This document shows, piece after piece, positions 1 to 64,000 of a stretch of 64,000 bases of DNA; the first letter of the stretch is position 1, and every line of letters starts with the position of its first letter. This DNA comes from Nemertoderma westbladi (lineage: Eukaryota; Animalia; Xenacoelomorpha). The notes below the pieces were generated by a model that worked only from the letters and a program-made list of their open reading frames with translations, ran no database searches and was not told where the DNA came from. Where the stretch lies: assembly GCA_032718475.1 (NCBI GenBank), contig JAUCBJ010008128.1, positions 1-64,000 of the forward strand, given 5' to 3'. Made by a program: the position numbers and the translations under genes.

Positions 1-216
1 TGCTGCTGCAGTGGTTGAGAGCAACTCTCTTCAACATCTGGATTAGGTGATGGGATCTCTACGAACGCTTTAGGTTTATCCAAAAGGACAAAACCATCAA
101 CGCGGGCTTCAGTAAGAGAGACGCCATCCATCGATTCATTGAGAAAACTAATATGAGCTTTATCATTCAAGTAATGCAACTCGATAGAATTTCCACCGGC
201 ACCTACTTCAGTAGAA

Positions 217-918
217 TTATCGGTGTTGGTGATAATAATTTTTTTTATTATTGGTTTTAATCATTTTGAGACGGTCTGATAATTGAATGATATTTTTATC
301 AAAAAGATGTTTGTCTGTTTCAACGACTTGGTTGTCCCACTCTCGCAACAAAACAGTTAGTTCCTGTTTTGACAAATTGAAACCTGTATAATAGTTAAAA
401 CCAACACTGTCAACGTATCTGACGCTGATTTTCCATAAGCCAACATAGTTGGTTCCTTTAAAAGCTGTTACAAATCCAATAAACTCTGGATTTGATAATT
501 CAATGTAGAATTGATCGCTAATAATCTCTAGCGGTGGAGAGAGAAATTGCAATAATTTCCCTCTGTATTGTATTAGAACTTCAGTAAAAGCTTTGTTGAG
601 GACTTTGCATTTGCCCTGTTTCTGAACGTAAACATCACCCGACGCGGGGTTGATGGAAATATTCAAATTTCCCCGCGCAAAACGAGGAGTTGGATATATC
701 CTACCTGGTATAATTGCTGGTCTGGATTGATGTTGGTTGTCGGTTGTTGTTTCTAGAATGTCTAGCAAATAGCGGGTATCTTGATGAGAAAAACAAATTG
801 ATTCGTTGTCTCCCTGAGATTCCACAATAAAATACTTGCTGTAAACAACGGTACAAGTATATTTATTGTAAGTGAATTTCCAGCTATTTGTTGCTCCGGT
901 TTTTTGCGTTAAGGCCAT
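217..918 (-). CDS. Uncharacterised protein with a C-terminal PC4/Sub1-like ssDNA-binding motif; probably continues past a frameshift to the window edge
   Basis: 233-aa ATG ORF. FVTAFKGTNYVGLWK...TGFNLSKQELTVLLREWD resembles the PC4 pattern (V..FKG..yidiR....kGisL..eqw..L). Removing one A from the A-run near 240-247 gives an open frame (IIITNTDNSTEVG...PLQQ) to base 1. Confidence 0.45.
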   Translation of the reverse strand: MALTQKTGATNSWKFTYNKYTCTVVYSKYFIVESQGDNESICFSHQDTRYLLDILETTTDNQHQSRPAIIPGRIYPTPRFARGNLNISINPASGDVYVQKQGKCKVLNKAFTEVLIQYRGKLLQFLSPPLEIISDQFYIELSNPEFIGFVTAFKGTNYVGLWKISVRYVDSVGFNYYTGFNLSKQELTVLLREWDNQVVETDKHLFDKNIIQLSDRLKMIKTNNKKNYYHQHR

Positions 919-1014
919 AATAATAATAATAAATACGAAAAATATTACAAGTGATAAATTTTAAACCGTATCGCTGTAATAAATTGACACCATAGTTCTC
1001 ACTCTAAAATTGTG

Positions 1015-1093
1015 TAAAATCTATATTGAAAATATGACGCTCTTCATTATGATCCAAGCAAGGAAGAGCGTCATATTTTCAATATAGATTTTA
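1015..1093. repeat. Perfect 31-bp inverted repeat with 17-bp spacer
   Basis: TAAAATCTATATTGAAAATATGACGCTCTTC (1015-1045) and its reverse complement (1063-1093). Confidence 0.9.
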
Positions 1094-2199
1094 ATTATCA
1101 GTATCGAGTTTGTTTTTAGGTCGATACCCAATGCTGGAATCAGTATCATTTTATGTGGCGTCGTTTTCCGACCAACGAATATACAACGAGTAAGATAATG
1201 TAGAAATTATTAAGGAAATAACACAATGTCAGAGTGAGAACAAAAAAAAATTAGATATGGTATCAATATATTACCATGAAGATTACTAGAAGTGATGAAT
1301 TTTATTAAAAACATTCACTTATATATATATAAATTTGTGATGTGGCATAGTCAACGAAGAAGAGATGGTACGTGTCATAATCATCGACGAATAAGAAAAG
1401 AGATGGAGTGCAACGTGGATGAATGGTTGGTTGCCTGAATAGGAAATACGTGAAAGAATATGAATCATAGGGTTGTGTGTGTGTGTGTAATAATCAATAA
1501 TTATTATAATAAAAACGTGCAGTATATAATGTTAGTGGTGGTAGCCTTTCAATATGACACAGATGCTGCGGGATTGGTTAGGTTGAGTAACTACTATGCA
1601 AATGTTGTTTGTATACGTGTAGCCGGGACGTGGATTGGTGACAGCCGTGCTGGAGTTGGCAATCAATATAATATCTGATGTAGTTGGTGGCCACGTTGTC
1701 AGCATATACAGTATACAGTGGTTGGATGGTTGGATAGGAAATAACTATGGAAATGTTTGTATACGTGTAGCTGGAAACGTGGCGGAATTTCAACACGTAT
1801 CCTACTGCTGGATTGGTAGGTTGCTCGGTTGAATGGATTGGCGACAGCAGTCGAAGAGTTGGCGATCGAATCGATATAATAGGGTAGTGTGGGGCTAGCC
1901 ACACGATGAGAGGTTTGGGTACGCGCGAAGATGAATATGCTATGGTTGGTTGATGCAACGACACGAACCAATACGCGCGGGTGGTAACAGCTGTAGGAGT
2001 AAGGAGGGCATCGTGAGGTTAGGCTACGCGTAGGTGATAGGCAGCGATTGGTTGAAGGTAACGAGGCGAATCAATATTGATGGTGACAGATGGTCATTAA
2101 ACACCACGATTTAGCACCGGAATTTGGCATTTTTTAATTGCCTCCGAGATGTGGCCCGTAGCCCAGGCTAGGGAGGAGTGGGTGGAGGGCTATGCTTCT

Positions 2200-2468
2200 C
2201 CTACTACTGGCACATGATGGAGGAACGGAGGAGGGCGAAACTCAACTGAGTCCTGATGAGGGAGAGAGTCTGCGAGTAGGGAGCATTCCATTTCGCCGAC
2301 AGTGGGAGCGCAATGCGTGTGAGGAGAGCATGGGCTGAGCGGCTGGCCCCACTAGTTGTAGCTGGTGGTTTAGTTTACAAAAGGCGAGAAGCAGGCGTGC
2401 TCGACGTCATTGATTCTCTCCTTGTACTTCATCCGTTTCTCTCGCTCATGTTTGCTGTAAGCAGCATC
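2200..2468 (-). pseudogene. 3' part of CRE-clade (RLE endonuclease) non-LTR retrotransposon ORF
   Basis: Minus strand reads DAAYSKHEREKRMKYKERINDVEHACFSPFV, then after a frameshift LSLIRTQLSFALLRSSIMC. It joins ...NPCSVDA at 25876 across TSD GCATC. Confidence 0.85.
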
Positions 2469-3009
2469 TGTTAGCTTATTCAATCCCGCTAACACCCCAT
2501 AAAGTTAAGCCGATAAGCAATATTGGGGGACACGAGATTGGGCAATCAATCACTCGTGTCACCCCAACAAAATGGGAAGGAGGAACACACAATAAGGGTC
2601 AGGGGCCAAACCCCTAACCGAGAGAGAATAGCTGGGGTGAGCGCCAACAAGGGTATCAACCAATCAGAGGGGGGGAAGCATCGATCAGGTAGAGTAACAA
2701 GGCCAACCCGTGCAATATAGCCAGTTGGCAGTAATCATATCAGTTCAGTTATCTCAGTATCATATTGGTGCTAGTTAGGTTAGTTAGTTTAGCTAGGGAA
2801 GGACCGGGACTTTAATTACCGTAACCCGCCTTCCGTATACGACAACATTATTCATATGCCTATATCTATATACCCTATGTCTATATATCCGTACAACCGA
2901 ATATTATATACGACGAACGACAGGAACTCCTTTTACCTTTCATACACACGGCGGGGACGCGTGAACTAAACAACCGGATAAACCGGGATCCTTCCTGGAT
3001 CCCGTCACA
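2469..3009 (+). repeat. 5' LTR of element A (541 bp)
   Basis: TGTTAGC...CGTCACA; near-identical to 25317-25875 apart from an 18-bp indel and a few substitutions. Confidence 0.95.
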
Positions 3010-3018
3010 GTAATTAAA
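3010..3018 (+). promoter_or_regulatory. Non-tRNA primer-binding site of A (candidate self-priming site)
   Basis: GTAATTAAA directly after the LTR CA with no TGG; complementary to TTTAATTAC at 2811-2819 inside the LTR. Confidence 0.55.
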
Positions 3019-3145
3019 CCAGTGCTGCCACCCTAGCTAAACTCAGTAATTAAAACCTAGCAGCTACCTGGCAGTAATTAAATCAGAGCTGCCGCCCTAG
3101 CTAGCTAAACTCAGCAACCACCAACCACCAATCTACAGAAGAGAG

Positions 3146-5409
3146 ATGAGTCAGTCGGGAGAGACAACACCGACGCAGACCCCGGACGAAGAACAAACGA
3201 TCCGCGAGGCCGCGACCAGGCGGTATAGGCCCACGACGCTGGAGCCATCGGTAACGGGTGATCCGGAAGTTCAAGATGAGGAGGACCGTCTGGAGTCAGA
3301 AGCCGAGTCGAGAGGAGGGGGAGTCGAGTCGGAGGATAGAGAGAACGAGCTCGAGGGAGAAAGAGACGAGTCGACGCGGAACGAGGGTCGACGTGCCGAT
3401 GTCACGGGCCAGCCACAGGCCGAGAGCGACGAACGGCCCACCGAGACGGTGACGGTGGGGCCGACGGTACGACGCCGGACCCGGAGAGACGACGGAGATG
3501 TCGATACCAATGTCGCCGGCCAGGCACAGGCCGAGGGCGACGGACGGCCCACCGGAACGCCGACAGTGGGGCTGCCGGTACGACGTCGAACCCGGAGAGA
3601 CGGAGGAGGGGTCGGCGACGAGGACGTCGCGGTCTCCGATCAACTTCGACGGGCTTACAACGCGACCCGGAGACTACTAGAGGAGGCCAGAAAGGGGAAA
3701 ACGATAGACGAGGTAAAACTAAAGTCAGGACTAGGTAAGTCGGACAGACATCTATATTATCTAATGCGCTTCGGGCAGAGAGAATTGGCCGAGGAGAGAG
3801 CGACAAGGGTTGCCGAGGAACTGTATGACTCATGGCGGCACGGGGGTATACAACCTAGTGTAGTGTACATAGGGCCATACTTAATCGATGCCCGGGGTAT
3901 AAAATTAGTGGGTTGGAACAGACCTGAGGAGAGCGAATCCGAGGTTGACCCCGCGGATTCGGTCTCGTCGGCCGGAGGGAGTTCCGGGAGGAGGGGGAAA
4001 GTTAGTAGATCGGGAAGGCGGAGGGAATCCGTCACAACCGATAAGTCTGCTACATCCTCCGCGAAAGAAAGACGGGTGAGAGAGATAGACGCTAGGTACC
4101 GTCTCAATCTGGCAGTGCAAGGTAATAGAGAAGTAGGTAGACGGCTAGAGGAGGGGAGAGTGCTGCTAGAGAGGGAAATGGTGTCGATTAGAGAGACAAG
4201 AGAGAGGGCCGAAAGGGCTGTGAGGAGCCTTAGGGAATATGATGAAATAGAGTTGAAGGAACAAGAGGAGCGTGTGGCAAGAGAGAAAAGTGAACGAAAG
4301 GAACGTGAGGCGGAACGCGAGAAACGTGAGGCAAAGTGGGAAAGTGAACGCAGAGAGCGTGAGGCGAGGCGAAGGGAGGGGATTAGGAGAGAGATGGAAT
4401 TGGCCGAGCAGAGCGAACGGGAGGCTATGGATAAAATAGCAAGAGTGGAGCGTGAGCGAAAAGAATTGGAGAAACAGCGAGACAAACTCGTAGAGTATGA
4501 AGCTGTACACACGCGCGAGGTGGGACTGGCGCGGGTGGGGGCGTCTGAGAGCGGGGCAGGCTCGAATATTTTCGAGGAGCCGAGGGCCGTGGATACGTTT
4601 ATTAATACTCCACTCACAGGGACCGCACGACAGACATGAAACTGGTGTGACCTTACGGGCGGGGGGGGGGGGGGCAATAACAATATTACAGTAGATGACG
4701 TTGATATTAATAATACCGTATTGAACGACTCTAACCAAATCTTTATTGCAGGAAATACTTTACCCAATAGCAATAATTTTATTTTAAATCAGAACGATTC
4801 TAATATTAACGTGCAAAATAATTCTAATAATGTAGTTATACAAAGTAATCCAAATAATTTAAATAATAACCCGAATTCGATTTTACAAAATAATCCAAAT
4901 AATGTTATAACGCAAGATAATGTTTCTAACTTTGGTGCACAGGATAATTTGGGTGAACTAGAGGATACTCACAGTGGTGTTATTAATGTAAACGCGTCCG
5001 ACATGCGTAGCCCGGCGGGTGAGGGCCTGGTAGGCCACGTAGCTGGTAGACAGGGAGTAGAGGGCCTGGTAGGCCACGTAGTTGGTAGGCAGGGAGTAGA
5101 GGGCCTGGTAGGCCACGTAGTTGGTAGGCGGGGAGAAGAGGGCCTGGTAGGCCACACAATAGCAGAGGGAGGGGCGGGGGTGAATGGACCCAGCCGCGGT
5201 AGGGTTGATGTGTCGACTAGAGAGGTATATAGCAGCGGAGCGAGAGATAGCGAAGTTAGATGTGGCGAGTGGGGGGGATTACAGGAACCCCACAACAGCA
5301 AGTTAGCGGCGAAAGGGGGGGGGCAGAGAGTGCCCCGCAGGCGTCAATGGATAATGCAAGGGCCGAAGTAGGTAAACCGCAACACCCGGCGACGGAGAGT
5401 AATAGGGGG
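3146..5409 (+). pseudogene. Gag N-terminal region of element A (charged/coiled-coil and Asn-rich), interrupted
   Basis: ORFs 3146-4639 and 4721-5371 share a frame separated by one TGA (4637-4639). A frameshift at a G-run leads to ...HPATESNRG, which continues in frame as IASIPSGVRSSRER after 18593 once B1 is removed. Confidence 0.8.
5021..5156 (+). repeat. 39-bp coding tandem repeat (EGLVGHVVGRQGV, ~3.5 copies)
   Basis: GAGGGCCTGGTAGGCCAC recurs every 39 bp. Confidence 0.85.
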
Positions 5410-6479
5410 TGTTCGCGCTTTCAGACCTTTGGCAGTTTAACCCGCCAAATTAGGATGTCTTCTAGATAATAAATCACCTTTAGCCTATGACAAGTATTTA
5501 ATTCACTACACTAGTCGAAACCAATCTGTGCGCGATCATTCACCCGTTGGATATACCCGGGAGATTGGGTTCGACGGCTTAATTTTATTGCTATGTAAGC
5601 CTAATGTATTATTCGACTGACAGTATTATATAATCTCTGACAATATTATTCACCTTCGGGAAATATTAACAGTTCCTTTAGGACGTGGCGCTCTATCTAT
5701 ATAAACAGAGTTATGACTTAAACTACTCACAACGATATGGCTTAGTTACAATTCACATATATGGCGCATTCTTTAGGAAATGCTTCGTTATCAGTCTCAC
5801 TCATACACAATGCTGCACAATACTGCACACTGATCTGCCGATCTTCACTGATTTTAGTCACATATAAAAGGAACACGGACCGAATCATGTAGGGTCTATC
5901 AAATAACATTAGATTCACTTCAAACCACTCAACATAGGTCGCAATCATTTATCTGTAACCTTTCTCTCTTACCTTCGGTATATCAAGAATATTGGGTTTT
6001 CGGGGTTATTTGTCGTTATTCCAAATATAATAATTCATCAACCATATTATGAAGAACTGACAGTAAATAGCAGTATAACAATATAAAAGTATGCACAGTG
6101 TTACACAGTATGCAGTGTATGCAGTACTGCAGTATGCAGTATGCAGATAACGGATATATGTCCTTATAATTAAGCCTACTAGTGTAGGACTAAAAACTGA
6201 ACAACGAGAGAACAAAGAAACAAAGAAACGTCGACGTGGCAATATCAGCTGCTAGCCGTCGTCATGGTAGCGACACTGTTTTCAAGAGTATCGAGCTTTT
6301 ACGTCACGGAATTACGGATTATGTCCTCTAAAGTACAAATACAGAAGAAATAGCTTTTATGTCCGCTAAAACACCAGTACAGCAAGGACACGGCCTTTTT
6401 ATGCCTGGTAAACCAACTACAGAGTATTTACGGGAAAAATAAGGAAAAATAACCGGACAATTCAGCAAAAGCTTTTACA
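5410..6479 (-). repeat. 3' LTR of B1 (1070 bp)
   Basis: TG...CA termini; near-identical to 17662-18588. Confidence 0.95.
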
Positions 6480-9400
6480 CCACTCCCAGAAAATGGGATT
6501 TTCAGTCTATAAAATATAAAAATCACAGTTTCTAAAACATAAAGATACTCTAAACAGTTAGTTTCTTTGCGCGGACGGCGTTTACGCAGTTTCTTGAGGC
6601 TAGCAAGAGTCCTTTTCTCTTTGGGGGAGCCACTTTACTAGGAGGGCTATAAATCCTGGGTGAAGGGTGCAATATGATTGCATCAGAAGGTGTAGGATTA
6701 TGGTCGGGGTATCCGCCGTTTCGATATGCTTCTCCTCGAGCTGATTTTCCTCCGCTCGTAGCTGGATACGTTCATCCAAAAACTCTCGCAGAGAATGGGG
6801 TTGTCTAAGTGCGATATCTTCTTAGAGATTCTGGATTTCACAATCGAACTGAGATAAAGACAATTCGTTTATCGCTTGGACTTGCTGTTATAACTTACGT
6901 TTATCTGAACAAACGTAGGTTTCCTTTCTGATCTTTGTAGAATAGCGTTTAACTCGTTTGGTACAACGTTCTCCGCCACTCTGGTGACAGGTTATATCGT
7001 GTCAAGCCGGGACGATGGTAAGGGTTAAACGGCGATATTAAATGTCTGCGTCACAATCCGGCTAGGTAAGATGGGCGGCTAGCTAGAAATCACTGTCGGA
7101 GTGTTACCGATTAATTGTTAGGGTAGCACTAGATCTTTGAACAGTGAATACAGTCCGCGAGGATCCGCGACACCACCAGGATCGCAGGTCTGAGGTCCAA
7201 CTAAGGAATGAGGAGGTTTGACCGAGTATTCCGGGACTCTGATCGTAGGTTTACTCCAGGATCGTTCGAGCCGAGTGAGCATAGGTGATACGTCAACAAG
7301 TTTCGGTTTCCGTGGATGTTTATGTCTTTCCGTTTATTAGTTGGGTCTAGGGCATTTATCGTAATAATACCAAAGACGCACGTCTGGTAAGGTAAACGCG
7401 GGTGATATTTATTTGTTGTTACAATGCTTCTATCAAGAATTCCAAATATACGTTGGAGTTACCGCGTCCATTTGTTTCTTTAGTGTCTTTTCTTTCGAGT
7501 CGATTTCGAATAGAATTTTCGCATTCGAATTTCAGTTTATGGTTCCGACTCCGCTGGGCAGGATATATAGTCGACATAGTCCGTATTGTGTAAATCGATA
7601 GGATGACCAGTAGTTAAGAAGCCCATATACGTACCATTACGCTGCGTATATCGAGCAGCGAATTTTCTATAGTCCAACTCACGCGTGAGCTGCTCTTGGG
7701 ACATTGGCGGTTCGATATAACGACCATCGTCCTCCGCAGCAGTTGGACTAACGTCGCCGCGTATTAAGCTATCAACAAACGCTTGTAAAAGTAGAGTATA
7801 TCACTCCCCGATACCAAGACCATCTTCTATCAACTCCGTCATATCTGCTATATATGAGTTTATCCATATTATAATGAGTTTATATTTAGGCGAGCGGGCG
7901 TCGCTGCCTATCCCAATCAACCCCCGGACAGTACGAGATCCTCAGCGCCGATGTGTCGTCGCCGCTGTACTTTCGCCAACGACGTAGCCGCACAACGACA
8001 ACGACAACCGGCACAAGTCACTCGACTGTCCGTCCCAAAGGCTTAGATGTACTTCAGGTTTTCCTTGGAGAGTTAGGTTACTTTTACGATTGCGACTAGC
8101 TACTGTAAACACACCTTAGCAGTAACATTCACCTATAAACTCACAAATACCACACAACTGGTCACAACTACGCACATTCGGGCCATTTGTCCGTTAGTCA
8201 ATGCCTTCCAGAATGTCACTGTATTATTATGCATCCTTGGGTACTAGTAGTGCGCTATTTATTCCCTATGCTATTCAATGGGACAAGCTTTCTATTGTTC
8301 GTTTAACTCAATTCTAATTCTAGCGTGGTTGTTGCTATGGTGACATTATGCAAGGCTAGCGGTAGAATTAGGGTAATTCCAATACATACAGATCTGGGAT
8401 GTTATTTAATAGTATTCTTTAATAGTCAATGTTCTGTTTTATACATGACTCTATGAATTTTATCGGCTATTGACTATGTTTGGGAGACTTTCGCACACTC
8501 ATATGCATAATAAGATAAATCTCCGCTCCCTTGATCTATTAATTAATGGAATTTTGGGAATGTTATAAATTGCGTAAAAATGGCAATTTATTAAATTCAT
8601 TAAAAGGCATGAATTTAAATTTATTCCCTGAAATTTTATTATTTGATAATTAAATGGACATATTTTGATTCTAGAACATGTCTGGGGACACAAGATCCTT
8701 AATTCTATGACAATTGTCTTTTTAAGAATATCGGTAAATGCTACGATATCTTAATTGACTAGAATTGTTGAAGGATCTGAATTTTACAGATTTTGACTTA
8801 TTAAATTTGCAAATATTAAATAATTAATATTTGAGATGGGCACCAATTTATTCCAGAACTTGTCTGGGGACGTTGACCACTGATTCTAGAATTTGTCTTT
8901 CAAGTATATCGGTGGGTGCCGCGATATCTTAATCGACTAGAATGACAGATGGTCAAAGGGTTTAACAGATTTATTTTGCGTTATACGCTACTGTTAAAGG
9001 GACATCACGCTACTATATGTATTATTTAATATACGGTATGAGAGCAATATCGCACGAAGCAATGTCAGTGTGAAGAGGCAAGTCGTTTCCAAGGTCTACC
9101 CAGAGCTTGGTTTAGCCGAGACACGAGGATCTGAACTTTGCATTCCTAATACTCTGCCTACCAATAATACTTAAATATAGTAGTGGCTTTATTGTACTTT
9201 AATAAGTACGGACATTTCATCTTACTGTAGTCACGTATTTATAATATGATACGGACAGTAAGGAAAGAGGAAAAGAATTATTTCTTGCCGTCGCATTAAA
9301 TATAATATATACGTAATTAAGTAATAAACGCGAATATATATTGCACTAATCTACTAAATAATCGCTAAAATAACATTCTACTGAATAAAATTAAAGAAAA

Positions 9401-9494
9401 CGATTATAATAAAATTACATAGTAATACATACAGAAATATAAAAATAATAAAATAATATAAAATAATAGAGTCACACACCCACTCCATATGTTG

Positions 9495-12400
9495 CTACGT
9501 TATGGAGTCCCTAGATGTTTGAAGGATTAGGGAGGTGGTCGTGTGAAGAGAATCTTGCCTTCCACAGTTTCCGGAGAGTCCTCCATTCCCTTCCGGTAAA
9601 CACAAACGACCGACTGGGTGATTGAGTCGCTGCATCCCGAATACAATTCCAGGTTTCCTCTTCGTCCTGGAATAGTGACGATAGAAACATCGCTCAAAGT
9701 ATATGACGGCGTCACAAAGCCGATTCCAGGAGCTATAGTGGTCCATCGCTCTCTGCAGGAGAGGTGAGAGTCCCTGCGAGACGTCTGATGTTCCAGAGCT
9801 CCAATCGCTCTCTCTGATCTTCATGAAGGATCCACTCGCGGTGGGGAGGCCCAGATCCACGGCGTCGTCCCTGGCAACATGTAATACCGACAGATCTATC
9901 CCGGGTTCAAATAACTCCGATCCACCCGTCCGGGTTTCAGGTTCGACTTTCTCCGCTCCCTTGGCTGGTCTAATCTCAGTCGGAGTAAGATGGGGAGGCC
10001 ATTCATTCTCCTTACTCAGGAAGTCGGGTTCACCTAACCGGTCTATAGTATCTGTCAGTTCTTGAGGAGTTGCTCCTCTGGAAGCGATGTCCGTTGGATT
10101 AAACTTCTTGGGGCAATATCTCCATTGATCTACATTGGAGCTAAGATTGTCATTATCTGCGGAGTGTGGTGTTCCCTCAGTTGGGTCGTCTCCCTCACTA
10201 GTATCATCTTCCCATTCACTCACCTGGCAGACGCGATCTTGAAGCAGTCTTTCCCTGAGCGTTCTACGGGAAGGTCCAGTAAGGTACCAACCTACTCTAG
10301 TTCTTACCGCATAGGTCTGTAGTGGCTGCGGTTGAGCAGGTCGTTTCTCTAATGTCTCCAGCGCCTCATGCGCGTTTTGGCCGATGAGTATTTGCACTCC
10401 AGGATAATCAGTCTGGAATCGAGGTATGTTAAGATGTTGGATGCTCTCATCCTCGTCCCAATTATAAAGGTCTGCTTGAGTAGTAGCGAAGTTCTTTATA
10501 GCCACCATTTTCACTGACCTTATACTGTATTCTCCTAGTTTATCCTGTGGAGTGGACAACTCACCTATATAATAGTCGGCAGCTACAGTAGAATTCCAAA
10601 CCTGCATGATCCCTGACATGTTTAGCTTGGTTCGGAACTTGGGTTGTCCAGCAAAGATGACTTCGGCTAGTTCTTTATCGATGAATGTTCCTGTGCTACC
10701 GGAGTCCAGGAGGGCGTTCACTATATAGCTCTTCTGAGGTCCGTGGACCCGTAACTGGACTACAGGAAATTCTCGGATTCCTATATTGGAAGTTGGCGTT
10801 TTCCAAGATGGTTGTTGATCGGAAGTAGTTAAGGTAAGGTCGCTGTCTGTGTCTTTCTCATACACGAGTGTTCGATACACTGCGGTGGTGTTTATTAGGT
10901 AACAGGATTCGTTTTGGTCGGAGAACTCGTCCGTATAGAATCCTTCCATCTCAGATTGATCAGTGTCGTTCACATCACTGAATTGGACATGTAGTTCGGA
11001 CTCACTTACCTGACTCGGGCTGTTTCGTTCGAATTCCGTGTGCAACAAGATATGATGTTTTGCGCCGCACTTTGCACACCTTGCGTCGGAGTTACAGGTT
11101 CGCCGTTGGTGTCCTCGTCTGAGGCAATTATAACACAACCGCTTATCCCACATGACTTCACGTCTATCCTTTAGTGATTTCCTCAGGAATTTATCACACG
11201 CATTTAAACGGTGGGGCCCGTCGCACAGCACACATTTGGGCTTGATGTTACTTACTTTAACATGTGCTGTGTGGTGCACACTTGTTCTTTCCTCGGGCTT
11301 TCTCACCTGAATTCTTTTAGGAGACGTAGGAGGGGTTTTTTGTACCGGTTCCCTTCTGTCATTGGGTCGAGACTTGGATTTACTTACCTGATCTTTAGGC
11401 ATTTTATTGACATAAGATCTGTCAGTGTCTTTCCCGCTGTCCTCTCCTTGAGAAGTTTGGCTTTCACCGTCGTCGGTATAACATACTGGTATTACCCTTC
11501 TCCTAGAAACGGGTTTCTCACTTACCTTACTTTCCGCTGTCTTCTCTCTGGACTGCTTTATGAGCTGTAATTTCACCTCGCTATCCAGGAATGACATGAG
11601 ATCAGCCATGGTAGGGTCTCGTTGTTGTTGTTCCATCATATATAACACCTTCTTGTCCCAGCGTGTACCTACTCCACCCTTGGACAAAGTAGATGCTAAG
11701 GCTCCTACAACCATAGAATTCTGGTATTCATAAGACTTACCTAACCAATCTAGTTGTCTACAGATCTCCTGAATCTCATCGGAAAACTCTATAATCCCGC
11801 TACTAAGGAAGTTTCGGGGAGCTACTAATTTTGCATACAAATACTTAGCTATGTTATCCTTGTTACCATACCTGATGTTTAATGTATCCCAAACTTGTCT
11901 TAATCCTTCTGGATGTCCAATAAACTTTAACGCCATTGACTTGGGAGGTCCTTCCAAACATTCGATGAGGAATCTAAGTTTCTCTCCGTTAGATAGTACA
12001 GAGTTCTGTATGTTATCTTTATAATATTCATTAAAAGGTAACCATTTCATCTCATCTCCATTGAACTTGACGATCTCTCCCACCTTTACCGCTTGCCGGG
12101 CTTCGGTTCTAGCCATTTGACGCGTAAAACTTTCTTGGGCCATCGTCTTATTTAATATCGAATTATCGGTATATAAATTTCTCGGATTATGATCAGTTCT
12201 ATAGGGAATATCATTATCAACAGGTCTATAATTACCCTTAATAGGGTTCACTATAGGAGTTTCTACTTCGCTAGCAGTATAAATGCGTGTAGGCTCCACA
12301 CCTTGCGCATGAGATACTTCAGACCTAACGGGTTGACACATTGTTACAGGGGGTGGTGGTATACCCTTTTGTAAATTTACTAATTTATCGCGCTCTAGCG

Positions 12401-14408
12401 CGATATTTTGCTGCACTTCTTGCAACTCTAACTTACTTTCCCTTACTGTGCCCTTGAACTGCTGGACAGTCTCCTGCATCTGTCCGAGCAGGATATCCAT
12501 CCCCCGCCATCTCTCGTCCACCCATTCGACCGCCGAAGCGGGAGTCGCCAACGTTGTAGCGGGCGGACGAGGGACAACGGGCGACAAATTATGAATATTT
12601 CGCTCGGGGTCCAGGACCTGAACTGTCCCCTGGGCAGTTCTACGGGGCACAGGTAGCTTAGTGCTATGCAGAGGGAATTTAGAGGTAGTTTCAGGGAGCA
12701 CAGGTGTGTCTATCACCAAAGGGGTGATTTCAAGAACAGGCCTAATTATTTCAGGCTCATCTACTATAGTAGGGAGTCTTTCTATTTTAATTATTTGGTC
12801 TGTGGGTTCTGTACTGCCTAAGTTGGTGCTATTTAGTTGCCTTCTAACAGCTGGAGGCATATCAGGCAATTTCTGACGGTGGAATGTTCTTTTACGTCTG
12901 CTTAGACGAGATCTATTTCCTTTGCCTTCGGTATCGGTGGTATCGCCTTCCTCAGATGATGTATAACCTTGTCGTTTGGGAGTAGATCGATTCATCATCT
13001 GCATATTACTAGCTGTTAACTGTTTATTAAAGTTATCTTGCCTCTCTTGAAGATTTTCCAACTCTAGTTGGGTTGTCTCTTCAGATGCCCTCCGTTCTGC
13101 TTCTGCCACTGCTATCTTTCTTTCCGCTTCTGCCGCTGCCGCTTTCCTTTCCGCAGCTGCCGCTTTTGCCTCTGCCGCTGCCTCTGCTGCCTTTCGTTCC
13201 GCTTCTGCCGCTGCCACTGCCGCTGCTGCTGTCTTTCTATCTTCTATACGTTTTTTCTTTACTTGTTCTTCTTGAACCTTGGCGATGCGGAGTTGTTCAT
13301 CGAATTTAGCTTGGTTCGCCGCTAACCTATCCACATCAATTGCATCTAACACAAGTTTGGCTCCTTCGCTGTTAGGGCTAAGTCCCTCCAGCCTTCTCCT
13401 CAACTCGTCATCTCCTAAAAAACGCTGATAGTCTGACAGATAGATGTCAATGGCATCCTTCTTATGCGGTTTCTCTGCCGTCGCTTCACTTTCCACTTGG
13501 GAAAAAGTAGCGTCTGTTGATTCTCCATGGGTTGAGCGCTCCTCCAACTGAGCTTTCCACTGAGCTGCTCCTTGAACCTGGCGACTCACCCGTTGAAACC
13601 AAGTCTTTACGGCAACTTGCAACGACGTGTCTTGTTTTCTTTTAGAAGCCTCCTCAAAGGCGGATAAGATTAGCCTAATCCGCAGAACTCTTTCTCTAAC
13701 TTGATAAAGCAGCTGTCCCTGCTCTTGAGGTCCTTGAGGTTGTTTAAACAGTTGTTTTTCTACTCGCTCCATAGAGCTGAAGAATCCCTGTGTGTATCCG
13801 GCTGCGGACCTCTTCCACACAGCTGGATCGATGGTTTCCTTGGCTACTCCCATCCGGTGTATGTCTTCCCAGGCAGCTTCTGATAAATCAAACGGGAGTC
13901 CGGGTCCGGGGAAGTTCCATTGCGACTCGACAATAGACTTCAATTCTTCCCTCGTGTATGCCGCATAACTATCTCTAGTTGGTCGTTGACTTCTCGCCCA
14001 ATCGATCTGGTGTTCTTCCACCGCGATCAATAACCTAGTGAGTACGGCTGCAGGAAGGATGAGAAGGGGATCCGTATAAACTGCATCCGTCATCTCTGCT
14101 CCGCGCTCGGGTGTCAGCTCTACAGTATCCTCACTACTGGAGCTGCTGGGCCGCTGAGTAACAAGCTCCTGACTCGAGGGTTGTTGCTGTTCCGCTGCTT
14201 CTTGGTCCCGCTTGACCTGAGCTCGGGTGCCTATGATAGACCTATGATGTTGGACTAGCCTAGGTTCTGTTATTACTACTGGAGGGATGACCTTCCTCAC
14301 AGTGGGAGGTGAACTGAACTTACGACTAGGTGGTTCTACGCCTCTATCTGAGTCGCAGATAGTTACATCTAATATACTGTCTGAAAGGTTCTGCTTAGTA
14401 TCAGACAT
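9495..14408 (-). CDS. BEL/Pao Gag-aspartic protease polyprotein with RNase H C-terminal remnant
   Basis: BEL gag core (KFNGDEMKWLPF...EKLRFLIECLEG), three knuckles (CVLCDGPHRLNAC, CYNCLRRGHQRRTC, CAKCGAKHHILLH), ALLDSGST protease, RTRVGWYLTGP, then QWRYCPKKFNPTDIASRG...PDFL...WP. No YxDD and no integrase core. Confidence 0.9.
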   Translation of the reverse strand: MSDTKQNLSDSILDVTICDSDRGVEPPSRKFSSPPTVRKVIPPVVITEPRLVQHHRSIIGTRAQVKRDQEAAEQQQPSSQELVTQRPSSSSSEDTVELTPERGAEMTDAVYTDPLLILPAAVLTRLLIAVEEHQIDWARSQRPTRDSYAAYTREELKSIVESQWNFPGPGLPFDLSEAAWEDIHRMGVAKETIDPAVWKRSAAGYTQGFFSSMERVEKQLFKQPQGPQEQGQLLYQVRERVLRIRLILSAFEEASKRKQDTSLQVAVKTWFQRVSRQVQGAAQWKAQLEERSTHGESTDATFSQVESEATAEKPHKKDAIDIYLSDYQRFLGDDELRRRLEGLSPNSEGAKLVLDAIDVDRLAANQAKFDEQLRIAKVQEEQVKKKRIEDRKTAAAAVAAAEAERKAAEAAAEAKAAAAERKAAAAEAERKIAVAEAERRASEETTQLELENLQERQDNFNKQLTASNMQMMNRSTPKRQGYTSSEEGDTTDTEGKGNRSRLSRRKRTFHRQKLPDMPPAVRRQLNSTNLGSTEPTDQIIKIERLPTIVDEPEIIRPVLEITPLVIDTPVLPETTSKFPLHSTKLPVPRRTAQGTVQVLDPERNIHNLSPVVPRPPATTLATPASAVEWVDERWRGMDILLGQMQETVQQFKGTVRESKLELQEVQQNIALERDKLVNLQKGIPPPPVTMCQPVRSEVSHAQGVEPTRIYTASEVETPIVNPIKGNYRPVDNDIPYRTDHNPRNLYTDNSILNKTMAQESFTRQMARTEARQAVKVGEIVKFNGDEMKWLPFNEYYKDNIQNSVLSNGEKLRFLIECLEGPPKSMALKFIGHPEGLRQVWDTLNIRYGNKDNIAKYLYAKLVAPRNFLSSGIIEFSDEIQEICRQLDWLGKSYEYQNSMVVGALASTLSKGGVGTRWDKKVLYMMEQQQRDPTMADLMSFLDSEVKLQLIKQSREKTAESKVSEKPVSRRRVIPVCYTDDGESQTSQGEDSGKDTDRSYVNKMPKDQVSKSKSRPNDRREPVQKTPPTSPKRIQVRKPEERTSVHHTAHVKVSNIKPKCVLCDGPHRLNACDKFLRKSLKDRREVMWDKRLCYNCLRRGHQRRTCNSDARCAKCGAKHHILLHTEFERNSPSQVSESELHVQFSDVNDTDQSEMEGFYTDEFSDQNESCYLINTTAVYRTLVYEKDTDSDLTLTTSDQQPSWKTPTSNIGIREFPVVQLRVHGPQKSYIVNALLDSGSTGTFIDKELAEVIFAGQPKFRTKLNMSGIMQVWNSTVAADYYIGELSTPQDKLGEYSIRSVKMVAIKNFATTQADLYNWDEDESIQHLNIPRFQTDYPGVQILIGQNAHEALETLEKRPAQPQPLQTYAVRTRVGWYLTGPSRRTLRERLLQDRVCQVSEWEDDTSEGDDPTEGTPHSADNDNLSSNVDQWRYCPKKFNPTDIASRGATPQELTDTIDRLGEPDFLSKENEWPPHLTPTEIRPAKGAEKVEPETRTGGSELFEPGIDLSVLHVARDDAVDLGLPTASGSFMKIRESDWSSGTSDVSQGLSPLLQRAMDHYSSWNRLCDAVIYFERCFYRHYSRTKRKPGIVFGMQRLNHPVGRLCLPEGNGGLSGNCGRQDSLHTTTSLILQTSRDSIT

Positions 14409-15173
14409 GTTTATGTATACAGTTGAATATCTACTGCTGTATCACAGTCTGAGCAAGTCTAGTAACTCAGTATTAACTGCTAGCCTAGTAATTAATTACC
14501 GATACTGCTACTCAGTGTAGCGTGATATATATAATATATTAAATACCTGTATGCTTATAGTATATATAAGTATTATTACAGACTAGGTTTATCACAGAAT
14601 ACCGGTATAATTTTAGCACAAATATATATAAATATATAATAGGCCTATCGGGAATACCGGTATACAGCTTACAGTTTGTAGTATATATAATTCTGGACTA
14701 GAATTAATTACAAGTACCGGTATAATTTCAGCCTAAATTTATAGAAATAAAGATAATAGGCCTATCGTAAATACCGGTATATCAATTATTTTAAATAATT
14801 GAATTTCTGATTTTATTACCGTTATTTGAGCAGTAATCCAACTGATATTGAGACCTAATGGTTATATGGTAGGCCTACTATTTATAAATCGTTAGATTTG
14901 ATTTATATTATATATATACCCGTTTTAATGGGTTTTGTCAATGTTTGAAATAAATGTTATTATTTCTGGGGAGTAATCACTACACAAAGCGGTGCGCTTT
15001 CAGTGAAGTGTTACTTATAGGACACTAAAACAAATAATGCTAATTTACCTAAGTTACTTAATACTACAAATTACGTACAATTCGGGTGAGATTACAATCT
15101 CTAAATAAACATAAAAATTTACAAAACACAAAATACGAATTTTTAGGGTAATTTTACAAGAAGTCTACAAACC

Positions 15174-16284
15174 TACTAGGATCGGCATGCTGCATTGCAG
15201 CTGCATTTTTAAGAATGCTGTGCCGGCTTGTCAACAAAATTGCACCGCCACAACTCCCTATCACCCATGACATTTGCTAGATCATCCGCATCTTTAAGGC
15301 CAGTGTCCTTTAAGATGCGTCTCAAGAAAGTCATGGGCTGTCCACCATGCTTATTCACTCCATGAGGCTGCCAAAGTACAAGATTATGCACTGGCTGGTC
15401 CTCACGGCGAAAGCAATGTCCTGCAAAGCGGAGGCGATTTTGTTCTAGTGTCAAGCTTGGGGGAACCAATGAGACACCTCCAATGTTATATAGTGTCTGG
15501 TTGGAGATGTGTGCATTGTACTTGACACAATGTACCCGGCGTAGCATTCTTGTGAATGTGCCATCCAGAGATTTGGTGTCCTCAGCAGTTAGAGCCCAGC
15601 ATGGACTCCCGTAGAGGAGTACTGGAACTACTGCTGCTCTAAATAATCGGACCTTAAGTTTCCGATTAATTCTAGGTGACTTCCAAATCCTGGAAAGCCT
15701 ATTCAAGGCTGCCCATGCCTTTCCCTTACGTATTCGAAGGTCCTCACCTGACTTCCGGATCCATGATCCCAGGTAACAGAAGTCGTCAACATGCTCAAGC
15801 ATACCATCCTTTGAGCTTATGCTCATCCGATCAGAGACTTGCTGAGGACTTTCAAAGTTAACTGTCAGAATTTTGGTCTTTCTGGAGTTAATAAAAAGAC
15901 CAACACTAGAAGCAGCATGTTCTAATGAGCTGAGGAGCCGTTGGGCTCCCTCTAATGATTCTGAGAGTACTCCTAAGTCATCAGCAAAGTCTAGATCAGT
16001 TAGGTACTTGGCAGGATTTCCTCGACTTCTGGAGCCAGTAGGTGGAGTTATCATCACCCCATCATCATTATGATGATCTAAGGACATGCGTAGAACATAG
16101 TCAACCACAATAATGAACAAGAATGGTGCAAGTGTGTCTCCTTGGAGGACGCCCCATAACACTTCAAATGGTTCTGTGTCACCGTCAACAGTAGACACAA
16201 ATGTTGTCGAACCATCGTATACTGATCTGATTGCTGCAATAATTTCATCAGGAATCCCATATAATGAAACAAACCAGCCGGCTG
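15174..16284 (-). mobile_element. 5'-truncated RTE-clade LINE (copy 1)
   Basis: GVLQGDTLAPFLF, DLDFADDL, FCYLGS, RLRFAGHC motifs (ORF 15209-16198); (TAG)n tail; 11-bp TSD GTCTACAAACC at 15163-15173 and 16285-16295; empty site visible in B2 near 42520. Confidence 0.92.
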
Positions 16285-16849
16285 GTCTACAAACCAGCCT
16301 AACAAAGGGTTAGAATTCTGGTTATTACAACGGACAGGGTAATGCGGTATTTGAAATAATAAGTAGTAGTAAATACACTGCGTTGTCCAGATAGGAAAAT
16401 ACCACCGCCTGACGACCTATAGCCGTATCGCTATAGGTTCTACGTTATGTATCACGGAGTGTTCCTACCTAGAAGTTAATAGAGCTAATCGAACGTGCCT
16501 ATTAACCACTTTACAACACAAATATAATGCCTACACTAATTACTTCGGAAAGTACTGTACACTAAACCCTAAATTAGGTACGAGTACTTGTACAACAGAT
16601 AATCAGTAGTTAAATATACTTGAACAGCTAAAAGAACCACGGCATCTGCTGGAGTGACCGATGCACAAAATCACCAGTCTTTACCTACGCCAAGCAGCCC
16701 GTGTAGTACCGGGGTTAATTTAACTATAACGGTATGTATAACAAACACAATTATTGTAGGAACAAACTTGGGGAATGAATGTTGCGAATAATCGCATAAA
16801 CTCTGAATAATAAATATTACGCTACGCGTACAAACTACTCAAACAAAAT

Positions 16850-17390
16850 GCAGACCGAACACTGACAGACTACCATCAAACCTAAACAAACTACGGTATA
16901 TGCAGACTCCGAAATAATTAGGTAGTATGCGTTCTAACCCAGTAGTACGACTTATTCTTTAATTGGGGGTTTACCTTACAGCGTTCGCTGCGCCTACTTC
17001 CTAACCGTTCTTTATCGGACAAGTGATCTACACACGCTGCAATCCGCTCAGACCTAATAACAGCCAGACAACTATCCAGCCTACAAATTATCTAAATAAA
17101 ATTATACGCTACCCGTACAGACTTACACAAACAAAGTACAGACTAAACGATGGCAGACTACTCTCAAGCCTAAACAAACTACAGGACATGCAGACTCCGA
17201 AATAATTAGGTAGTATGCGTTCTAACCCAGTAGTACGACTTATTCTTTAATTGGGGTTTACCTTACAGCATTCGCTGCCCCTACTTCCTAACCGTTCTTT
17301 ATCGGACAGGTGATCTACACACACTGCAATCTGTTCAGACTTAACAGCAATCAGACAACAGCTCAGCCTACAAATTGTCTGTACAATCTG
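16850..17390 (-). repeat. ~288-bp tandem duplication in the B1 leader
   Basis: GCAGACTCCGAAATAATTAGGTAGTATGCGTTCTAACC at ~16902 and ~17190. Confidence 0.85.
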
Positions 17391-17648
17391 ATCAGGTTTA
17401 CACGCCTTCTGTTCAATACTGGCCTACAAACAAATAAAACTTGCAGAAATAAGTAAACTTTACAAAAGAATGAGGGGTGATCAATCCCTATTCCCCTGTC
17501 AGCCTACAGTATACAATAGATCACAATCGAATAATACTGCTGTACCTGTACTGTTGTAGGTACCGGTCCGGATGATCAGGCAGTCAGGCCTACTGGTTAC
17601 CGGTCGACCGGTACTTTCGACTAGATTGCTTACACCGCAATCCAGAAG

Positions 17649-17661
17649 ATATATCCGTTAT
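17649..17661 (-). promoter_or_regulatory. Non-tRNA primer-binding site of B1 (candidate self-priming site)
   Basis: Sense ATAACGGATATAT flush with the 5' LTR; exact 13-nt complement in the LTR at 6147-6159. Confidence 0.7.
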
Positions 17662-18588
17662 TGTTCGCGCTTTCAGACCTTTGGCAGTTTAACCCGCCAA
17701 ATTAGGATGTCTTCTAGATAATAAATCACCTTTAGCCTATGACAAGTATTTAATTCACTACACTAGTCGAAACCAATCTGTGCGCGATCATTCACCCGTT
17801 GGATATACCCGGGAGATTGGGTTCGACGGCTTAATTTTATTGCTATGTAAGCCTAATGTATTATTCGACTGACAGTATTATATAATCTCTGACAATATTA
17901 TTCACCTTCGGGAAATATTAACAGTTCCTTTAGGATGTGGCGCTCTATCTATATAAACAGAGTTATGACTTAAACTACTCACAACGATATGGCTTAGTTA
18001 CAATTCACATATATGGCGCATTCTTTAGGAAATGCTTCGTTATCAGTCTCACTCATACACAATGCTGCACAATACTGCACACTGATCTGCCGATCTTCAC
18101 TGATTTTAGTCACATATAAAAGGAACATGGACCGAATCATGTAGGGTCTATCAAATAACATTAGATTCACTTCAAACCACTCAACATAGGTCGCAATCAT
18201 TTATCTGTAACCTTTCTCTCTTACCTTCGGTATATCAAGAATATTGGGTTTTCGGGGTTATTTGTCGTTATTCCAAATATAATAATTCATCAACCATATT
18301 ATGAAGAACTGACAGTAAATAGCAGTACAACAGTATAAAAGTATGTAAAAATATCAGCTGCTAGCCGTCGTCATGGTAGCGACACTGTTTTCAAGAGTAT
18401 CGAGCTGTTACGTCACGGAATTACGGATTATGTCCTCTAAAGTACAAATACAGAAGAAATAGCTTTTATGTCCGCTAAAACACCAGTACAGCAAGGACAC
18501 GGCCTTTTTATGCCTGGTAAACCAACTACAGAGTATTTACGGGAAAAATAAGGAAAGATAACCGGACAATTCAGCAAAAGCTTTTACA
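17662..18588 (-). repeat. 5' LTR of B1 (927 bp, internal deletion)
   Basis: Matches 5410-6479 but lacks the segment 6094-6240. Confidence 0.95.
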
Positions 18589-18593
18589 GGGGG

Positions 18594-21500
18594 ATCGCAA
18601 GTATCCCCAGCGGCGTGCGATCGAGCAGAGAGAGGCAGGTTGACGTCGCGAGAGGGCGGACGGAGCGTCGAGCCCGATCAGAAGAGGGAAGAAGAACAGT
18701 GGAGTTTAACCGGGAGGTCGACGAGAGATCTCACGAGCGGGAATACTGCACTGAAAGAAGAAGAAGAGAAGACGGTAGGAGAAGTATCGCCGCGAACGAT
18801 AGAAGAGCGAGGACGGATAGTGAGCCGTCGGTAGTTGAGATGGAAGGAGAGAGTCGCTGGGGTCGAACTACGGGAGATTGCCGTCGCCCCAGAGAGATGC
18901 GACCCGACGAGGCGCACTACGCGTCGAGAGAGGGGTACATGATGTACCGGCACGAAGATGAGAGCAGTAGAGGGGGTGGAAGAGAAACTTTCCGACGGGA
19001 TATACCTGCCGATCGAGAATACGGTAGCCGCGGGGAGGATTATTCGAGAAGAATAAACTTCGATCCCGAGCAACACATACAGACTGTAGGACATACTGTA
19101 GGCCTTACTGCACATACCATAGGCCATGCTGACAGAGGCAATGTAGGCGATAGGATAGCGCGGACGACGGGATTAAACCCGGAAGTTGCGGAATACATTC
19201 CGGTAGGTAGGCCAGAAGCGGATAGGCCTATACCGGTACCAGTGCAGCAGTATGACTACAGCACCAAAGGATATAACATATACCCAGGGGAGGGGGGAAT
19301 TATTGCGGATAGATGCATGGGCCCCAATATATTAACATCAACCCCAGTACCAAACATACTGGTGGGGGGGGGGGGGGGACAGGGTGACATTCCCCCATCA
19401 CAATATCAACAATATACCCCGATAGGCGAGTCCCTTGGATGAAAATAGGTCGTGTGACACAGAAATATGGAGGGGGCCGCTACCCCCAATGACATACCCA
19501 AGTCAAAGGAAATCAGGAAATAGGACGGACAGACAGCACCAGACAGGAGAAACCATACAGCATCCATCGAACCCATTGGAAGCGCAGGCGATGGGGATGG
19601 CCACGTTAATCGATGCGTTGAAAACGAGGATCGAATTACCGCCCGTGGAACCATTCAAATTCGATGGGAGTAGGCCGGAAGAATATCTACAGTTTCGGCG
19701 TATGTACAGTAACGAAATACTAACAAAGAACTTAATGCAGGCGGAGTGCCTAAAATATCTGCAAGTATACACGGGAGGCCCAGCATACGATATCGTGAGG
19801 CAATATCAAGGCATAGAGGGCGGCTTCACGACAGCATGGCGGGCACTGGACAGGGAATACGGGCACCCGGCCAAGATCATCAGGCAAACACTGATAGGCA
19901 TAACATCGGGTGGCCTACAGGATAACCCCGTTAGCATTAAGACATTTGCTAACAAAGTCGAAAAGGCGCTAATCATGCTAAAGACGCTAGACGCACCATA
20001 CGAGCTCAACGCGTCCAATAATATCACCACGATAGCGCAGGTACTACCGATCTGGCTGCGCAACAAGTGGAGAAAAATCGCCTTCTCCACTCGAGATAGA
20101 AAGGGTGCGGAACCGGGTATAAAAGAAATGTCAAACTTCTTAAATTACGAAGCTGAACTAATAACCGACCCAGTCTATAGTGAAGATAGCCTGGGAAAGG
20201 GACCAAAGACGGATTACCATAGACCGAAACCAGAGCATAACACATCAAACGCATTACCGAGGCTCATGCAATCATTGCTATATGCAGCGACGCAGGGGAC
20301 TACGAGTCCACAGCTAGCCGAAGACAAGACCACACCATGGAACGGACAGGGGAACAATAACAACACGAATAAATATAACCCCAGTACGTCCAGTAGGCCG
20401 AATGCAAACAATAAGAATAGTAGGGACTTTGATACAAACACAGCTGCGATACGCGATGCACTGCATAAGGACGGCTGAATGCGCTTCATAAAACCATGAA
20501 CTGCAGGTACTGGCAAGCACTACCCAGAGAAGATCAGGTAGAATATGCGGCGAGAAATGACATCTGCTCGCGATGCGTGATGAGTGGACATAAGGATAGG
20601 CAATGCAAAGAGACGCCGGTCAAGTTCGGTCAGAGGAAAGGCCAAACAATGGCAATGAGCACGGTAGGGGCGAAGAAGAGAGGAACGGGCCTACTTGGGG
20701 TAGTACCAGTGCGAGTGATTGGAGAAGGCAATCGATCAGTAACCACACTGATGCTGGTTGATAGTGGAGCTGCCTTCACATTAGTCGAGGAATGGGTGGC
20801 CGAAGAGATAGGATTGAGAACGAGGCCAAGCAGAATGGCGGTAACAACCATCTCTAGCAAAGATGAGATCCTGGAGATGAGGACCGGATGGTGCGCAATT
20901 GCAGCGATGGCACCGGGATGCGACTACGGGGTGACCATCGACCCTGTCCAAGTGATAGAGTCAATTAACATCAATGCCAGGCGGCCAACCAATATCGAGG
21001 TCGAGCAATATAAATTCCTGGACGACATTGACTTCTCAATCCCAGAAGTGGACGTTAGGAAGGTATCCATCATAGTAGGAATGGACTGCCCAACGGCCCA
21101 CGAAAGAATGCAAACGGTCTTCGGCGAAGACAAACAGTGTGACCCGGTGGCGATATTAACACCATTCGGGTGGACACTGACAGGCCCAATTAGAAGTAAT
21201 ATACCATTCCATGTGTCTGAGAGTTCAGGATGCATGGTGCCAGGAACTATTGACGAGATAGAGGAGAGGCCAGAGACGGGCAATAGTGGTAGACAGCTAC
21301 AAGTGGAAGCAACACCAAGAGAGTGGGCGGAGGAGAATGGCATGGATGCAGAAGATCTAGAGATGATGGGTTGGAACAGGAGTCCCAGCAAGAATCGGTA
21401 TGGAGATGGAGAGGAGCGGACGGCGAAATGTCCGGGGGACAGGCCGGAGGAGTGTCCAGAAGAGATGCCGGTCCGGTTGGGAGGCATGCCGACAAGGGGG

Positions 21501-22058
21501 AGGCCGAGCAGGAGGACTAAATGGAAAGGGAGAAGATTTGAGACAACCAAACCAGGGGCTGAGAAGCCCGTGGGTGGGCATGTGATGGACGAAGGAGCCG
21601 GGAAAGTAGGAGGCGTGCTGCATACGCACGCGGGACTGACAGAGTGTGAGGGGGCATTACATGGACAGAGATCGTGTGTACCGAAGGACGAACGGGGGTC
21701 GTCGAGGCCTTTAATGCCAGCACACATATTAAGGGGGAGGCCAGCAGAGGTGGCATCTAAGATTAAGGAGAAGAACAGGGGCGGCATTATACCGCCGGGC
21801 GACACGTTGAAGGGTGGCACTTTGCCGCCAAGGGACGACCACGAGAAATTTAGCAACATAAATAACAGACAGCATTTCCAAAGGAGACAGGAGAAAAGAC
21901 CACCTATCGAATTGACAAGGATAGCGGAGCGAAGAATTAGAGAACCTATAGGGGGGCAGTGGGAGAGTTGCCTGCTGGAGGAATCACCCCTTAGGTCGCT
22001 GAGTCGTCCAATAAGTTGGACCAAGATGAAAGAATTAGATCCGCAGAAGTGCGGGTAG
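18594..22058 (+). pseudogene. Gag core, zinc knuckles and protease of element A with vestigial pol tail
   Basis: LPPVEPFKFDGSRPEEYLQFRR...LKYLQVYTGG, CSRCVMSGHKDRQC, MLVDSGAAFT, LTPFGWTLTGP; three ORF pieces joined by frameshifts; no RT motifs. Confidence 0.85.
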
Positions 22059-22199
22059 AGGTGTTACCTGTCTGTTAGAAGGGGCACCTTAATTTGGAGT
22101 TAAAGAGAGTTTAGTCGTCCAAGTTTTGGACTGAGGGGGTGGGATTGAGGGCGAGACGCCCTTCCCACACATAAAAATAAAAAATAAATAAATAAAAAT

Positions 22200-22722
22200 T
22201 AGAGTTAGTTAGTTCGGAGTCAGTTAGAAGGTACGTAGTACCTAGAGTTAGTTAGTTAGGAGGTACGTAGTACCGTCAGTTAGTAGAGTTAGTTAGTTAG
22301 AAGGTACGTAGTACCGTCAGTTAGTAGAGTTAGTTAGTTAGGAGGTACGTAGTACCGCTAGAGAGTTGGAGGGTACGTAGTACTGCTAGTTAGAGAAGAG
22401 TTAGAGGGTACGTAGTACCGTTAGTTAGAGAGTTAGAGGGTACGTAGTGCCGTTAGTTAGAGAGTTAGAGGGTACGTAGTACCGCTAGTTAGAGAGTTAG
22501 AGGGTACGTAGTACCGCTAGTTAGAGAAGAGTTAGAGGGTACGTAGTACCGTTAGTTAGAGAGTTAGAGGGTACGTAGTACCGTTAGTTAGAGAGTTAGA
22601 GGGTACGTAGTACCGTTAGTTAGAGAGTTAGAGGGTACGTAGTACCGTTAGTTAGAGTGTTAGAGGGTACGTAGTACCGCTAGTTAGAGAAGAGTTAGAG
22701 GGTACGTAGTACCGTTAGTTAG
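22200..22722 (+). repeat. ~32-bp minisatellite inside element A
   Basis: GTTAGAGGGTACGTAGTACCGTTAGTTAGAGA-type units, about 14 copies, each with hairpin GGTAC-GTA-GTACC. Confidence 0.9.
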
Positions 22723-23142
22723 CTAAGGAGAGTAAGAGTCAGTAAGAAAGTATATAGTACTAGTTAGTAAGAGAAAGAAATAGAGGTAGTAGGGTATATA
22801 CAGATATAGATATCAGTTAGTAGTTAGTAGCAAGAGGGGGGCATATGAGTACAGCTGGATAAATCGTGTGGCCACACGACGCATACTGTTGTACTGCATA
22901 GGCCCACAGAGTAGGCCAGAATGTGGATTAGGAGATAGAATAACCCATAGGCAGTAGCAAATAATAGAAATAGTAGGACAATAGGATTGAAATCAAAATA
23001 AAGTTAAAATAGAATAGAATAGGGCTAAGAAGGGGAACAAAATTATGATAACAGTAGTAAGAATGGGCAATAACTCAGAAACTCAGAAAGAAATAGGCCA
23101 TCGAACTGAACTTAAACCACCTAAACCCATCACTCACCACGT

Positions 23143-24513
23143 TTGCGCCTTGGCAAGGCACCACCTACGGGTGAGCGATCGGGCAGAGTTCGAGATGGCA
23201 GGCAAACTAGATGGGAGAGGAGAGAAGCAGAAGAGAGGGAGGAGGAAGCTAGGGCGCAGAGCTACGGCTTCGAGGAACAAGCGGCCTTAGATGAACTTCA
23301 TTGGGCTTCGTCAGGGAGTTCGGGGGAGTCTCTAGGCAAAGAACTGGGGTGTACGGTGGGATCACCGAAGCAGTCGACGTCGGGATTGCAAGCGATGCCC
23401 ATACCAGCGGGCGCCGAGGGCGATAAACCGCAGAGGAAGCTAGGGGAGCTTGAAGAATGGAGAGTTACGGGCAAGAGCCAAGGCGGGAAGGGACATAGTG
23501 GGTCCACCAGGATACCGGGGTTGGAACCACTGCGAGAGGAGGACGAGGACGACGACGAGTTCGGGGAGATGCCGCCCAACGAGAGGATAGGCCACTTGGA
23601 CACGGACTGGGTTGGCGGGAGGGTGGTGACGGCCAGTGGGGCGAGAGCCTTCTGGGATAAACCCGGCAAGCGGGCCTGGGTGCACGAGGAGCCGGTGATG
23701 GATTTCGCGGGGAGCACTATCAGGTTGGGCGAGCAACCGGGGACGGCACCACGGGTAGTATTCGGAGAGACGATGCCCGGGAGGGGCGAGGAGATCGACG
23801 TAAACGGGGACGCTAACGTCCAGAAGTTCACCTATCAGCGGCTCCACAGACCGCGGAGATCGCTTGGGACGAAAGATGACTTGGGGCGGGAGACATTGGT
23901 ACTCGGTTGCGACTACTGTGGGAGACAGACCCACCAGGAAAGGAGCTGTTTGTACCGGTTCCAGAAAGGGACCAGCTGTCTCTACTGCCACGAAACGAGC
24001 CACAGGATGGGAGCGTGTCCACGGTTGCATAACCGATGTCCGAAGTGCAACTTTCGGGGACACTACGGGCGCCAGTGCGACTGGATGGACGATGAGGAGA
24101 AGTTTAGGACCTTCGAAGAATGGGCCGACGTCGGGGCCATGACACGGCAGCGCATGAAGGCCCAGGAGTTTAAGTGGGGTTTCTTCCTAATCAACCAGGA
24201 GGCTCACTTGGAAATCATAAAGAGGAGGTTACCGTTTACCTATCAAGAGGTAGCAACGGCGGCGTCATTTGCCGGGGTAATGAATACGCAAAGGTATTTG
24301 GACAGGTGGACGCCACAGAACCGAGGGGCGTTTAGGGATTTCTTGGCGGAGCACGTACCGCGAGCAATGAAGATGATCTTATGGGACGCCACCAGGGGGA
24401 GACAACAAGGCCACTCGGAGGGGCCACCGGCGAAGCGATATCGGGCACTAATAACACCAGCGCCCAAGGAGCCAACAACCGGAATCAGTAGGGAGGTGGC
24501 AGCGAAAGTCTGA
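23143..24513 (+). CDS. Accessory 3' ORF of element A with three CCHC-type knuckles
   Basis: 456-codon open frame: CDYCGRQTHQERSC, CLYCHETSHRMGAC, CPKCNFRGHYGRQC; true start uncertain (first ATG ~23395). Confidence 0.75.
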   Translation: MRLGKAPPTGERSGRVRDGRQTRWERREAEEREEEARAQSYGFEEQAALDELHWASSGSSGESLGKELGCTVGSPKQSTSGLQAMPIPAGAEGDKPQRKLGELEEWRVTGKSQGGKGHSGSTRIPGLEPLREEDEDDDEFGEMPPNERIGHLDTDWVGGRVVTASGARAFWDKPGKRAWVHEEPVMDFAGSTIRLGEQPGTAPRVVFGETMPGRGEEIDVNGDANVQKFTYQRLHRPRRSLGTKDDLGRETLVLGCDYCGRQTHQERSCLYRFQKGTSCLYCHETSHRMGACPRLHNRCPKCNFRGHYGRQCDWMDDEEKFRTFEEWADVGAMTRQRMKAQEFKWGFFLINQEAHLEIIKRRLPFTYQEVATAASFAGVMNTQRYLDRWTPQNRGAFRDFLAEHVPRAMKMILWDATRGRQQGHSEGPPAKRYRALITPAPKEPTTGISREVAAKV

Positions 24514-25316
24514 AGGCAGAAAGTGGATCCCAGAGGAGCGGTAGTGACCAAGAAACGACCCAGGGAGGAGGACGCCAGAGGGAACTACCCTCATAGGGAC
24601 AAATAGGTTCCCAGGGTGGGGGGAGAGAAACTGAGACTTGGACGTGGTACGCCTGGAAGGCGCCACGTGGGACGTGCGAACTATTAAATACAAATTAAAA
24701 TGATGCAAGCAATAAATAAGTGCAATTTGTATGTACGTACGTAGTAATCAGTAGTTTAGTCATAAATATACATTCGAAGTAAGTATTATAGTCATACAAC
24801 CTTTTCCAATTAGCTACTGGACCGGGGAGAACTGACTATGACGAACGAGACACCAGACGATTTCACACTTCTTGAGTGCGACGGCACAGGAGGGGGGGTA
24901 AGATTCGTCAGAAGGAATAAGGCGGTTAAAGAGAGTAGAGAGTAATAGTGCGGAGAAGAGTGCGGATGCAATTCTAGTGTGGGGGGGGGGGGGGGGGAGG
25001 AATAAGAGGCTGAGTGAGGGACAGGAAAGTCCGAGAGTTAGAGCGGGAGAGAGGAGAGTCTGTATGAGAGAAGAGTAGAGTCAGGGCGAAAGTGTTGGGG
25101 TAACAAAAGTCGTGTGAGAGGCGAGCGCGATCGGCCCGACATGGGACGCCAGGCAAACCGGGTAGTGACATCATACCCATAGGGAGCGGCCTGGAAAGCC
25201 GGCTCCGAGAGAAAAGAATTCCACCCCACACCCGATACTAGATCGGGATCCAGCGGGATTGTAGCACACTTAAGGTGGATGCTATCTTCTCACCGGGAAT
25301 ATAGCATGGGGGGGAG

Positions 25317-25875
25317 TGTTAGCTTATTCAATCCCGCTAACACCCCTTAAAGTTAAGCCGATAAGCAATATTGGGGGACACGAGATTGGGCAATCAATCA
25401 CTCGTGTCACCCCAACAAAATGGGAAGGAGGAACACACAATAAGGGTCAGGGGCCAAACCCCTAACCGAGAGAGAATAGCTGGGGTGAACGGGAACACTC
25501 CAAAGGGCGCCAACAAGGGTATCAACCAATCAGAGGGGGGGAAGCATCAATCAGGTAGAGTAACAAGGCCAACCCGTGCAATATAGCCAGTTGGCAGTAA
25601 TCATATCAGTTCAGTTATCTCAGTATCATGTTGGTGCTAGTTAGGTTAGTTAGTTTAGCTAGGGAAGGACCGGGACTTTAATTACCGTAACCCGCCTTCC
25701 GTATACGACAACATTATTCATATGCCTATATCTATATACCCTATGTCTATATATCCGTACAACCGATTATTATATACGACGAACGACAGGAACTCCTTTT
25801 ACCTTTCATACACACGGCGGGGACGCGTGAACTAAACAACCGGATAAACCGGGATCCTTCCTGGATCCCGTCACA
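25317..25875 (+). repeat. 3' LTR of element A (559 bp)
   Basis: Preceded by purine tract GGGGGGGAG (25308-25316), followed by TSD GCATC. Confidence 0.95.
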
Positions 25876-27015
25876 GCATCCACAGAGCAAGGATTGGAGG
25901 AGCACAGAGGATTGAATACCTTGACGTCGATATACACCCGCTCAAAACGCCCACCCCACAGCCCACTCGCCGCAACGTTCAGACGGGCCTCTGGGTCTAC
26001 CGTAGCAGATCTCAGGCGGAATGACTTGCCCTCGATCGGCTGGAGATGGGGTTCCACCTCGACGTCGTGTGCGACCTCGCTGAGGAGCTCGGCGAGGAAA
26101 TCGCGGACCTCGTTGTGCCGCAGGATTGGGTAGGCTCCCATAGGGCAGTGAAGGGAGTGGGAGATGGTGAATACAGCACCGCAGGAGCAGTTGGCGGGCA
26201 GCCTCGGGGGCTCCCACCCAAATCGCAGACACAACGCATCCCGGAAAGCAGATTTGTGTAGGGAAAAGTTGTATCTGGAATTGGGTAGGGCCGAGAGCCA
26301 TGCCGATGCTCCACGCTCCTTTGCCAGTGTCCGATAGTAGAGGGCGTCTCCAGACAGTTGAGCATCAACCGCCGCACATCGAGTCTTCACAACCTCATCC
26401 TGCTCCTTGCGGATCTCACGCAGGATGGTCTGCTGTGTTGTACGAGTGGCTGGGTCCGAACACCGTAGGGGCTCCCCCCCCCCCCCCCCCTCCCTCACAG
26501 GGAGTGCCAGCAGCTGTCGTTCCAAAAGGCCGGGTGGGTATCTACCAGTGAGTGTCGGGATGACTGTGCTGGAGAGCGTTTCCTCAACTCGATCCAAGTG
26601 ACCGACTAACCCGGGTGTGGTGCGAGCCAAGAAGTTTACCTTTGGCTGTAAGCCACGGACCAGGCATCACGGACCAGGCATCCGTACGCGGGGTGGGGAG
26701 CAGTCACTGCGAAATCGTTGAGGTGTTCTAGTTGGCAACAGGTGGCGTCAACTCGCTTCTCCAGATACCCAGCACAGTAGGATGTGGACCCTATTACGGA
26801 CCCCAGGACTCGATGACCATCGACCATTTCAACAGGGAGGCCAGAGAAAATCGCGTTGGCCTCTTCGCGCTTTGAGTTCTTTACAATAAGAAATGCCTTT
26901 GTGGGGTAATATAATATCCATAGCCAGGCCCGATGGTTGCCGCTTCCTCCCAATAGTCACGTAGCATTCCGAGGTTACCAGCAGCGCTGCCATCATCCGC
27001 ATACCACTTGTGGAT
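25876..27015 (-). pseudogene. 5'-truncated CRE-clade non-LTR retrotransposon (RT end, CCHC, RLE endonuclease), frameshifted
   Basis: WYADDGSA, GHRVLGSVIGS, GASAWLSALP, FRDALCLRFG, CSCG...HSLHC, RHNEVRD, RLNV..GLW...YIDVKVFNP. Confidence 0.88.
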
Positions 27016-27159
27016 ACCCGGAAAGGTCATTGGATCCGATGAAACCGCCTCTCGGACTGGGTAAACCCCTGGTTGGGTGGAGGAGACCGCCAGTTGTAGG
27101 GGGGAAGCCGCCGGTTGTGGTTGGAGGGGGGAACCTGCCAGTTGGAGGGGTGATAACTC

Positions 27160-28010
27160 GAAGGCGAGGAAATCCTGCCAAGTACCTAACTGATCTAGAC
27201 TTTGCTGATGACTTAGGAGTACTCTCAGAATCATTAGAGGGAGCCCAACGGCTCCTCAGCTCATTAGAACATGCTGCTTCTAGTGTTGGTCTTTTTATTA
27301 ACTCCAGAAACACCAAAATTTTGACAGTTGACTTTGAAAGTCCTCAGCAAGTCTCTGATCGGATGAGCATAAGCTCAAAGGATGGTATGCTTGAGCATGT
27401 GGACGACTTCTGTTACCTGGGATCATGGATCCAGAAGTCAGGTGAGGACCTTCGAATACGTAAGGGAAAGGCATGGGCAGCCTTGAATAGGCTTTCCAGG
27501 ATTTGGAAGTCACCGAAAATTAAGGTCCGATTATTTAGAGCCGCAGTCGTTCCAGTACTCCTCTACGGGAGTCCATGCTGGGCTCTAACTGCTGAGGACA
27601 CCAAATCTCTGGATGGAACATTCACAAGAATGCTACGCCGGGTTCATTGTATCAAGTACAATGCACACATTTCCAACCAGACACTATATAACATTGGAGG
27701 TGTCTCATTGGTTCCCCCAAGCTTGACACTAGAACAAAATCGCCTCCGCTTTGCAGGACATTGCTTTCGCCGTGAGGACCAGCCAGTGCATAATCTTGTA
27801 CTTTGGCAGCCTCATGGAGTGAATAAGCATGGTGGACAGCCCATGACTTTCTTGAGACGCATCTTAAAGGACACTGGCCTTGAAGATGCGGATGATCTAG
27901 CAAATGTCATGGGTGATAGGGAGTTGTGGCGGTGCAATTTTGTTGACAAGCCGGCACAGCATTCTTAAAAATGCAGCTGCAATGCAGCATGCCGATCCTA
28001 GTAGTAGTAG
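27160..28010 (+). mobile_element. 5'-truncated RTE-clade LINE (copy 2, same family as copy 1)
   Basis: Near-identical to 15174-16030 in inverted orientation; ends ...GCCGATCC(TAG)4; 12-bp in-frame deletion versus copy 1. Confidence 0.92.
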
Positions 28011-28539
28011 ATAATAGCACAGTCTGAATATAATAGTATGCAACACAACCTTAGTGACGAAGGTCAAAAGTATTACGGTCTCACAACTGTAAGGAAATCA
28101 ACTAAACTAATAATCAATAATCACAACGGTTATATCATTGACACATATTACATTAGCCCTACACTACAGGGTGGCCTTAATATCCAATAGATGCGCTCTT
28201 GTCCTCTTCCTGCCCACTATTGGCTTAACCTGATTAATTCTCACCTCGCCACTCCCTGTTGGCATTGTCCCATGGTGTTAAGATGATAGGAAAAGTAAAT
28301 AAAGTATTGAGGGTCTTTAGCTGGTTATATTCATTCATTCATTACCGGACTAAACGCCTCCGGCGGCTATAATTAAAATGGTAGGACTAATAGTAGTATA
28401 TATATGTGCACCGTGTGCAGCAGGTAAAAACTGGTCGAGCAATCTAAAATCAAAATAAAATATCATTGAGCTCATTATGCTGGGTACAGGGTGCGCAACG
28501 AGCCTATGATATATTAATTCATACAACAAACCAATCAAG

Positions 28540-29055
28540 GCAATTCATCCAGGATTTTGAATAAAAGGAGTTTAAAGCCAGTACCCTTGAAATCTCAATG
28601 TTTGATTTGGAGAGTTTCTCGAATAATTTGCAGTAGTCCACGGTGTCGAAAGCGGAGGACAGATCTAGGGAAAGCAGGTGTATGGAAGAACCGCCATAGT
28701 TGAAACGTTTTACTAAATTATCTGCCATAAGGTGAGGTATCTCTGTGTTGAGTTTGGGTTTGTAGGCAAATTGCAGGTCACTAGTTTCAAGTTTGTCTGT
28801 AAAGTCTCCTAGGACAATGATTTCCCATAATTTGGTGAGAGTGTGTATGATGGAGATGCCTCTGTAGCTTCCACATAGTTGTTTATCTCTTGTTTCATTT
28901 TTTAGAAAAGGAAGCAGAATGCTGGTACACATCTTTTCTGGGAAGTCATTTGTTGTTAGAATGGTATTGAAAATATACGCAATGCATTCATATAATTCAT
29001 CGGAGAGACTGTGTATTAGGTGTTCAGCTTTGAGATTGTCAATTGTCAAATGTTA
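28540..29055 (-). pseudogene. Non-LTR retrotransposon RT fragment (N-terminal RT motifs)
   Basis: SYRGISIIHTLTKLWE, LQFAYKP, LDLSSAFDTVDY; truncated on both sides; clade uncertain. Confidence 0.8.
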
Positions 29056-29829
29056 CTTTTTCTATCATCTTTATACTATGCTGCCGCTGGTGAATGCCTA
29101 CCACTTCATTCGTTCGTTTAATATTCCGCGGAGGGCCGCTCAAGGTATGGCGAAAGTCTGTCGACTACAGGACTCTATTTCAAACCTTCCCCACCAAATC
29201 TACTATTTGAAAAGATGTAACTCCAACAATATCACACCTCGCTATATTACCAATAGAAGTTACCGACTTCAACTCGATTACCCCTCCATTGCCAGAGGCC
29301 TCATACACCGAATTATTAGACATGATATCAACATCCTCTACGGAAAACTCTACAACCTCAAGAAACAATACGACGAAATCATAGATTACATATCCCCCAC
29401 ACTTAACACGATGAATATCTCCACAGATTTCAAAAGTCACCTCAAACTCATACGTAAATACCGACTCAACACCGCTCTCGAATTCTTTGATAGAAAATTC
29501 AACAAACTATTACCTAAACAAAAGATGATCACGGAACTCACACCTCCATCTGAACTCGACAAAAAACTCCCACCACTTCAAAAACCTGCACGTAACTCTA
29601 CAGTTGTCAACTACAGTCATCACGACCTCAACGAGGATGAAACATCCCTACTAGAACTCGGTAAGAACTTTATTCCATCTCGAAACCCCCACCCAGAAGA
29701 CAAACTACAAGCACATATTAATATTACTAGATTCGCTACGGGATTACGAAAATTCTCTCGTATAAACACACACGGTACCACTCCTAAGAACATAACCCAC
29801 TCTAAAACCACCTACCTAAGGACGAACAA

Positions 29830-30980
29830 CAACGACCAGGGGGCTTACAACAACAACCCAGGAGCGAACACCACTTTCTCCGAGACGAACACAAACCCAG
29901 GAGAGCACAATAACCCAGAGGCGAACAATATTCCAGGGGCCAACACCCATCCACGTGAGGACACCAACCACCCAGTGGATAACACCAACAACCCAGGGAC
30001 GGACACCAACCCATGGGCGAACACTAACCACCCAGTGGTGGACACCAACCACCCAGGGGCGAACACCAACAACCCAGGGACAAACACCAACCCAGGGGCG
30101 AACACCAAACACACAGGGGCGAACACCAACCAGTCTGAGGCGAACACCAGCAACCAAGGGACGAACACCAACCCAGGGGCTAACGACAACCACCCAGTGG
30201 TAAACACCAACAACCCAGGGGCGAACAACAATCCAGGGGCGAACACCCATCAACTCGTAAACACCAACCACCCAGTGGAGAACACCAACAACTCAGGAAC
30301 GAACACAAAACCGTGGGCCAACGCAAACCACCCAGGGGAGAACACCCACCACCCAGGGGTGAACACCCAGAACCCATTGACAAATACCAACCAATGGGCG
30401 AACGCCAACCATCCAGGAACGAACATCAAACCAGGGGGGAACGCCAACCACCCAGGGGTGAACACTAACAACCCAGAGGCGAACACCAACCCACCGACGT
30501 ACACCAACAACCCAAGGGCAAACACCAACCACCCAGGGGGGAACACCAAACCAGGGGGGAACGCCAACCACCCAGGGGTGAACGACAACAACCCAGGGGC
30601 AAACACCAACCACCCAGGTGCGAACACCAAACAAGAGGGGAACGCCAACCGCCCAGGGGAAAATATCAACCATCCAGAGATGAACGCCAACCCATGGGTA
30701 AACGGGAAACAAGGAGCGAACACAAACCCAAGAAAAAACGCCAACTACCCAGGGGAAAACACCAACCCACGGGCGAACAACAACCCAGGGGCAAACACCA
30801 ACCCATGGACAAACGCCAACAACACAGGGGCGGGAAACAACCCGGAAGTGAACACCAACTACTCAGGAACGATAACCAACGACCAAAACGGGAGCACCAA
30901 CACCCCAGGGACGAAGACTAACAACATGGGAGCAACCACCAACAACCCAGGAGCACACACCAACTCAAAGGACGCCAACA
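29830..30980 (+). repeat. In-frame Asn/Thr/Pro/Gly repeat (GANTNHP/NTNNPG) in the PLE N-terminal region
   Basis: Degenerate 18-21 bp units such as AACACCAACAACCCAGGGGCG; frame stays open. Confidence 0.85.
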
Positions 30981-32129
30981 ACAAACTAATCAGACAACTC
31001 AACAAATCTCTAAAAACACCCCCTCGAGCCCTACCTCCGAAAAGCGACGACGAAATAGTGGAAGCTCTCATCGCCGAACTACACCGTGACGTAGACCGAA
31101 CACCCAATGTCTCCCCCAAAAATGTACCTCAGGCCAACCTTACGAAACAACAACGAACTGTCCTCAAATCACTCAAGTCCAACACTAACATTCGTATCTG
31201 TAGGGGCGATAAATCTGGTAACACTGTAATCCTAGATACCAATGACTATAAAAATGAATGCTTACGTATTTTAAGAGACCCTAACACCTATACTACATTA
31301 ACTAAAGACCCTACTAATAAATACAGAACACAACTTGACGCACTACTACAAACCTGTAATATCGACACCAAACACACACTACACCCACTACTACTACCTA
31401 AACACCCTAAGATAGCGTACTTCTACTGCACTATTAAAGACCACAAGGACAGGGAATCATGGATAAACTGGGGCGACGGTAGACTCTTACCTAAGGGCAG
31501 ACCTATAGTTGCCACCATGGGCACCCTTCTACACCCACTTTCCCGCTTTGCTAACGACCTTCTAGAACCCGCGGTCACTCGCCTTGAGTCTAACTTGAAA
31601 GGGACAGACGACTTCCTATCAGCCCTCCCTAGAGATATTGGACCCGACTGCACTCTGATTTCACTGGACGTCGTAGACATGTACACTAACATTACCCATG
31701 ATGTAGGATGTAGGGCATTACGACAAGCACTCTCCGAGGACACGCACTTCACACAACAAACACTCATCTCATTAGATAACTTTATACTACTCGTCCGATT
31801 TATACTTGAACATAACTACTTCACTTTTGATAACACACTATACCTTCAATTACGAGGCGCAGCCATGGGTAGCAGTTTCTCGAAAAACTACGCTAGCCTA
31901 ACCATATCTAGATTAGAGATACACTTCCTCCACATCCTGAACAACCCCATTAATAACTACCTAAACGCGAGTGTATCAAACAGACTCCCTAACCCAACTA
32001 ACCTGGATACTAACACACCCGATCTGGATCTAACCACCCCTACCAACCCGAGCTCAACAACCACTGATCCCAACACTACTAACAAGACCAGATATAATCC
32101 TAGTATAACTCCCCTAAAATCTATCAAAA

Positions 32130-35100
32130 ACACCCCTGAAACTCACAGAACTACCATAACTACCCCCGTAACTAATACAACCACCCCTGAAACTAACATA
32201 ACTACCCCCAAAACTACCCTAACTATCCATGAAACTAACATAACTACTCCTGATATTAACATAACTACCCCTGAAACAACCATAAGTACCAACGAAACTA
32301 ACGGAACTAACATAACTACCCCTGATACTAACGAAACTAACATAACTACCCCTGAAACTACCATAAGTACCAACGAAACTAACGAAACTAACATAACTAC
32401 CCCTGATACTAACGAAACTAACATAACTACCCCTGAAACTAACATAACTACCCCTGGAACTAACATAACTACCCCTGGAACTAACAGAACTACCCCTGGA
32501 ACTAACATAACGACCCCTGGAACTAACATAACTACCCCTGGAACTAACAGAACTACCCCTGGAACTAACATAACTACCCCTGGAACTAACATAACTACCC
32601 CTGAAACTAACGAAACTAACATAAATACCCCTGATACTAACGAAACTAACATAACTACCCCTGAAACTACCATAAGTACCCATGAAACTAACATAACTAC
32701 CCCTGAAACTAACGAAACTAACATAACTACCCCTGATACTAACGAAACTAACATAACTACTCCTGAAACTACCATAAGTACCAACGAAACTAACATAACT
32801 ACCCCTGAAACTAACGTAACTAACATAACTACCCCTGGAACTAACATAACTACCCCTGAAACTAACGAAACTAACATAACTACCCCTGAAACTACCATAA
32901 GTACCAACGAAACTAACATAACTACCCCTGGAACTAACATAACTACCCCTGGAACTAACATAACTACCCCTGAAACTAACGAAACTAACATAACTACCCC
33001 TGAAACTACCATAAGTACCCACGAAACTAACATAACTACCCCTGAAACTACCATAAGTACCCATGAAACTAACATAACTACCCCTGAAACTAACGAAACT
33101 AACATAACTACCTCTGATACTAACTAAACTAACATAACTACCCCTGAAACTACCATAAGTACCCATGAAACTAACATAACTACCCCTGAAACTAACGAAA
33201 CTAACATAACTACCCCTGATACTAACGAAACTAACATAACTACTCCTGAAACTACCATAAGTACCAACGAAACTAACATAACTACCCCTGGAACTAACAT
33301 AACTACCCCTGTAACTAACATAACTACCCCTGGAACTAACGAAACTAACATAACTACCCCTGAAACTACCATAAGTACCAACAAAACTAACATAACTACC
33401 CCTGAAACTAACATAAGTACCCATGGTACTAACATAACTACCCCTGGAACTAACAGAACTACCCCTGGAACTAACAAAACTAACATAACTACTCCTGAAA
33501 CTACCATAAGTACCAACGAAACTAACATAACTACCCATGAAACTAACATAACTAACATAACTACCCCTGATACTAACGAAACTAACATAACTACTCCTGA
33601 AACTACCATAAGTACCAACGAAACTAATATAACTACCCCTGGAACTAACATAACTACCCCTGGAACTAACATAACTACCCCTGGAACTAACGAAACTAAC
33701 ATAACTACCCCTGAAACTACCATAAGTACCAACGAAACTAACATAACTACTCCTGATACTAACAAAACTAACATAACTACTCCTGAAACTACCATAAGTA
33801 CCAACGAAACTAACATAACTACCCCTGGAACTAACATAACTACCCCTGGAACTAACATAACTACCCCTGGAACTAACGAAACTAACATAACTACCCCTGA
33901 AACTACCATAAGTACCAACGAAACTAACATAACTACTCCTGAAACTACCATAAGTACCAACGAAACTAACATAACTACCCATGAAACTAACATAACTACC
34001 CCTGAAACTAACGAAACTAACATAACTACCCCTGAAACTACCATAAGTACCAACGAAACTAACATAACTACTCCTGAAACTACCATAAGTACCCATGAAA
34101 CTAACATAACTACCCCTGAAACTAACGAAACTAACATAACTACCCCTGATACTAACGAAACTAACATAACTACTCCTGAAACTACCATAAGTACCAACGA
34201 AACTAACATAACTACCCCTGGAACTAACATAACTACCCCTGGAACTAACGAAACTAACATAACTACCCCTGAAACTACCATAAGTACCAACGAAACTAAC
34301 ATAACTACCCCTGAAACTAACATAAGTACCCATGGTACTAACATAACTACCCCTGGAACTAACAGAACTACCCCTGGAACTAACAAAACTAACATAACTA
34401 CTCCTGAAACTACCATAAGTACCAACGAAACTAACATAACTACCCATGAAACTAACATAACTACCCCTGAAACTAACGAAACTAACATAACTACCCCTGA
34501 AACTACCATAAGTACCAACGAAACTAACATAACTACCCATGAAACTAACATAACTACCCATGAAACTAACGAAACTACCATAAGTACCCCTGAAACTAAC
34601 ATAACTACCCCTGGAACTAACATAACTACCCCTGGAACTAACAGAACTACCCCTGGAACTAACAAAACTACCCCTGAAACTACCATAAGTACCCATGATA
34701 CTAACATAACTACCCCTGAAACTAAAGAAACTAACATAACTACCCCTGGAACTAACAGAACTACCCCTGAAACTACCATAAGTACCCATGAAACTAACAT
34801 AACTATCCCTGAAACTACCATAAGTACCCATGAAACTAACATAACTAACTACCCCTGAAACTACCATAAGTACCCATGAAACTAACATAACTACCCCTGA
34901 AACAAACGAAACTAACATAACTACCCCTGAAACTACCATAAGTACCCATGAAACTAACATAACTACCCCTGATACTAACGAAACTAACATAACTACCCCT
35001 GAAACTACCATAAAGTACCCATGAAACTAACATAACTACCCCTGATACTAACGAAACTAACATAACTACCCCTGACACTACCATAACTACCCATGAAACT

Positions 35101-35210
35101 AACATAACTACCCCTGAAACTACCATAAGTACCCATGGTACTAACATAAATACCCCTGAAACTAACAAAACTAACATAACTACCACTGGAACTAATATAA
35201 CTACCCCGGA
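32130..35210 (+). repeat. Codon-phased minisatellite (21-bp ACTAACATAACTACCCCTGGA plus 9-bp ACTAACGAA variants; TNITTPE/G)
   Basis: Visible tandem structure lying between RT motifs GAAMGS and FVDD. Confidence 0.92.
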
Positions 35211-35966
35211 ACCTACCCCTTCCACCCCAGTCTGTAATAATATAACTACCTCAGTCACCTATAAAACCAAACTAGCACCAAACACTACACCTAACCCCGT
35301 TTTCTCAGATCCAATAATAACGACCCCAATATCTAACCTTACACCTCCAGATTCCAACATCAATATTACAGAAACTATCCTATCTATCTCAGATCCTAAT
35401 ATAACCATAACTAACGAAACTACCTCAACCTCGGATCCAAACATAACCCCCCCAGACGATAATACAACTTACCCTATTCCATTCTACAAACGGTTTGTTG
35501 ACGACAGCTATGGTATAGTACAACGTATATTAAGTGAACAGGACATTCACAACATACAGAAAATCACTAACTCCTCTTGTAACGACTTATTCCAAAACTC
35601 TCATATACAATTCACCATTGAATACTCCCACACATCACTCCCATTCCTTGACGTCCTGACACAGATTAACAACGAAACACTAACAACTACATTATACAAA
35701 AAACCAACTAGCAATAAACTCCCGATTCACTACAATAGCTTCCATGATAAGAAATTACTACTATCCGTAATTCGTAGCCAACTCCTACGCATCCACCGCA
35801 GATGTAGCGAGCCTAACGACTATACCAAACTCAGAGACGAATTCCTTGGCGAATGTCTACTCAGGCAGTACCCCCAGAACCTCCTTAACAAACTTAAACA
35901 TTGGACTCCCCAAACTAGACCTAAAGACACTAACTCGAAACCCACATTTTACCTAGGCACCAACAG

Positions 35967-36533
35967 ATGATGGGAATGTTCCAAAATACTGTACGTAGAT
36001 ACTCCAAAAACTACGATCTTGACATCAACATTAATGTAGTCACGAAGAATCCCATATCACTAGGACAAATACTAACCAAAAATAAAACTCAATCGCAAAC
36101 ACACATAAATAACACCACTAATGAGCCATGTAACTCTAGCCGCTGCCTTACATGCAAAACTATCACTAACATACAACAGACACCATGGGGTGAAAAGATA
36201 AAAGGACACTATACATGTAAGTCCCACACTGTATGTTACTTGGCCTGGTGCCACTGCCACCCTACTCTATACTACATAGGCCAAACGAGACAGAAACTTC
36301 ACGAACGCTTTAATGGACACCACAACAACATACGACACTACCCCTCACGAGCCAATGACGGAAAAACACATGAAGACATACTCCTAGCTAGGCACATATA
36401 CGGATGTGGTGTAGAAAATCTACGCGCCGCAACCATAAAACAATTCACAAACATACCCGAACTACTAGCGACGGAAGCTAACCTAATCTATACATACAAC
36501 CCCCCACTTAACGTAGCAAGACCAGCAATCTAA
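35967..36533 (+). CDS. GIY-YIG endonuclease domain of the PLE (frameshifted from RT)
   Basis: VCYLAWC...YYIGQT...ERFNGH...E..LI.....PLN. Confidence 0.85.
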   Translation: MMGMFQNTVRRYSKNYDLDININVVTKNPISLGQILTKNKTQSQTHINNTTNEPCNSSRCLTCKTITNIQQTPWGEKIKGHYTCKSHTVCYLAWCHCHPTLYYIGQTRQKLHERFNGHHNNIRHYPSRANDGKTHEDILLARHIYGCGVENLRAATIKQFTNIPELLATEANLIYTYNPPLNVARPAI

Positions 36534-36807
36534 ACCCAATGTTTTATATAATACACCCTATATTCTATATCTTACACAACTACAGTGCCCTCTATAGCGA
36601 ATTTCCGGGGTTTTTATGTGCTTTTCCCCTATGTGTGTGTTATTAGTTGAGGTTGTGGCACACCAAGAGCTGTTCGTGATTGCTGATTGGCTGCTGGCTG
36701 AATGAAAGCCCAGGCAGGAAATTGTTATGGCCTGATGTATATGGATTGGGTCTTGGTGAAGTATATTAATATTTCATCTATGTGTAGCACATAGACAGAT
36801 AGAGTAT

Positions 36808-37215
36808 TGTGGGGCGAGCCACGAAGTTGGCGGAGCCTTAGCGAATTGACACTGTTAGGGGGTGGGTCAATTTATGCAAATAGTTGTCGTCGTCACGTTG
36901 GCCCTCTAGCGGCAGACTGGAGAACTGCAGATGGATTCGCCTCCTTTGAAAGTCACAGCTAATGGTCTAATACATATCTGCCAAGTTTCAGCTTAAACGG
37001 ATTAAAAGCAAAGAAATGGGAGGGCATTTAATGTTTAGACATGTGGTCCTCTAGCGGGAGACCATTGCACTGATGGTGTCTGAAAGTCTCTCAAAAATCT
37101 AAACTTTTGCTCATATTGATACCTACAAATTTTCAACTTGGCAGCTTTAAATCCGACAAAGTTATTAGCATGTCAAAATCGTAACGACGACGACGACGAC
37201 AACGACGACGACGAC

Positions 37216-37265
<50 letters not shown>

Positions 37266-37365
37266 CGACGACGACGACGACGACGACAACTATTTGCATA
37301 AATTGACCCACCCCCTAACAGTGTCAATTCGCTAAGGCTCCGCCAACTTCGTGGCTCGCCCCACA
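36808..37365. mobile_element. Non-autonomous element with ~85-bp inverted termini and an internal (GAC)n microsatellite (Helentron/HINE- or MITE-like)
   Basis: TGTGGGGCGAGCCACGAAGTTGGCGGAGCC...ATAGTTGTCGTCGTC and its reverse complement; (GAC)n at ~37185-37290. Confidence 0.75.
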
Positions 37366-37521
37366 GGCCTAAGTAGACACAATTTTTAATAATATTACAT
37401 TGTGATTATAATACTAACTACAGTAATATACAAACTCAAAATAATTCCCAATAGTATCCCCCCCCCCCCTTTTTTTCACCCCCCCCCCCCCCTTTTTATC
37501 ACCCCCCCCCCCCAATAAAAC

Positions 37522-38955
37522 CTAAATTAGTGATAGTTGAAAGCTACATTCGCGATTGTTTAGTGTCGGGCTTAATTTTCTGATGAATAGTGCCTCTTTA
37601 ATGCGTAGATAGTATTTGGTTTGAGCTGTTCCTATAATCTTGAAGTTGTCTAAACTAAAGGTGTGCCCCGTTTCCCCCCAGTGGTTAAATACGGCTGAGT
37701 TCCTCGGAGGATTAAACTGTTTTCGCACTAATGACCTGCCTGTGTGTTCACACACGCAAACCGCCAATTGTCTTTCGGTTTCACCGAAATAGGAAGCAGT
37801 ACAACTTCCACAGGTAAATTTATAGATGACATTGGAACGTATGTGCGATGGAAGGCGGTCTTTATACGAAAACATGTCTGATATTCTACGTGTAGGTTTA
37901 AGTATAACGTTAAGATCTATGTGCGGAAAGGCTGAGCGGAATAGTTTGGAAATTCGAGATTTCAGTTGTAGGGCGTGTTTGCCAGTGTAGGGAAGTACAA
38001 AAACAATTTCACGTTTCTTAACCGTTGCCATGGTAGACTTAGCACTATGGTAGCGTTCTAGAACGTGCTTAGTGGATTTGTTTAGAAGCGAGATGGGATA
38101 GCCATTCTTAGTTAGGATTGTGAATAGTTTATTTAAATCCGTATTGAACAGTATAAACGAAGAGCTAATCATTAGTGCGCGGTATATCAGTGTGAAAGCA
38201 AGGCCAATCTTATATTTCATAGGAATAAAACTGTCAAACTTTGTGTATAGGCCGGTGAAGGTGGGCTTATGATATATTGAGGTGGAAAATGAGTTATTTT
38301 GGAGACGCGTGATTTGGACATCCAGGAATGATAATTTACCATTACTTTCAGTTTCGCATGTGAATTTTATATTAGGGTGTTTTGAGTTAAGATAAGTCAA
38401 GAATTCTAGACAGTTGGATTGTGTTTTGAAAAGAAGGAAAGTATCATCAACATACCGTCGGTACAGTAGGGGTTTAAAGGAGCCAGGGCATTCCTTTAAC
38501 CACTGTTTCTCGTGATATGCCAGGAAAGCGTTAGCAAATGACGGCCCTAGTGGACTCCCCATTGCAACGCCATCCAATTGTGAGTATAACTGTCCGTTAA
38601 AAACAAAGTTATTGTCCTTAACAGACAATTCAAGTAATTTCCTAACTGTAACGGCGTTAATTCCATTAATATCGGTTGTATCCTTAAACAATTCCTCTAC
38701 TATAATATCTATTGTCTCAGAGAGGGGGACATTTGTGAAAAGCGAGGTGACATCAAAACTAGCCATGAACAGTTTGGTATCTGGGTGGATTTCGGATATT
38801 TCCTTAACAAATGTAAATGTGTCCTTCACTGTGTAATCATTCTCAGTAATGCCTGTCATCAGTGGTACTAGGTACTTAGCTAAATTGTAGGCTGGAGTAT
38901 GAATAGATGAAATAATAGGCCTCATTGGAATATTATCTTTATGTACTTTAGGGGG
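37522..38955 (-). mobile_element. 5'-truncated Penelope/Poseidon-like element with open RT + GIY-YIG
   Basis: PKVHK..PMRPIIS, SFDVTSLFTNVP, GVAMGSPLGP, YRRYVDDTF, LSFLDV, NVIYKFTCGSCTASYFGETER. Confidence 0.92.
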
Positions 38956-39146
38956 ACTTTAGTTGAAACGTTGGTTTATGTCTGTATGTCTTATTACAGT
39001 ATTATGTATTATGTATTTGTTATTGTTTAATTTAATATTAATTTGATTTGAAATGAAGTGGAAAATTATTTCTTTGGCGATATCGTTCATTATTCTATTA
39101 AGATTTCCCTCATCAAAAACTGTTTCCGATTGTATCTTTATCTAAT

Positions 39147-39600
<454 letters not shown>

Positions 39601-40945
39601 AACAGACTTTGGCGAATAAAAATTGTATGCACTCAAAAATTGGTCTAATTGTCAGTGGCTCTTGAGGGACGTAGATCCTACTAAAGCCATTTTCGTCACA
39701 GTAGCTATTCACTAATACTGTAGGCTACAAATTAATAATTATTATGTTAATATTTGTAAAAGCTTTTGCGGATATACTCAGTCCCCCTCGCCCGCAAGGT
39801 ACCGTTATAGGTGTTTTAACGGACATAAAAGTCATTCTTCTATATGTGTGCTTTGGTGGACATGGTAAGGCAAAAAACCCGCAATGCGTCAAATACCCTG
39901 GCACAGCTTAGCCTTGATGATTCAGATTACGACATCTAACAGCTGGTTGCTGACATGGAAACGGCCATTGGACACATGGTTCTTTGTTTAGCTTAACAGC
40001 CAATCAGAGCGATTTTTTCTGTCGATGTGGAGATATTTGGCAGATCATGCTAGGAGTGTTCAGTCTTACTGTTTTTTCTTGATACTGTTGTGTTGTTTCT
40101 ATCTAGGCCAGGAACACCGGCTCTAGAGTCAATTCGTTTCAGACTTTAGAAGAAACATTAGTAGGCTTAAGATTATAGAGCGTATAACTGTTATCATAAC
40201 ACAACTCACATAACATATCACATAACTTGTCATATCATATCTTAACCTACCATCTTAATGCTTTTTACTGTTGTCATATTTTGTATCAGTTGGTTGAATA
40301 TTATTTGGAGAACATTTATAAAGAACCCAAATTTCCCAATTTTCTTGATACACTACAGGTTAGAGAGACAGGTTACATATAGCGATTGCGACTTATATTA
40401 TTGTGGTTTGTAGTGAATTTAATGCTATTTGATAAGCACTACATGAGTCAGTTGCTGTTCTCTTTATATATGATAAAATTCATTGACGGTCGGCAAATTA
40501 GTGAGTATTGTGTGTTACCGGTAGTGTGCATGATTGTGACTGATAACTAAGCATTTCCTAAAGAATGCGCCTCATACGTGAATCATAAGCCTTACCGACT
40601 TACCGTTGTGATTGGTATAAGTCATATCTCTGTTTACCTAGATAGAGCGCTACGTCCTAAAGGAACTGTTAATATTTCCCGAAAGTGAATAATATTGGTC
40701 AGAAATTATTTATTAGCGATCAATCGAATAATACAGTAAGCTTACACTGCAATAATAATCTAAGCCCTCAGAATCCAGTCTCCCGGGTATATCCAGCGGG
40801 TGAATGGACGCGCACTAGGCTGGCTTCTGCTAATGTTGTGTTTATTGGTATTAGATACTTGTCATTTTCTAAAGTCTATTTATAAACCAAAAGACATATA
40901 AATTTTGGCAGGTTAAACTGCTAAAGGTCTTCAAAAGCGCGTACA

Positions 40946-40954
40946 ATAACAGTT
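40946..40954 (+). promoter_or_regulatory. Non-tRNA primer-binding site of B2 (candidate self-priming site)
   Basis: ATAACAGTT flush with the LTR; complement AACTGTTAT at 40186-40194, at the position homologous to the B1 site. Confidence 0.7.
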
Positions 40955-41006
40955 CTGTCTTTATTGCAGTAAGCAATAAAGTTGAAAGTACTGGTCGACC
41001 GGTAAA

Positions 41007-41248
41007 CCAGAACCGGTACTGCTGTAGGTCCGTAGGCCCAACTGCCAGAATCGGTACTGCTGTAGGTCAGTAGGCCCAACTGCCAGAACCGGTACTGCTG
41101 TAGGTCCGTAGGCCCAACTGCCAGAACCGGTACTGCTGTAGGTCCGTAGGCCTAACTGCCAGAACCGGTACTGCTGTAGGTCCGTAGGCCTAACTGCCAG
41201 AACCGGTACTGCTGTAGGTCTGTAGGCCCAACTGTCCTAACCGGTACT
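41007..41248 (+). repeat. 38-bp tandem repeat (~6 copies) in the B2 leader
   Basis: CCAGAACCGGTACTGCTGTAGGTCCGTAGGCCCAACTG at 41007, 41045, 41083 and onward. Confidence 0.9.
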
Positions 41249-42632
41249 TCCAGTACAAGTACATTAGTATTATTTCGATTGTGATCTATAGTATATTGTA
41301 GGCTGCCAGGGGAATAGGGATTGATCACCCCTCATTCTTTTGTATAGTTTACTTATTTCTGTCAGTTTTATTTCCTAGTAAGTTAATATTGAGCAGAAGG
41401 CGTGTAACCCTGCTCAGATTGTTCAGATAATTGTAGGCTGGACTGTTGTCTGACCGTTGTTGAGTCTGGAGAGATTGCGGCGTGTGTGGAGTTTGTCCGA
41501 TAAAGTGCCAGTTAGTAAGTTGGGGCAGCCATAGCTGTAAGGTCAATCCCCTCTTAAAGAATAAGTCGTACTACCGTGTTAGAACGCATACTAACTAACC
41601 ATTTTGGAATCTGCACATACTGTAGTTTATTTAGGCTTGACAGTATTCTGCCAGCGTTTTGGCCTGTGTTTGTTTGTGTGGTCTGTTCAGGTACCGTAAT
41701 AGTTATTACTCAGATATTTTGTAGGCTGGATTGTTGTCTAGCTATTATTAGGTCTGAAGAGATTGCTGCATGTGTAGAGTTTGTCTGATAAAGTGCCAGT
41801 TAGTAAGTTGGGGCAGCCAGAGCTGTAAGGTCAATCCCCTCTTAAAGAATAAGTCGTGCTACCGTGTTAGAACGCATACTAACTAACCATTTTGGAAACT
41901 GCACATACTGTAGTTTATTTAGGCTTGATGGTAGTCTGCCAGCGTTTGGTTTGTATTTTGTTTGAGTATTCTGTACGGGTAGCGTAATATTTATTATTCA
42001 GAGTTTATGCGATTATTCGCAACATTCATGTCCCCAAGTTTATTCCTACAGTAATTGTGCTTGTTACACATACCGTTATAGTTAAATTAACCCCGGTACT
42101 ACACGGGCTGCTTGGCGTAGGTAAAGACTGGTGACTTTGTGCTCCGGTCACTCCAGCAGATGCCGTGGTTCTTTAGCTGTTCAAGTATTTTTAACTACTG
42201 ATTATTTGTTGTACCAGTACTTGTACCTAATTTAGGGTTTAGTGTACAGTGCTTTCCGAAGGTAATTAGTGTGTAGGCAGTATATTTGTGTTGTAAAGTG
42301 GTTAATAGGCACGTTGGTTCTGGTAGACCGCGGTAATTAACTTCTAGGTAGGGACACTCCGTGATACATAACGTAGTACCTATAGCGATACGGTTATAGG
42401 TCGTCAGGCGGTGGTATTTTCCTATCTGGACAACACAGTGTATTTACTACTACTTATTATTTTCAAATACCGTAGTATCCTGTCCGTTTGTAATAACCAG
42501 AATTTCTAGCCCTCTGTTAGACTGGTTTGTAGTTCCCTGTAAAATTACCCTAAAATTTCGTACGTAATATTTTTGTTGTGTTTAATTAGAGATTTAATCT
42601 CACCCGTATCGTAAGTAATTCGTAGATAAGTA

Positions 42633-43666
42633 GATAGATAGATAGATTTATTTATACATTATGTAAAAACAATAACAAATACACCAAACAATGTACCGGT
42701 ATAAAGGTATTGTCCAACATAACATATAGGATTACCCCTAAAGCTTTGCAGCTTATTTCCAAGGGGGTCCTTTATGTTACTTGGTTACAAATACAATATT
42801 ACACTACGCTAACCTAAAACCAATATAAAACGTAATTACACTATGTACATGTACAACTTTACCGAGAGCGTGACAATGCCCGACTCAACGATAAAGATGT
42901 AATGTACAGAACAATTTATTATAAAACGTAATTACAGTATAAATAGTAAATAATTAATAAACTAATAACTTACTGTAGGACTATTGTACCTATTTTTACA
43001 TTGCACACGGAGATGAGATTTAACTGCAGATTTAAAAGAATGTTGATTATTTAGGTTTTTAATTTCATTAGGCAGAGCGTTCCAATTTTTTATGCCGTTA
43101 AAAAAGAAAGTATCAGATTCAAAGGATTTACAATTCGGGAGGTAGAAGTTTGAAGCACTAGCTCTGGTACTATAAGAGTGTGTATCGCGTACTCTGTTGA
43201 ATTTTTGTTTTAGGTAATTGGGACATTTACCATTATACACTTTATGCACATGGTTAAGGCGTAGCTGCTTAACTCTACTATCTAAGTTAAGTAGTCCAGA
43301 TTCAGAAAAGTCATCTGGAGTTAGGTGGTGCCTAGGTTTGTAGTCTTTAATAAATCGTACTACTTTATTCTGAGCTACTTGTAATTTACATTTAAGCTGT
43401 TTGGTTAAGCCTTCATACCAAGAAGAGCACGCATAGTCCATGTGACACTGTATTAAAGAAGAGCAAAGTAACTTGCGGGAGTCGGTGTTCAAACTATTTT
43501 TATTTCTGTATAGAAACCTTAGCCTACTGTTAACTTTCGAGAAAATATTTTTCACTGTACTTTCTCCTGATAAGCAGTTATCCAATGTGGCGCCTAAATA
43601 TTTAACTTCCTTTTTATTTTCAATCTTATGTCCATTACTAGTGACTTCAAACTTAGTTACCTTCTT
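42633..43666 (-). mobile_element. 5'-truncated L2/Crack-like LINE in the B2 leader
   Basis: VKYLGATLD, RLRFLYR, IQCHMDYACSSWY, HSYSTR, WNALPNEIK; AATAAA plus (TCTA)n tail; TSD TAAGTA (42627-42632, 43667-43672); absent from B1. Confidence 0.88.
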
Positions 43667-44357
43667 TAAGTAACTTAGGAAGTAGGATTATTTGTTTTAG
43701 TGTCCAATAAGTAGTACTTCACTGAGAGCGTACAGCTTCGGTGTAGGGACTCCTTCCCAGAAATAATAACATCTATTTCAATATTGTAACAAAACCCCTC
43801 ATACGGGTACATATAAATCCACTAAATCTATTAATAAAATAGTAGGCCTGTTATACAACACTTAGGTCTTAATATCAGTTGGACTACTGCTTAAATAACG
43901 GTAATAAAGTAAGTTAAAGTAACCAAGTAACCCTAAAATATTCAGAAATTCAATTATTCTAAAATAATTGACATACCGGTATTTACCATAGGCTTATTAC
44001 CTTTATTTCTATAAATTTGGGCTGAAATCATACCGGTATTCTGTAATTAATTCTAGTTCATAATTATACTTATATATACTATAAGTGTAAGCTGCATACC
44101 GGTATTCACGATAGGCCTATTATATATTTATATATATTTGTGCTAAAATTATATACCGGTACTCTGTGACAAATCTAGTCTGTAATAATACTTATATATA
44201 TACTATAAGCATACCGGTATTCTAATATATTATATATATATCACGCTACACTGAGTAGCAGTATCGGTAATTAATTATTAGGCTAACAGTGATACTGAAT
44301 TACTAGACTTGTTTTAACTGTATTTATAGCCGTAGGCATTCAACTGTGTAAACAAAC

Positions 44358-46271
44358 ATGTCAGACACAACCCAATCACTGTCGGATAGTCTCTTAGAAA
44401 GTGTTAGAATGACTGTTAGACAGTGTCTTAAAAAGATCAATGACCCAGATCCAAGTCTAGAACATCCTAGATCCAAGTCTAAGTCACCTACTATTGTAAA
44501 AAAGGCCATCCCTACTGTAGTAGTGTCAGACCCTAGGCTAGTAGAACAACGTAGGTCTATCATCGGCACTCGGGCCCAAGTCAAGCGGGATCAAGAAGCA
44601 GCTGTCAAACAGCAGCAACATCCTAGCCAAGAACCTAGTTCTCAGCGGCCCGATAGCTCCAGTAGTTCGGATACTCCTGAGCGGACGCCCGAACGCGGAG
44701 CGAAGATGGCGGATACGGTTTATGATGAGTGGCCAACCTTTGAAGAATCAACCGACGCCACTTCTTCTCAAGTGGAAAGCGAAGTGGAAAGCGAATTAAC
44801 AGCAGCAGAGAAGCCGCGAACTAGAGACGCCATTGACATCTATCTGTCAGACTATCAGCGATTCCTAGGAGACGAAGAGTTGAGGAGACGACTGTCTGGA
44901 CTTCGCCCTAATAGTGAAGGAACCAAGCTTGTGTTGGACGCAATCGATGCGGAAATGTTAGCTGCGAACCAAGCTAAATTTGATGAACGACTCCGCCTCG
45001 TTAGAGTCCAAGAAGAACAAATAAAGAAAAAACAGATAGAGGACCGAAAGGCAGCAGCAGTAACGGCGGCAGAAGCAGAAGCAGAAAGAAAGGCAGTGGC
45101 GGCAGAAGCAGAATCAAAAAGAAAAGCAACGGCGGCAGAGGCAGAAGCAAAAAGAAAAGCAGCGGTGGCAGAAGCAGAACGGAGAGCGTCTGAGGAGACG
45201 ACCCAACTAGAGTTGGAAAATCTGCAAGAGACGCAAGACAACATAAATAAACAGTTAACTGCTAGTCACATGCAGATGATGAGTCGATTTACTCCCAAAC
45301 GCCAAGAATACACATCATCGGAAGAAGGCGAGACCACCGATCCTGAAGGCGGAGGAAATAGATCTCGTCTAAGCAGGCTTAGAAAAACATCTCACCATCA
45401 CAAATTGCCTGATTTGCCCCCAGCGGTTAGAAGACAACTAGCTAGCACAGACTTAGGTAGTACAGAACCTACAGAACAAATTATTCAGGTCAAAAGACTC
45501 CCTACAATAGTTGATGAGCCTGAAATAATTAGGCCTGTCGTTCCCAAAGCCACTCCTGTGCTAGAGACCCCTGTACTTCCAGAGCTTAACTCTAAATTCC
45601 CTCTACACAGTACTACACTGCCTGTACCCGGTAGAACAGTCCATGAGAATATCCCTGTCCTGGAAGCTGAGAGAGAAATCAAAGATTTGTCTCCCGTCGT
45701 CCCGCGTCAGCCCGCTACAATGTTGGCGACTCCCGCTTCGGCGGTCGAGTGGGTAGAGGAGGGACGGCGGGGGATGAATCTCCTGCTCGGACAGATGCAG
45801 GAGACTGTCCACCAACTTAAGGGAACAGTAAGGGAAGGTAGGGCCGAATTGCAAGAAGTGCAGCAAAGTATCGCTCTAGAACGCGACAAATTAGTCAATA
45901 TACAAAAAGCGATACCAATACCCCCTGTAACATTGTGTCAACCTGTTAGGTCTGAAGTATTACATGCACAAGGTGTGGAGCCTACACGCATCTATACTGC
46001 TAGTGAAGTAGAAACTCCTATAGCAAACCCTATTGAGGGTGATTATAAACCTGTTGTTAATGATATTCCCTATAGACCTGATAATAATCCGAGAAATTTA
46101 TATACCGATAATTCGATATTAAATAACACGATGGCCCAAGAAAGCTTTACGCGTCAGATGGCTAGAACAGAAGCCCGCCAAGCGGTCAAAGTGGGAGAAA
46201 TCGTCAAATTCAATGGAGATGAGATGAGATTCAATGCAGATAGGCTGATAAGGGGGGGGGGGGGGGGGTAA
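44358..46271 (+). pseudogene. Truncated BEL/Pao Gag of B2
   Basis: Clear homology to the B1 ORF N-terminus with an internal in-frame gap; the last ~14 codons are unrelated flank. Confidence 0.88.
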
Positions 46272-46904
46272 CTTCGAATAAAAGTTTACCCCTCTCCTGC
46301 CAGGTGAAATTCGATGCAAATTACATTACAAATTACACAAATTACATCAAAAATAAATCTCGGTTGGTTAGTTTTCCAAGCGGCGTCAAGAAGAGTTAAC
46401 TGGTTAATAGGTAGGTACTGCACTGCTGGCGCATCCTGGGGCTCGGCTGGCAGCTGGCGGACACCGGCTGTCACTCATCCTGGACCTGTCCTGCATTGTT
46501 TATTTGACATAAGGTAGCGGCAGCCACACTCTTTAAATCGGCAGTGATTTTTTATGTCCTTTTATTTGACTTTTTTGTCATTTTTTTTTTACGAATTATG
46601 CATAATGACTTTTGTTGTCCATTTAATGACTTTTATTTTTCTTTTAATGACTTTTTATGTATGTATTTCTTCAAACTGTCAGACTGCTGATTTCTGGACT
46701 GTCAGACAGTTGATTTCACTATGCCTGTCTGCCTGTGCCAAAACATTCCATGATTCCATGATTTATAGACTATGAGATAGATTTCCATATGCGCCTGTGG
46801 TAAAAAGACTCTATATTTAATAGTTTGTGGTTGTTGTCGATAATCGATTACCACATGACGTAGCAAAACACTCATTTTATAGCCAAAAACAATTACCAAT
46901 TGAT

Positions 46905-47400
46905 GGAAAGGAGCAGGTTAAGGCCGAGTTTTCTAACCAAAACAATAAACAGTCACTTTACCAAATCAGGGAAAGGAGCAGGTTACAGAGACGGGATTTT
47001 CTAACCAAAACAATAAACGATCACTTAACTAATTGAGGGAAAGGAGCAGGTTACAGAGGCGGGATTTTCTAACCAAAACAATAAACGATCACTTAACTTA
47101 TTGAGGGAAAGGAGCAGGTTACAGAGGCGGGATTTTCTAACCAAAACAATAAACGATCATTTAACTAATTGAGGGAAAGGGACAGGTTACAGAGGCGGAA
47201 TTTTCTAACCAAAACAATAAACGATCACTTAACTTATTGAGGAAAAGGAGCAGGTTACAGAGGCTGGATTTTCTAACCAAAACAATAAACGATCATTTAA
47301 CTAATTGAGGGAAAGGGACAGGTTACAGAGGCGGAATTTTCTAACCAAAACAATAAACGATCACTTAACTAATTGAGGGAAAGGATCAGGTTACAGAGAC
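46905..47400 (+). repeat. 68-bp tandem repeat (~7 copies)
   Basis: GAGGGAAAGGAGCAGGTTACAGAGGCGGGATTTTCTAACCAAAACAATAAACGATCACTTAACTAATT; unit starts at 47035, 47103, 47171 and onward. Confidence 0.92.
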
Positions 47401-48125
47401 GATAAAACTAATACAGTAATAGGCCTAAATTATGTGAAAGGTATATCCACATTTTAAAAATCCTGCAATCCAGTTTGGCCTATCAATTATTTAAAATTTA
47501 TTAGCACAACCGGTATGCCTACCTGCTACCATTACCGTATTTAAATGGTAGGCTACACAGTAGGCCTATAGCAGTACCGGTGCCGGTACCGGTATTAAAA
47601 TACAGAAATACCTGCTTTATACCTAAATCTGTACATACAATACAGCAAAATAGTGCTATATATACTAATACCGGTACTGATAGCCTGAGAGAACAGCAGT
47701 AGAGAAACCGGTAGCATGGAACCTAACATTAGACTTTTGGAGGACATAAAAAATAAAAAAAAAGGACAAAAAAAGGATTTAAACGGACAATAAAATTATG
47801 CGCTTTAAATCACTTAGCTTTAAGAAGGCCTACCTGTTTTCAGTCTGCATGCGTGTTGTGCACTTCTTACTGGTCCGCAATGCCTAATCTAATATCACAT
47901 ATGGATTATTCTCCATAGGAATACATTACATACGCACATACGCGTATGTGCATACGGATACGGCAAATGCATACGGATACGGATACGGCGAAAAGTTAAA
48001 CCCGTTATTATTGAGTTTCGTTTATTTTTTGGTTATAATAACGTGTCACTGTAACCTGCTTCTTTCACTAAATCTATATTTTTACATTGAGGCGGGATAC
48101 GGTTAATTCACCAAGATGGGATTTG

Positions 48126-48189
48126 AAAAGATTACGGTAAAGCAAAAAAAAAGGGGGGGGGGGCTTTTTTTGCTTTACCGTAATCTTTT
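48126..48189. repeat. Hairpin with ~25-bp stem and G-run loop
   Basis: AAAAGATTACGGTAAAGCAAAAAAA ... TTTTTTTGCTTTACCGTAATCTTTT. Confidence 0.85.
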
Positions 48190-48508
48190 TCGCTAGATTT
48201 GAATGGATTACAGGCTACAGTATAAGTAAGAAGGCCTTGGCTTACACATGCAACTTTTGTTACGGCAACAAGGTTCTTTGTATCGAGTTTATCAGAACAG
48301 TCTAAATTGTTTTGGTTTTGTGTTTGTATTACAGTATTAGATGGTTGTCCGTTACAGTCTTAATTATTTAGGAAATATTTTTTTTGAATAATATTTACTT
48401 TGAAATTCGGTCCATCAATATTATCCATACGGTACATTTTTCTATTAGTAATTGGAGTTCGAGCTAATGTGTATATTTTTTTATATATTTTTTTATTTTT
48501 TTATCTAG

Positions 48509-48691
48509 ATCAATATGTATCCAATTCCCCATATAAAGATTCGACAACATACACTATTGATCTACCGGAAGATGGTCATCAAGAGTCCGTTACATTAGAA
48601 CCCTTAGATTATCTGAGTAACAGCTACAACAACGTGTTTGAGATTCACTGCCCACCACAGCGCGATAACCTTAACAATAATTGTAATAGAG
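48509..48691 (+). CDS. Predicted upstream exon of the tyrosine recombinase gene
   Basis: Pyrimidine tract + TAG acceptor, open phase 1-1 (DQYVSNSP...NCNR), GTGAGT donor. Confidence 0.5.
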
Positions 48692-49251
48692 GTGAGTTAA
48701 GTTTTAAACCTGCATTACATTTCTGGGATGAGAGTGGGGGGACTCGACCACTGGACGCTCATCCCAATCTCGGTTAATTAATATCCCGTCTCAATGTTAA
48801 ATTCTAAATTTAGGGAAAGGATCAGGTTACAGTGGCACATTATTTTAACCAAAACAATAAACTAAATACATTAGAACAGGTTAGTACGATTAGGTTAGTA
48901 GGTTAGAACAGTCCCAACCCCCCCCCCCCCCCCCCCTATCTGGCCTTTCGAATGCGAATTTCATTATTTGATTATTGTTAAACCTGAAATAAACCTTTTA
49001 AACTTGTTATCCAATTATTATTTACATAAATAAATTGTATTTCTGAACAACTTTTACAATATTATTTGCATAAGCCTTCTGTTTGTAAAAGTAGCACTAG
49101 GGGGCGTTCACAATGGACTACTAGCAAACACCGGTACCACATTTACTGTATAAATATTTAGGTGGTAGGGTGGTGGTGGGGGTTCTGTCTATACCGTAGT
49201 TTATCTATCTATAGTAAAGTATACAAGGTGTCTTATTTATTTTATTTAAAG

Positions 49252-49404
49252 TAACCGAATTAGACGATCTGGAGGACATAATTGAAGAAGATGAAGATAA
49301 TGATGAAAATTCCGCCGAAGCCGATTATTCTACCGATGGCGATAATTCCACAGATACCGGAAGTGATAATTCCGCCGATGAAGATAATTACGGAAAACAA
49401 GGAG
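49252..49404 (+). CDS. Predicted acidic exon of the tyrosine recombinase gene
   Basis: AAG acceptor, phase 1-1, VTELDDLEDIIEEDEDNDENSAEADYSTDGD..., GTAGGC donor. Confidence 0.5.
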
Positions 49405-49517
49405 GTAGGCCTATATATCAATAAATATTTACTTAAATAGTTATAAACTTAAACTTGTTTTTTACCACTATTTCGCTTTATCTTTTATTAAAGAAATAAG
49501 CTACAAAAAAGTACAAA

Positions 49518-49553
<36 letters not shown>

Positions 49554-50009
49554 ACACCATTTTCGGACAACTCTTCGATTTATCACTCTTAGCGTTTCAC
49601 AATTGTTTGGTTTTGACTAAAATTTTGAATATAGGTGCCTAAGATGCTATTCTACATGATAGGTCAGAAAAAAATATTTTTTCGCTATTTAATATTATTT
49701 AATACTAGTTAACAATAAAAATAACTTGGTTGCGCTTAAAACCCTAAGGCTTTTACAGTTTTGAATCTAATCACATGAAAGTTTTTTTATATGATAGATC
49801 AAAGATGGGGCAACATAACTATCAGGCGAAATTTTGTGAAAATAGTAATTTCAAAAGGATTCCCTAAATGGAAATTTACATAACTTGAAAACTAAAAGAG
49901 CTATTAAATAGCGGTTTTCAGATTTGGAAACACCATTCAATGGTGCATTATAATATATCATAAAAAAATTCCGACATATTTTGGACCAAAATGGTGTACC
50001 CCCCCTTAA
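49518..50009. mobile_element. Kolobok-like MITE in a predicted intron
   Basis: TIRs GGGGGGTACACCATTTT / AAAATGGTGTACCCCCCC flanked by TTTA and TTAA; left G-run expanded to ~31. Confidence 0.65.
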
Positions 50010-50199
50010 GAATAAAATTTCGTATTACATGGGAAAAAAACGTAGAACATTTTTTTCAATAATATTCTCTCGACCCTTTATAAACCCTTTCTGGCACTCG
50101 GTAAATAAAATGCATCGAGAATAATGAAAAAAGATCTACTTTTTCCCCAACTAATAAATAATCAGTAAAATCAGTAAATCAGTAAATATTTTGGAGCGC

Positions 50200-50308
50200 A
50201 GGACAATTCGGTCCGGACAATTCGGTCCCGGATAATCGGACAATTCAGTCTCGGACAATTCAGTCCCATTAATTTTGTATTTTGGGACCGAATTGTCCGG
50301 GACCGAAT
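50200..50308. repeat. Small foldback of GGACAATTCGGTCC(C) units (DNA transposon terminus-like remnant)
   Basis: Four direct copies followed by inverted GGGACCGAATTGTCC copies. Confidence 0.6.
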
Positions 50309-50843
50309 TTAATTGGTACTACTGTACTATAGGCCTATAATGGTGAATGTTCTAGAACCTTAATAGATATTATTATATGGTAGCTAGTGTTTTTTTTGAA
50401 AATAAAAAAATTTCACTTTTTTTGTTAACATTATTATTTATGGTAGCTATTATGGTGTTTTTATGGAGGTTGTGAATTATTTACTAGCTAGTCTAGTAAT
50501 AGTATGTATTTAAAATGTTTAAAACTGATTTCTTTGTGTGTGTTATGAACTGTATGTGTTGTTGGTTGGTTAACAAGCCTAAATTATTATCCTAAATAAT
50601 TTAATCCAAAATTGCAACCCCGATCCCGAAAACGGGAACCCGGATTTCCTCTACATTTTGAATTTTTTTACATTTTCTACATCTTTCTACATTTTGGTGC
50701 AGACTTAGTACCTACAGTAGTGAGACAATTTTGTAATGAAACTCATAAAACCGCTGAATATTTTACTCCATTGTCTGGTTGCCCCCCCCCCCCCTCTCCC
50801 ATTCTCCCACACTTGTCAATACCGTGTCATTAAATTTTTTTAG

Positions 50844-52718
50844 GTGGAAATAGTAAAGAATGCGAATGTACCACCGAGAATATGGACAACAAAATGTAAA
50901 CGTAAACGTAATAAATTCCAATGTTCCCTATGTAAAAGAAAAATGCAGGACCTTCCCAGACACCTACGTTTAACTCATAATATCATTGCAAAGAACACTG
51001 TTAATTATCAAGTCGCTGTATCCCGATTGATGTCTTCTAGTAAAAAAATTAAGCGCCGGGTTTCTAAATGTGCCGTGGCAGGTTGCAACGCATATGTTAG
51101 GCGCTTAGCTTCCCACTTAACCCGACAGCACGGATTACCTCGGTATCTAGATGGGTTAACGACTTCACCCAAAAAAAACCCAGAACGCTTAAAATATCTG
51201 AGACACCCCGACAGATATAATTTCCCCGTGATGAAATGTCCGGTCAAGGTTGAGAAAGATATACCATTGCTTAATCAATTCCAAGACTTTCTGTGCTGCC
51301 CAATCTCACCTGTGCGTCAAAGTAATTTGCGTATGATGACGTTATTGTCTGTCAAGAAGTTTTTCACTTTGATGTGGGATGCGAAACCTATCTCCTCAGA
51401 TAAATTACGTATAACAGAAATGTTTGATACCGTCTATATATTCAAGGCCTACGAAGCCCTTACGAAAGAAATAGTACGAGGAGGTAAAATTCGACAACCT
51501 ACTACTATCCACGCTTATTTGCAGCGAATGTTAATATTCTACGACTTTGCCCTTGTTGACCCCAAAATGAAGTGTTTGATCGATCGCGCTGATATTCATG
51601 CAGCGGCAGCATGTATAAATCAGATAATGAAACACTGTAAACCAGATGTAAAGAAGCGGTTATTTGCAGTCCAAAAAGAAGCGTGTGAGAAAATGCCAGA
51701 CGCTGAAGAATTGCTTAGTTATCAAAAGGCACCATTTGCTTGTGACATTAAACGCGCTATAAAGCAATTACAAGATGGAAACTGGGATGATAATATTAAA
51801 TTGTGGCATATGCAGTCCTTTTTAATGTCAGTGATTGTTTACTGCAACGGATCCAGAGCCACAGCAGCCACAAATATGACTCTGAACGAATTTAGCAAAG
51901 CCACACCTTTAGATAATGATCCTGAAAAATTAACTATAACTGTTGACAGTCACAAAACTTGTAAATATATCGGTCCACAATACGTTGTAGTAAGCACAGA
52001 AATATTCAATCTTTTGAATCTCTGGGTAGAATGTGGCAGAGCGTTGTATTCCTTTCCATGCCAGTTGGAAAACGTATTTCTTTCCCAGAGCGGAGCGTGT
52101 TATATAAGTGTCACTCAACGACTACAATCTCTATGGAAATTAATTTTTCCACATTCTCATGCCAAAGCTGGTGCCACATCACTGCGGCATTCTGTTAGTT
52201 ATTGTAATCAGCGGTTCCCTGGTACTGAAGACAGTATAGAAAACGTATGTAAATCTATGGCACATTCACGACATACGCAAAAGAAAACCTATGACGCTGT
52301 TCTACGTCCCAGCAACGCCGGTCAAGCCTATAGACGTATTTTATGTGCTGCGCAATATGTTGCTGCGGACAAAGTTTCTCATGGGGATTATAATACCGAA
52401 CGTCAATATCGCAATGGACCTGGGGATGATAATAGTGAACTTCAATATCGCAATGAACCTGGGGATGATAATAGTGAACGTGACAATCAGGTTAAAATTT
52501 GGTCCGGTAAAAGGCGCAAGGTCTCTTGGACTGTGCAGGAGAACTGCACTCTGCGAGCCTTTTTCTCTGAAGAACTTAATGGCCGCCGAATAAACAGTGC
52601 AAAACGAGAGGAAGTCGCCCGTTTAATACCCACTAAGACTTTGCCTGAAATAATGCGCCGGATTATGGTAATGAAAAGACAATTAAAAAATAATCCGGAA
52701 CGGTTTACTTGTAATTAG
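50844..52718 (+). CDS. Tyrosine recombinase with two N-terminal C2H2 fingers and a C-terminal Myb/SANT-like motif (terminal exon)
   Basis: CSLC...HLRLTH, CAVAGC...HLTRQH; catalytic pattern NGSR, HKT, TSLRH, MAHS...TY; KRRKVSWTVQEN...; begins at a TTTTTTTAG acceptor rather than an ATG. Confidence 0.82.
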   Translation: MEIVKNANVPPRIWTTKCKRKRNKFQCSLCKRKMQDLPRHLRLTHNIIAKNTVNYQVAVSRLMSSSKKIKRRVSKCAVAGCNAYVRRLASHLTRQHGLPRYLDGLTTSPKKNPERLKYLRHPDRYNFPVMKCPVKVEKDIPLLNQFQDFLCCPISPVRQSNLRMMTLLSVKKFFTLMWDAKPISSDKLRITEMFDTVYIFKAYEALTKEIVRGGKIRQPTTIHAYLQRMLIFYDFALVDPKMKCLIDRADIHAAAACINQIMKHCKPDVKKRLFAVQKEACEKMPDAEELLSYQKAPFACDIKRAIKQLQDGNWDDNIKLWHMQSFLMSVIVYCNGSRATAATNMTLNEFSKATPLDNDPEKLTITVDSHKTCKYIGPQYVVVSTEIFNLLNLWVECGRALYSFPCQLENVFLSQSGACYISVTQRLQSLWKLIFPHSHAKAGATSLRHSVSYCNQRFPGTEDSIENVCKSMAHSRHTQKKTYDAVLRPSNAGQAYRRILCAAQYVAADKVSHGDYNTERQYRNGPGDDNSELQYRNEPGDDNSERDNQVKIWSGKRRKVSWTVQENCTLRAFFSEELNGRRINSAKREEVARLIPTKTLPEIMRRIMVMKRQLKNNPERFTCN

Positions 52719-55700
52719 TTTTATATTTCAATCAAACTGTTTGAACTCGGAACGGATGGTTTACTTGTAATTATTTTTCATATTTCAATCAAACTGTTTG
52801 AACTCGGAACGGATGGTTTACTTGTAATTAGTTTTATATTTCAATCAAACTGTCAAACTGTTTGAACTCGGAACGGATGGTTTACTTGTAATTATTTTTT
52901 ATATTTCAATCAAACTGTTTGAACTCGGAACGGATGGTTTACTTGTAATTATTTTTTATATTTCAATCAAACTGTTTGAACTCGGAACGGATGGTTTACT
53001 TGTAATTATTTTTCATATTTCAATCAAACTGTTTGAACTCGGAACGGATGGTTTACTTGTAATTAGTTTTATATTTCAATCAAACTGTTTGAACTCGGAA
53101 CGGATGGTTTACTTGTAATTATTTTTTATATTTCAATCAAACTGTTTGAACTCGGAACGGATGGTTTACTTGTAATTATTTTTTATATTTCAATCAATCT
53201 GTTTGAACTCGGAACGGATGGTTTACTTGTAATTATTTTTCATATTTCAATCAAACTGTTTGAACTCGGAACGGATGGTTTACTTGTAATTATTTTTTAT
53301 ATTTCAATCAAACTGTTTGAACTCGGAACGGATGGTTTACTTGTAATTATTTTTCATATTTCAATCAAACTGTTTGAACTCGGAACGGATGGTTTACTTG
53401 TAATTAGTTTTATATTTCAATCAAACTGTTTGAACTCGGAACGGATGGTTTACTTGTAATTATTTTTCATATTTCAATCAAACTGTTTGAACTCGGAACG
53501 GATGGTTTACTTGTAATTAGTTTTATATTTCAATCAAACTGTCAAACTGTTTGAACTCGGAACGGATGGTTTACTTGTAATTATTTTTTATATTTCAATC
53601 AAACTGTTTGAACTCGGAACGGATGGTTTACTTGTAATTATTTTTCATATTTCAATCAAACTGTTTGAACTCGGAACGGATGGTTTACTTGTAATTAGTT
53701 TTATATTTCAATCAAACTGTCAAACTGTTTGAACTCGGAACGGATGGTTTACTTGTAATTAGTTTTATATTTCAATCAAACTGTCAAACTGTTTGAACTC
53801 GGAACGGATGGTTTACTTGTAATTATTTTTTATATTTCAATCAAACTGTCAAACTGTTTGAACTCGGAACGGATGGTTTACTTGTAATTATTTTTTATAT
53901 TTCAATCAAACTGTTTGAACTCGGAACGGATGGTTTACTTGTAATTATTTTTTATATTTCAATCAAACTGTTTGAACTCGGAACGGATGGTTTACTTGTA
54001 ATTATTTTTTATATTTCAATCAAACTGTCAAACTGTTTGAACTCGGAACGGATGGTTTACTTGTAATTATTTTTTATATTTCAATCAAACTGTCAAACTG
54101 TTTGAACTCGGAACGGATGGTTTACTTGTAATTATTTTTTATATTTCAATCAAACTGTCAAACTGTTTGAACTCGGAACGGATGGTTTACTTGTAATTAT
54201 TTTTTATATTTCAATCAAACTGTTTGAACTCGGAACGGATGGTTTACTTGTAATTATTTTTTATATTTCAATCAAACTGTTTGAACTCGGAACGGATGGT
54301 TTACTTGTAATTATTTTTTATATTTCAATCAAACTGTCAAACTGTTTGAACTCGGAACGGATGGTTTACTTGTAATTATTTTTTATATTTCAATCAAACT
54401 GTTTGAACTCGGAACGGATGGTTTACTTGTAATTATTTTTTATATTTCAATCAAACTGTCAAACTGTTTGAACTCGGAACGGATGGTTTACTTGTAATTA
54501 TTTTTCATATTTCAATCAAACTGTTTGAACTCGGAACGGATGGTTTACTTGTAATTATTTTTTATATTTCAATCAAACTGTTTGAACTCGGAACGGATGG
54601 TTTACTTGTAATTATTTTTTATATTTCAATCAAACTGTCAAACTGTTTGAACTCGGAACGGATGGTTTACTTGTAATTATTTTTCATATTTCAATCAAAC
54701 TGTTTGAACTCGGAACGGATGGTTTACTTGTAATTATTTTTTATATTTCAATCAAACTGTCAAACTGTTTGAACTCGGAACGGATGGTTTACTTGTAATT
54801 ATTTTTTATATTTCAATCAAACTGTCAAACTGTTTGAACTCGGAACGGATGGTTTACTTGTAATTATTTTTTATATTTCAATCAAACTGTTTGAACTCGG
54901 AACGGATGGTTTACTTGTAATTACTTTTTATATTTCAATCAAACTGTCAAACTGTTTGAACTCGGAACGGATGGTTTACTTGTAATTATTTTTTATATTT
55001 CAATCAAACTGTTTGAACTCGGAACGGATGGTTTACTTGTAATTATTTTTTATATTTCAATCAAACTGTTTGAACTCGGAACGGATGGTTTACTTGTAAT
55101 TATTTTTTATATTTCAATCAAACTGTCAAACTGTTTGAACTCGGAACGGATGGTTTACTTGTAATTATTTTTTATATTTCAATCAAACTGTTTGAACTCG
55201 GAACGGATGGTTTACTTGTAATTATTTTTTATATTTCAATCAAACTGTCAAACTGTTTGAACTCGGAACGGATGGTTTACTTGTAATTATTTTTCATATT
55301 TCAATCAAACTGTTTGAACTCGGAACGGATGGTTTACTTGTAATTATTTTTCATATTTCAATCAAACTGTTTGAACTCGGAACGGATGGTTTACTTGTAA
55401 TTATTTTTTATATTTCAATCAAACTGTCAAACTGTTTGAACTCGGAACGGATGGTTTACTTGTAATTATTTTTCATATTTCAATCAAACTGTTTGAACTC
55501 GGAACGGATGGTTTACTTGTAATTATTTTTTATATTTCAATCAAACTGTCAAACTGTTTGAACTCGGAACGGATGGTTTACTTGTAATTATTTTTTATAT
55601 TCAATCAAACTGTCAAACTGTTTGAACTCGGAACGGATGGTTTACTTGTAATTATTTTTTATATTTCAATCAAACTGTTTGAACTCGGAACGGATGGTTT

Positions 55701-58700
55701 ACTTGTAATTATTTTTTATATTTCAATCAAACTGTTTGAACTCGGAACGGATGGTTTACTTGTAATTATTTTTTATATTTCAATCAAACTGTTTGAACTC
55801 GGAACGGATGGTTTACTTGTAATTATTTTTTATATTTCAATCAAACTGTTTGAACTCGGAACGGATGGTTTACTTGTAATTATTTTTTATATTTCAATCA
55901 AACTGTTTGAACTCGGAACGGATGGTTTACTTGTAATTACTTTTTATATTTCAATCAAACTGTCAAACTGTTTGAACTCGGAACGGATGGTTTACTTGTA
56001 ATTATTTTTTATATTTCAATCAAACTGTTTGAACTCGGAACGGATGGTTTACTTGTAATTATTTTTTATATTTCAATCAAACTGTTTGAACTCGGAACGG
56101 ATGGTTTACTTGTAATTATTTTTTATATTTCAATCAAACTGTCAAACTGTTTGAACTCGGAACGGATGGTTTACTTGTAATTATTTTTCATATTTCAATC
56201 AAACTGTTTGAACTCGGAACGGATGGTTTACTTGTAATTATTTTTTATATTTCAATCAAACTGTCAAACTGTTTGAACTCGGAACGGATGGTTTACTTGT
56301 AATTATTTTTTATATTTCAATCAAACTGTCAAACTGTTTGAACTCGGAACGGATGGTTTACTTGTAATTATTTTTTATATTTCAATCAAACTGTTTGAAC
56401 TCGGAACGGATGGTTTACTTGTAATTACTTTTTATATTTCAATCAAACTGTCAAACTGTTTGAACTCGGAACGGATGGTTTACTTGTAATTATTTTTTAT
56501 ATTTCAATCAAACTGTTTGAACTCGGAACGGATGGTTTACTTGTAATTATTTTTTATATTTCAATCAAACTGTCAAACTGTTTGAACTCGGAACGGATGG
56601 TTTACTTGTAATTATTTTTTATATTTCAATCAAACTGTTTGAACTCGGAACGGATGGTTTACTTGTAATTATTTTTTATATTTCAATCAAACTGTCAAAC
56701 TGTTTGAACTCGGAACGGATGGTTTACTTGTAATTATTTTTTATATTTCAATCAAACTGTTTGAACTCGGAACGGATGGTTTACTTGTAATTACTTTTTA
56801 TATTTCAATCAAACTGTCAAACTGTTTGAACTCGGAACGGATGGTTTACTTGTAATTATTTTTTATATTTCAATCAAACTGTTTGAACTCGGAACGGATG
56901 GTTTACTTGTAATTATTTTTTATATTTCAATCAAACTGTTTGAACTCGGAACGGATGGTTTACTTGTAATTATTTTTTATATTTCAATCAAACTGTTTGA
57001 ACTCGGAACGGATGGTTTACTTGTAATTATTTTTTATATTTCAATCAAACTGTTTGAACTCGGAACGGATGGTTTACTTGTAATTATTTTTTATATTTCA
57101 ATCAAACTGTTTGAACTCGGAACGGATGGTTTACTTGTAATTATTTTTTATATTTCAATCAAACTGTCAAACTGTTTGAACTCGGAACGGATGGTTTACT
57201 TGTAATTATTTTTTATATTTCAATCAAACTGTTTGAACTCGGAACGGATGGTTTACTTGTAATTATTTTTTATATTTCAATCAAACTGTCAAACTGTTTG
57301 AACTCGGAACGGATGGTTTACTTGTAATTATTTTTTATATTTCAATCAAACTGTTTGAACTCGGAACGGATGGTTTACTTGTAATTATTTTTTATATTTC
57401 AATCAAACTGTTTGAACTCGGAACGGATGGTTTACTTGTAATTATTTTTTATATTTCAATCAAACTGTTTGAACTCGGAACGGATGGTTTACTTGTAATT
57501 ATTTTTTATATTTCAATCAAACTGTTTGAACTCGGAACGGATGGTTTACTTGTAATTATTTTTTATATTTCAATCAAACTGTTTGAACTCGGAACGGATG
57601 GTTTACTTGTAATTATTTTTTATATTTCAATCAAACTGTTTGAACTCGGAACGGATGGTTTACTTGTAATTATTTTTTATATTTCAATCAAACTGTTTGA
57701 ACTCGGAACGGATGGTTTACTTGTAATTATTTTTTATATTTCAATCAAACTGTTTGAACTCGGAACGGATGGTTTACTTGTAATTATTTTTTATATTTCA
57801 ATCAAACTGTTTGAACTCGGAACGGATGGTTTACTTGTAATTATTTTTTATATTTCAATCAAACTGTTTGAACTCGGAACGGATGGTTTACTTGTAATTA
57901 TTTTTTATATTTCAATCAAACTGTTTGAACTCGGAACGGATGGTTTACTTGTAATTATTTTTTATATTTCAATCAAACTGTTTGAACTCGGAACGGATGG
58001 TTTACTTGTAATTATTTTTTATATTTCAATCAAACTGTCAAACTGTTTGAACTCGGAACGGATGGTTTACTTGTAATTATTTTTTATATTTCAATCAAAC
58101 TGTCAAACTGTTTGAACTCGGAACGGATGGTTTACTTGTAATTATTTTTTATATTTCAATCAAACTGTTTGAACTCGGAACGGATGGTTTACTTGTAATT
58201 ATTTTTTATATTTCAATCAAACTGTTTGAACTCGGAACGGATGGTTTACTTGTAATTATTTTTTATATTTCAATCAAACTGTTTGAACTCGGAACGGATG
58301 GTTTACTTGTAATTATTTTTTTTATTTCAATCAAACTGTTTGAACTCGGAACGGATGGTTTACTTGTAATTATTTTTTATATTTCAATCAAACTGTTTGA
58401 ACTCGGAACGGATGGTTTACTTGTAATTATTTTTTATATTTCAATCAAACTGTCAAACTGTTTGAACTCGGAACGGATGGTTTACTTGTAATTATTTTTT
58501 ATATTTCAATCAAACTGTTTGAACTCGGAACGGATGGTTTACTTGTAATTATTTTTTATATTTCAATCAAACTGTTTGAACTCGGAACGGATGGTTTACT
58601 TGTAATTATTTTTTATATTTCAATCAAACTGTCAAACTGTTTGAACTCGGAACGGATGGTTTACTTGTAATTATTTTTTTTATTTCAATCAAACTGTTTG

Positions 58701-61700
58701 AACTCGGAACGGATGGTTTACTTGTAATTATTTTTTATATTTCAATCAAACTGTTTGAACTCGGAACGGATGGTTTACTTGTAATTATTTTTTATATTTC
58801 AATCAAACTGTCAAACTGTTTGAACTCGGAACGGATGGTTTACTTGTAATTATTTTTTATATTTCAATCAAACTGTTTGAACTCGGAACGGATGGTTTAC
58901 TTGTAATTATTTTTTATATTTCAATCAAACTGTTTGAACTCGGAACGGATGGTTTACTTGTAATTATTTTTTATATTTCAATCAAACTGTTTGAACTCGG
59001 AACGGATGGTTTACTTGTAATTATTTTTTATATTTCAATCAAACTGTTTGAACTCGGAACGGATGGTTTACTTGTAATTATTTTTTATATTTCAATCAAA
59101 CTGTTTGAACTCGGAACGGATGGTTTACTTGTAATTATTTTTTATATTTCAATCAAACTGTTTGAACTCGGAACGGATGGTTTACTTGTAATTATTTTTT
59201 ATATTTCAATCAAACTGTTTGAACTCGGAACGGATGGTTTACTTGTAATTATTTTTTATATTTCAATCAATACTGTTTGAACTCGGAACGGATGGTTTAC
59301 TTGTAATTATTTTTTATATTTCAATCAAACTGTCAAACTGTTTGAACTCGGAACGGATGGTTTACTTGTAATTATTTTTTTTATTTCAATCAAACTGTTT
59401 GAACTCGGAACGGATGGTTTACTTGTAATTATTTTTTATATTTCAATCAAACTGTTTGAACTCGGAACGGATGGTTTACTTGTAATTATTTTTTATATTT
59501 CAATCAAACTGTCAAACTGTTTGAACTCGGAACGGATGGTTTACTTGTAATTATTTTTTATATTTCAATCAAACTGTTTGAACTCGGAACGGATGGTTTA
59601 CTTGTAATTATTTTTTATATTTCAATCAAACTGTTTGAACTCGGAACGGATGGTTTACTTGTAATTATTTTTTATATTTCAATCAAACTGTTTGAACTCG
59701 GAACGGATGGTTTACTTGTAATTATTTTTTATATTTCAATCAAACTGTCAAACTGTTTGAACTCGGAACGGATGGTTTACTTGTAATTATTTTTTATATT
59801 TCAATCAAACTGTTTGAACTCGGAACGGATGGTTTACTTGTAATTATTTTTTATATTTCAATCAAACTGTTTGAACTCGGAACGGATGGTTTACTTGTAA
59901 TTATTTTTTATATTTCAATCAAACTGTTTGAACTCGGAACGGATGGTTTACTTGTAATTATTTTTTATATTTCAATCAAACTGTTTGAACTCGGAACGGA
60001 TGGTTTACTTGTAATTATTTTTTATATTTCAATCAAACTGTTTGAACTCGGAACGGATGGTTTACTTGTAATTATTTTTTATATTTCAATCAAACTGTTT
60101 GAACTCGGAACGGATGGTTTACTTGTAATTATTTTTTATATTTCAATCAAACTGTTTGAACTCGGAACGGATGGTTTACTTGTAATTATTTTTTATATTT
60201 CAATCAAACTGTTTGAACTCGGAACGGATGGTTTACTTGTAATTATTTTTTATATTTCAATCAAACTGTTTGAACTCGGAACGGATGGTTTACTTGTAAT
60301 TATTTTTTATATTTCAATCAAACTGTTTGAACTCGGAACGGATGGTTTACTTGTAATTATTTTTTATATTTCAATCAAACTGTTTGAACTCGGAACGGAT
60401 GGTTTACTTGTAATTATTTTTTATATTTCAATCAAACTGTTTGAACTCGGAACGGATGGTTTACTTGTAATTATTTTTTATATTTCAATCAAACTGTTTG
60501 AACTCGGAACGGATGGTTTACTTGTAATTATTTTTTATATTTCAATCAAACTGTTTGAACTCGGAACGGATGGTTTACTTGTAATTATTTTTTATATTTC
60601 AATCAAACTGTTTGAACTCGGAACGGATGGTTTACTTGTAATTATTTTTTATATTTCAATCAAACTGTTTGAACTCGGAACGGATGGTTTACTTGTAATT
60701 ATTTTTTTTATTTCAATCAAACTGTTTGAACTCGGAACGGATGGTTTACTTGTAATTATTTTTTATATTTCAATCAAACTGTTTGAACTCGGAACGGATG
60801 GTTTACTTGTAATTATTTTTTATATTTCAATCAAACTGTCAAACTGTTTGAACTCGGAACGGATGGTTTACTTGTAATTATTTTTTATATTTCAATCAAA
60901 CTGTTTGAACTCGGAACGGATGGTTTACTTGTAATTATTTTTTATATTTCAATCAAACTGTTTGAACTCGGAACGGATGGTTTACTTGTAATTATTTTTT
61001 ATATTTCAATCAAACTGTTTGAACTCGGAACGGATGGTTTACTTGTAATTATTTTTTATATTTCAATCAAACTGTCAAACTGTTTGAACTCGGAACGGAT
61101 GGTTTACTTGTAATTATTTTTTATATTTCAATCAAACTGTTTGAACTCGGAACGGATGGTTTACTTGTAATTATTTTTTATATTTCAATCAAACTGTTTG
61201 AACTCGGAACGGATGGTTTACTTGTAATTATTTTTTATATTTCAATCAAACTGTTTGAACTCGGAACGGATGGTTTACTTGTAATTATTTTTTATATTTC
61301 AATCAAACTGTTTGAACTCGGAACGGATGGTTTACTTGTAATTATTTTTTATATTTCAATCAAACTGTTTGAACTCGGAACGGATGGTTTACTTGTAATT
61401 ATTTTTTATATTTCAATCAAACTGTTTGAACTCGGAACGGATGGTTTACTTGTAATTATTTTTTATATTTCAATCAAACTGTTTGAACTCGGAACGGATG
61501 GTTTACTTGTAATTATTTTTTATATTTCAATCAAACTGTTTGAACTCGGAACGGATGGTTTACTTGTAATTATTTTTTATATTTCAATCAAACTGTTTGA
61601 ACTCGGAACGGATGGTTTACTTGTAATTATTTTTTATATTTCAATCAATCTGTTTGAACTCGGAACGGATGGTTTACTTGTAATTATTTTTTATATTTCA

Positions 61701-64000
61701 ATCAAACTGTTTGAACTCGGAACGGATGGTTTACTTGTAATTATTTTTTATATTTCAATCAAACTGTTTGAACTCGGAACGGATGGTTTACTTGTAATTA
61801 TTTTTTATATTTCAATCAAACTGTTTGAACTCGGAACGGATGGTTTACTTGTAATTATTTTTTATATTTCAATCAAACTGTTTGAACTCGGAACGGATGG
61901 TTTACTTGTAATTATTTTTTATATTTCAATCAAACTGTTTGAACTCGGAACGGATGGTTTACTTGTAATTATTTTTTATATTTCAATCAAACTGTTTGAA
62001 CTCGGAACGGATGGTTTACTTGTAATTATTTTTTTTATTTCAATCAAACTTTTTGAACTCGGAACGGATGGTTTACTTGTAATTATTTTTTATATTTCAA
62101 TCAAACTGTTTGAACTCGGAACGGATGGTTTACTTGTAATTATTTTTTATATTTCAATCAAACTGTCAAACTGTTTGAACTCGGAACGGATGGTTTACTT
62201 GTAATTATTTTTTATATTTCAATCAAACTGTCAAACTGTTTGAACTCGGAACGGATGGTTTACTTGTAATTATTTTTTATATTTCAATCAAACTGTTTGA
62301 ACTCGGAACGGATGGTTTACTTGTAATTATTTTTTATATTTCAATCAAACTGTTTGAACTCGGAACGGATGGTTTACTTGTAATTATTTTTTATATTTCA
62401 ATCAAACTGTTTGAACTCGGAACGGATGGTTTACTTGTAATTATTTTTTTTATTTCAATCAAACTGTTTGAACTCGGAACGGATGGTTTACTTGTAATTA
62501 TTTTTTATATTTCAATCAAACTGTTTGAACTCGGAACGGATGGTTTACTTGTAATTATTTTTTATATTTCAATCAAACTGTCAAACTGTTTGAACTCGGA
62601 ACGGATGGTTTACTTGTAATTATTTCTTATATTTCAATCAAACTGTTTGAACTCGGAACGGATGGTTTACTTGTAATTATTTTTTATATTTCAATCAATC
62701 TGTTTGAACTCGGAACGGATGGTTTACTTGTAATTATTTTTTATATTTCAATCAAACTGTCAAACTGTTTGAACTCGGAACGGATGGTTTACTTGTAATT
62801 ATTTTTTTTATTTCAATCAAACTGTTTGAACTCGGAACGGATGGTTTACTTGTAATTATTTTTTATATTTCAATCAAACTGTTTGAACTCGGAACGGATG
62901 GTTTACTTGTAATTATTTTTTATATTTCAATCAAACTGTCAAACTGTTTGAACTCGGAACGGATGGTTTACTTGTAATTATTTTTTATATTTCAATCAAA
63001 CTGTTTGAACTCGGAACGGATGGTTTACTTGTAATTATTTTTTATATTTCAATCAAACTGTTTGAACTCGGAACGGATGGTTTACTTGTAATTATTTTTT
63101 ATACTTCAATCAAACTGTTTGAACTCGGAACGGATGGTTTACTTGTAATTATTTTTTATATTTCAATCAAACTGTTTGAACTCGGAACGGATGGTTTACT
63201 TGTAATTATTTTTTATATTTCAATCAAACTGTTTGAACTCGGAACGGATGGTTTACTTGTAATTATTTTTTATATTTCAATCAAACTGTTTGAACTCGTA
63301 ACGGATGGTTTACTTGTAATTATTTTTTATATTTCAATCAAACTGTTTGAACTCGGAACGGATGGTTTACTTGTAATTATTTTTTATATTTCAATCAATC
63401 TGTTTGAACTCGGAACGGATGGTTTACTTGTAATTATTTTTTATATTTCAATCAAACTGTCAAACTGTTTGAACTCGGAACGGATGGTTTACTTGTAATT
63501 ATTTTTTTTATTTCAATCAAACTGTTTGAACTCGGAACGGATGGTTTACTTGTAATTATTTTTTATATTTCAATCAAACTGTTTGAACTCGGAACGGATG
63601 GTTTACTTGTAATTATTTTTTATATTTCAATCAAACTGTCAAACTGTTTGAACTCGGAACGGATGGTTTACTTGTAATTATTTTTTATATTTCAATCAAA
63701 CTGTTTGAACTCGGAACGGATGGTTTACTTGTAATTATTTTTTATATTTCAATCAAACTGTTTGAACTCGGAACGGATGGTTTACTTGTAATTATTTTTT
63801 ATATTTCAATCAAACTGTTTGAACTCGGAACGGATGGTTTACTTGTAATTATTTTTTATATTTCAATCAAACTGTTTGAACTCGGAACGGATGGTTTACT
63901 TGTAATTATTTTTTATATTTCAATCAATCTGTTTGAACTCGGAACGGATGGTTTACTTGTAATTATTTTTTATATTTCAATCAAACTGTTTGAACTCGGA
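52696..64000 (+). repeat. 57-bp satellite array (65-bp variant with TCAAACTG duplicated), roughly 190 copies, running off the window
   Basis: GGAACGGATGGTTTACTTGTAATTATTTTTTATATTTCAATCAAACTGTTTGAACTC in near-perfect tandem. Confidence 0.98.

Follow-up and report, generated by a model that had tools for sequence, protein, structure and literature searches.

Animal DNA transposons with a gene for a tyrosine recombinase (YR) include CryptonV, known from cnidarians (Kapitonov and Jurka 2012, Repbase Reports 12:2034, as cited in PMC8869645), of which some families insert in microsatellites, according to the passage on these elements in PMC8869645. CryptonV-1_NV is named in a supplement entry of PMC6681497; the literature searched otherwise yielded the name CryptonV plus one sentence, and the Glomhopper supplement (PMC13465315) has no CryptonV entry. 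Another group, the telomere-associated YRs of nimaviruses, combines C2H2 fingers, a SAM-like domain and a YR domain, and goes with insertion into telomere repeats (Kawato et al. 2023, PMC10871703). Some of these are multi-exon, and that study gave its integrases no transposon relative. CryptonA and CryptonI have neither a C-terminal domain nor terminal repeats, as summarised for these groups in Kojima and Jurka (2011, PMC3212892).

Here we analyse a predicted YR gene, present in one copy in a 64,000-nt contig stretch (the window), with exons read from the sequence alone. We consider it likely (probability about 0.68) that the gene product is the integrase of an animal DNA transposon that targets repeats and has a single gene, CryptonV-like or of a divergent Crypton type. 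The first-pass annotation had likewise proposed a tyrosine recombinase whose catalytic residues look intact, from a poorly characterised animal YR DNA element or a domesticated YR; the recombinase and its residues were confirmed, and such an element is the most likely source. It had also set the gene apart from DIRS and Ngaro elements, which agrees with the lack of an RT ORF between 46229 and the 57-bp satellite that follows the gene, and among the five non-overlapping extra ORFs scanned from related loci. The linked RT-RNase H and gag of DIRS, Ngaro or VIPER were not found in the window from 46229 to the satellite. Its statement that neither RT nor gag is linked stands for RT and fails for gag, as a truncated BEL/Pao gag, no part of a DIRS unit, lies directly upstream.

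Predicted exon chain and candidate start

The four exons proposed earlier, 48509..48691, 49252..49404, a 17-nt micro-exon at 50703..50719 and the last exon at 50844..52718 (all + strand), proved to have AG/GT ends throughout and to join, in phases 1-1, 1-1 and 1-0, into a single open frame. The second encodes an acidic low-complexity peptide, and acidic tracts are found in YR relatives also; the last, with 624 open codons, contains all folded domains. When sites over 46229-50900 were ranked with a generic splice matrix (225 donors, 235 acceptors), donors 48691 and 49404 came at ranks 1 and 2 and acceptors 48509, 50703 and 49252 at ranks 1, 3 and 7, so exon 48509..48691 is top-ranked at both borders. 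Within its intron, 29 open phase-1-to-0 candidates compete, and the micro-exon scores highest (13.8, against 9.3 for the runner-up, which uses the same acceptor). Its donor (rank 24) and the acceptor at 50844 (rank 21) are both weak; splicing to the still weaker acceptor 50854 (rank 54) would skip the micro-exon in frame.

ORF 50844 has no Met ahead of the CxxC of the first finger, and upstream splicing is therefore required; since the first Met in the four exons comes no earlier than last-exon residue 34, the chain itself has no start. The best candidate for the first coding exon is 46304..46410 (+), with an ATG at 46314, an acceptor ranked 2/235 and a phase-1 donor ranked 3/225, which when joined to the chain gives a 774-aa frame. 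Between this candidate exon and the proposed left end of the element there are only 75 bp, a gap with no obvious promoter. Overall, canonical, in-phase and high-ranking splice sites suggest that the YR gene is spliced. The missing start exon, a possible left end at the break in the BEL gag and a satellite beginning in the last codons go beyond the first-pass annotation.

Recombinase domains and relatives

The product of ORF 50844-52718 is a predicted tyrosine recombinase with the catalytic residues of its family. It carries two C2H2 zinc fingers (C27/C30/H40/H45 and C76/C81/H91/H96; 50907..51131, +), matched at E 7e-14 by a family profile made without the query sequence, followed by core-binding (SAM-like) and catalytic domains (51267..52337, +) recognised by profile, residue columns and predicted fold. 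The R-K-(T)xxR-H-Y pattern noted earlier was borne out: R338 (51855), K371 (51954), R448 (52185), H474 (52263) and Y483 (52290), all on the + strand, sit in near-invariant family columns. Among 146 relatives, conservation is 143 for R338, 140 for H370, 144 for K371, 136 for R448, 133 for H474 and 132 for Y483. At the HxxR His site (position 445) the query has Thr, as do 92 of the 146, with Asn in a further 27; going by this alignment, Thr replacing the HxxR His is a family-wide trait. The single deviation is T340, where 139/146 relatives have G.

Comparison of the predicted model (pLDDT 78.9) with known structures, which the first-pass annotation had suggested, points to a core-binding plus catalytic fold of Cre/Xer type, the best match being XerH (Z 17.2, rmsd 3.7, 297 residues aligned). 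With XerH, XerA, Cre and lambda integrase (PDB 5jjv, 5hxy, 1crx, 1z1b) the query shares the fold, at Z 13.7-17.2 over 270-300 residues, and the catalytic R, K, R, H and Y; unlike them, it has Thr (Thr/Asn in its family) for the HxxR His and added zinc fingers and a C-terminal HTH, and identity is 8-16%. A profile comparison with XerA gave E 8.9e-8. With the query sequence, a Pfam scan returned no YR match, a single-sequence PDB search no match and word-based homologue searches none (one for the alignment). By analogy with characterised recombinases, the protein may be active, with strand exchange dependent on Y483.

The C-terminal domain (52524..52691, +) is predicted to be a three-helix HTH bundle, homeodomain-like in predicted structure and Foldseek, and the Myb/SANT label given to it earlier was not confirmed, homeodomains ranking as closer than Myb when the fold was searched. 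The fold is assigned through Foldseek alone, which returned nothing at E<=0.001; its top rows were homeodomains with TM 0.6-0.7, and Myb-type domains came at ranks 19 and 47. Pfam gave no match for this domain in the query, and one of nine family domains matched Myb_DNA-binding (E 0.002). A profile of the family's C-terminal domain scored 10.7 against the query and 10.5 against the best of 500 shuffles, which does not place the query above shuffles.

A profile search found 198 relatives at E<=0.001 (identity 20-39%), those named coming from octocoral, hydrozoan, starfish and fish, together with the telomere-targeting integrases published for nimaviruses. Of 159 core-bearing proteins, 60 combine the fingers, the core and the C-terminal domain. 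The gene is a further member of an existing, widespread and little-described family and no new kind of system. The first-pass annotation had treated the architecture as unfamiliar, which was overstated, C2H2 plus SAM-like plus YR being already published for nimavirus integrases (PMC10871703). Core identity between the query and any relative is at most about 30%, and in a quick tree the query, on a long terminal branch (1.45), falls in no well-supported subgroup; the behaviour of relatives may therefore not carry over to it. No DUF3504 row was obtained for the query or 58 scanned relatives, nor any DUF3435 row (Starship captain YR) for the query or scanned relatives; Phage_integrase was matched by 14 of 42 scanned relatives at E<=0.01. 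A prokaryote genome scan yielded no family member. The query resembles CryptonA, CryptonI and DUF3504 genes as a probable RT-less eukaryotic YR element, a group in which introns and domestication occur (PMC3212892; PMC13465315). It differs from CryptonA and CryptonI in the predicted C-terminal HTH of its family, the inverted ends of some members and the lack of a DUF3504 match.

Related loci and candidate ends of the window copy

Related loci are 4.6-4.7-kb elements, of which 4/21 adjoin microsatellite or telomere tracts and 1/21 has inverted ends of about 147 bp. L008, a 4.6-kb unit, begins directly after (GAAT)n and carries TAGATTCAT at its two ends in inverted orientation; a left end of the same type follows AATG/GGAT repeats in L015 and L021, and all three loci carry family-specific subterminal motif repeats. 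L019 comprises two YR units with (CCCTAA)9 in between. The locus with the 147-bp terminal inverted repeats, L006 (4.7 kb), carries a Bcl-2-like ORF as cargo. The simple-repeat flanks and inverted ends fit the one-line description of CryptonV, and the likeness, drawn from that line only, extends to named relatives that include cnidarians. In 17/21 loci there is no simple repeat at the element end, many being too short to tell, and the YRs of the clear-ended L008 and L021 are frameshifted or partial. Poly(T) at L020 was rejected as an element end and left uncounted because it abuts a mid-gene break.

In the window, a BEL/Pao gag ORF (44352..46228, +), the likely insertion target and outside the element, is broken off exactly at the start of AGATTCA (46227..46233, +). 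It is 82% identical to a sister copy (13534-12044) that runs on past the break point and whose ORF carries DUF1759. L008 and L021 have this 7-mer, AGATTCA, at their left ends too, there after GAAT/GGAT repeats and here directly after a short GATGA repeat; as this likeness was noticed post hoc and the 7-mer occurs 10 times in 52.7 kb (both strands), AGATTCA as the left end of the window element is suggestive only. Unlike the CryptonV families that insert in microsatellites, the window copy has no true microsatellite flank, only the two GATGA units within gag, and its 3' end enters the 57-bp satellite.

Probable satellite origin, rival identities and proposed mechanism

The satellite (52696..64000, +; about 192 copies, >11 kb) runs past the window edge, and the gene's last codons and stop come from its first unit. 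A TAG variant occurs in 7 of 190 units, all among the first 19. The satellite probably grew from the element's own 3' part, which would put the right end of the element outside the window; in relatives, that end lies 1.3-1.6 kb beyond the stop, with short tandem repeats in the arm (L004, L006, L019). That the array was instead an earlier host satellite, targeted by the element or overrunning its right arm, would account for the abrupt junction and for a first unit that differs only by a few absent bases and the TAG variant. Edge units of tandem arrays often diverge. Three longer satellite motifs, with one mismatch allowed, nevertheless found no unit upstream of 52690; the element is therefore not satellite-flanked on both sides, unlike a targeted insertion, and we regard a host origin of the array as rather unlikely.

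Several features counted against a transposon fit a long-resident host gene too: four predicted introns bordered by strong splice sites and interrupted by MITE-like insertions, and an ORF left unbroken among decayed retroelements. The damaged YRs of clear-ended relatives, the many loci without an end repeat, the two-unit GATGA flank, the loss of a mostly conserved Gly at T340 and the promoterless 75 bp also weigh against the transposon reading. A gene domesticated from such an element, whose nuclear product binds DNA or remains catalytic and possibly acts on the adjacent satellite, would further agree with the long query branch and the G-to-T change at 340, and domestication of Cryptons is documented (PMC3212892). 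Yet loss of the tetrad is typical of Crypton genes once domesticated (PMC3212892; PMC13465315), and the query keeps it; splice-site-like borders exist in related element loci as well (L004, L007, L013); and the setting is a retroelement cluster by a satellite, where a scan of 19 window ORFs or exons recognised no host gene. Domestication is the less favoured, rather unlikely identity. More unlikely still is the integrase of an endogenous nimavirus-like large DNA virus or other large cargo element with its body beyond the satellite or decayed. The query aligns colinearly with a Trachysalambria nimavirus YR through the fingers and the core (487 aa, 23% identical), another four YRs of nimavirus type score 1e-49 to 1e-53 with a family profile, and the multi-exon nimavirus YRs and the Bcl-2-like cargo ORF would suit such an origin. 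The seven nimavirus-type YRs, however, form a clade (SH-aLRT 100) that excludes the long-branched query in the quick tree, whose branch support is SH-aLRT only; unlike the query, with its predicted introns, they belong to viral genomes that span several hundred kb, and the window ORFs and exons scanned hold no linked viral genes. Three viral-contig scans gave one phage integrase only and no family member.

If the transposon integrase works as phage integrases and Cryptons do, the zinc-finger pair and C-terminal HTH would recognise arm sites repeated in the subterminal regions, and the core domain would contact the target repeat as well as a short terminal core. Strand cutting and rejoining by Y483, via a Holliday junction, would excise a circle and re-insert it at a simple repeat. 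The window copy was probably inserted at the short GATGA repeat in the BEL gag (46228/46229). More tentatively, and with less than even odds, one large animal family with zinc-finger/HTH readers and Thr/Asn for the HxxR His may drive repeat-targeting transposons from cnidarians to fish and have supplied the telomere-homing integrases of nimaviruses, the window copy being an active, deep-branching member that sits at a GATGA micro-repeat and seeded a >11-kb satellite from its own stop-codon region. Animal-native repeat-targeting tyrosine recombinases are poorly documented. A link between CryptonV and nimavirus YRs, if true, would explain the source of the viral homing integrases and provide natural recombinases that place DNA into harmless repeats, and a satellite starting at the stop codon of a gene would, if true, clearly exemplify how a transposon can give rise to a satellite.

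The gene lies in a cluster of decayed retroelements beside the satellite, its YR ORF unbroken; elsewhere in the window, ORF 217-960 had no usable Atlas match. Within the proposed element, a 68-bp tandem repeat (x7.4; 46898..47398, +) may hold arm-type binding sites or be a small insertion of unrelated origin, and kinship of its unit with the 57-bp unit was rejected (score 34, reached by 2261/3000 shuffles). Dispersed copies of the 68-bp unit lie at 48018..48073 (-, inverted) and, within an intron, at 48807..48862 (+), and an intronic MITE-like insertion at 49546..50005 (no strand assigned) has 18-bp terminal inverted repeats. The motif AGGGA-N6-CAGGTTACA occurs nine times in the window, all inside 46968-48831, and is present in 1/22 loci (L008).

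Gene model and predicted protein

The first-pass annotation had proposed a spliced tyrosine recombinase (YR) gene with exons at 48509-48691, 49252-49404, 50703-50719 and 50844-52718, and all four exons indeed carry canonical AG/GT ends with agreeing phases. In a splice-site ranking over 46229-50900 with a generic, unfitted matrix, donors 48691 and 49404 came first and second of 225; among 235 acceptors, those at 48509, 50703 and 49252 took first, third and seventh place, and the proposed 50703-50719 micro-exon headed 29 phase-bridging candidates. Against the chain, the micro-exon donor ranked only 24th and the 50844 acceptor only 21st, and use of an alternative acceptor at 50854 would skip the micro-exon in frame. 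A stop precedes the open frame of the last exon, in which no Met stands ahead of the first finger's cysteines, and hence some upstream splicing is needed; the annotated chain, however, lacks a start codon. Three upstream ATG exons of phase 1 were found, and the best (46304-46410) would complete a 774-aa protein, inside the length range of the relatives, in what is a predicted gene model. Hairpin and MITE-like insertions lie upstream of and inside the predicted introns (48126-48189, 49546-50005 and 50201-50309).

A Pfam search of the protein gave no recognised family. When it was aligned with 146 of 150 relatives among the matches listed (four finger-only matches omitted), the annotated catalytic pattern was confirmed: each of R338, H370, K371, R448, H474 and Y483 is conserved in 132-144 of the rows. 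In the HxxR His column, 92 of the 146 have Thr and 27 have Asn, and the query deviates at T340, which is Gly in 139/146. Profile comparison with XerA gave an E of 8.9e-8. The structure model (pLDDT 78.9) matched XerA, XerH and Cre in Foldseek, and its superposition on XerH (Z 17.2, rmsd 3.7, 297 residues) supports a Cre/Xer-type fold. The two C2H2 fingers match a family profile made without the query. The C-terminal domain forms three helices in the predicted model; Foldseek with this domain returned nothing significant (homeodomains lead the list, and the Myb type comes at ranks 19 and 47), and a family profile of the domain scored the query not above shuffles, so that 'homeodomain-like HTH' is the most that these data allow. 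The linker between catalytic and C-terminal domains contains a 39-bp in-frame repeat (2.6 copies, 52382-52481).

Relatives, nimavirus recombinases and Cryptons

An exhaustive search brought up 198 relatives with E<=0.001; 19 of them reach 1e-10, and none reaches 1e-30. Named sources among 25 checked were Paramuricea clavata, Clytia hemisphaerica, Asterias amurensis, Hoplias malabaricus, Gambusia affinis, one nimavirus and one Sedimenticola metagenome bin, the relative in this bin being probably host DNA. Atlas look-alikes were eukaryotic clusters, mostly of molluscs and chordates where the taxon is known. Phage_integrase was matched at E<=0.01 by 14 of 42 relatives (three above the curated cut-off), and DUF3504 and DUF3435 by none of these 42 or of 16 more. 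In the relative proteins P0043, P0072 and P0092 this zinc-finger pair is repeated many times, and little or nothing of the recombinase core is present.

According to Kawato et al. (PMC10871703), telomere-associated nimavirus YRs carry a C2H2 and a SAM-like domain and do not fall near DIRS, Enterprise or Cryptons, the Crypton set compared being CryA, F, I and S; it was the sole paper listed as joining tyrosine recombinase, nimavirus and Crypton in our literature searches, whose coverage excluded subscription journals and Repbase Reports. One of these nimavirus YRs can be aligned colinearly to the query, at 23% over 487 aa. A family core profile, whose rows were selected as matches of the query, one nimavirus YR among them, matched four further nimavirus YRs at 1e-49 to 1e-53 and did not match a phage integrase. 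A quick tree of 60 rows, the phylogeny that the annotation had called for, places seven nimavirus-type YRs in one clade and the query outside it, on a long branch and in no well-supported group. That the gene belongs to a virus-like large element seems to us very improbable.

CryptonA and CryptonI, which have neither C-terminal domain nor terminal repeats (PMC3212892), for that reason do not fit the query family. Some families of CryptonV, a Repbase group of animal YR DNA transposons, insert specifically in microsatellites (PMC8869645), and CryptonV-1_NV is in an alignment of the PMC6681497 supplements. In the accessible parts of PMC5753468, PMC13465017, PMC3706591 and one bioRxiv centromere atlas at most the name is given. 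No description of the query family was listed in the literature searched, subscription journals and Repbase Reports lying outside the coverage.

Proposed element ends and mode of transposition

A metagenome scan gave 21 related loci, for which the query alignment suggests a cnidarian origin; in most, the YR is the sole long ORF. One family starts after GAAT/GGAT repeats: locus L008 begins directly after (GAAT)n and is a 4.6-kb unit with TAGATTCAT inverted at both ends (1-60 and 4600-4647), the left end of L015 (1104-1200), after (AATG)n, matches that of L008 at 83% over 300 nt, and L021 (1839-1900) has the L008-type terminal motif after GGAT repeats. The left junction of L008, ATGAAT-N6-ATTCAT, is an inverted pair with a 6-bp spacer, resembling a recombinase core site. 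L019 (2682-7121) holds two different YR elements head to tail with (CCCTAA)9 between; the repeated subterminal motif differs from one element to the other. Four of the 21 loci adjoin a simple repeat, in agreement with what is stated of some CryptonV families, and one, L006 (1-4701), is a 4.7-kb unit with long inverted ends, namely ~147-bp terminal inverted repeats, many others being too short to judge on either count. A second ORF in L006 (2979-3560) has a Bcl-2 match whose E of 1.3e-6 falls narrowly short of the curated cut-off; it has a hydrophobic C-terminal tail and is possibly anti-apoptotic cargo of a recombinase transposon.

In the window, the BEL gag at 44352-46228 (+) is 82% identical to its sister copy and halts at 46228 where the sister goes on. 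Two units of a GATGA repeat precede the break, where the sequence is AGATTCA, the one found at the left ends of L008 and L021; the 7-mer occurs 10 times in 52.7 kb, and the match, spotted post hoc, is a hint of a candidate left end. A motif of a 68-bp repeat occurs nine times, all at 46968-48831 and none elsewhere in the window, and once in the L008 subterminal repeats; it may represent arm sites, or else belong to a small insertion of independent origin. On the other side, a 57-bp satellite starts at 52696, provides the gene's last codons and stop, and extends to the window end, with a TAG variant in 7/190 units, all within the first 19. There is no satellite unit upstream of this array in the window, and the satellite is therefore not a two-sided target; we clearly favour its having grown from the element over its having overrun it. 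Relatedness of the 57-bp and 68-bp units was rejected after comparison.

The observation is real, and the gene is a divergent addition to a family already known and poorly described. We give a probability of about two in three to the reading that it encodes the integrase of a Crypton-type DNA transposon targeting repeats, and infer all steps of the movement: the integrase would excise the element site-specifically and then re-insert it, as in the general Crypton model (PMC13465315), while zinc fingers and HTH would read the arm repeats. The 64-kb window contains a single YR family copy. That the gene is a domesticated host gene we consider unlikely.

Other features of the window

A 247-aa open frame at 217-960 (-) resembles, judged by eye, a PC4-type single-strand DNA-binding protein; Pfam gave no family for it at E<=1, and the Atlas gave no usable match. 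The region 28868-36533 (+), which we take to be a Penelope-like RT/GIY-YIG element, has its ORF enlarged by in-frame 21-bp repeats (29933-30964 and 32105-35215). BEL/Pao-type gag-protease ORFs lie at 3101-5371 (+), 9495-14441 (-), 19426-22058 (+) and 44352-46228 (+), two of them with DUF1759, and the copies at 9495 and 44352, which are 82% identical, also match in their upstream regions. RVT_1 reverse-transcriptase fragments occur at 15209-16309 (-), 26910-27968 (+), 28519-29052 (-) and 37522-38958 (-), the first two with near-identical protein sequences.

Follow-up and report, generated by a model that had tools for sequence, protein, structure and literature searches.

The last codons of a tyrosine recombinase gene in this contig of Nemertoderma westbladi are also the first letters of a long satellite, and we think it probable that the satellite began there, the stop codon and 3' flank of the gene having been duplicated in place and the copies then expanded by ordinary repeat turnover. 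Most likely, the satellite is young and still attached to the gene end from which it came. The evidence is the form of the first monomer, the order of sequence variants along the array, the small number of places where the satellite meets foreign DNA, a junction in phase with the gene and a recombinase whose terminal domain appears complete.

The window, by which we mean the whole 64,000-nucleotide stretch that was analysed, is filled by the satellite from 52696 to its end. The array (52696-64000, forward strand) has a period of 57, 191.9 copies and 94% matches, Tandem Repeats Finder placing its call at 52702-64000. Split at a fixed anchor, it yields 191 complete monomers, mostly of 57 bp; an internal duplication of 8 bp lengthens 46 of the 191 to 64-65 bp. 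Over more than 11.3 kb the units are head-to-tail and homogeneous, as in a long satellite DNA, and the array runs past the point where the window cuts it. A satellite of more than 11 kb starting within the stop-codon region of the recombinase had been proposed in a first-pass annotation of the letters, and the 191 monomers confirm it. On the other side of the gene no satellite was found within the 52 kb that the window offers, and four monomer motifs had zero exact copies in positions 1-52690.

The letters shared by gene and monomer start at 52696, and two more, at 52692-52693, also match. From 52695 the reading frame gives P-E-R-F-T-C-N-TAG, placing the stop at 52716-52718, and sequence comparison delimits a first monomer of 52 bp (52696-52747, forward strand) that bears this TAG. 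Alone among the 191 monomers it has no ATGG, just as the first-pass annotation had it when it read ERFTCN* as a first, variant unit. The passage from gene to satellite is also present in short-read contigs. A contig of 279 nt from run X1 spans 52452-52722 and continues for 8 more monomer letters, while one of 271 nt from run X3, with three differences in common with run X2, reaches 52722, or 27 letters into the array, a stretch below the 31-letter bar of the comparison tool. Two sequence variants of the gene thus both continue into monomer 1. X1 and X3 are one sample, which may be the source of the assembly, and X2 is from an independent study; since the X2 contig ends at 52690, the junction is neither shown nor excluded by that run.

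The main exon of the gene (50844-52718, forward strand) encodes fingers, a recombinase core, a linker, a three-helix domain and the seven satellite-shared codons before the TAG. After a splice acceptor at 50843 the frame stays open for 624 codons, giving 591 residues from the first ATG at 50943. Three further coding exons are predicted upstream on the same strand, namely exon A (48509-48691, with AG/GT boundaries), an acidic exon B (49252-49404) and a 17-nt exon C (50703-50719), and together with the main exon these would splice in frame to a product of 741 residues free of stops. The start exon would lie further upstream of exon A, where our search did not find one. Two C2H2-like fingers were recognised by pattern match (50922-50978 and 51069-51131), as in 31 of 67 relatives. 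The catalytic region (51855-52292, forward strand) holds R305, K338, R415, H441 and Y450, numbered from 50943, and these five residues are invariant in all 68 proteins of an alignment of the query with 67 of its longer relatives; the usual first catalytic His is replaced by Ser in the query and by Thr in 52 of the 67. An AlphaFold model (pLDDT 80.6) found its best Foldseek matches in XerA, XerH and Cre (E 5e-5 to 6e-4). Pfam detects Phage_integrase in 23 of the 68 family members, the query not among them; the Pfam search of the query gave no match, and its PDB sequence search was likewise empty. As modelled, and with its catalytic set intact, the gene product is a tyrosine recombinase of the Xer/Cre fold, the identity given to it in the first-pass annotation.

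The family to which this protein belongs is widespread. With E no higher than 0.001, a search with the 591-residue product returned 168 relatives, the 150 listed having identities of 20-35%. Named clusters were obtained for five of the 20 relatives looked up, comprising two octocorals (Paramuricea and Dendronephthya), a hydrozoan (Clytia), a crinoid and one XerD, the relatives being otherwise labelled uncharacterized or XerD-like; the cluster of one relative has 12 members over many contigs. No close relatives were found in metagenome contigs, none of one relative subfamily in viral and prokaryote contigs, and word-based protein searches (normal length, shorter length, alignment) returned nothing. 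Nor does the monomer occur in the viral contigs searched.

We believe that the gene is likely a Crypton-like element of the CryptonV type, or a settled descendant of one, with predicted splicing. CryptonV looks like the nearest description of it, by description rather than by sequence comparison. The eukaryotic DNA of the window is rich in repeats and contains ORFs of BEL-like and other retroelements. The ORFs near the recombinase belong to separate elements of these kinds, so that no reverse transcriptase or viral genes accompany it, and viral contigs yielded no relatives of the subfamily searched for. No long terminal repeats of an element were seen, short terminal direct repeats of 4-6 bp were not found, and its left end was not located. 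A monomer-like match at 46637-46686 was considered as that left end and rejected, as it is weak (5 of 1000 shuffles reach its score, and two queries were tried) and falls inside another element, whose inverted ends are at about 46532-46589 and 47755-47809. Rfam gave no match in 46000-53500. The predicted intron upstream of exon C contains repeats of very high depth, and predicted introns so full of high-copy repeats suggest a long-resident copy. A second form of the gene, seen in X1, X2 and X3, shares 50709-50772, lacks 50773-51470 and has a different upstream flank; given this deleted form and the frameshifted variants present in X3, there appear to be a few gene copies, some of them decayed.

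Under any origin, the edge of an array is expected to keep older variants. In the present array the TAG of the gene differs by one letter from most monomers, which have T at that place; 7 monomers carry it, and all lie among monomers 1-19 of 191. A second variant is restricted to monomers 2-59, and the mean distance from the commonest monomer is 1.35 events in the first 20 units and 0.1-0.7 later. This polarity fits array growth outward from the gene.

How far the satellite has spread was judged from the contigs of four short-read runs (X1, X2, X3 and X5). Contigs partly unlike 50690-52830 amounted to 8 of 525 in X1, 13 of 137 in X2, 4 of 30 in X3 and 2 of 3 in X5. This interval has 26 loose ends, for 19 of which junction details were available, in contigs that lose rare variants. 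Including 1.1 kb of dispersed repeats upstream raised the number of loose ends to 1209, so scattered repeats can be detected by a count of this kind. Besides the gene, the satellite has at least four distinct junctions with foreign DNA among the 19 of 26 ends, a left one at 52764 (X1 and X3) and right ones at 52766 (X5), 52787 (X2 and X3) and 52800 (X3). Given so few loose ends and foreign junctions, the satellite appears to be limited to a single array or a few, and the few boundaries in the four runs speak against the genome-wide, unlinked satellite that the first-pass annotation had named as the opposite case. The summed contig depth of the satellite is two to three orders higher than that of the gene in X1-X3, which is not a copy number and suggests, no more than roughly, hundreds to thousands of units. 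X5 contains short repeats of the satellite and of the 39-bp type described below, and does not contain the gene, possibly through low coverage. We considered X5 as a sign of an unlinked satellite and set it aside, as low coverage may explain the missing gene.

Each monomer was said in the first-pass annotation to carry the dyad TCAAAC-T-GTTTGA and an overlapping TTCAA-N9-TTGAA. Both motifs are present, at 52732-52744 and 52727-52745 in the first unit and with different axes, and exact copies of the dyad number 185 in the array of 191 complete monomers, slightly fewer than claimed. A perfect arm of at least 6 bp arises in 257 of 1000 dinucleotide shuffles, and such an arm together with a second of at least 5 in 150 of 1000. 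The dyad is therefore at chance level, and we rejected it as a sign of function. The only inverted repeats of the monomer are the 6-bp arm with its 1-bp spacer and an offset 5-bp arm; no monomer unit has the format of a recombinase site, with inverted arms of 11-13 bp around a spacer of 6-8 bp.

A larger palindrome is suggested by the X3 contig that departs from the monomer after 52800. This position is equivalent to 52691, so the satellite leaves off there in the same phase as at the gene junction. Of the first 10 letters that depart from the monomer, 9 are complementary to 52780-52789, and the loose end completes a palindrome of 15+1+15 with 14 of 15 pairs. This in-phase junction is one contig from one run, with 30 of its unlike letters available, and is one of three right-hand junction types among those listed; by a hand estimate, the probability that one of three would fall by chance within the 5-position ambiguous window is about 0.24, and about 0.05 for the exact position. 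From this partly seen contig we infer a palindrome of 31 bp, present in full only at this junction, a candidate for the far end of the array. Beside the gene its left arm, centre and inner right arm would occupy 52723-52743 (no strand assigned), starting 4 nt after the stop, and within the monomers only the inner 6-bp dyad is whole. Because a local tandem duplication leaves the same phase at its two ends, an in-phase, palindrome-completing contig is what the original flank would be expected to look like. Fold-back repair at a later break likewise yields inverted repeats, and could mimic the picture seen in X3.

Based on these observations, we propose the following model. The ancestral locus would have consisted of the stop codon, 4 nt, the 31-bp palindrome and the flank. 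A break or slip inside the right arm of the palindrome, joined back to 52692, would have created the first repeat, a tandem duplication of about 52 bp that covered the final codons with their stop and 3' flanking sequence. With the breakpoint inside the right arm, each monomer would retain the inner 6-bp dyad only. Expansion would then have proceeded away from the gene by slippage and unequal exchange, with no need for the recombinase, while later short duplications (the ATGG and the 8-bp variant) and the loss of the TAG letter spread in the growing array and monomer 1 kept the old form. The palindrome, we infer, had a role in the first duplication, and the expansion that followed was passive. 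Local turnover of this kind is supported by the same exon, which holds a separate in-frame tandem repeat of 39 bp in the linker (52382-52481, forward strand, 2.6 copies), found also as a closed 69-nt contig in X5. That the 3' end of the gene seeded the satellite was one of two origins put forward in the first-pass annotation, and it fits best with the variant polarity, the few boundaries, the in-phase junction and the complete terminal domain; an array-free copy of this gene end was not seen in the contigs of the four runs.

The state of the protein's C-terminus bears on whether the satellite instead came from elsewhere, by invasion or rearrangement into the gene, cutting it after its first three-helix domain and supplying a stop by chance. 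We consider this unlikely, although it is the strongest of the alternatives. The predicted three-helix domain (52533-52691, forward strand, residues 531-583; model pLDDT 83.8) is homeodomain/Myb-like and appears complete, its last helix ending at 52691, just before the repeat unit; homeodomains rank first among its structural matches, with a middling score (Z 7.7, rmsd 2.3, 58 aligned). Judged by eye, two terminal three-helix repeats are present in about 30 of 67 relatives and a single one in about 23 of 67, about 14 of 67 having apparently been shortened by gene calling. In its Trp start and its length the repeat of the query is like the first type, so a second repeat may have been lost. In addition, any monomer type would supply a stop within 7-16 codons, the satellite meets foreign DNA a second time on its left, at 52764, and a weak monomer-like match lies at 46637-46686. 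Against this, the single-repeat relatives end naturally after that repeat. After the catalytic Tyr the query has 141 residues and its relatives have 106-274 (median 186), 21 of the 67 having no more than 160, and the tail after the last three-helix domain is 7 residues in the query, with a median of 3 in relatives and no more than 19 in 64 of 67. Given these lengths, the end of the query is normal for a one-repeat member. The first-pass annotation had considered that homologues might show a longer C-terminus simply truncated by the array; the normal tail speaks against this, while the relatives with a second domain keep the truncation reading alive. An incoming satellite is also at odds with the few boundaries, and leaves the in-phase, palindrome-completing junction unexplained.

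Somewhat less probable again is that the recombinase itself was responsible. Here the 31-bp palindrome, divided as 12+7+12, would be the enzyme's own site, and aberrant recombination or small circles would have made or amplified the array, turning the stop-codon region into hundreds to thousands of satellite units. The catalytic set is intact in an Xer/Cre fold, tyrosine recombinase sites have arms of 11-13 bp around 6-8 bp (PMC3212892, in the text accessible to us), and an active Crypton brings about rearrangements at its target sites (PMC9977147, likewise in part). However, the monomers do not have the outer right arm and are therefore not whole sites, the dyad that remains to them is at chance level, and the proposed breakpoint does not coincide with the edge of a spacer of 6-8 bp. 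Relatives add points on both sides. In four metagenome loci of one subfamily, effectively two families, there is neither an array nor a palindrome at the stop, the flank of one (L001) being 152 bp. Two others of the four (L003 and L004, of one family) have a 10-bp motif repeated seven times about 490-830 bp after the apparent stop, plus a hairpin, so repeated 3' motifs do occur in the family in a form unlike that of the query satellite. The first-pass annotation had suggested checking whether other recombinase relatives abut arrays, and none does in four of four loci, a small and distant sample from two families. Its second proposal, that the array is a structural end or target of the recombinase element, is disfavoured by these loci, by the chance-level dyad and by the absence of satellite from the left flank in the window.

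The array would also have been a target had a repeat-seeking element of the CryptonV type inserted into an existing satellite, its right end merging with the target, which we regard as quite improbable. Insertion specific to microsatellites is known for some CryptonV families (PMC8869645, in part), and recombinase-bearing nimaviruses target telomeric repeats (PMC10871703, in part). Yet no satellite was found in the 52 kb on the gene's left side, the element end would need to fall inside coding sequence, and the repeat-laden predicted introns suggest long residence. Finally, that the junction is an assembly error is very improbable, for although repeat edges are prone to error and the bridging runs all come from one sample that may be the assembly source, with X2 ending at 52690, contigs of X1 and X3, representing two sequence variants, bridge the gene and monomer 1, and the variant gradient is continuous starting at the junction.

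The birthplace of a satellite is seldom preserved. At this locus the likely source still adjoins the array as an intact gene, the oldest variants stand in order beside it, and a candidate for the original flank is still present, which makes the founding duplication open to a direct check. If the satellite was indeed seeded by this gene, tyrosine-recombinase elements join the known sources of satellite DNA. The putative palindrome is, moreover, a candidate DNA site for a widespread family of animal recombinases that has hardly been studied. Should the enzyme have had no part, the locus is a clean case of a known process; should it have had one, the satellite was made by the enzyme whose gene it overlaps.

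Satellites derived from the 3' ends or ORFs of transposons are well documented, for example, PisTR-A (Ogre 3' UTR), 18HT (HeT-A/TART), a cetacean satellite (L1 3' end) and HinfI (CR1 ORF2/3' UTR), all described in the accessible part of a review (PMC9659126). As in those cases, a short piece of the 3' end of an element is the monomer of a long tandem array; in contrast to them, the source is a tyrosine recombinase gene, still whole and joined to the array, whose stop codon forms part of the unit. The accessible text of that review does not mention Cryptons or recombinases, and our literature search, which lay outside Repbase Reports, most subscription journals and supplements, found no satellite from a Crypton-like element. 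Tyrosine recombinase transposons are infrequent in chordate centromeric satellites, according to the accessible part of a preprint. Insertion of CryptonV in microsatellites was described by Kapitonov and Jurka 2012, as cited in the part of PMC8869645 available to us. Like CryptonV, the present gene is a stand-alone animal tyrosine recombinase adjoining tandem repeats, but the targets there are microsatellites, expected on both flanks, whereas here a 57-bp unit lies on the right side only and overlaps the ORF. Similarly, it resembles Cryptons in general (PMC3212892), including the active CryptonF-1_cRei (PMC9977147), both as far as accessible, in being a tyrosine recombinase that lacks a reverse transcriptase, and it differs from them in that C2H2-like fingers and a three-helix domain flank the core, rather than GCR1_C or DUF3504. 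Helentron and HINE elements (PMC9659126, in part) also tie an array to a mobile element, with a palindrome near the array; their arrays are short and found at many loci, whereas this one exceeds 11 kb and has few boundaries. For these reasons, we believe that the satellite is likely the product of a known process, growth from the 3' end of an element, acting on a novel source, the end of a Crypton-like recombinase gene.

The recombinase gene is predicted to be spliced, with three predicted upstream exons (window 48509-50843) extending its product to at least 741 aa and bringing in a second zinc finger; the search for upstream exons did not find its first exon. Exon A, predicted at 48509-48691 on the forward strand, lies between two inverted repeat copies (48016-48122 and 48761-48866) that are related to a 68-bp unit. 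The 68-bp array itself (46898-47398) lies further upstream, in an element that has inverted ends. This element also encloses a weak match, on the same strand, to the 65-bp variant of the satellite monomer (46637-46686), the score of which was reached in 5 of 1000 shuffles.

In the contigs of three short-read runs, X1 and X3 from one sample and X2 from an independent study, there is a variant recombinase gene in which 12 letters stand in place of 698 bp (window 50772-51471), and its upstream flank differs from that of the window. Contig depth in X2 and X3 is higher for this form than for the window form. In a further run, X5, closed contigs carry the 39-bp coding repeat of the gene (window 52382-52481) and the 57-bp monomer, though the recombinase gene itself is absent from the X5 contigs. 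This pattern could stem from low coverage or from a more extensive array of the 39-bp unit.

Downstream of two metagenomic relatives of the recombinase, seven copies of a 10-bp motif and a hairpin are found (L003:3472-3838 and L004:2971-3331), which make this a candidate binding region.

Elsewhere in the window, at 28919-36533, a long ORF with retroelement-like sequence traverses in frame approximately 3.8 kb of 21-bp coding tandem repeats. The short ORF that follows it, for which a Pfam search returned no match, resembles a GIY-YIG nuclease.

In X1, X2, and X3, the satellite adjoins foreign DNA at two junctions, corresponding to window positions 52764 (X1 and X3) and 52787 (X2 and X3), possibly through insertion of a retroelement into the array. 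A T run opens one junction. The other bears CTGATGA, a motif known as a hammerhead core of Penelope-like elements; a 9-nt form of it does not occur in the 64-kb window.
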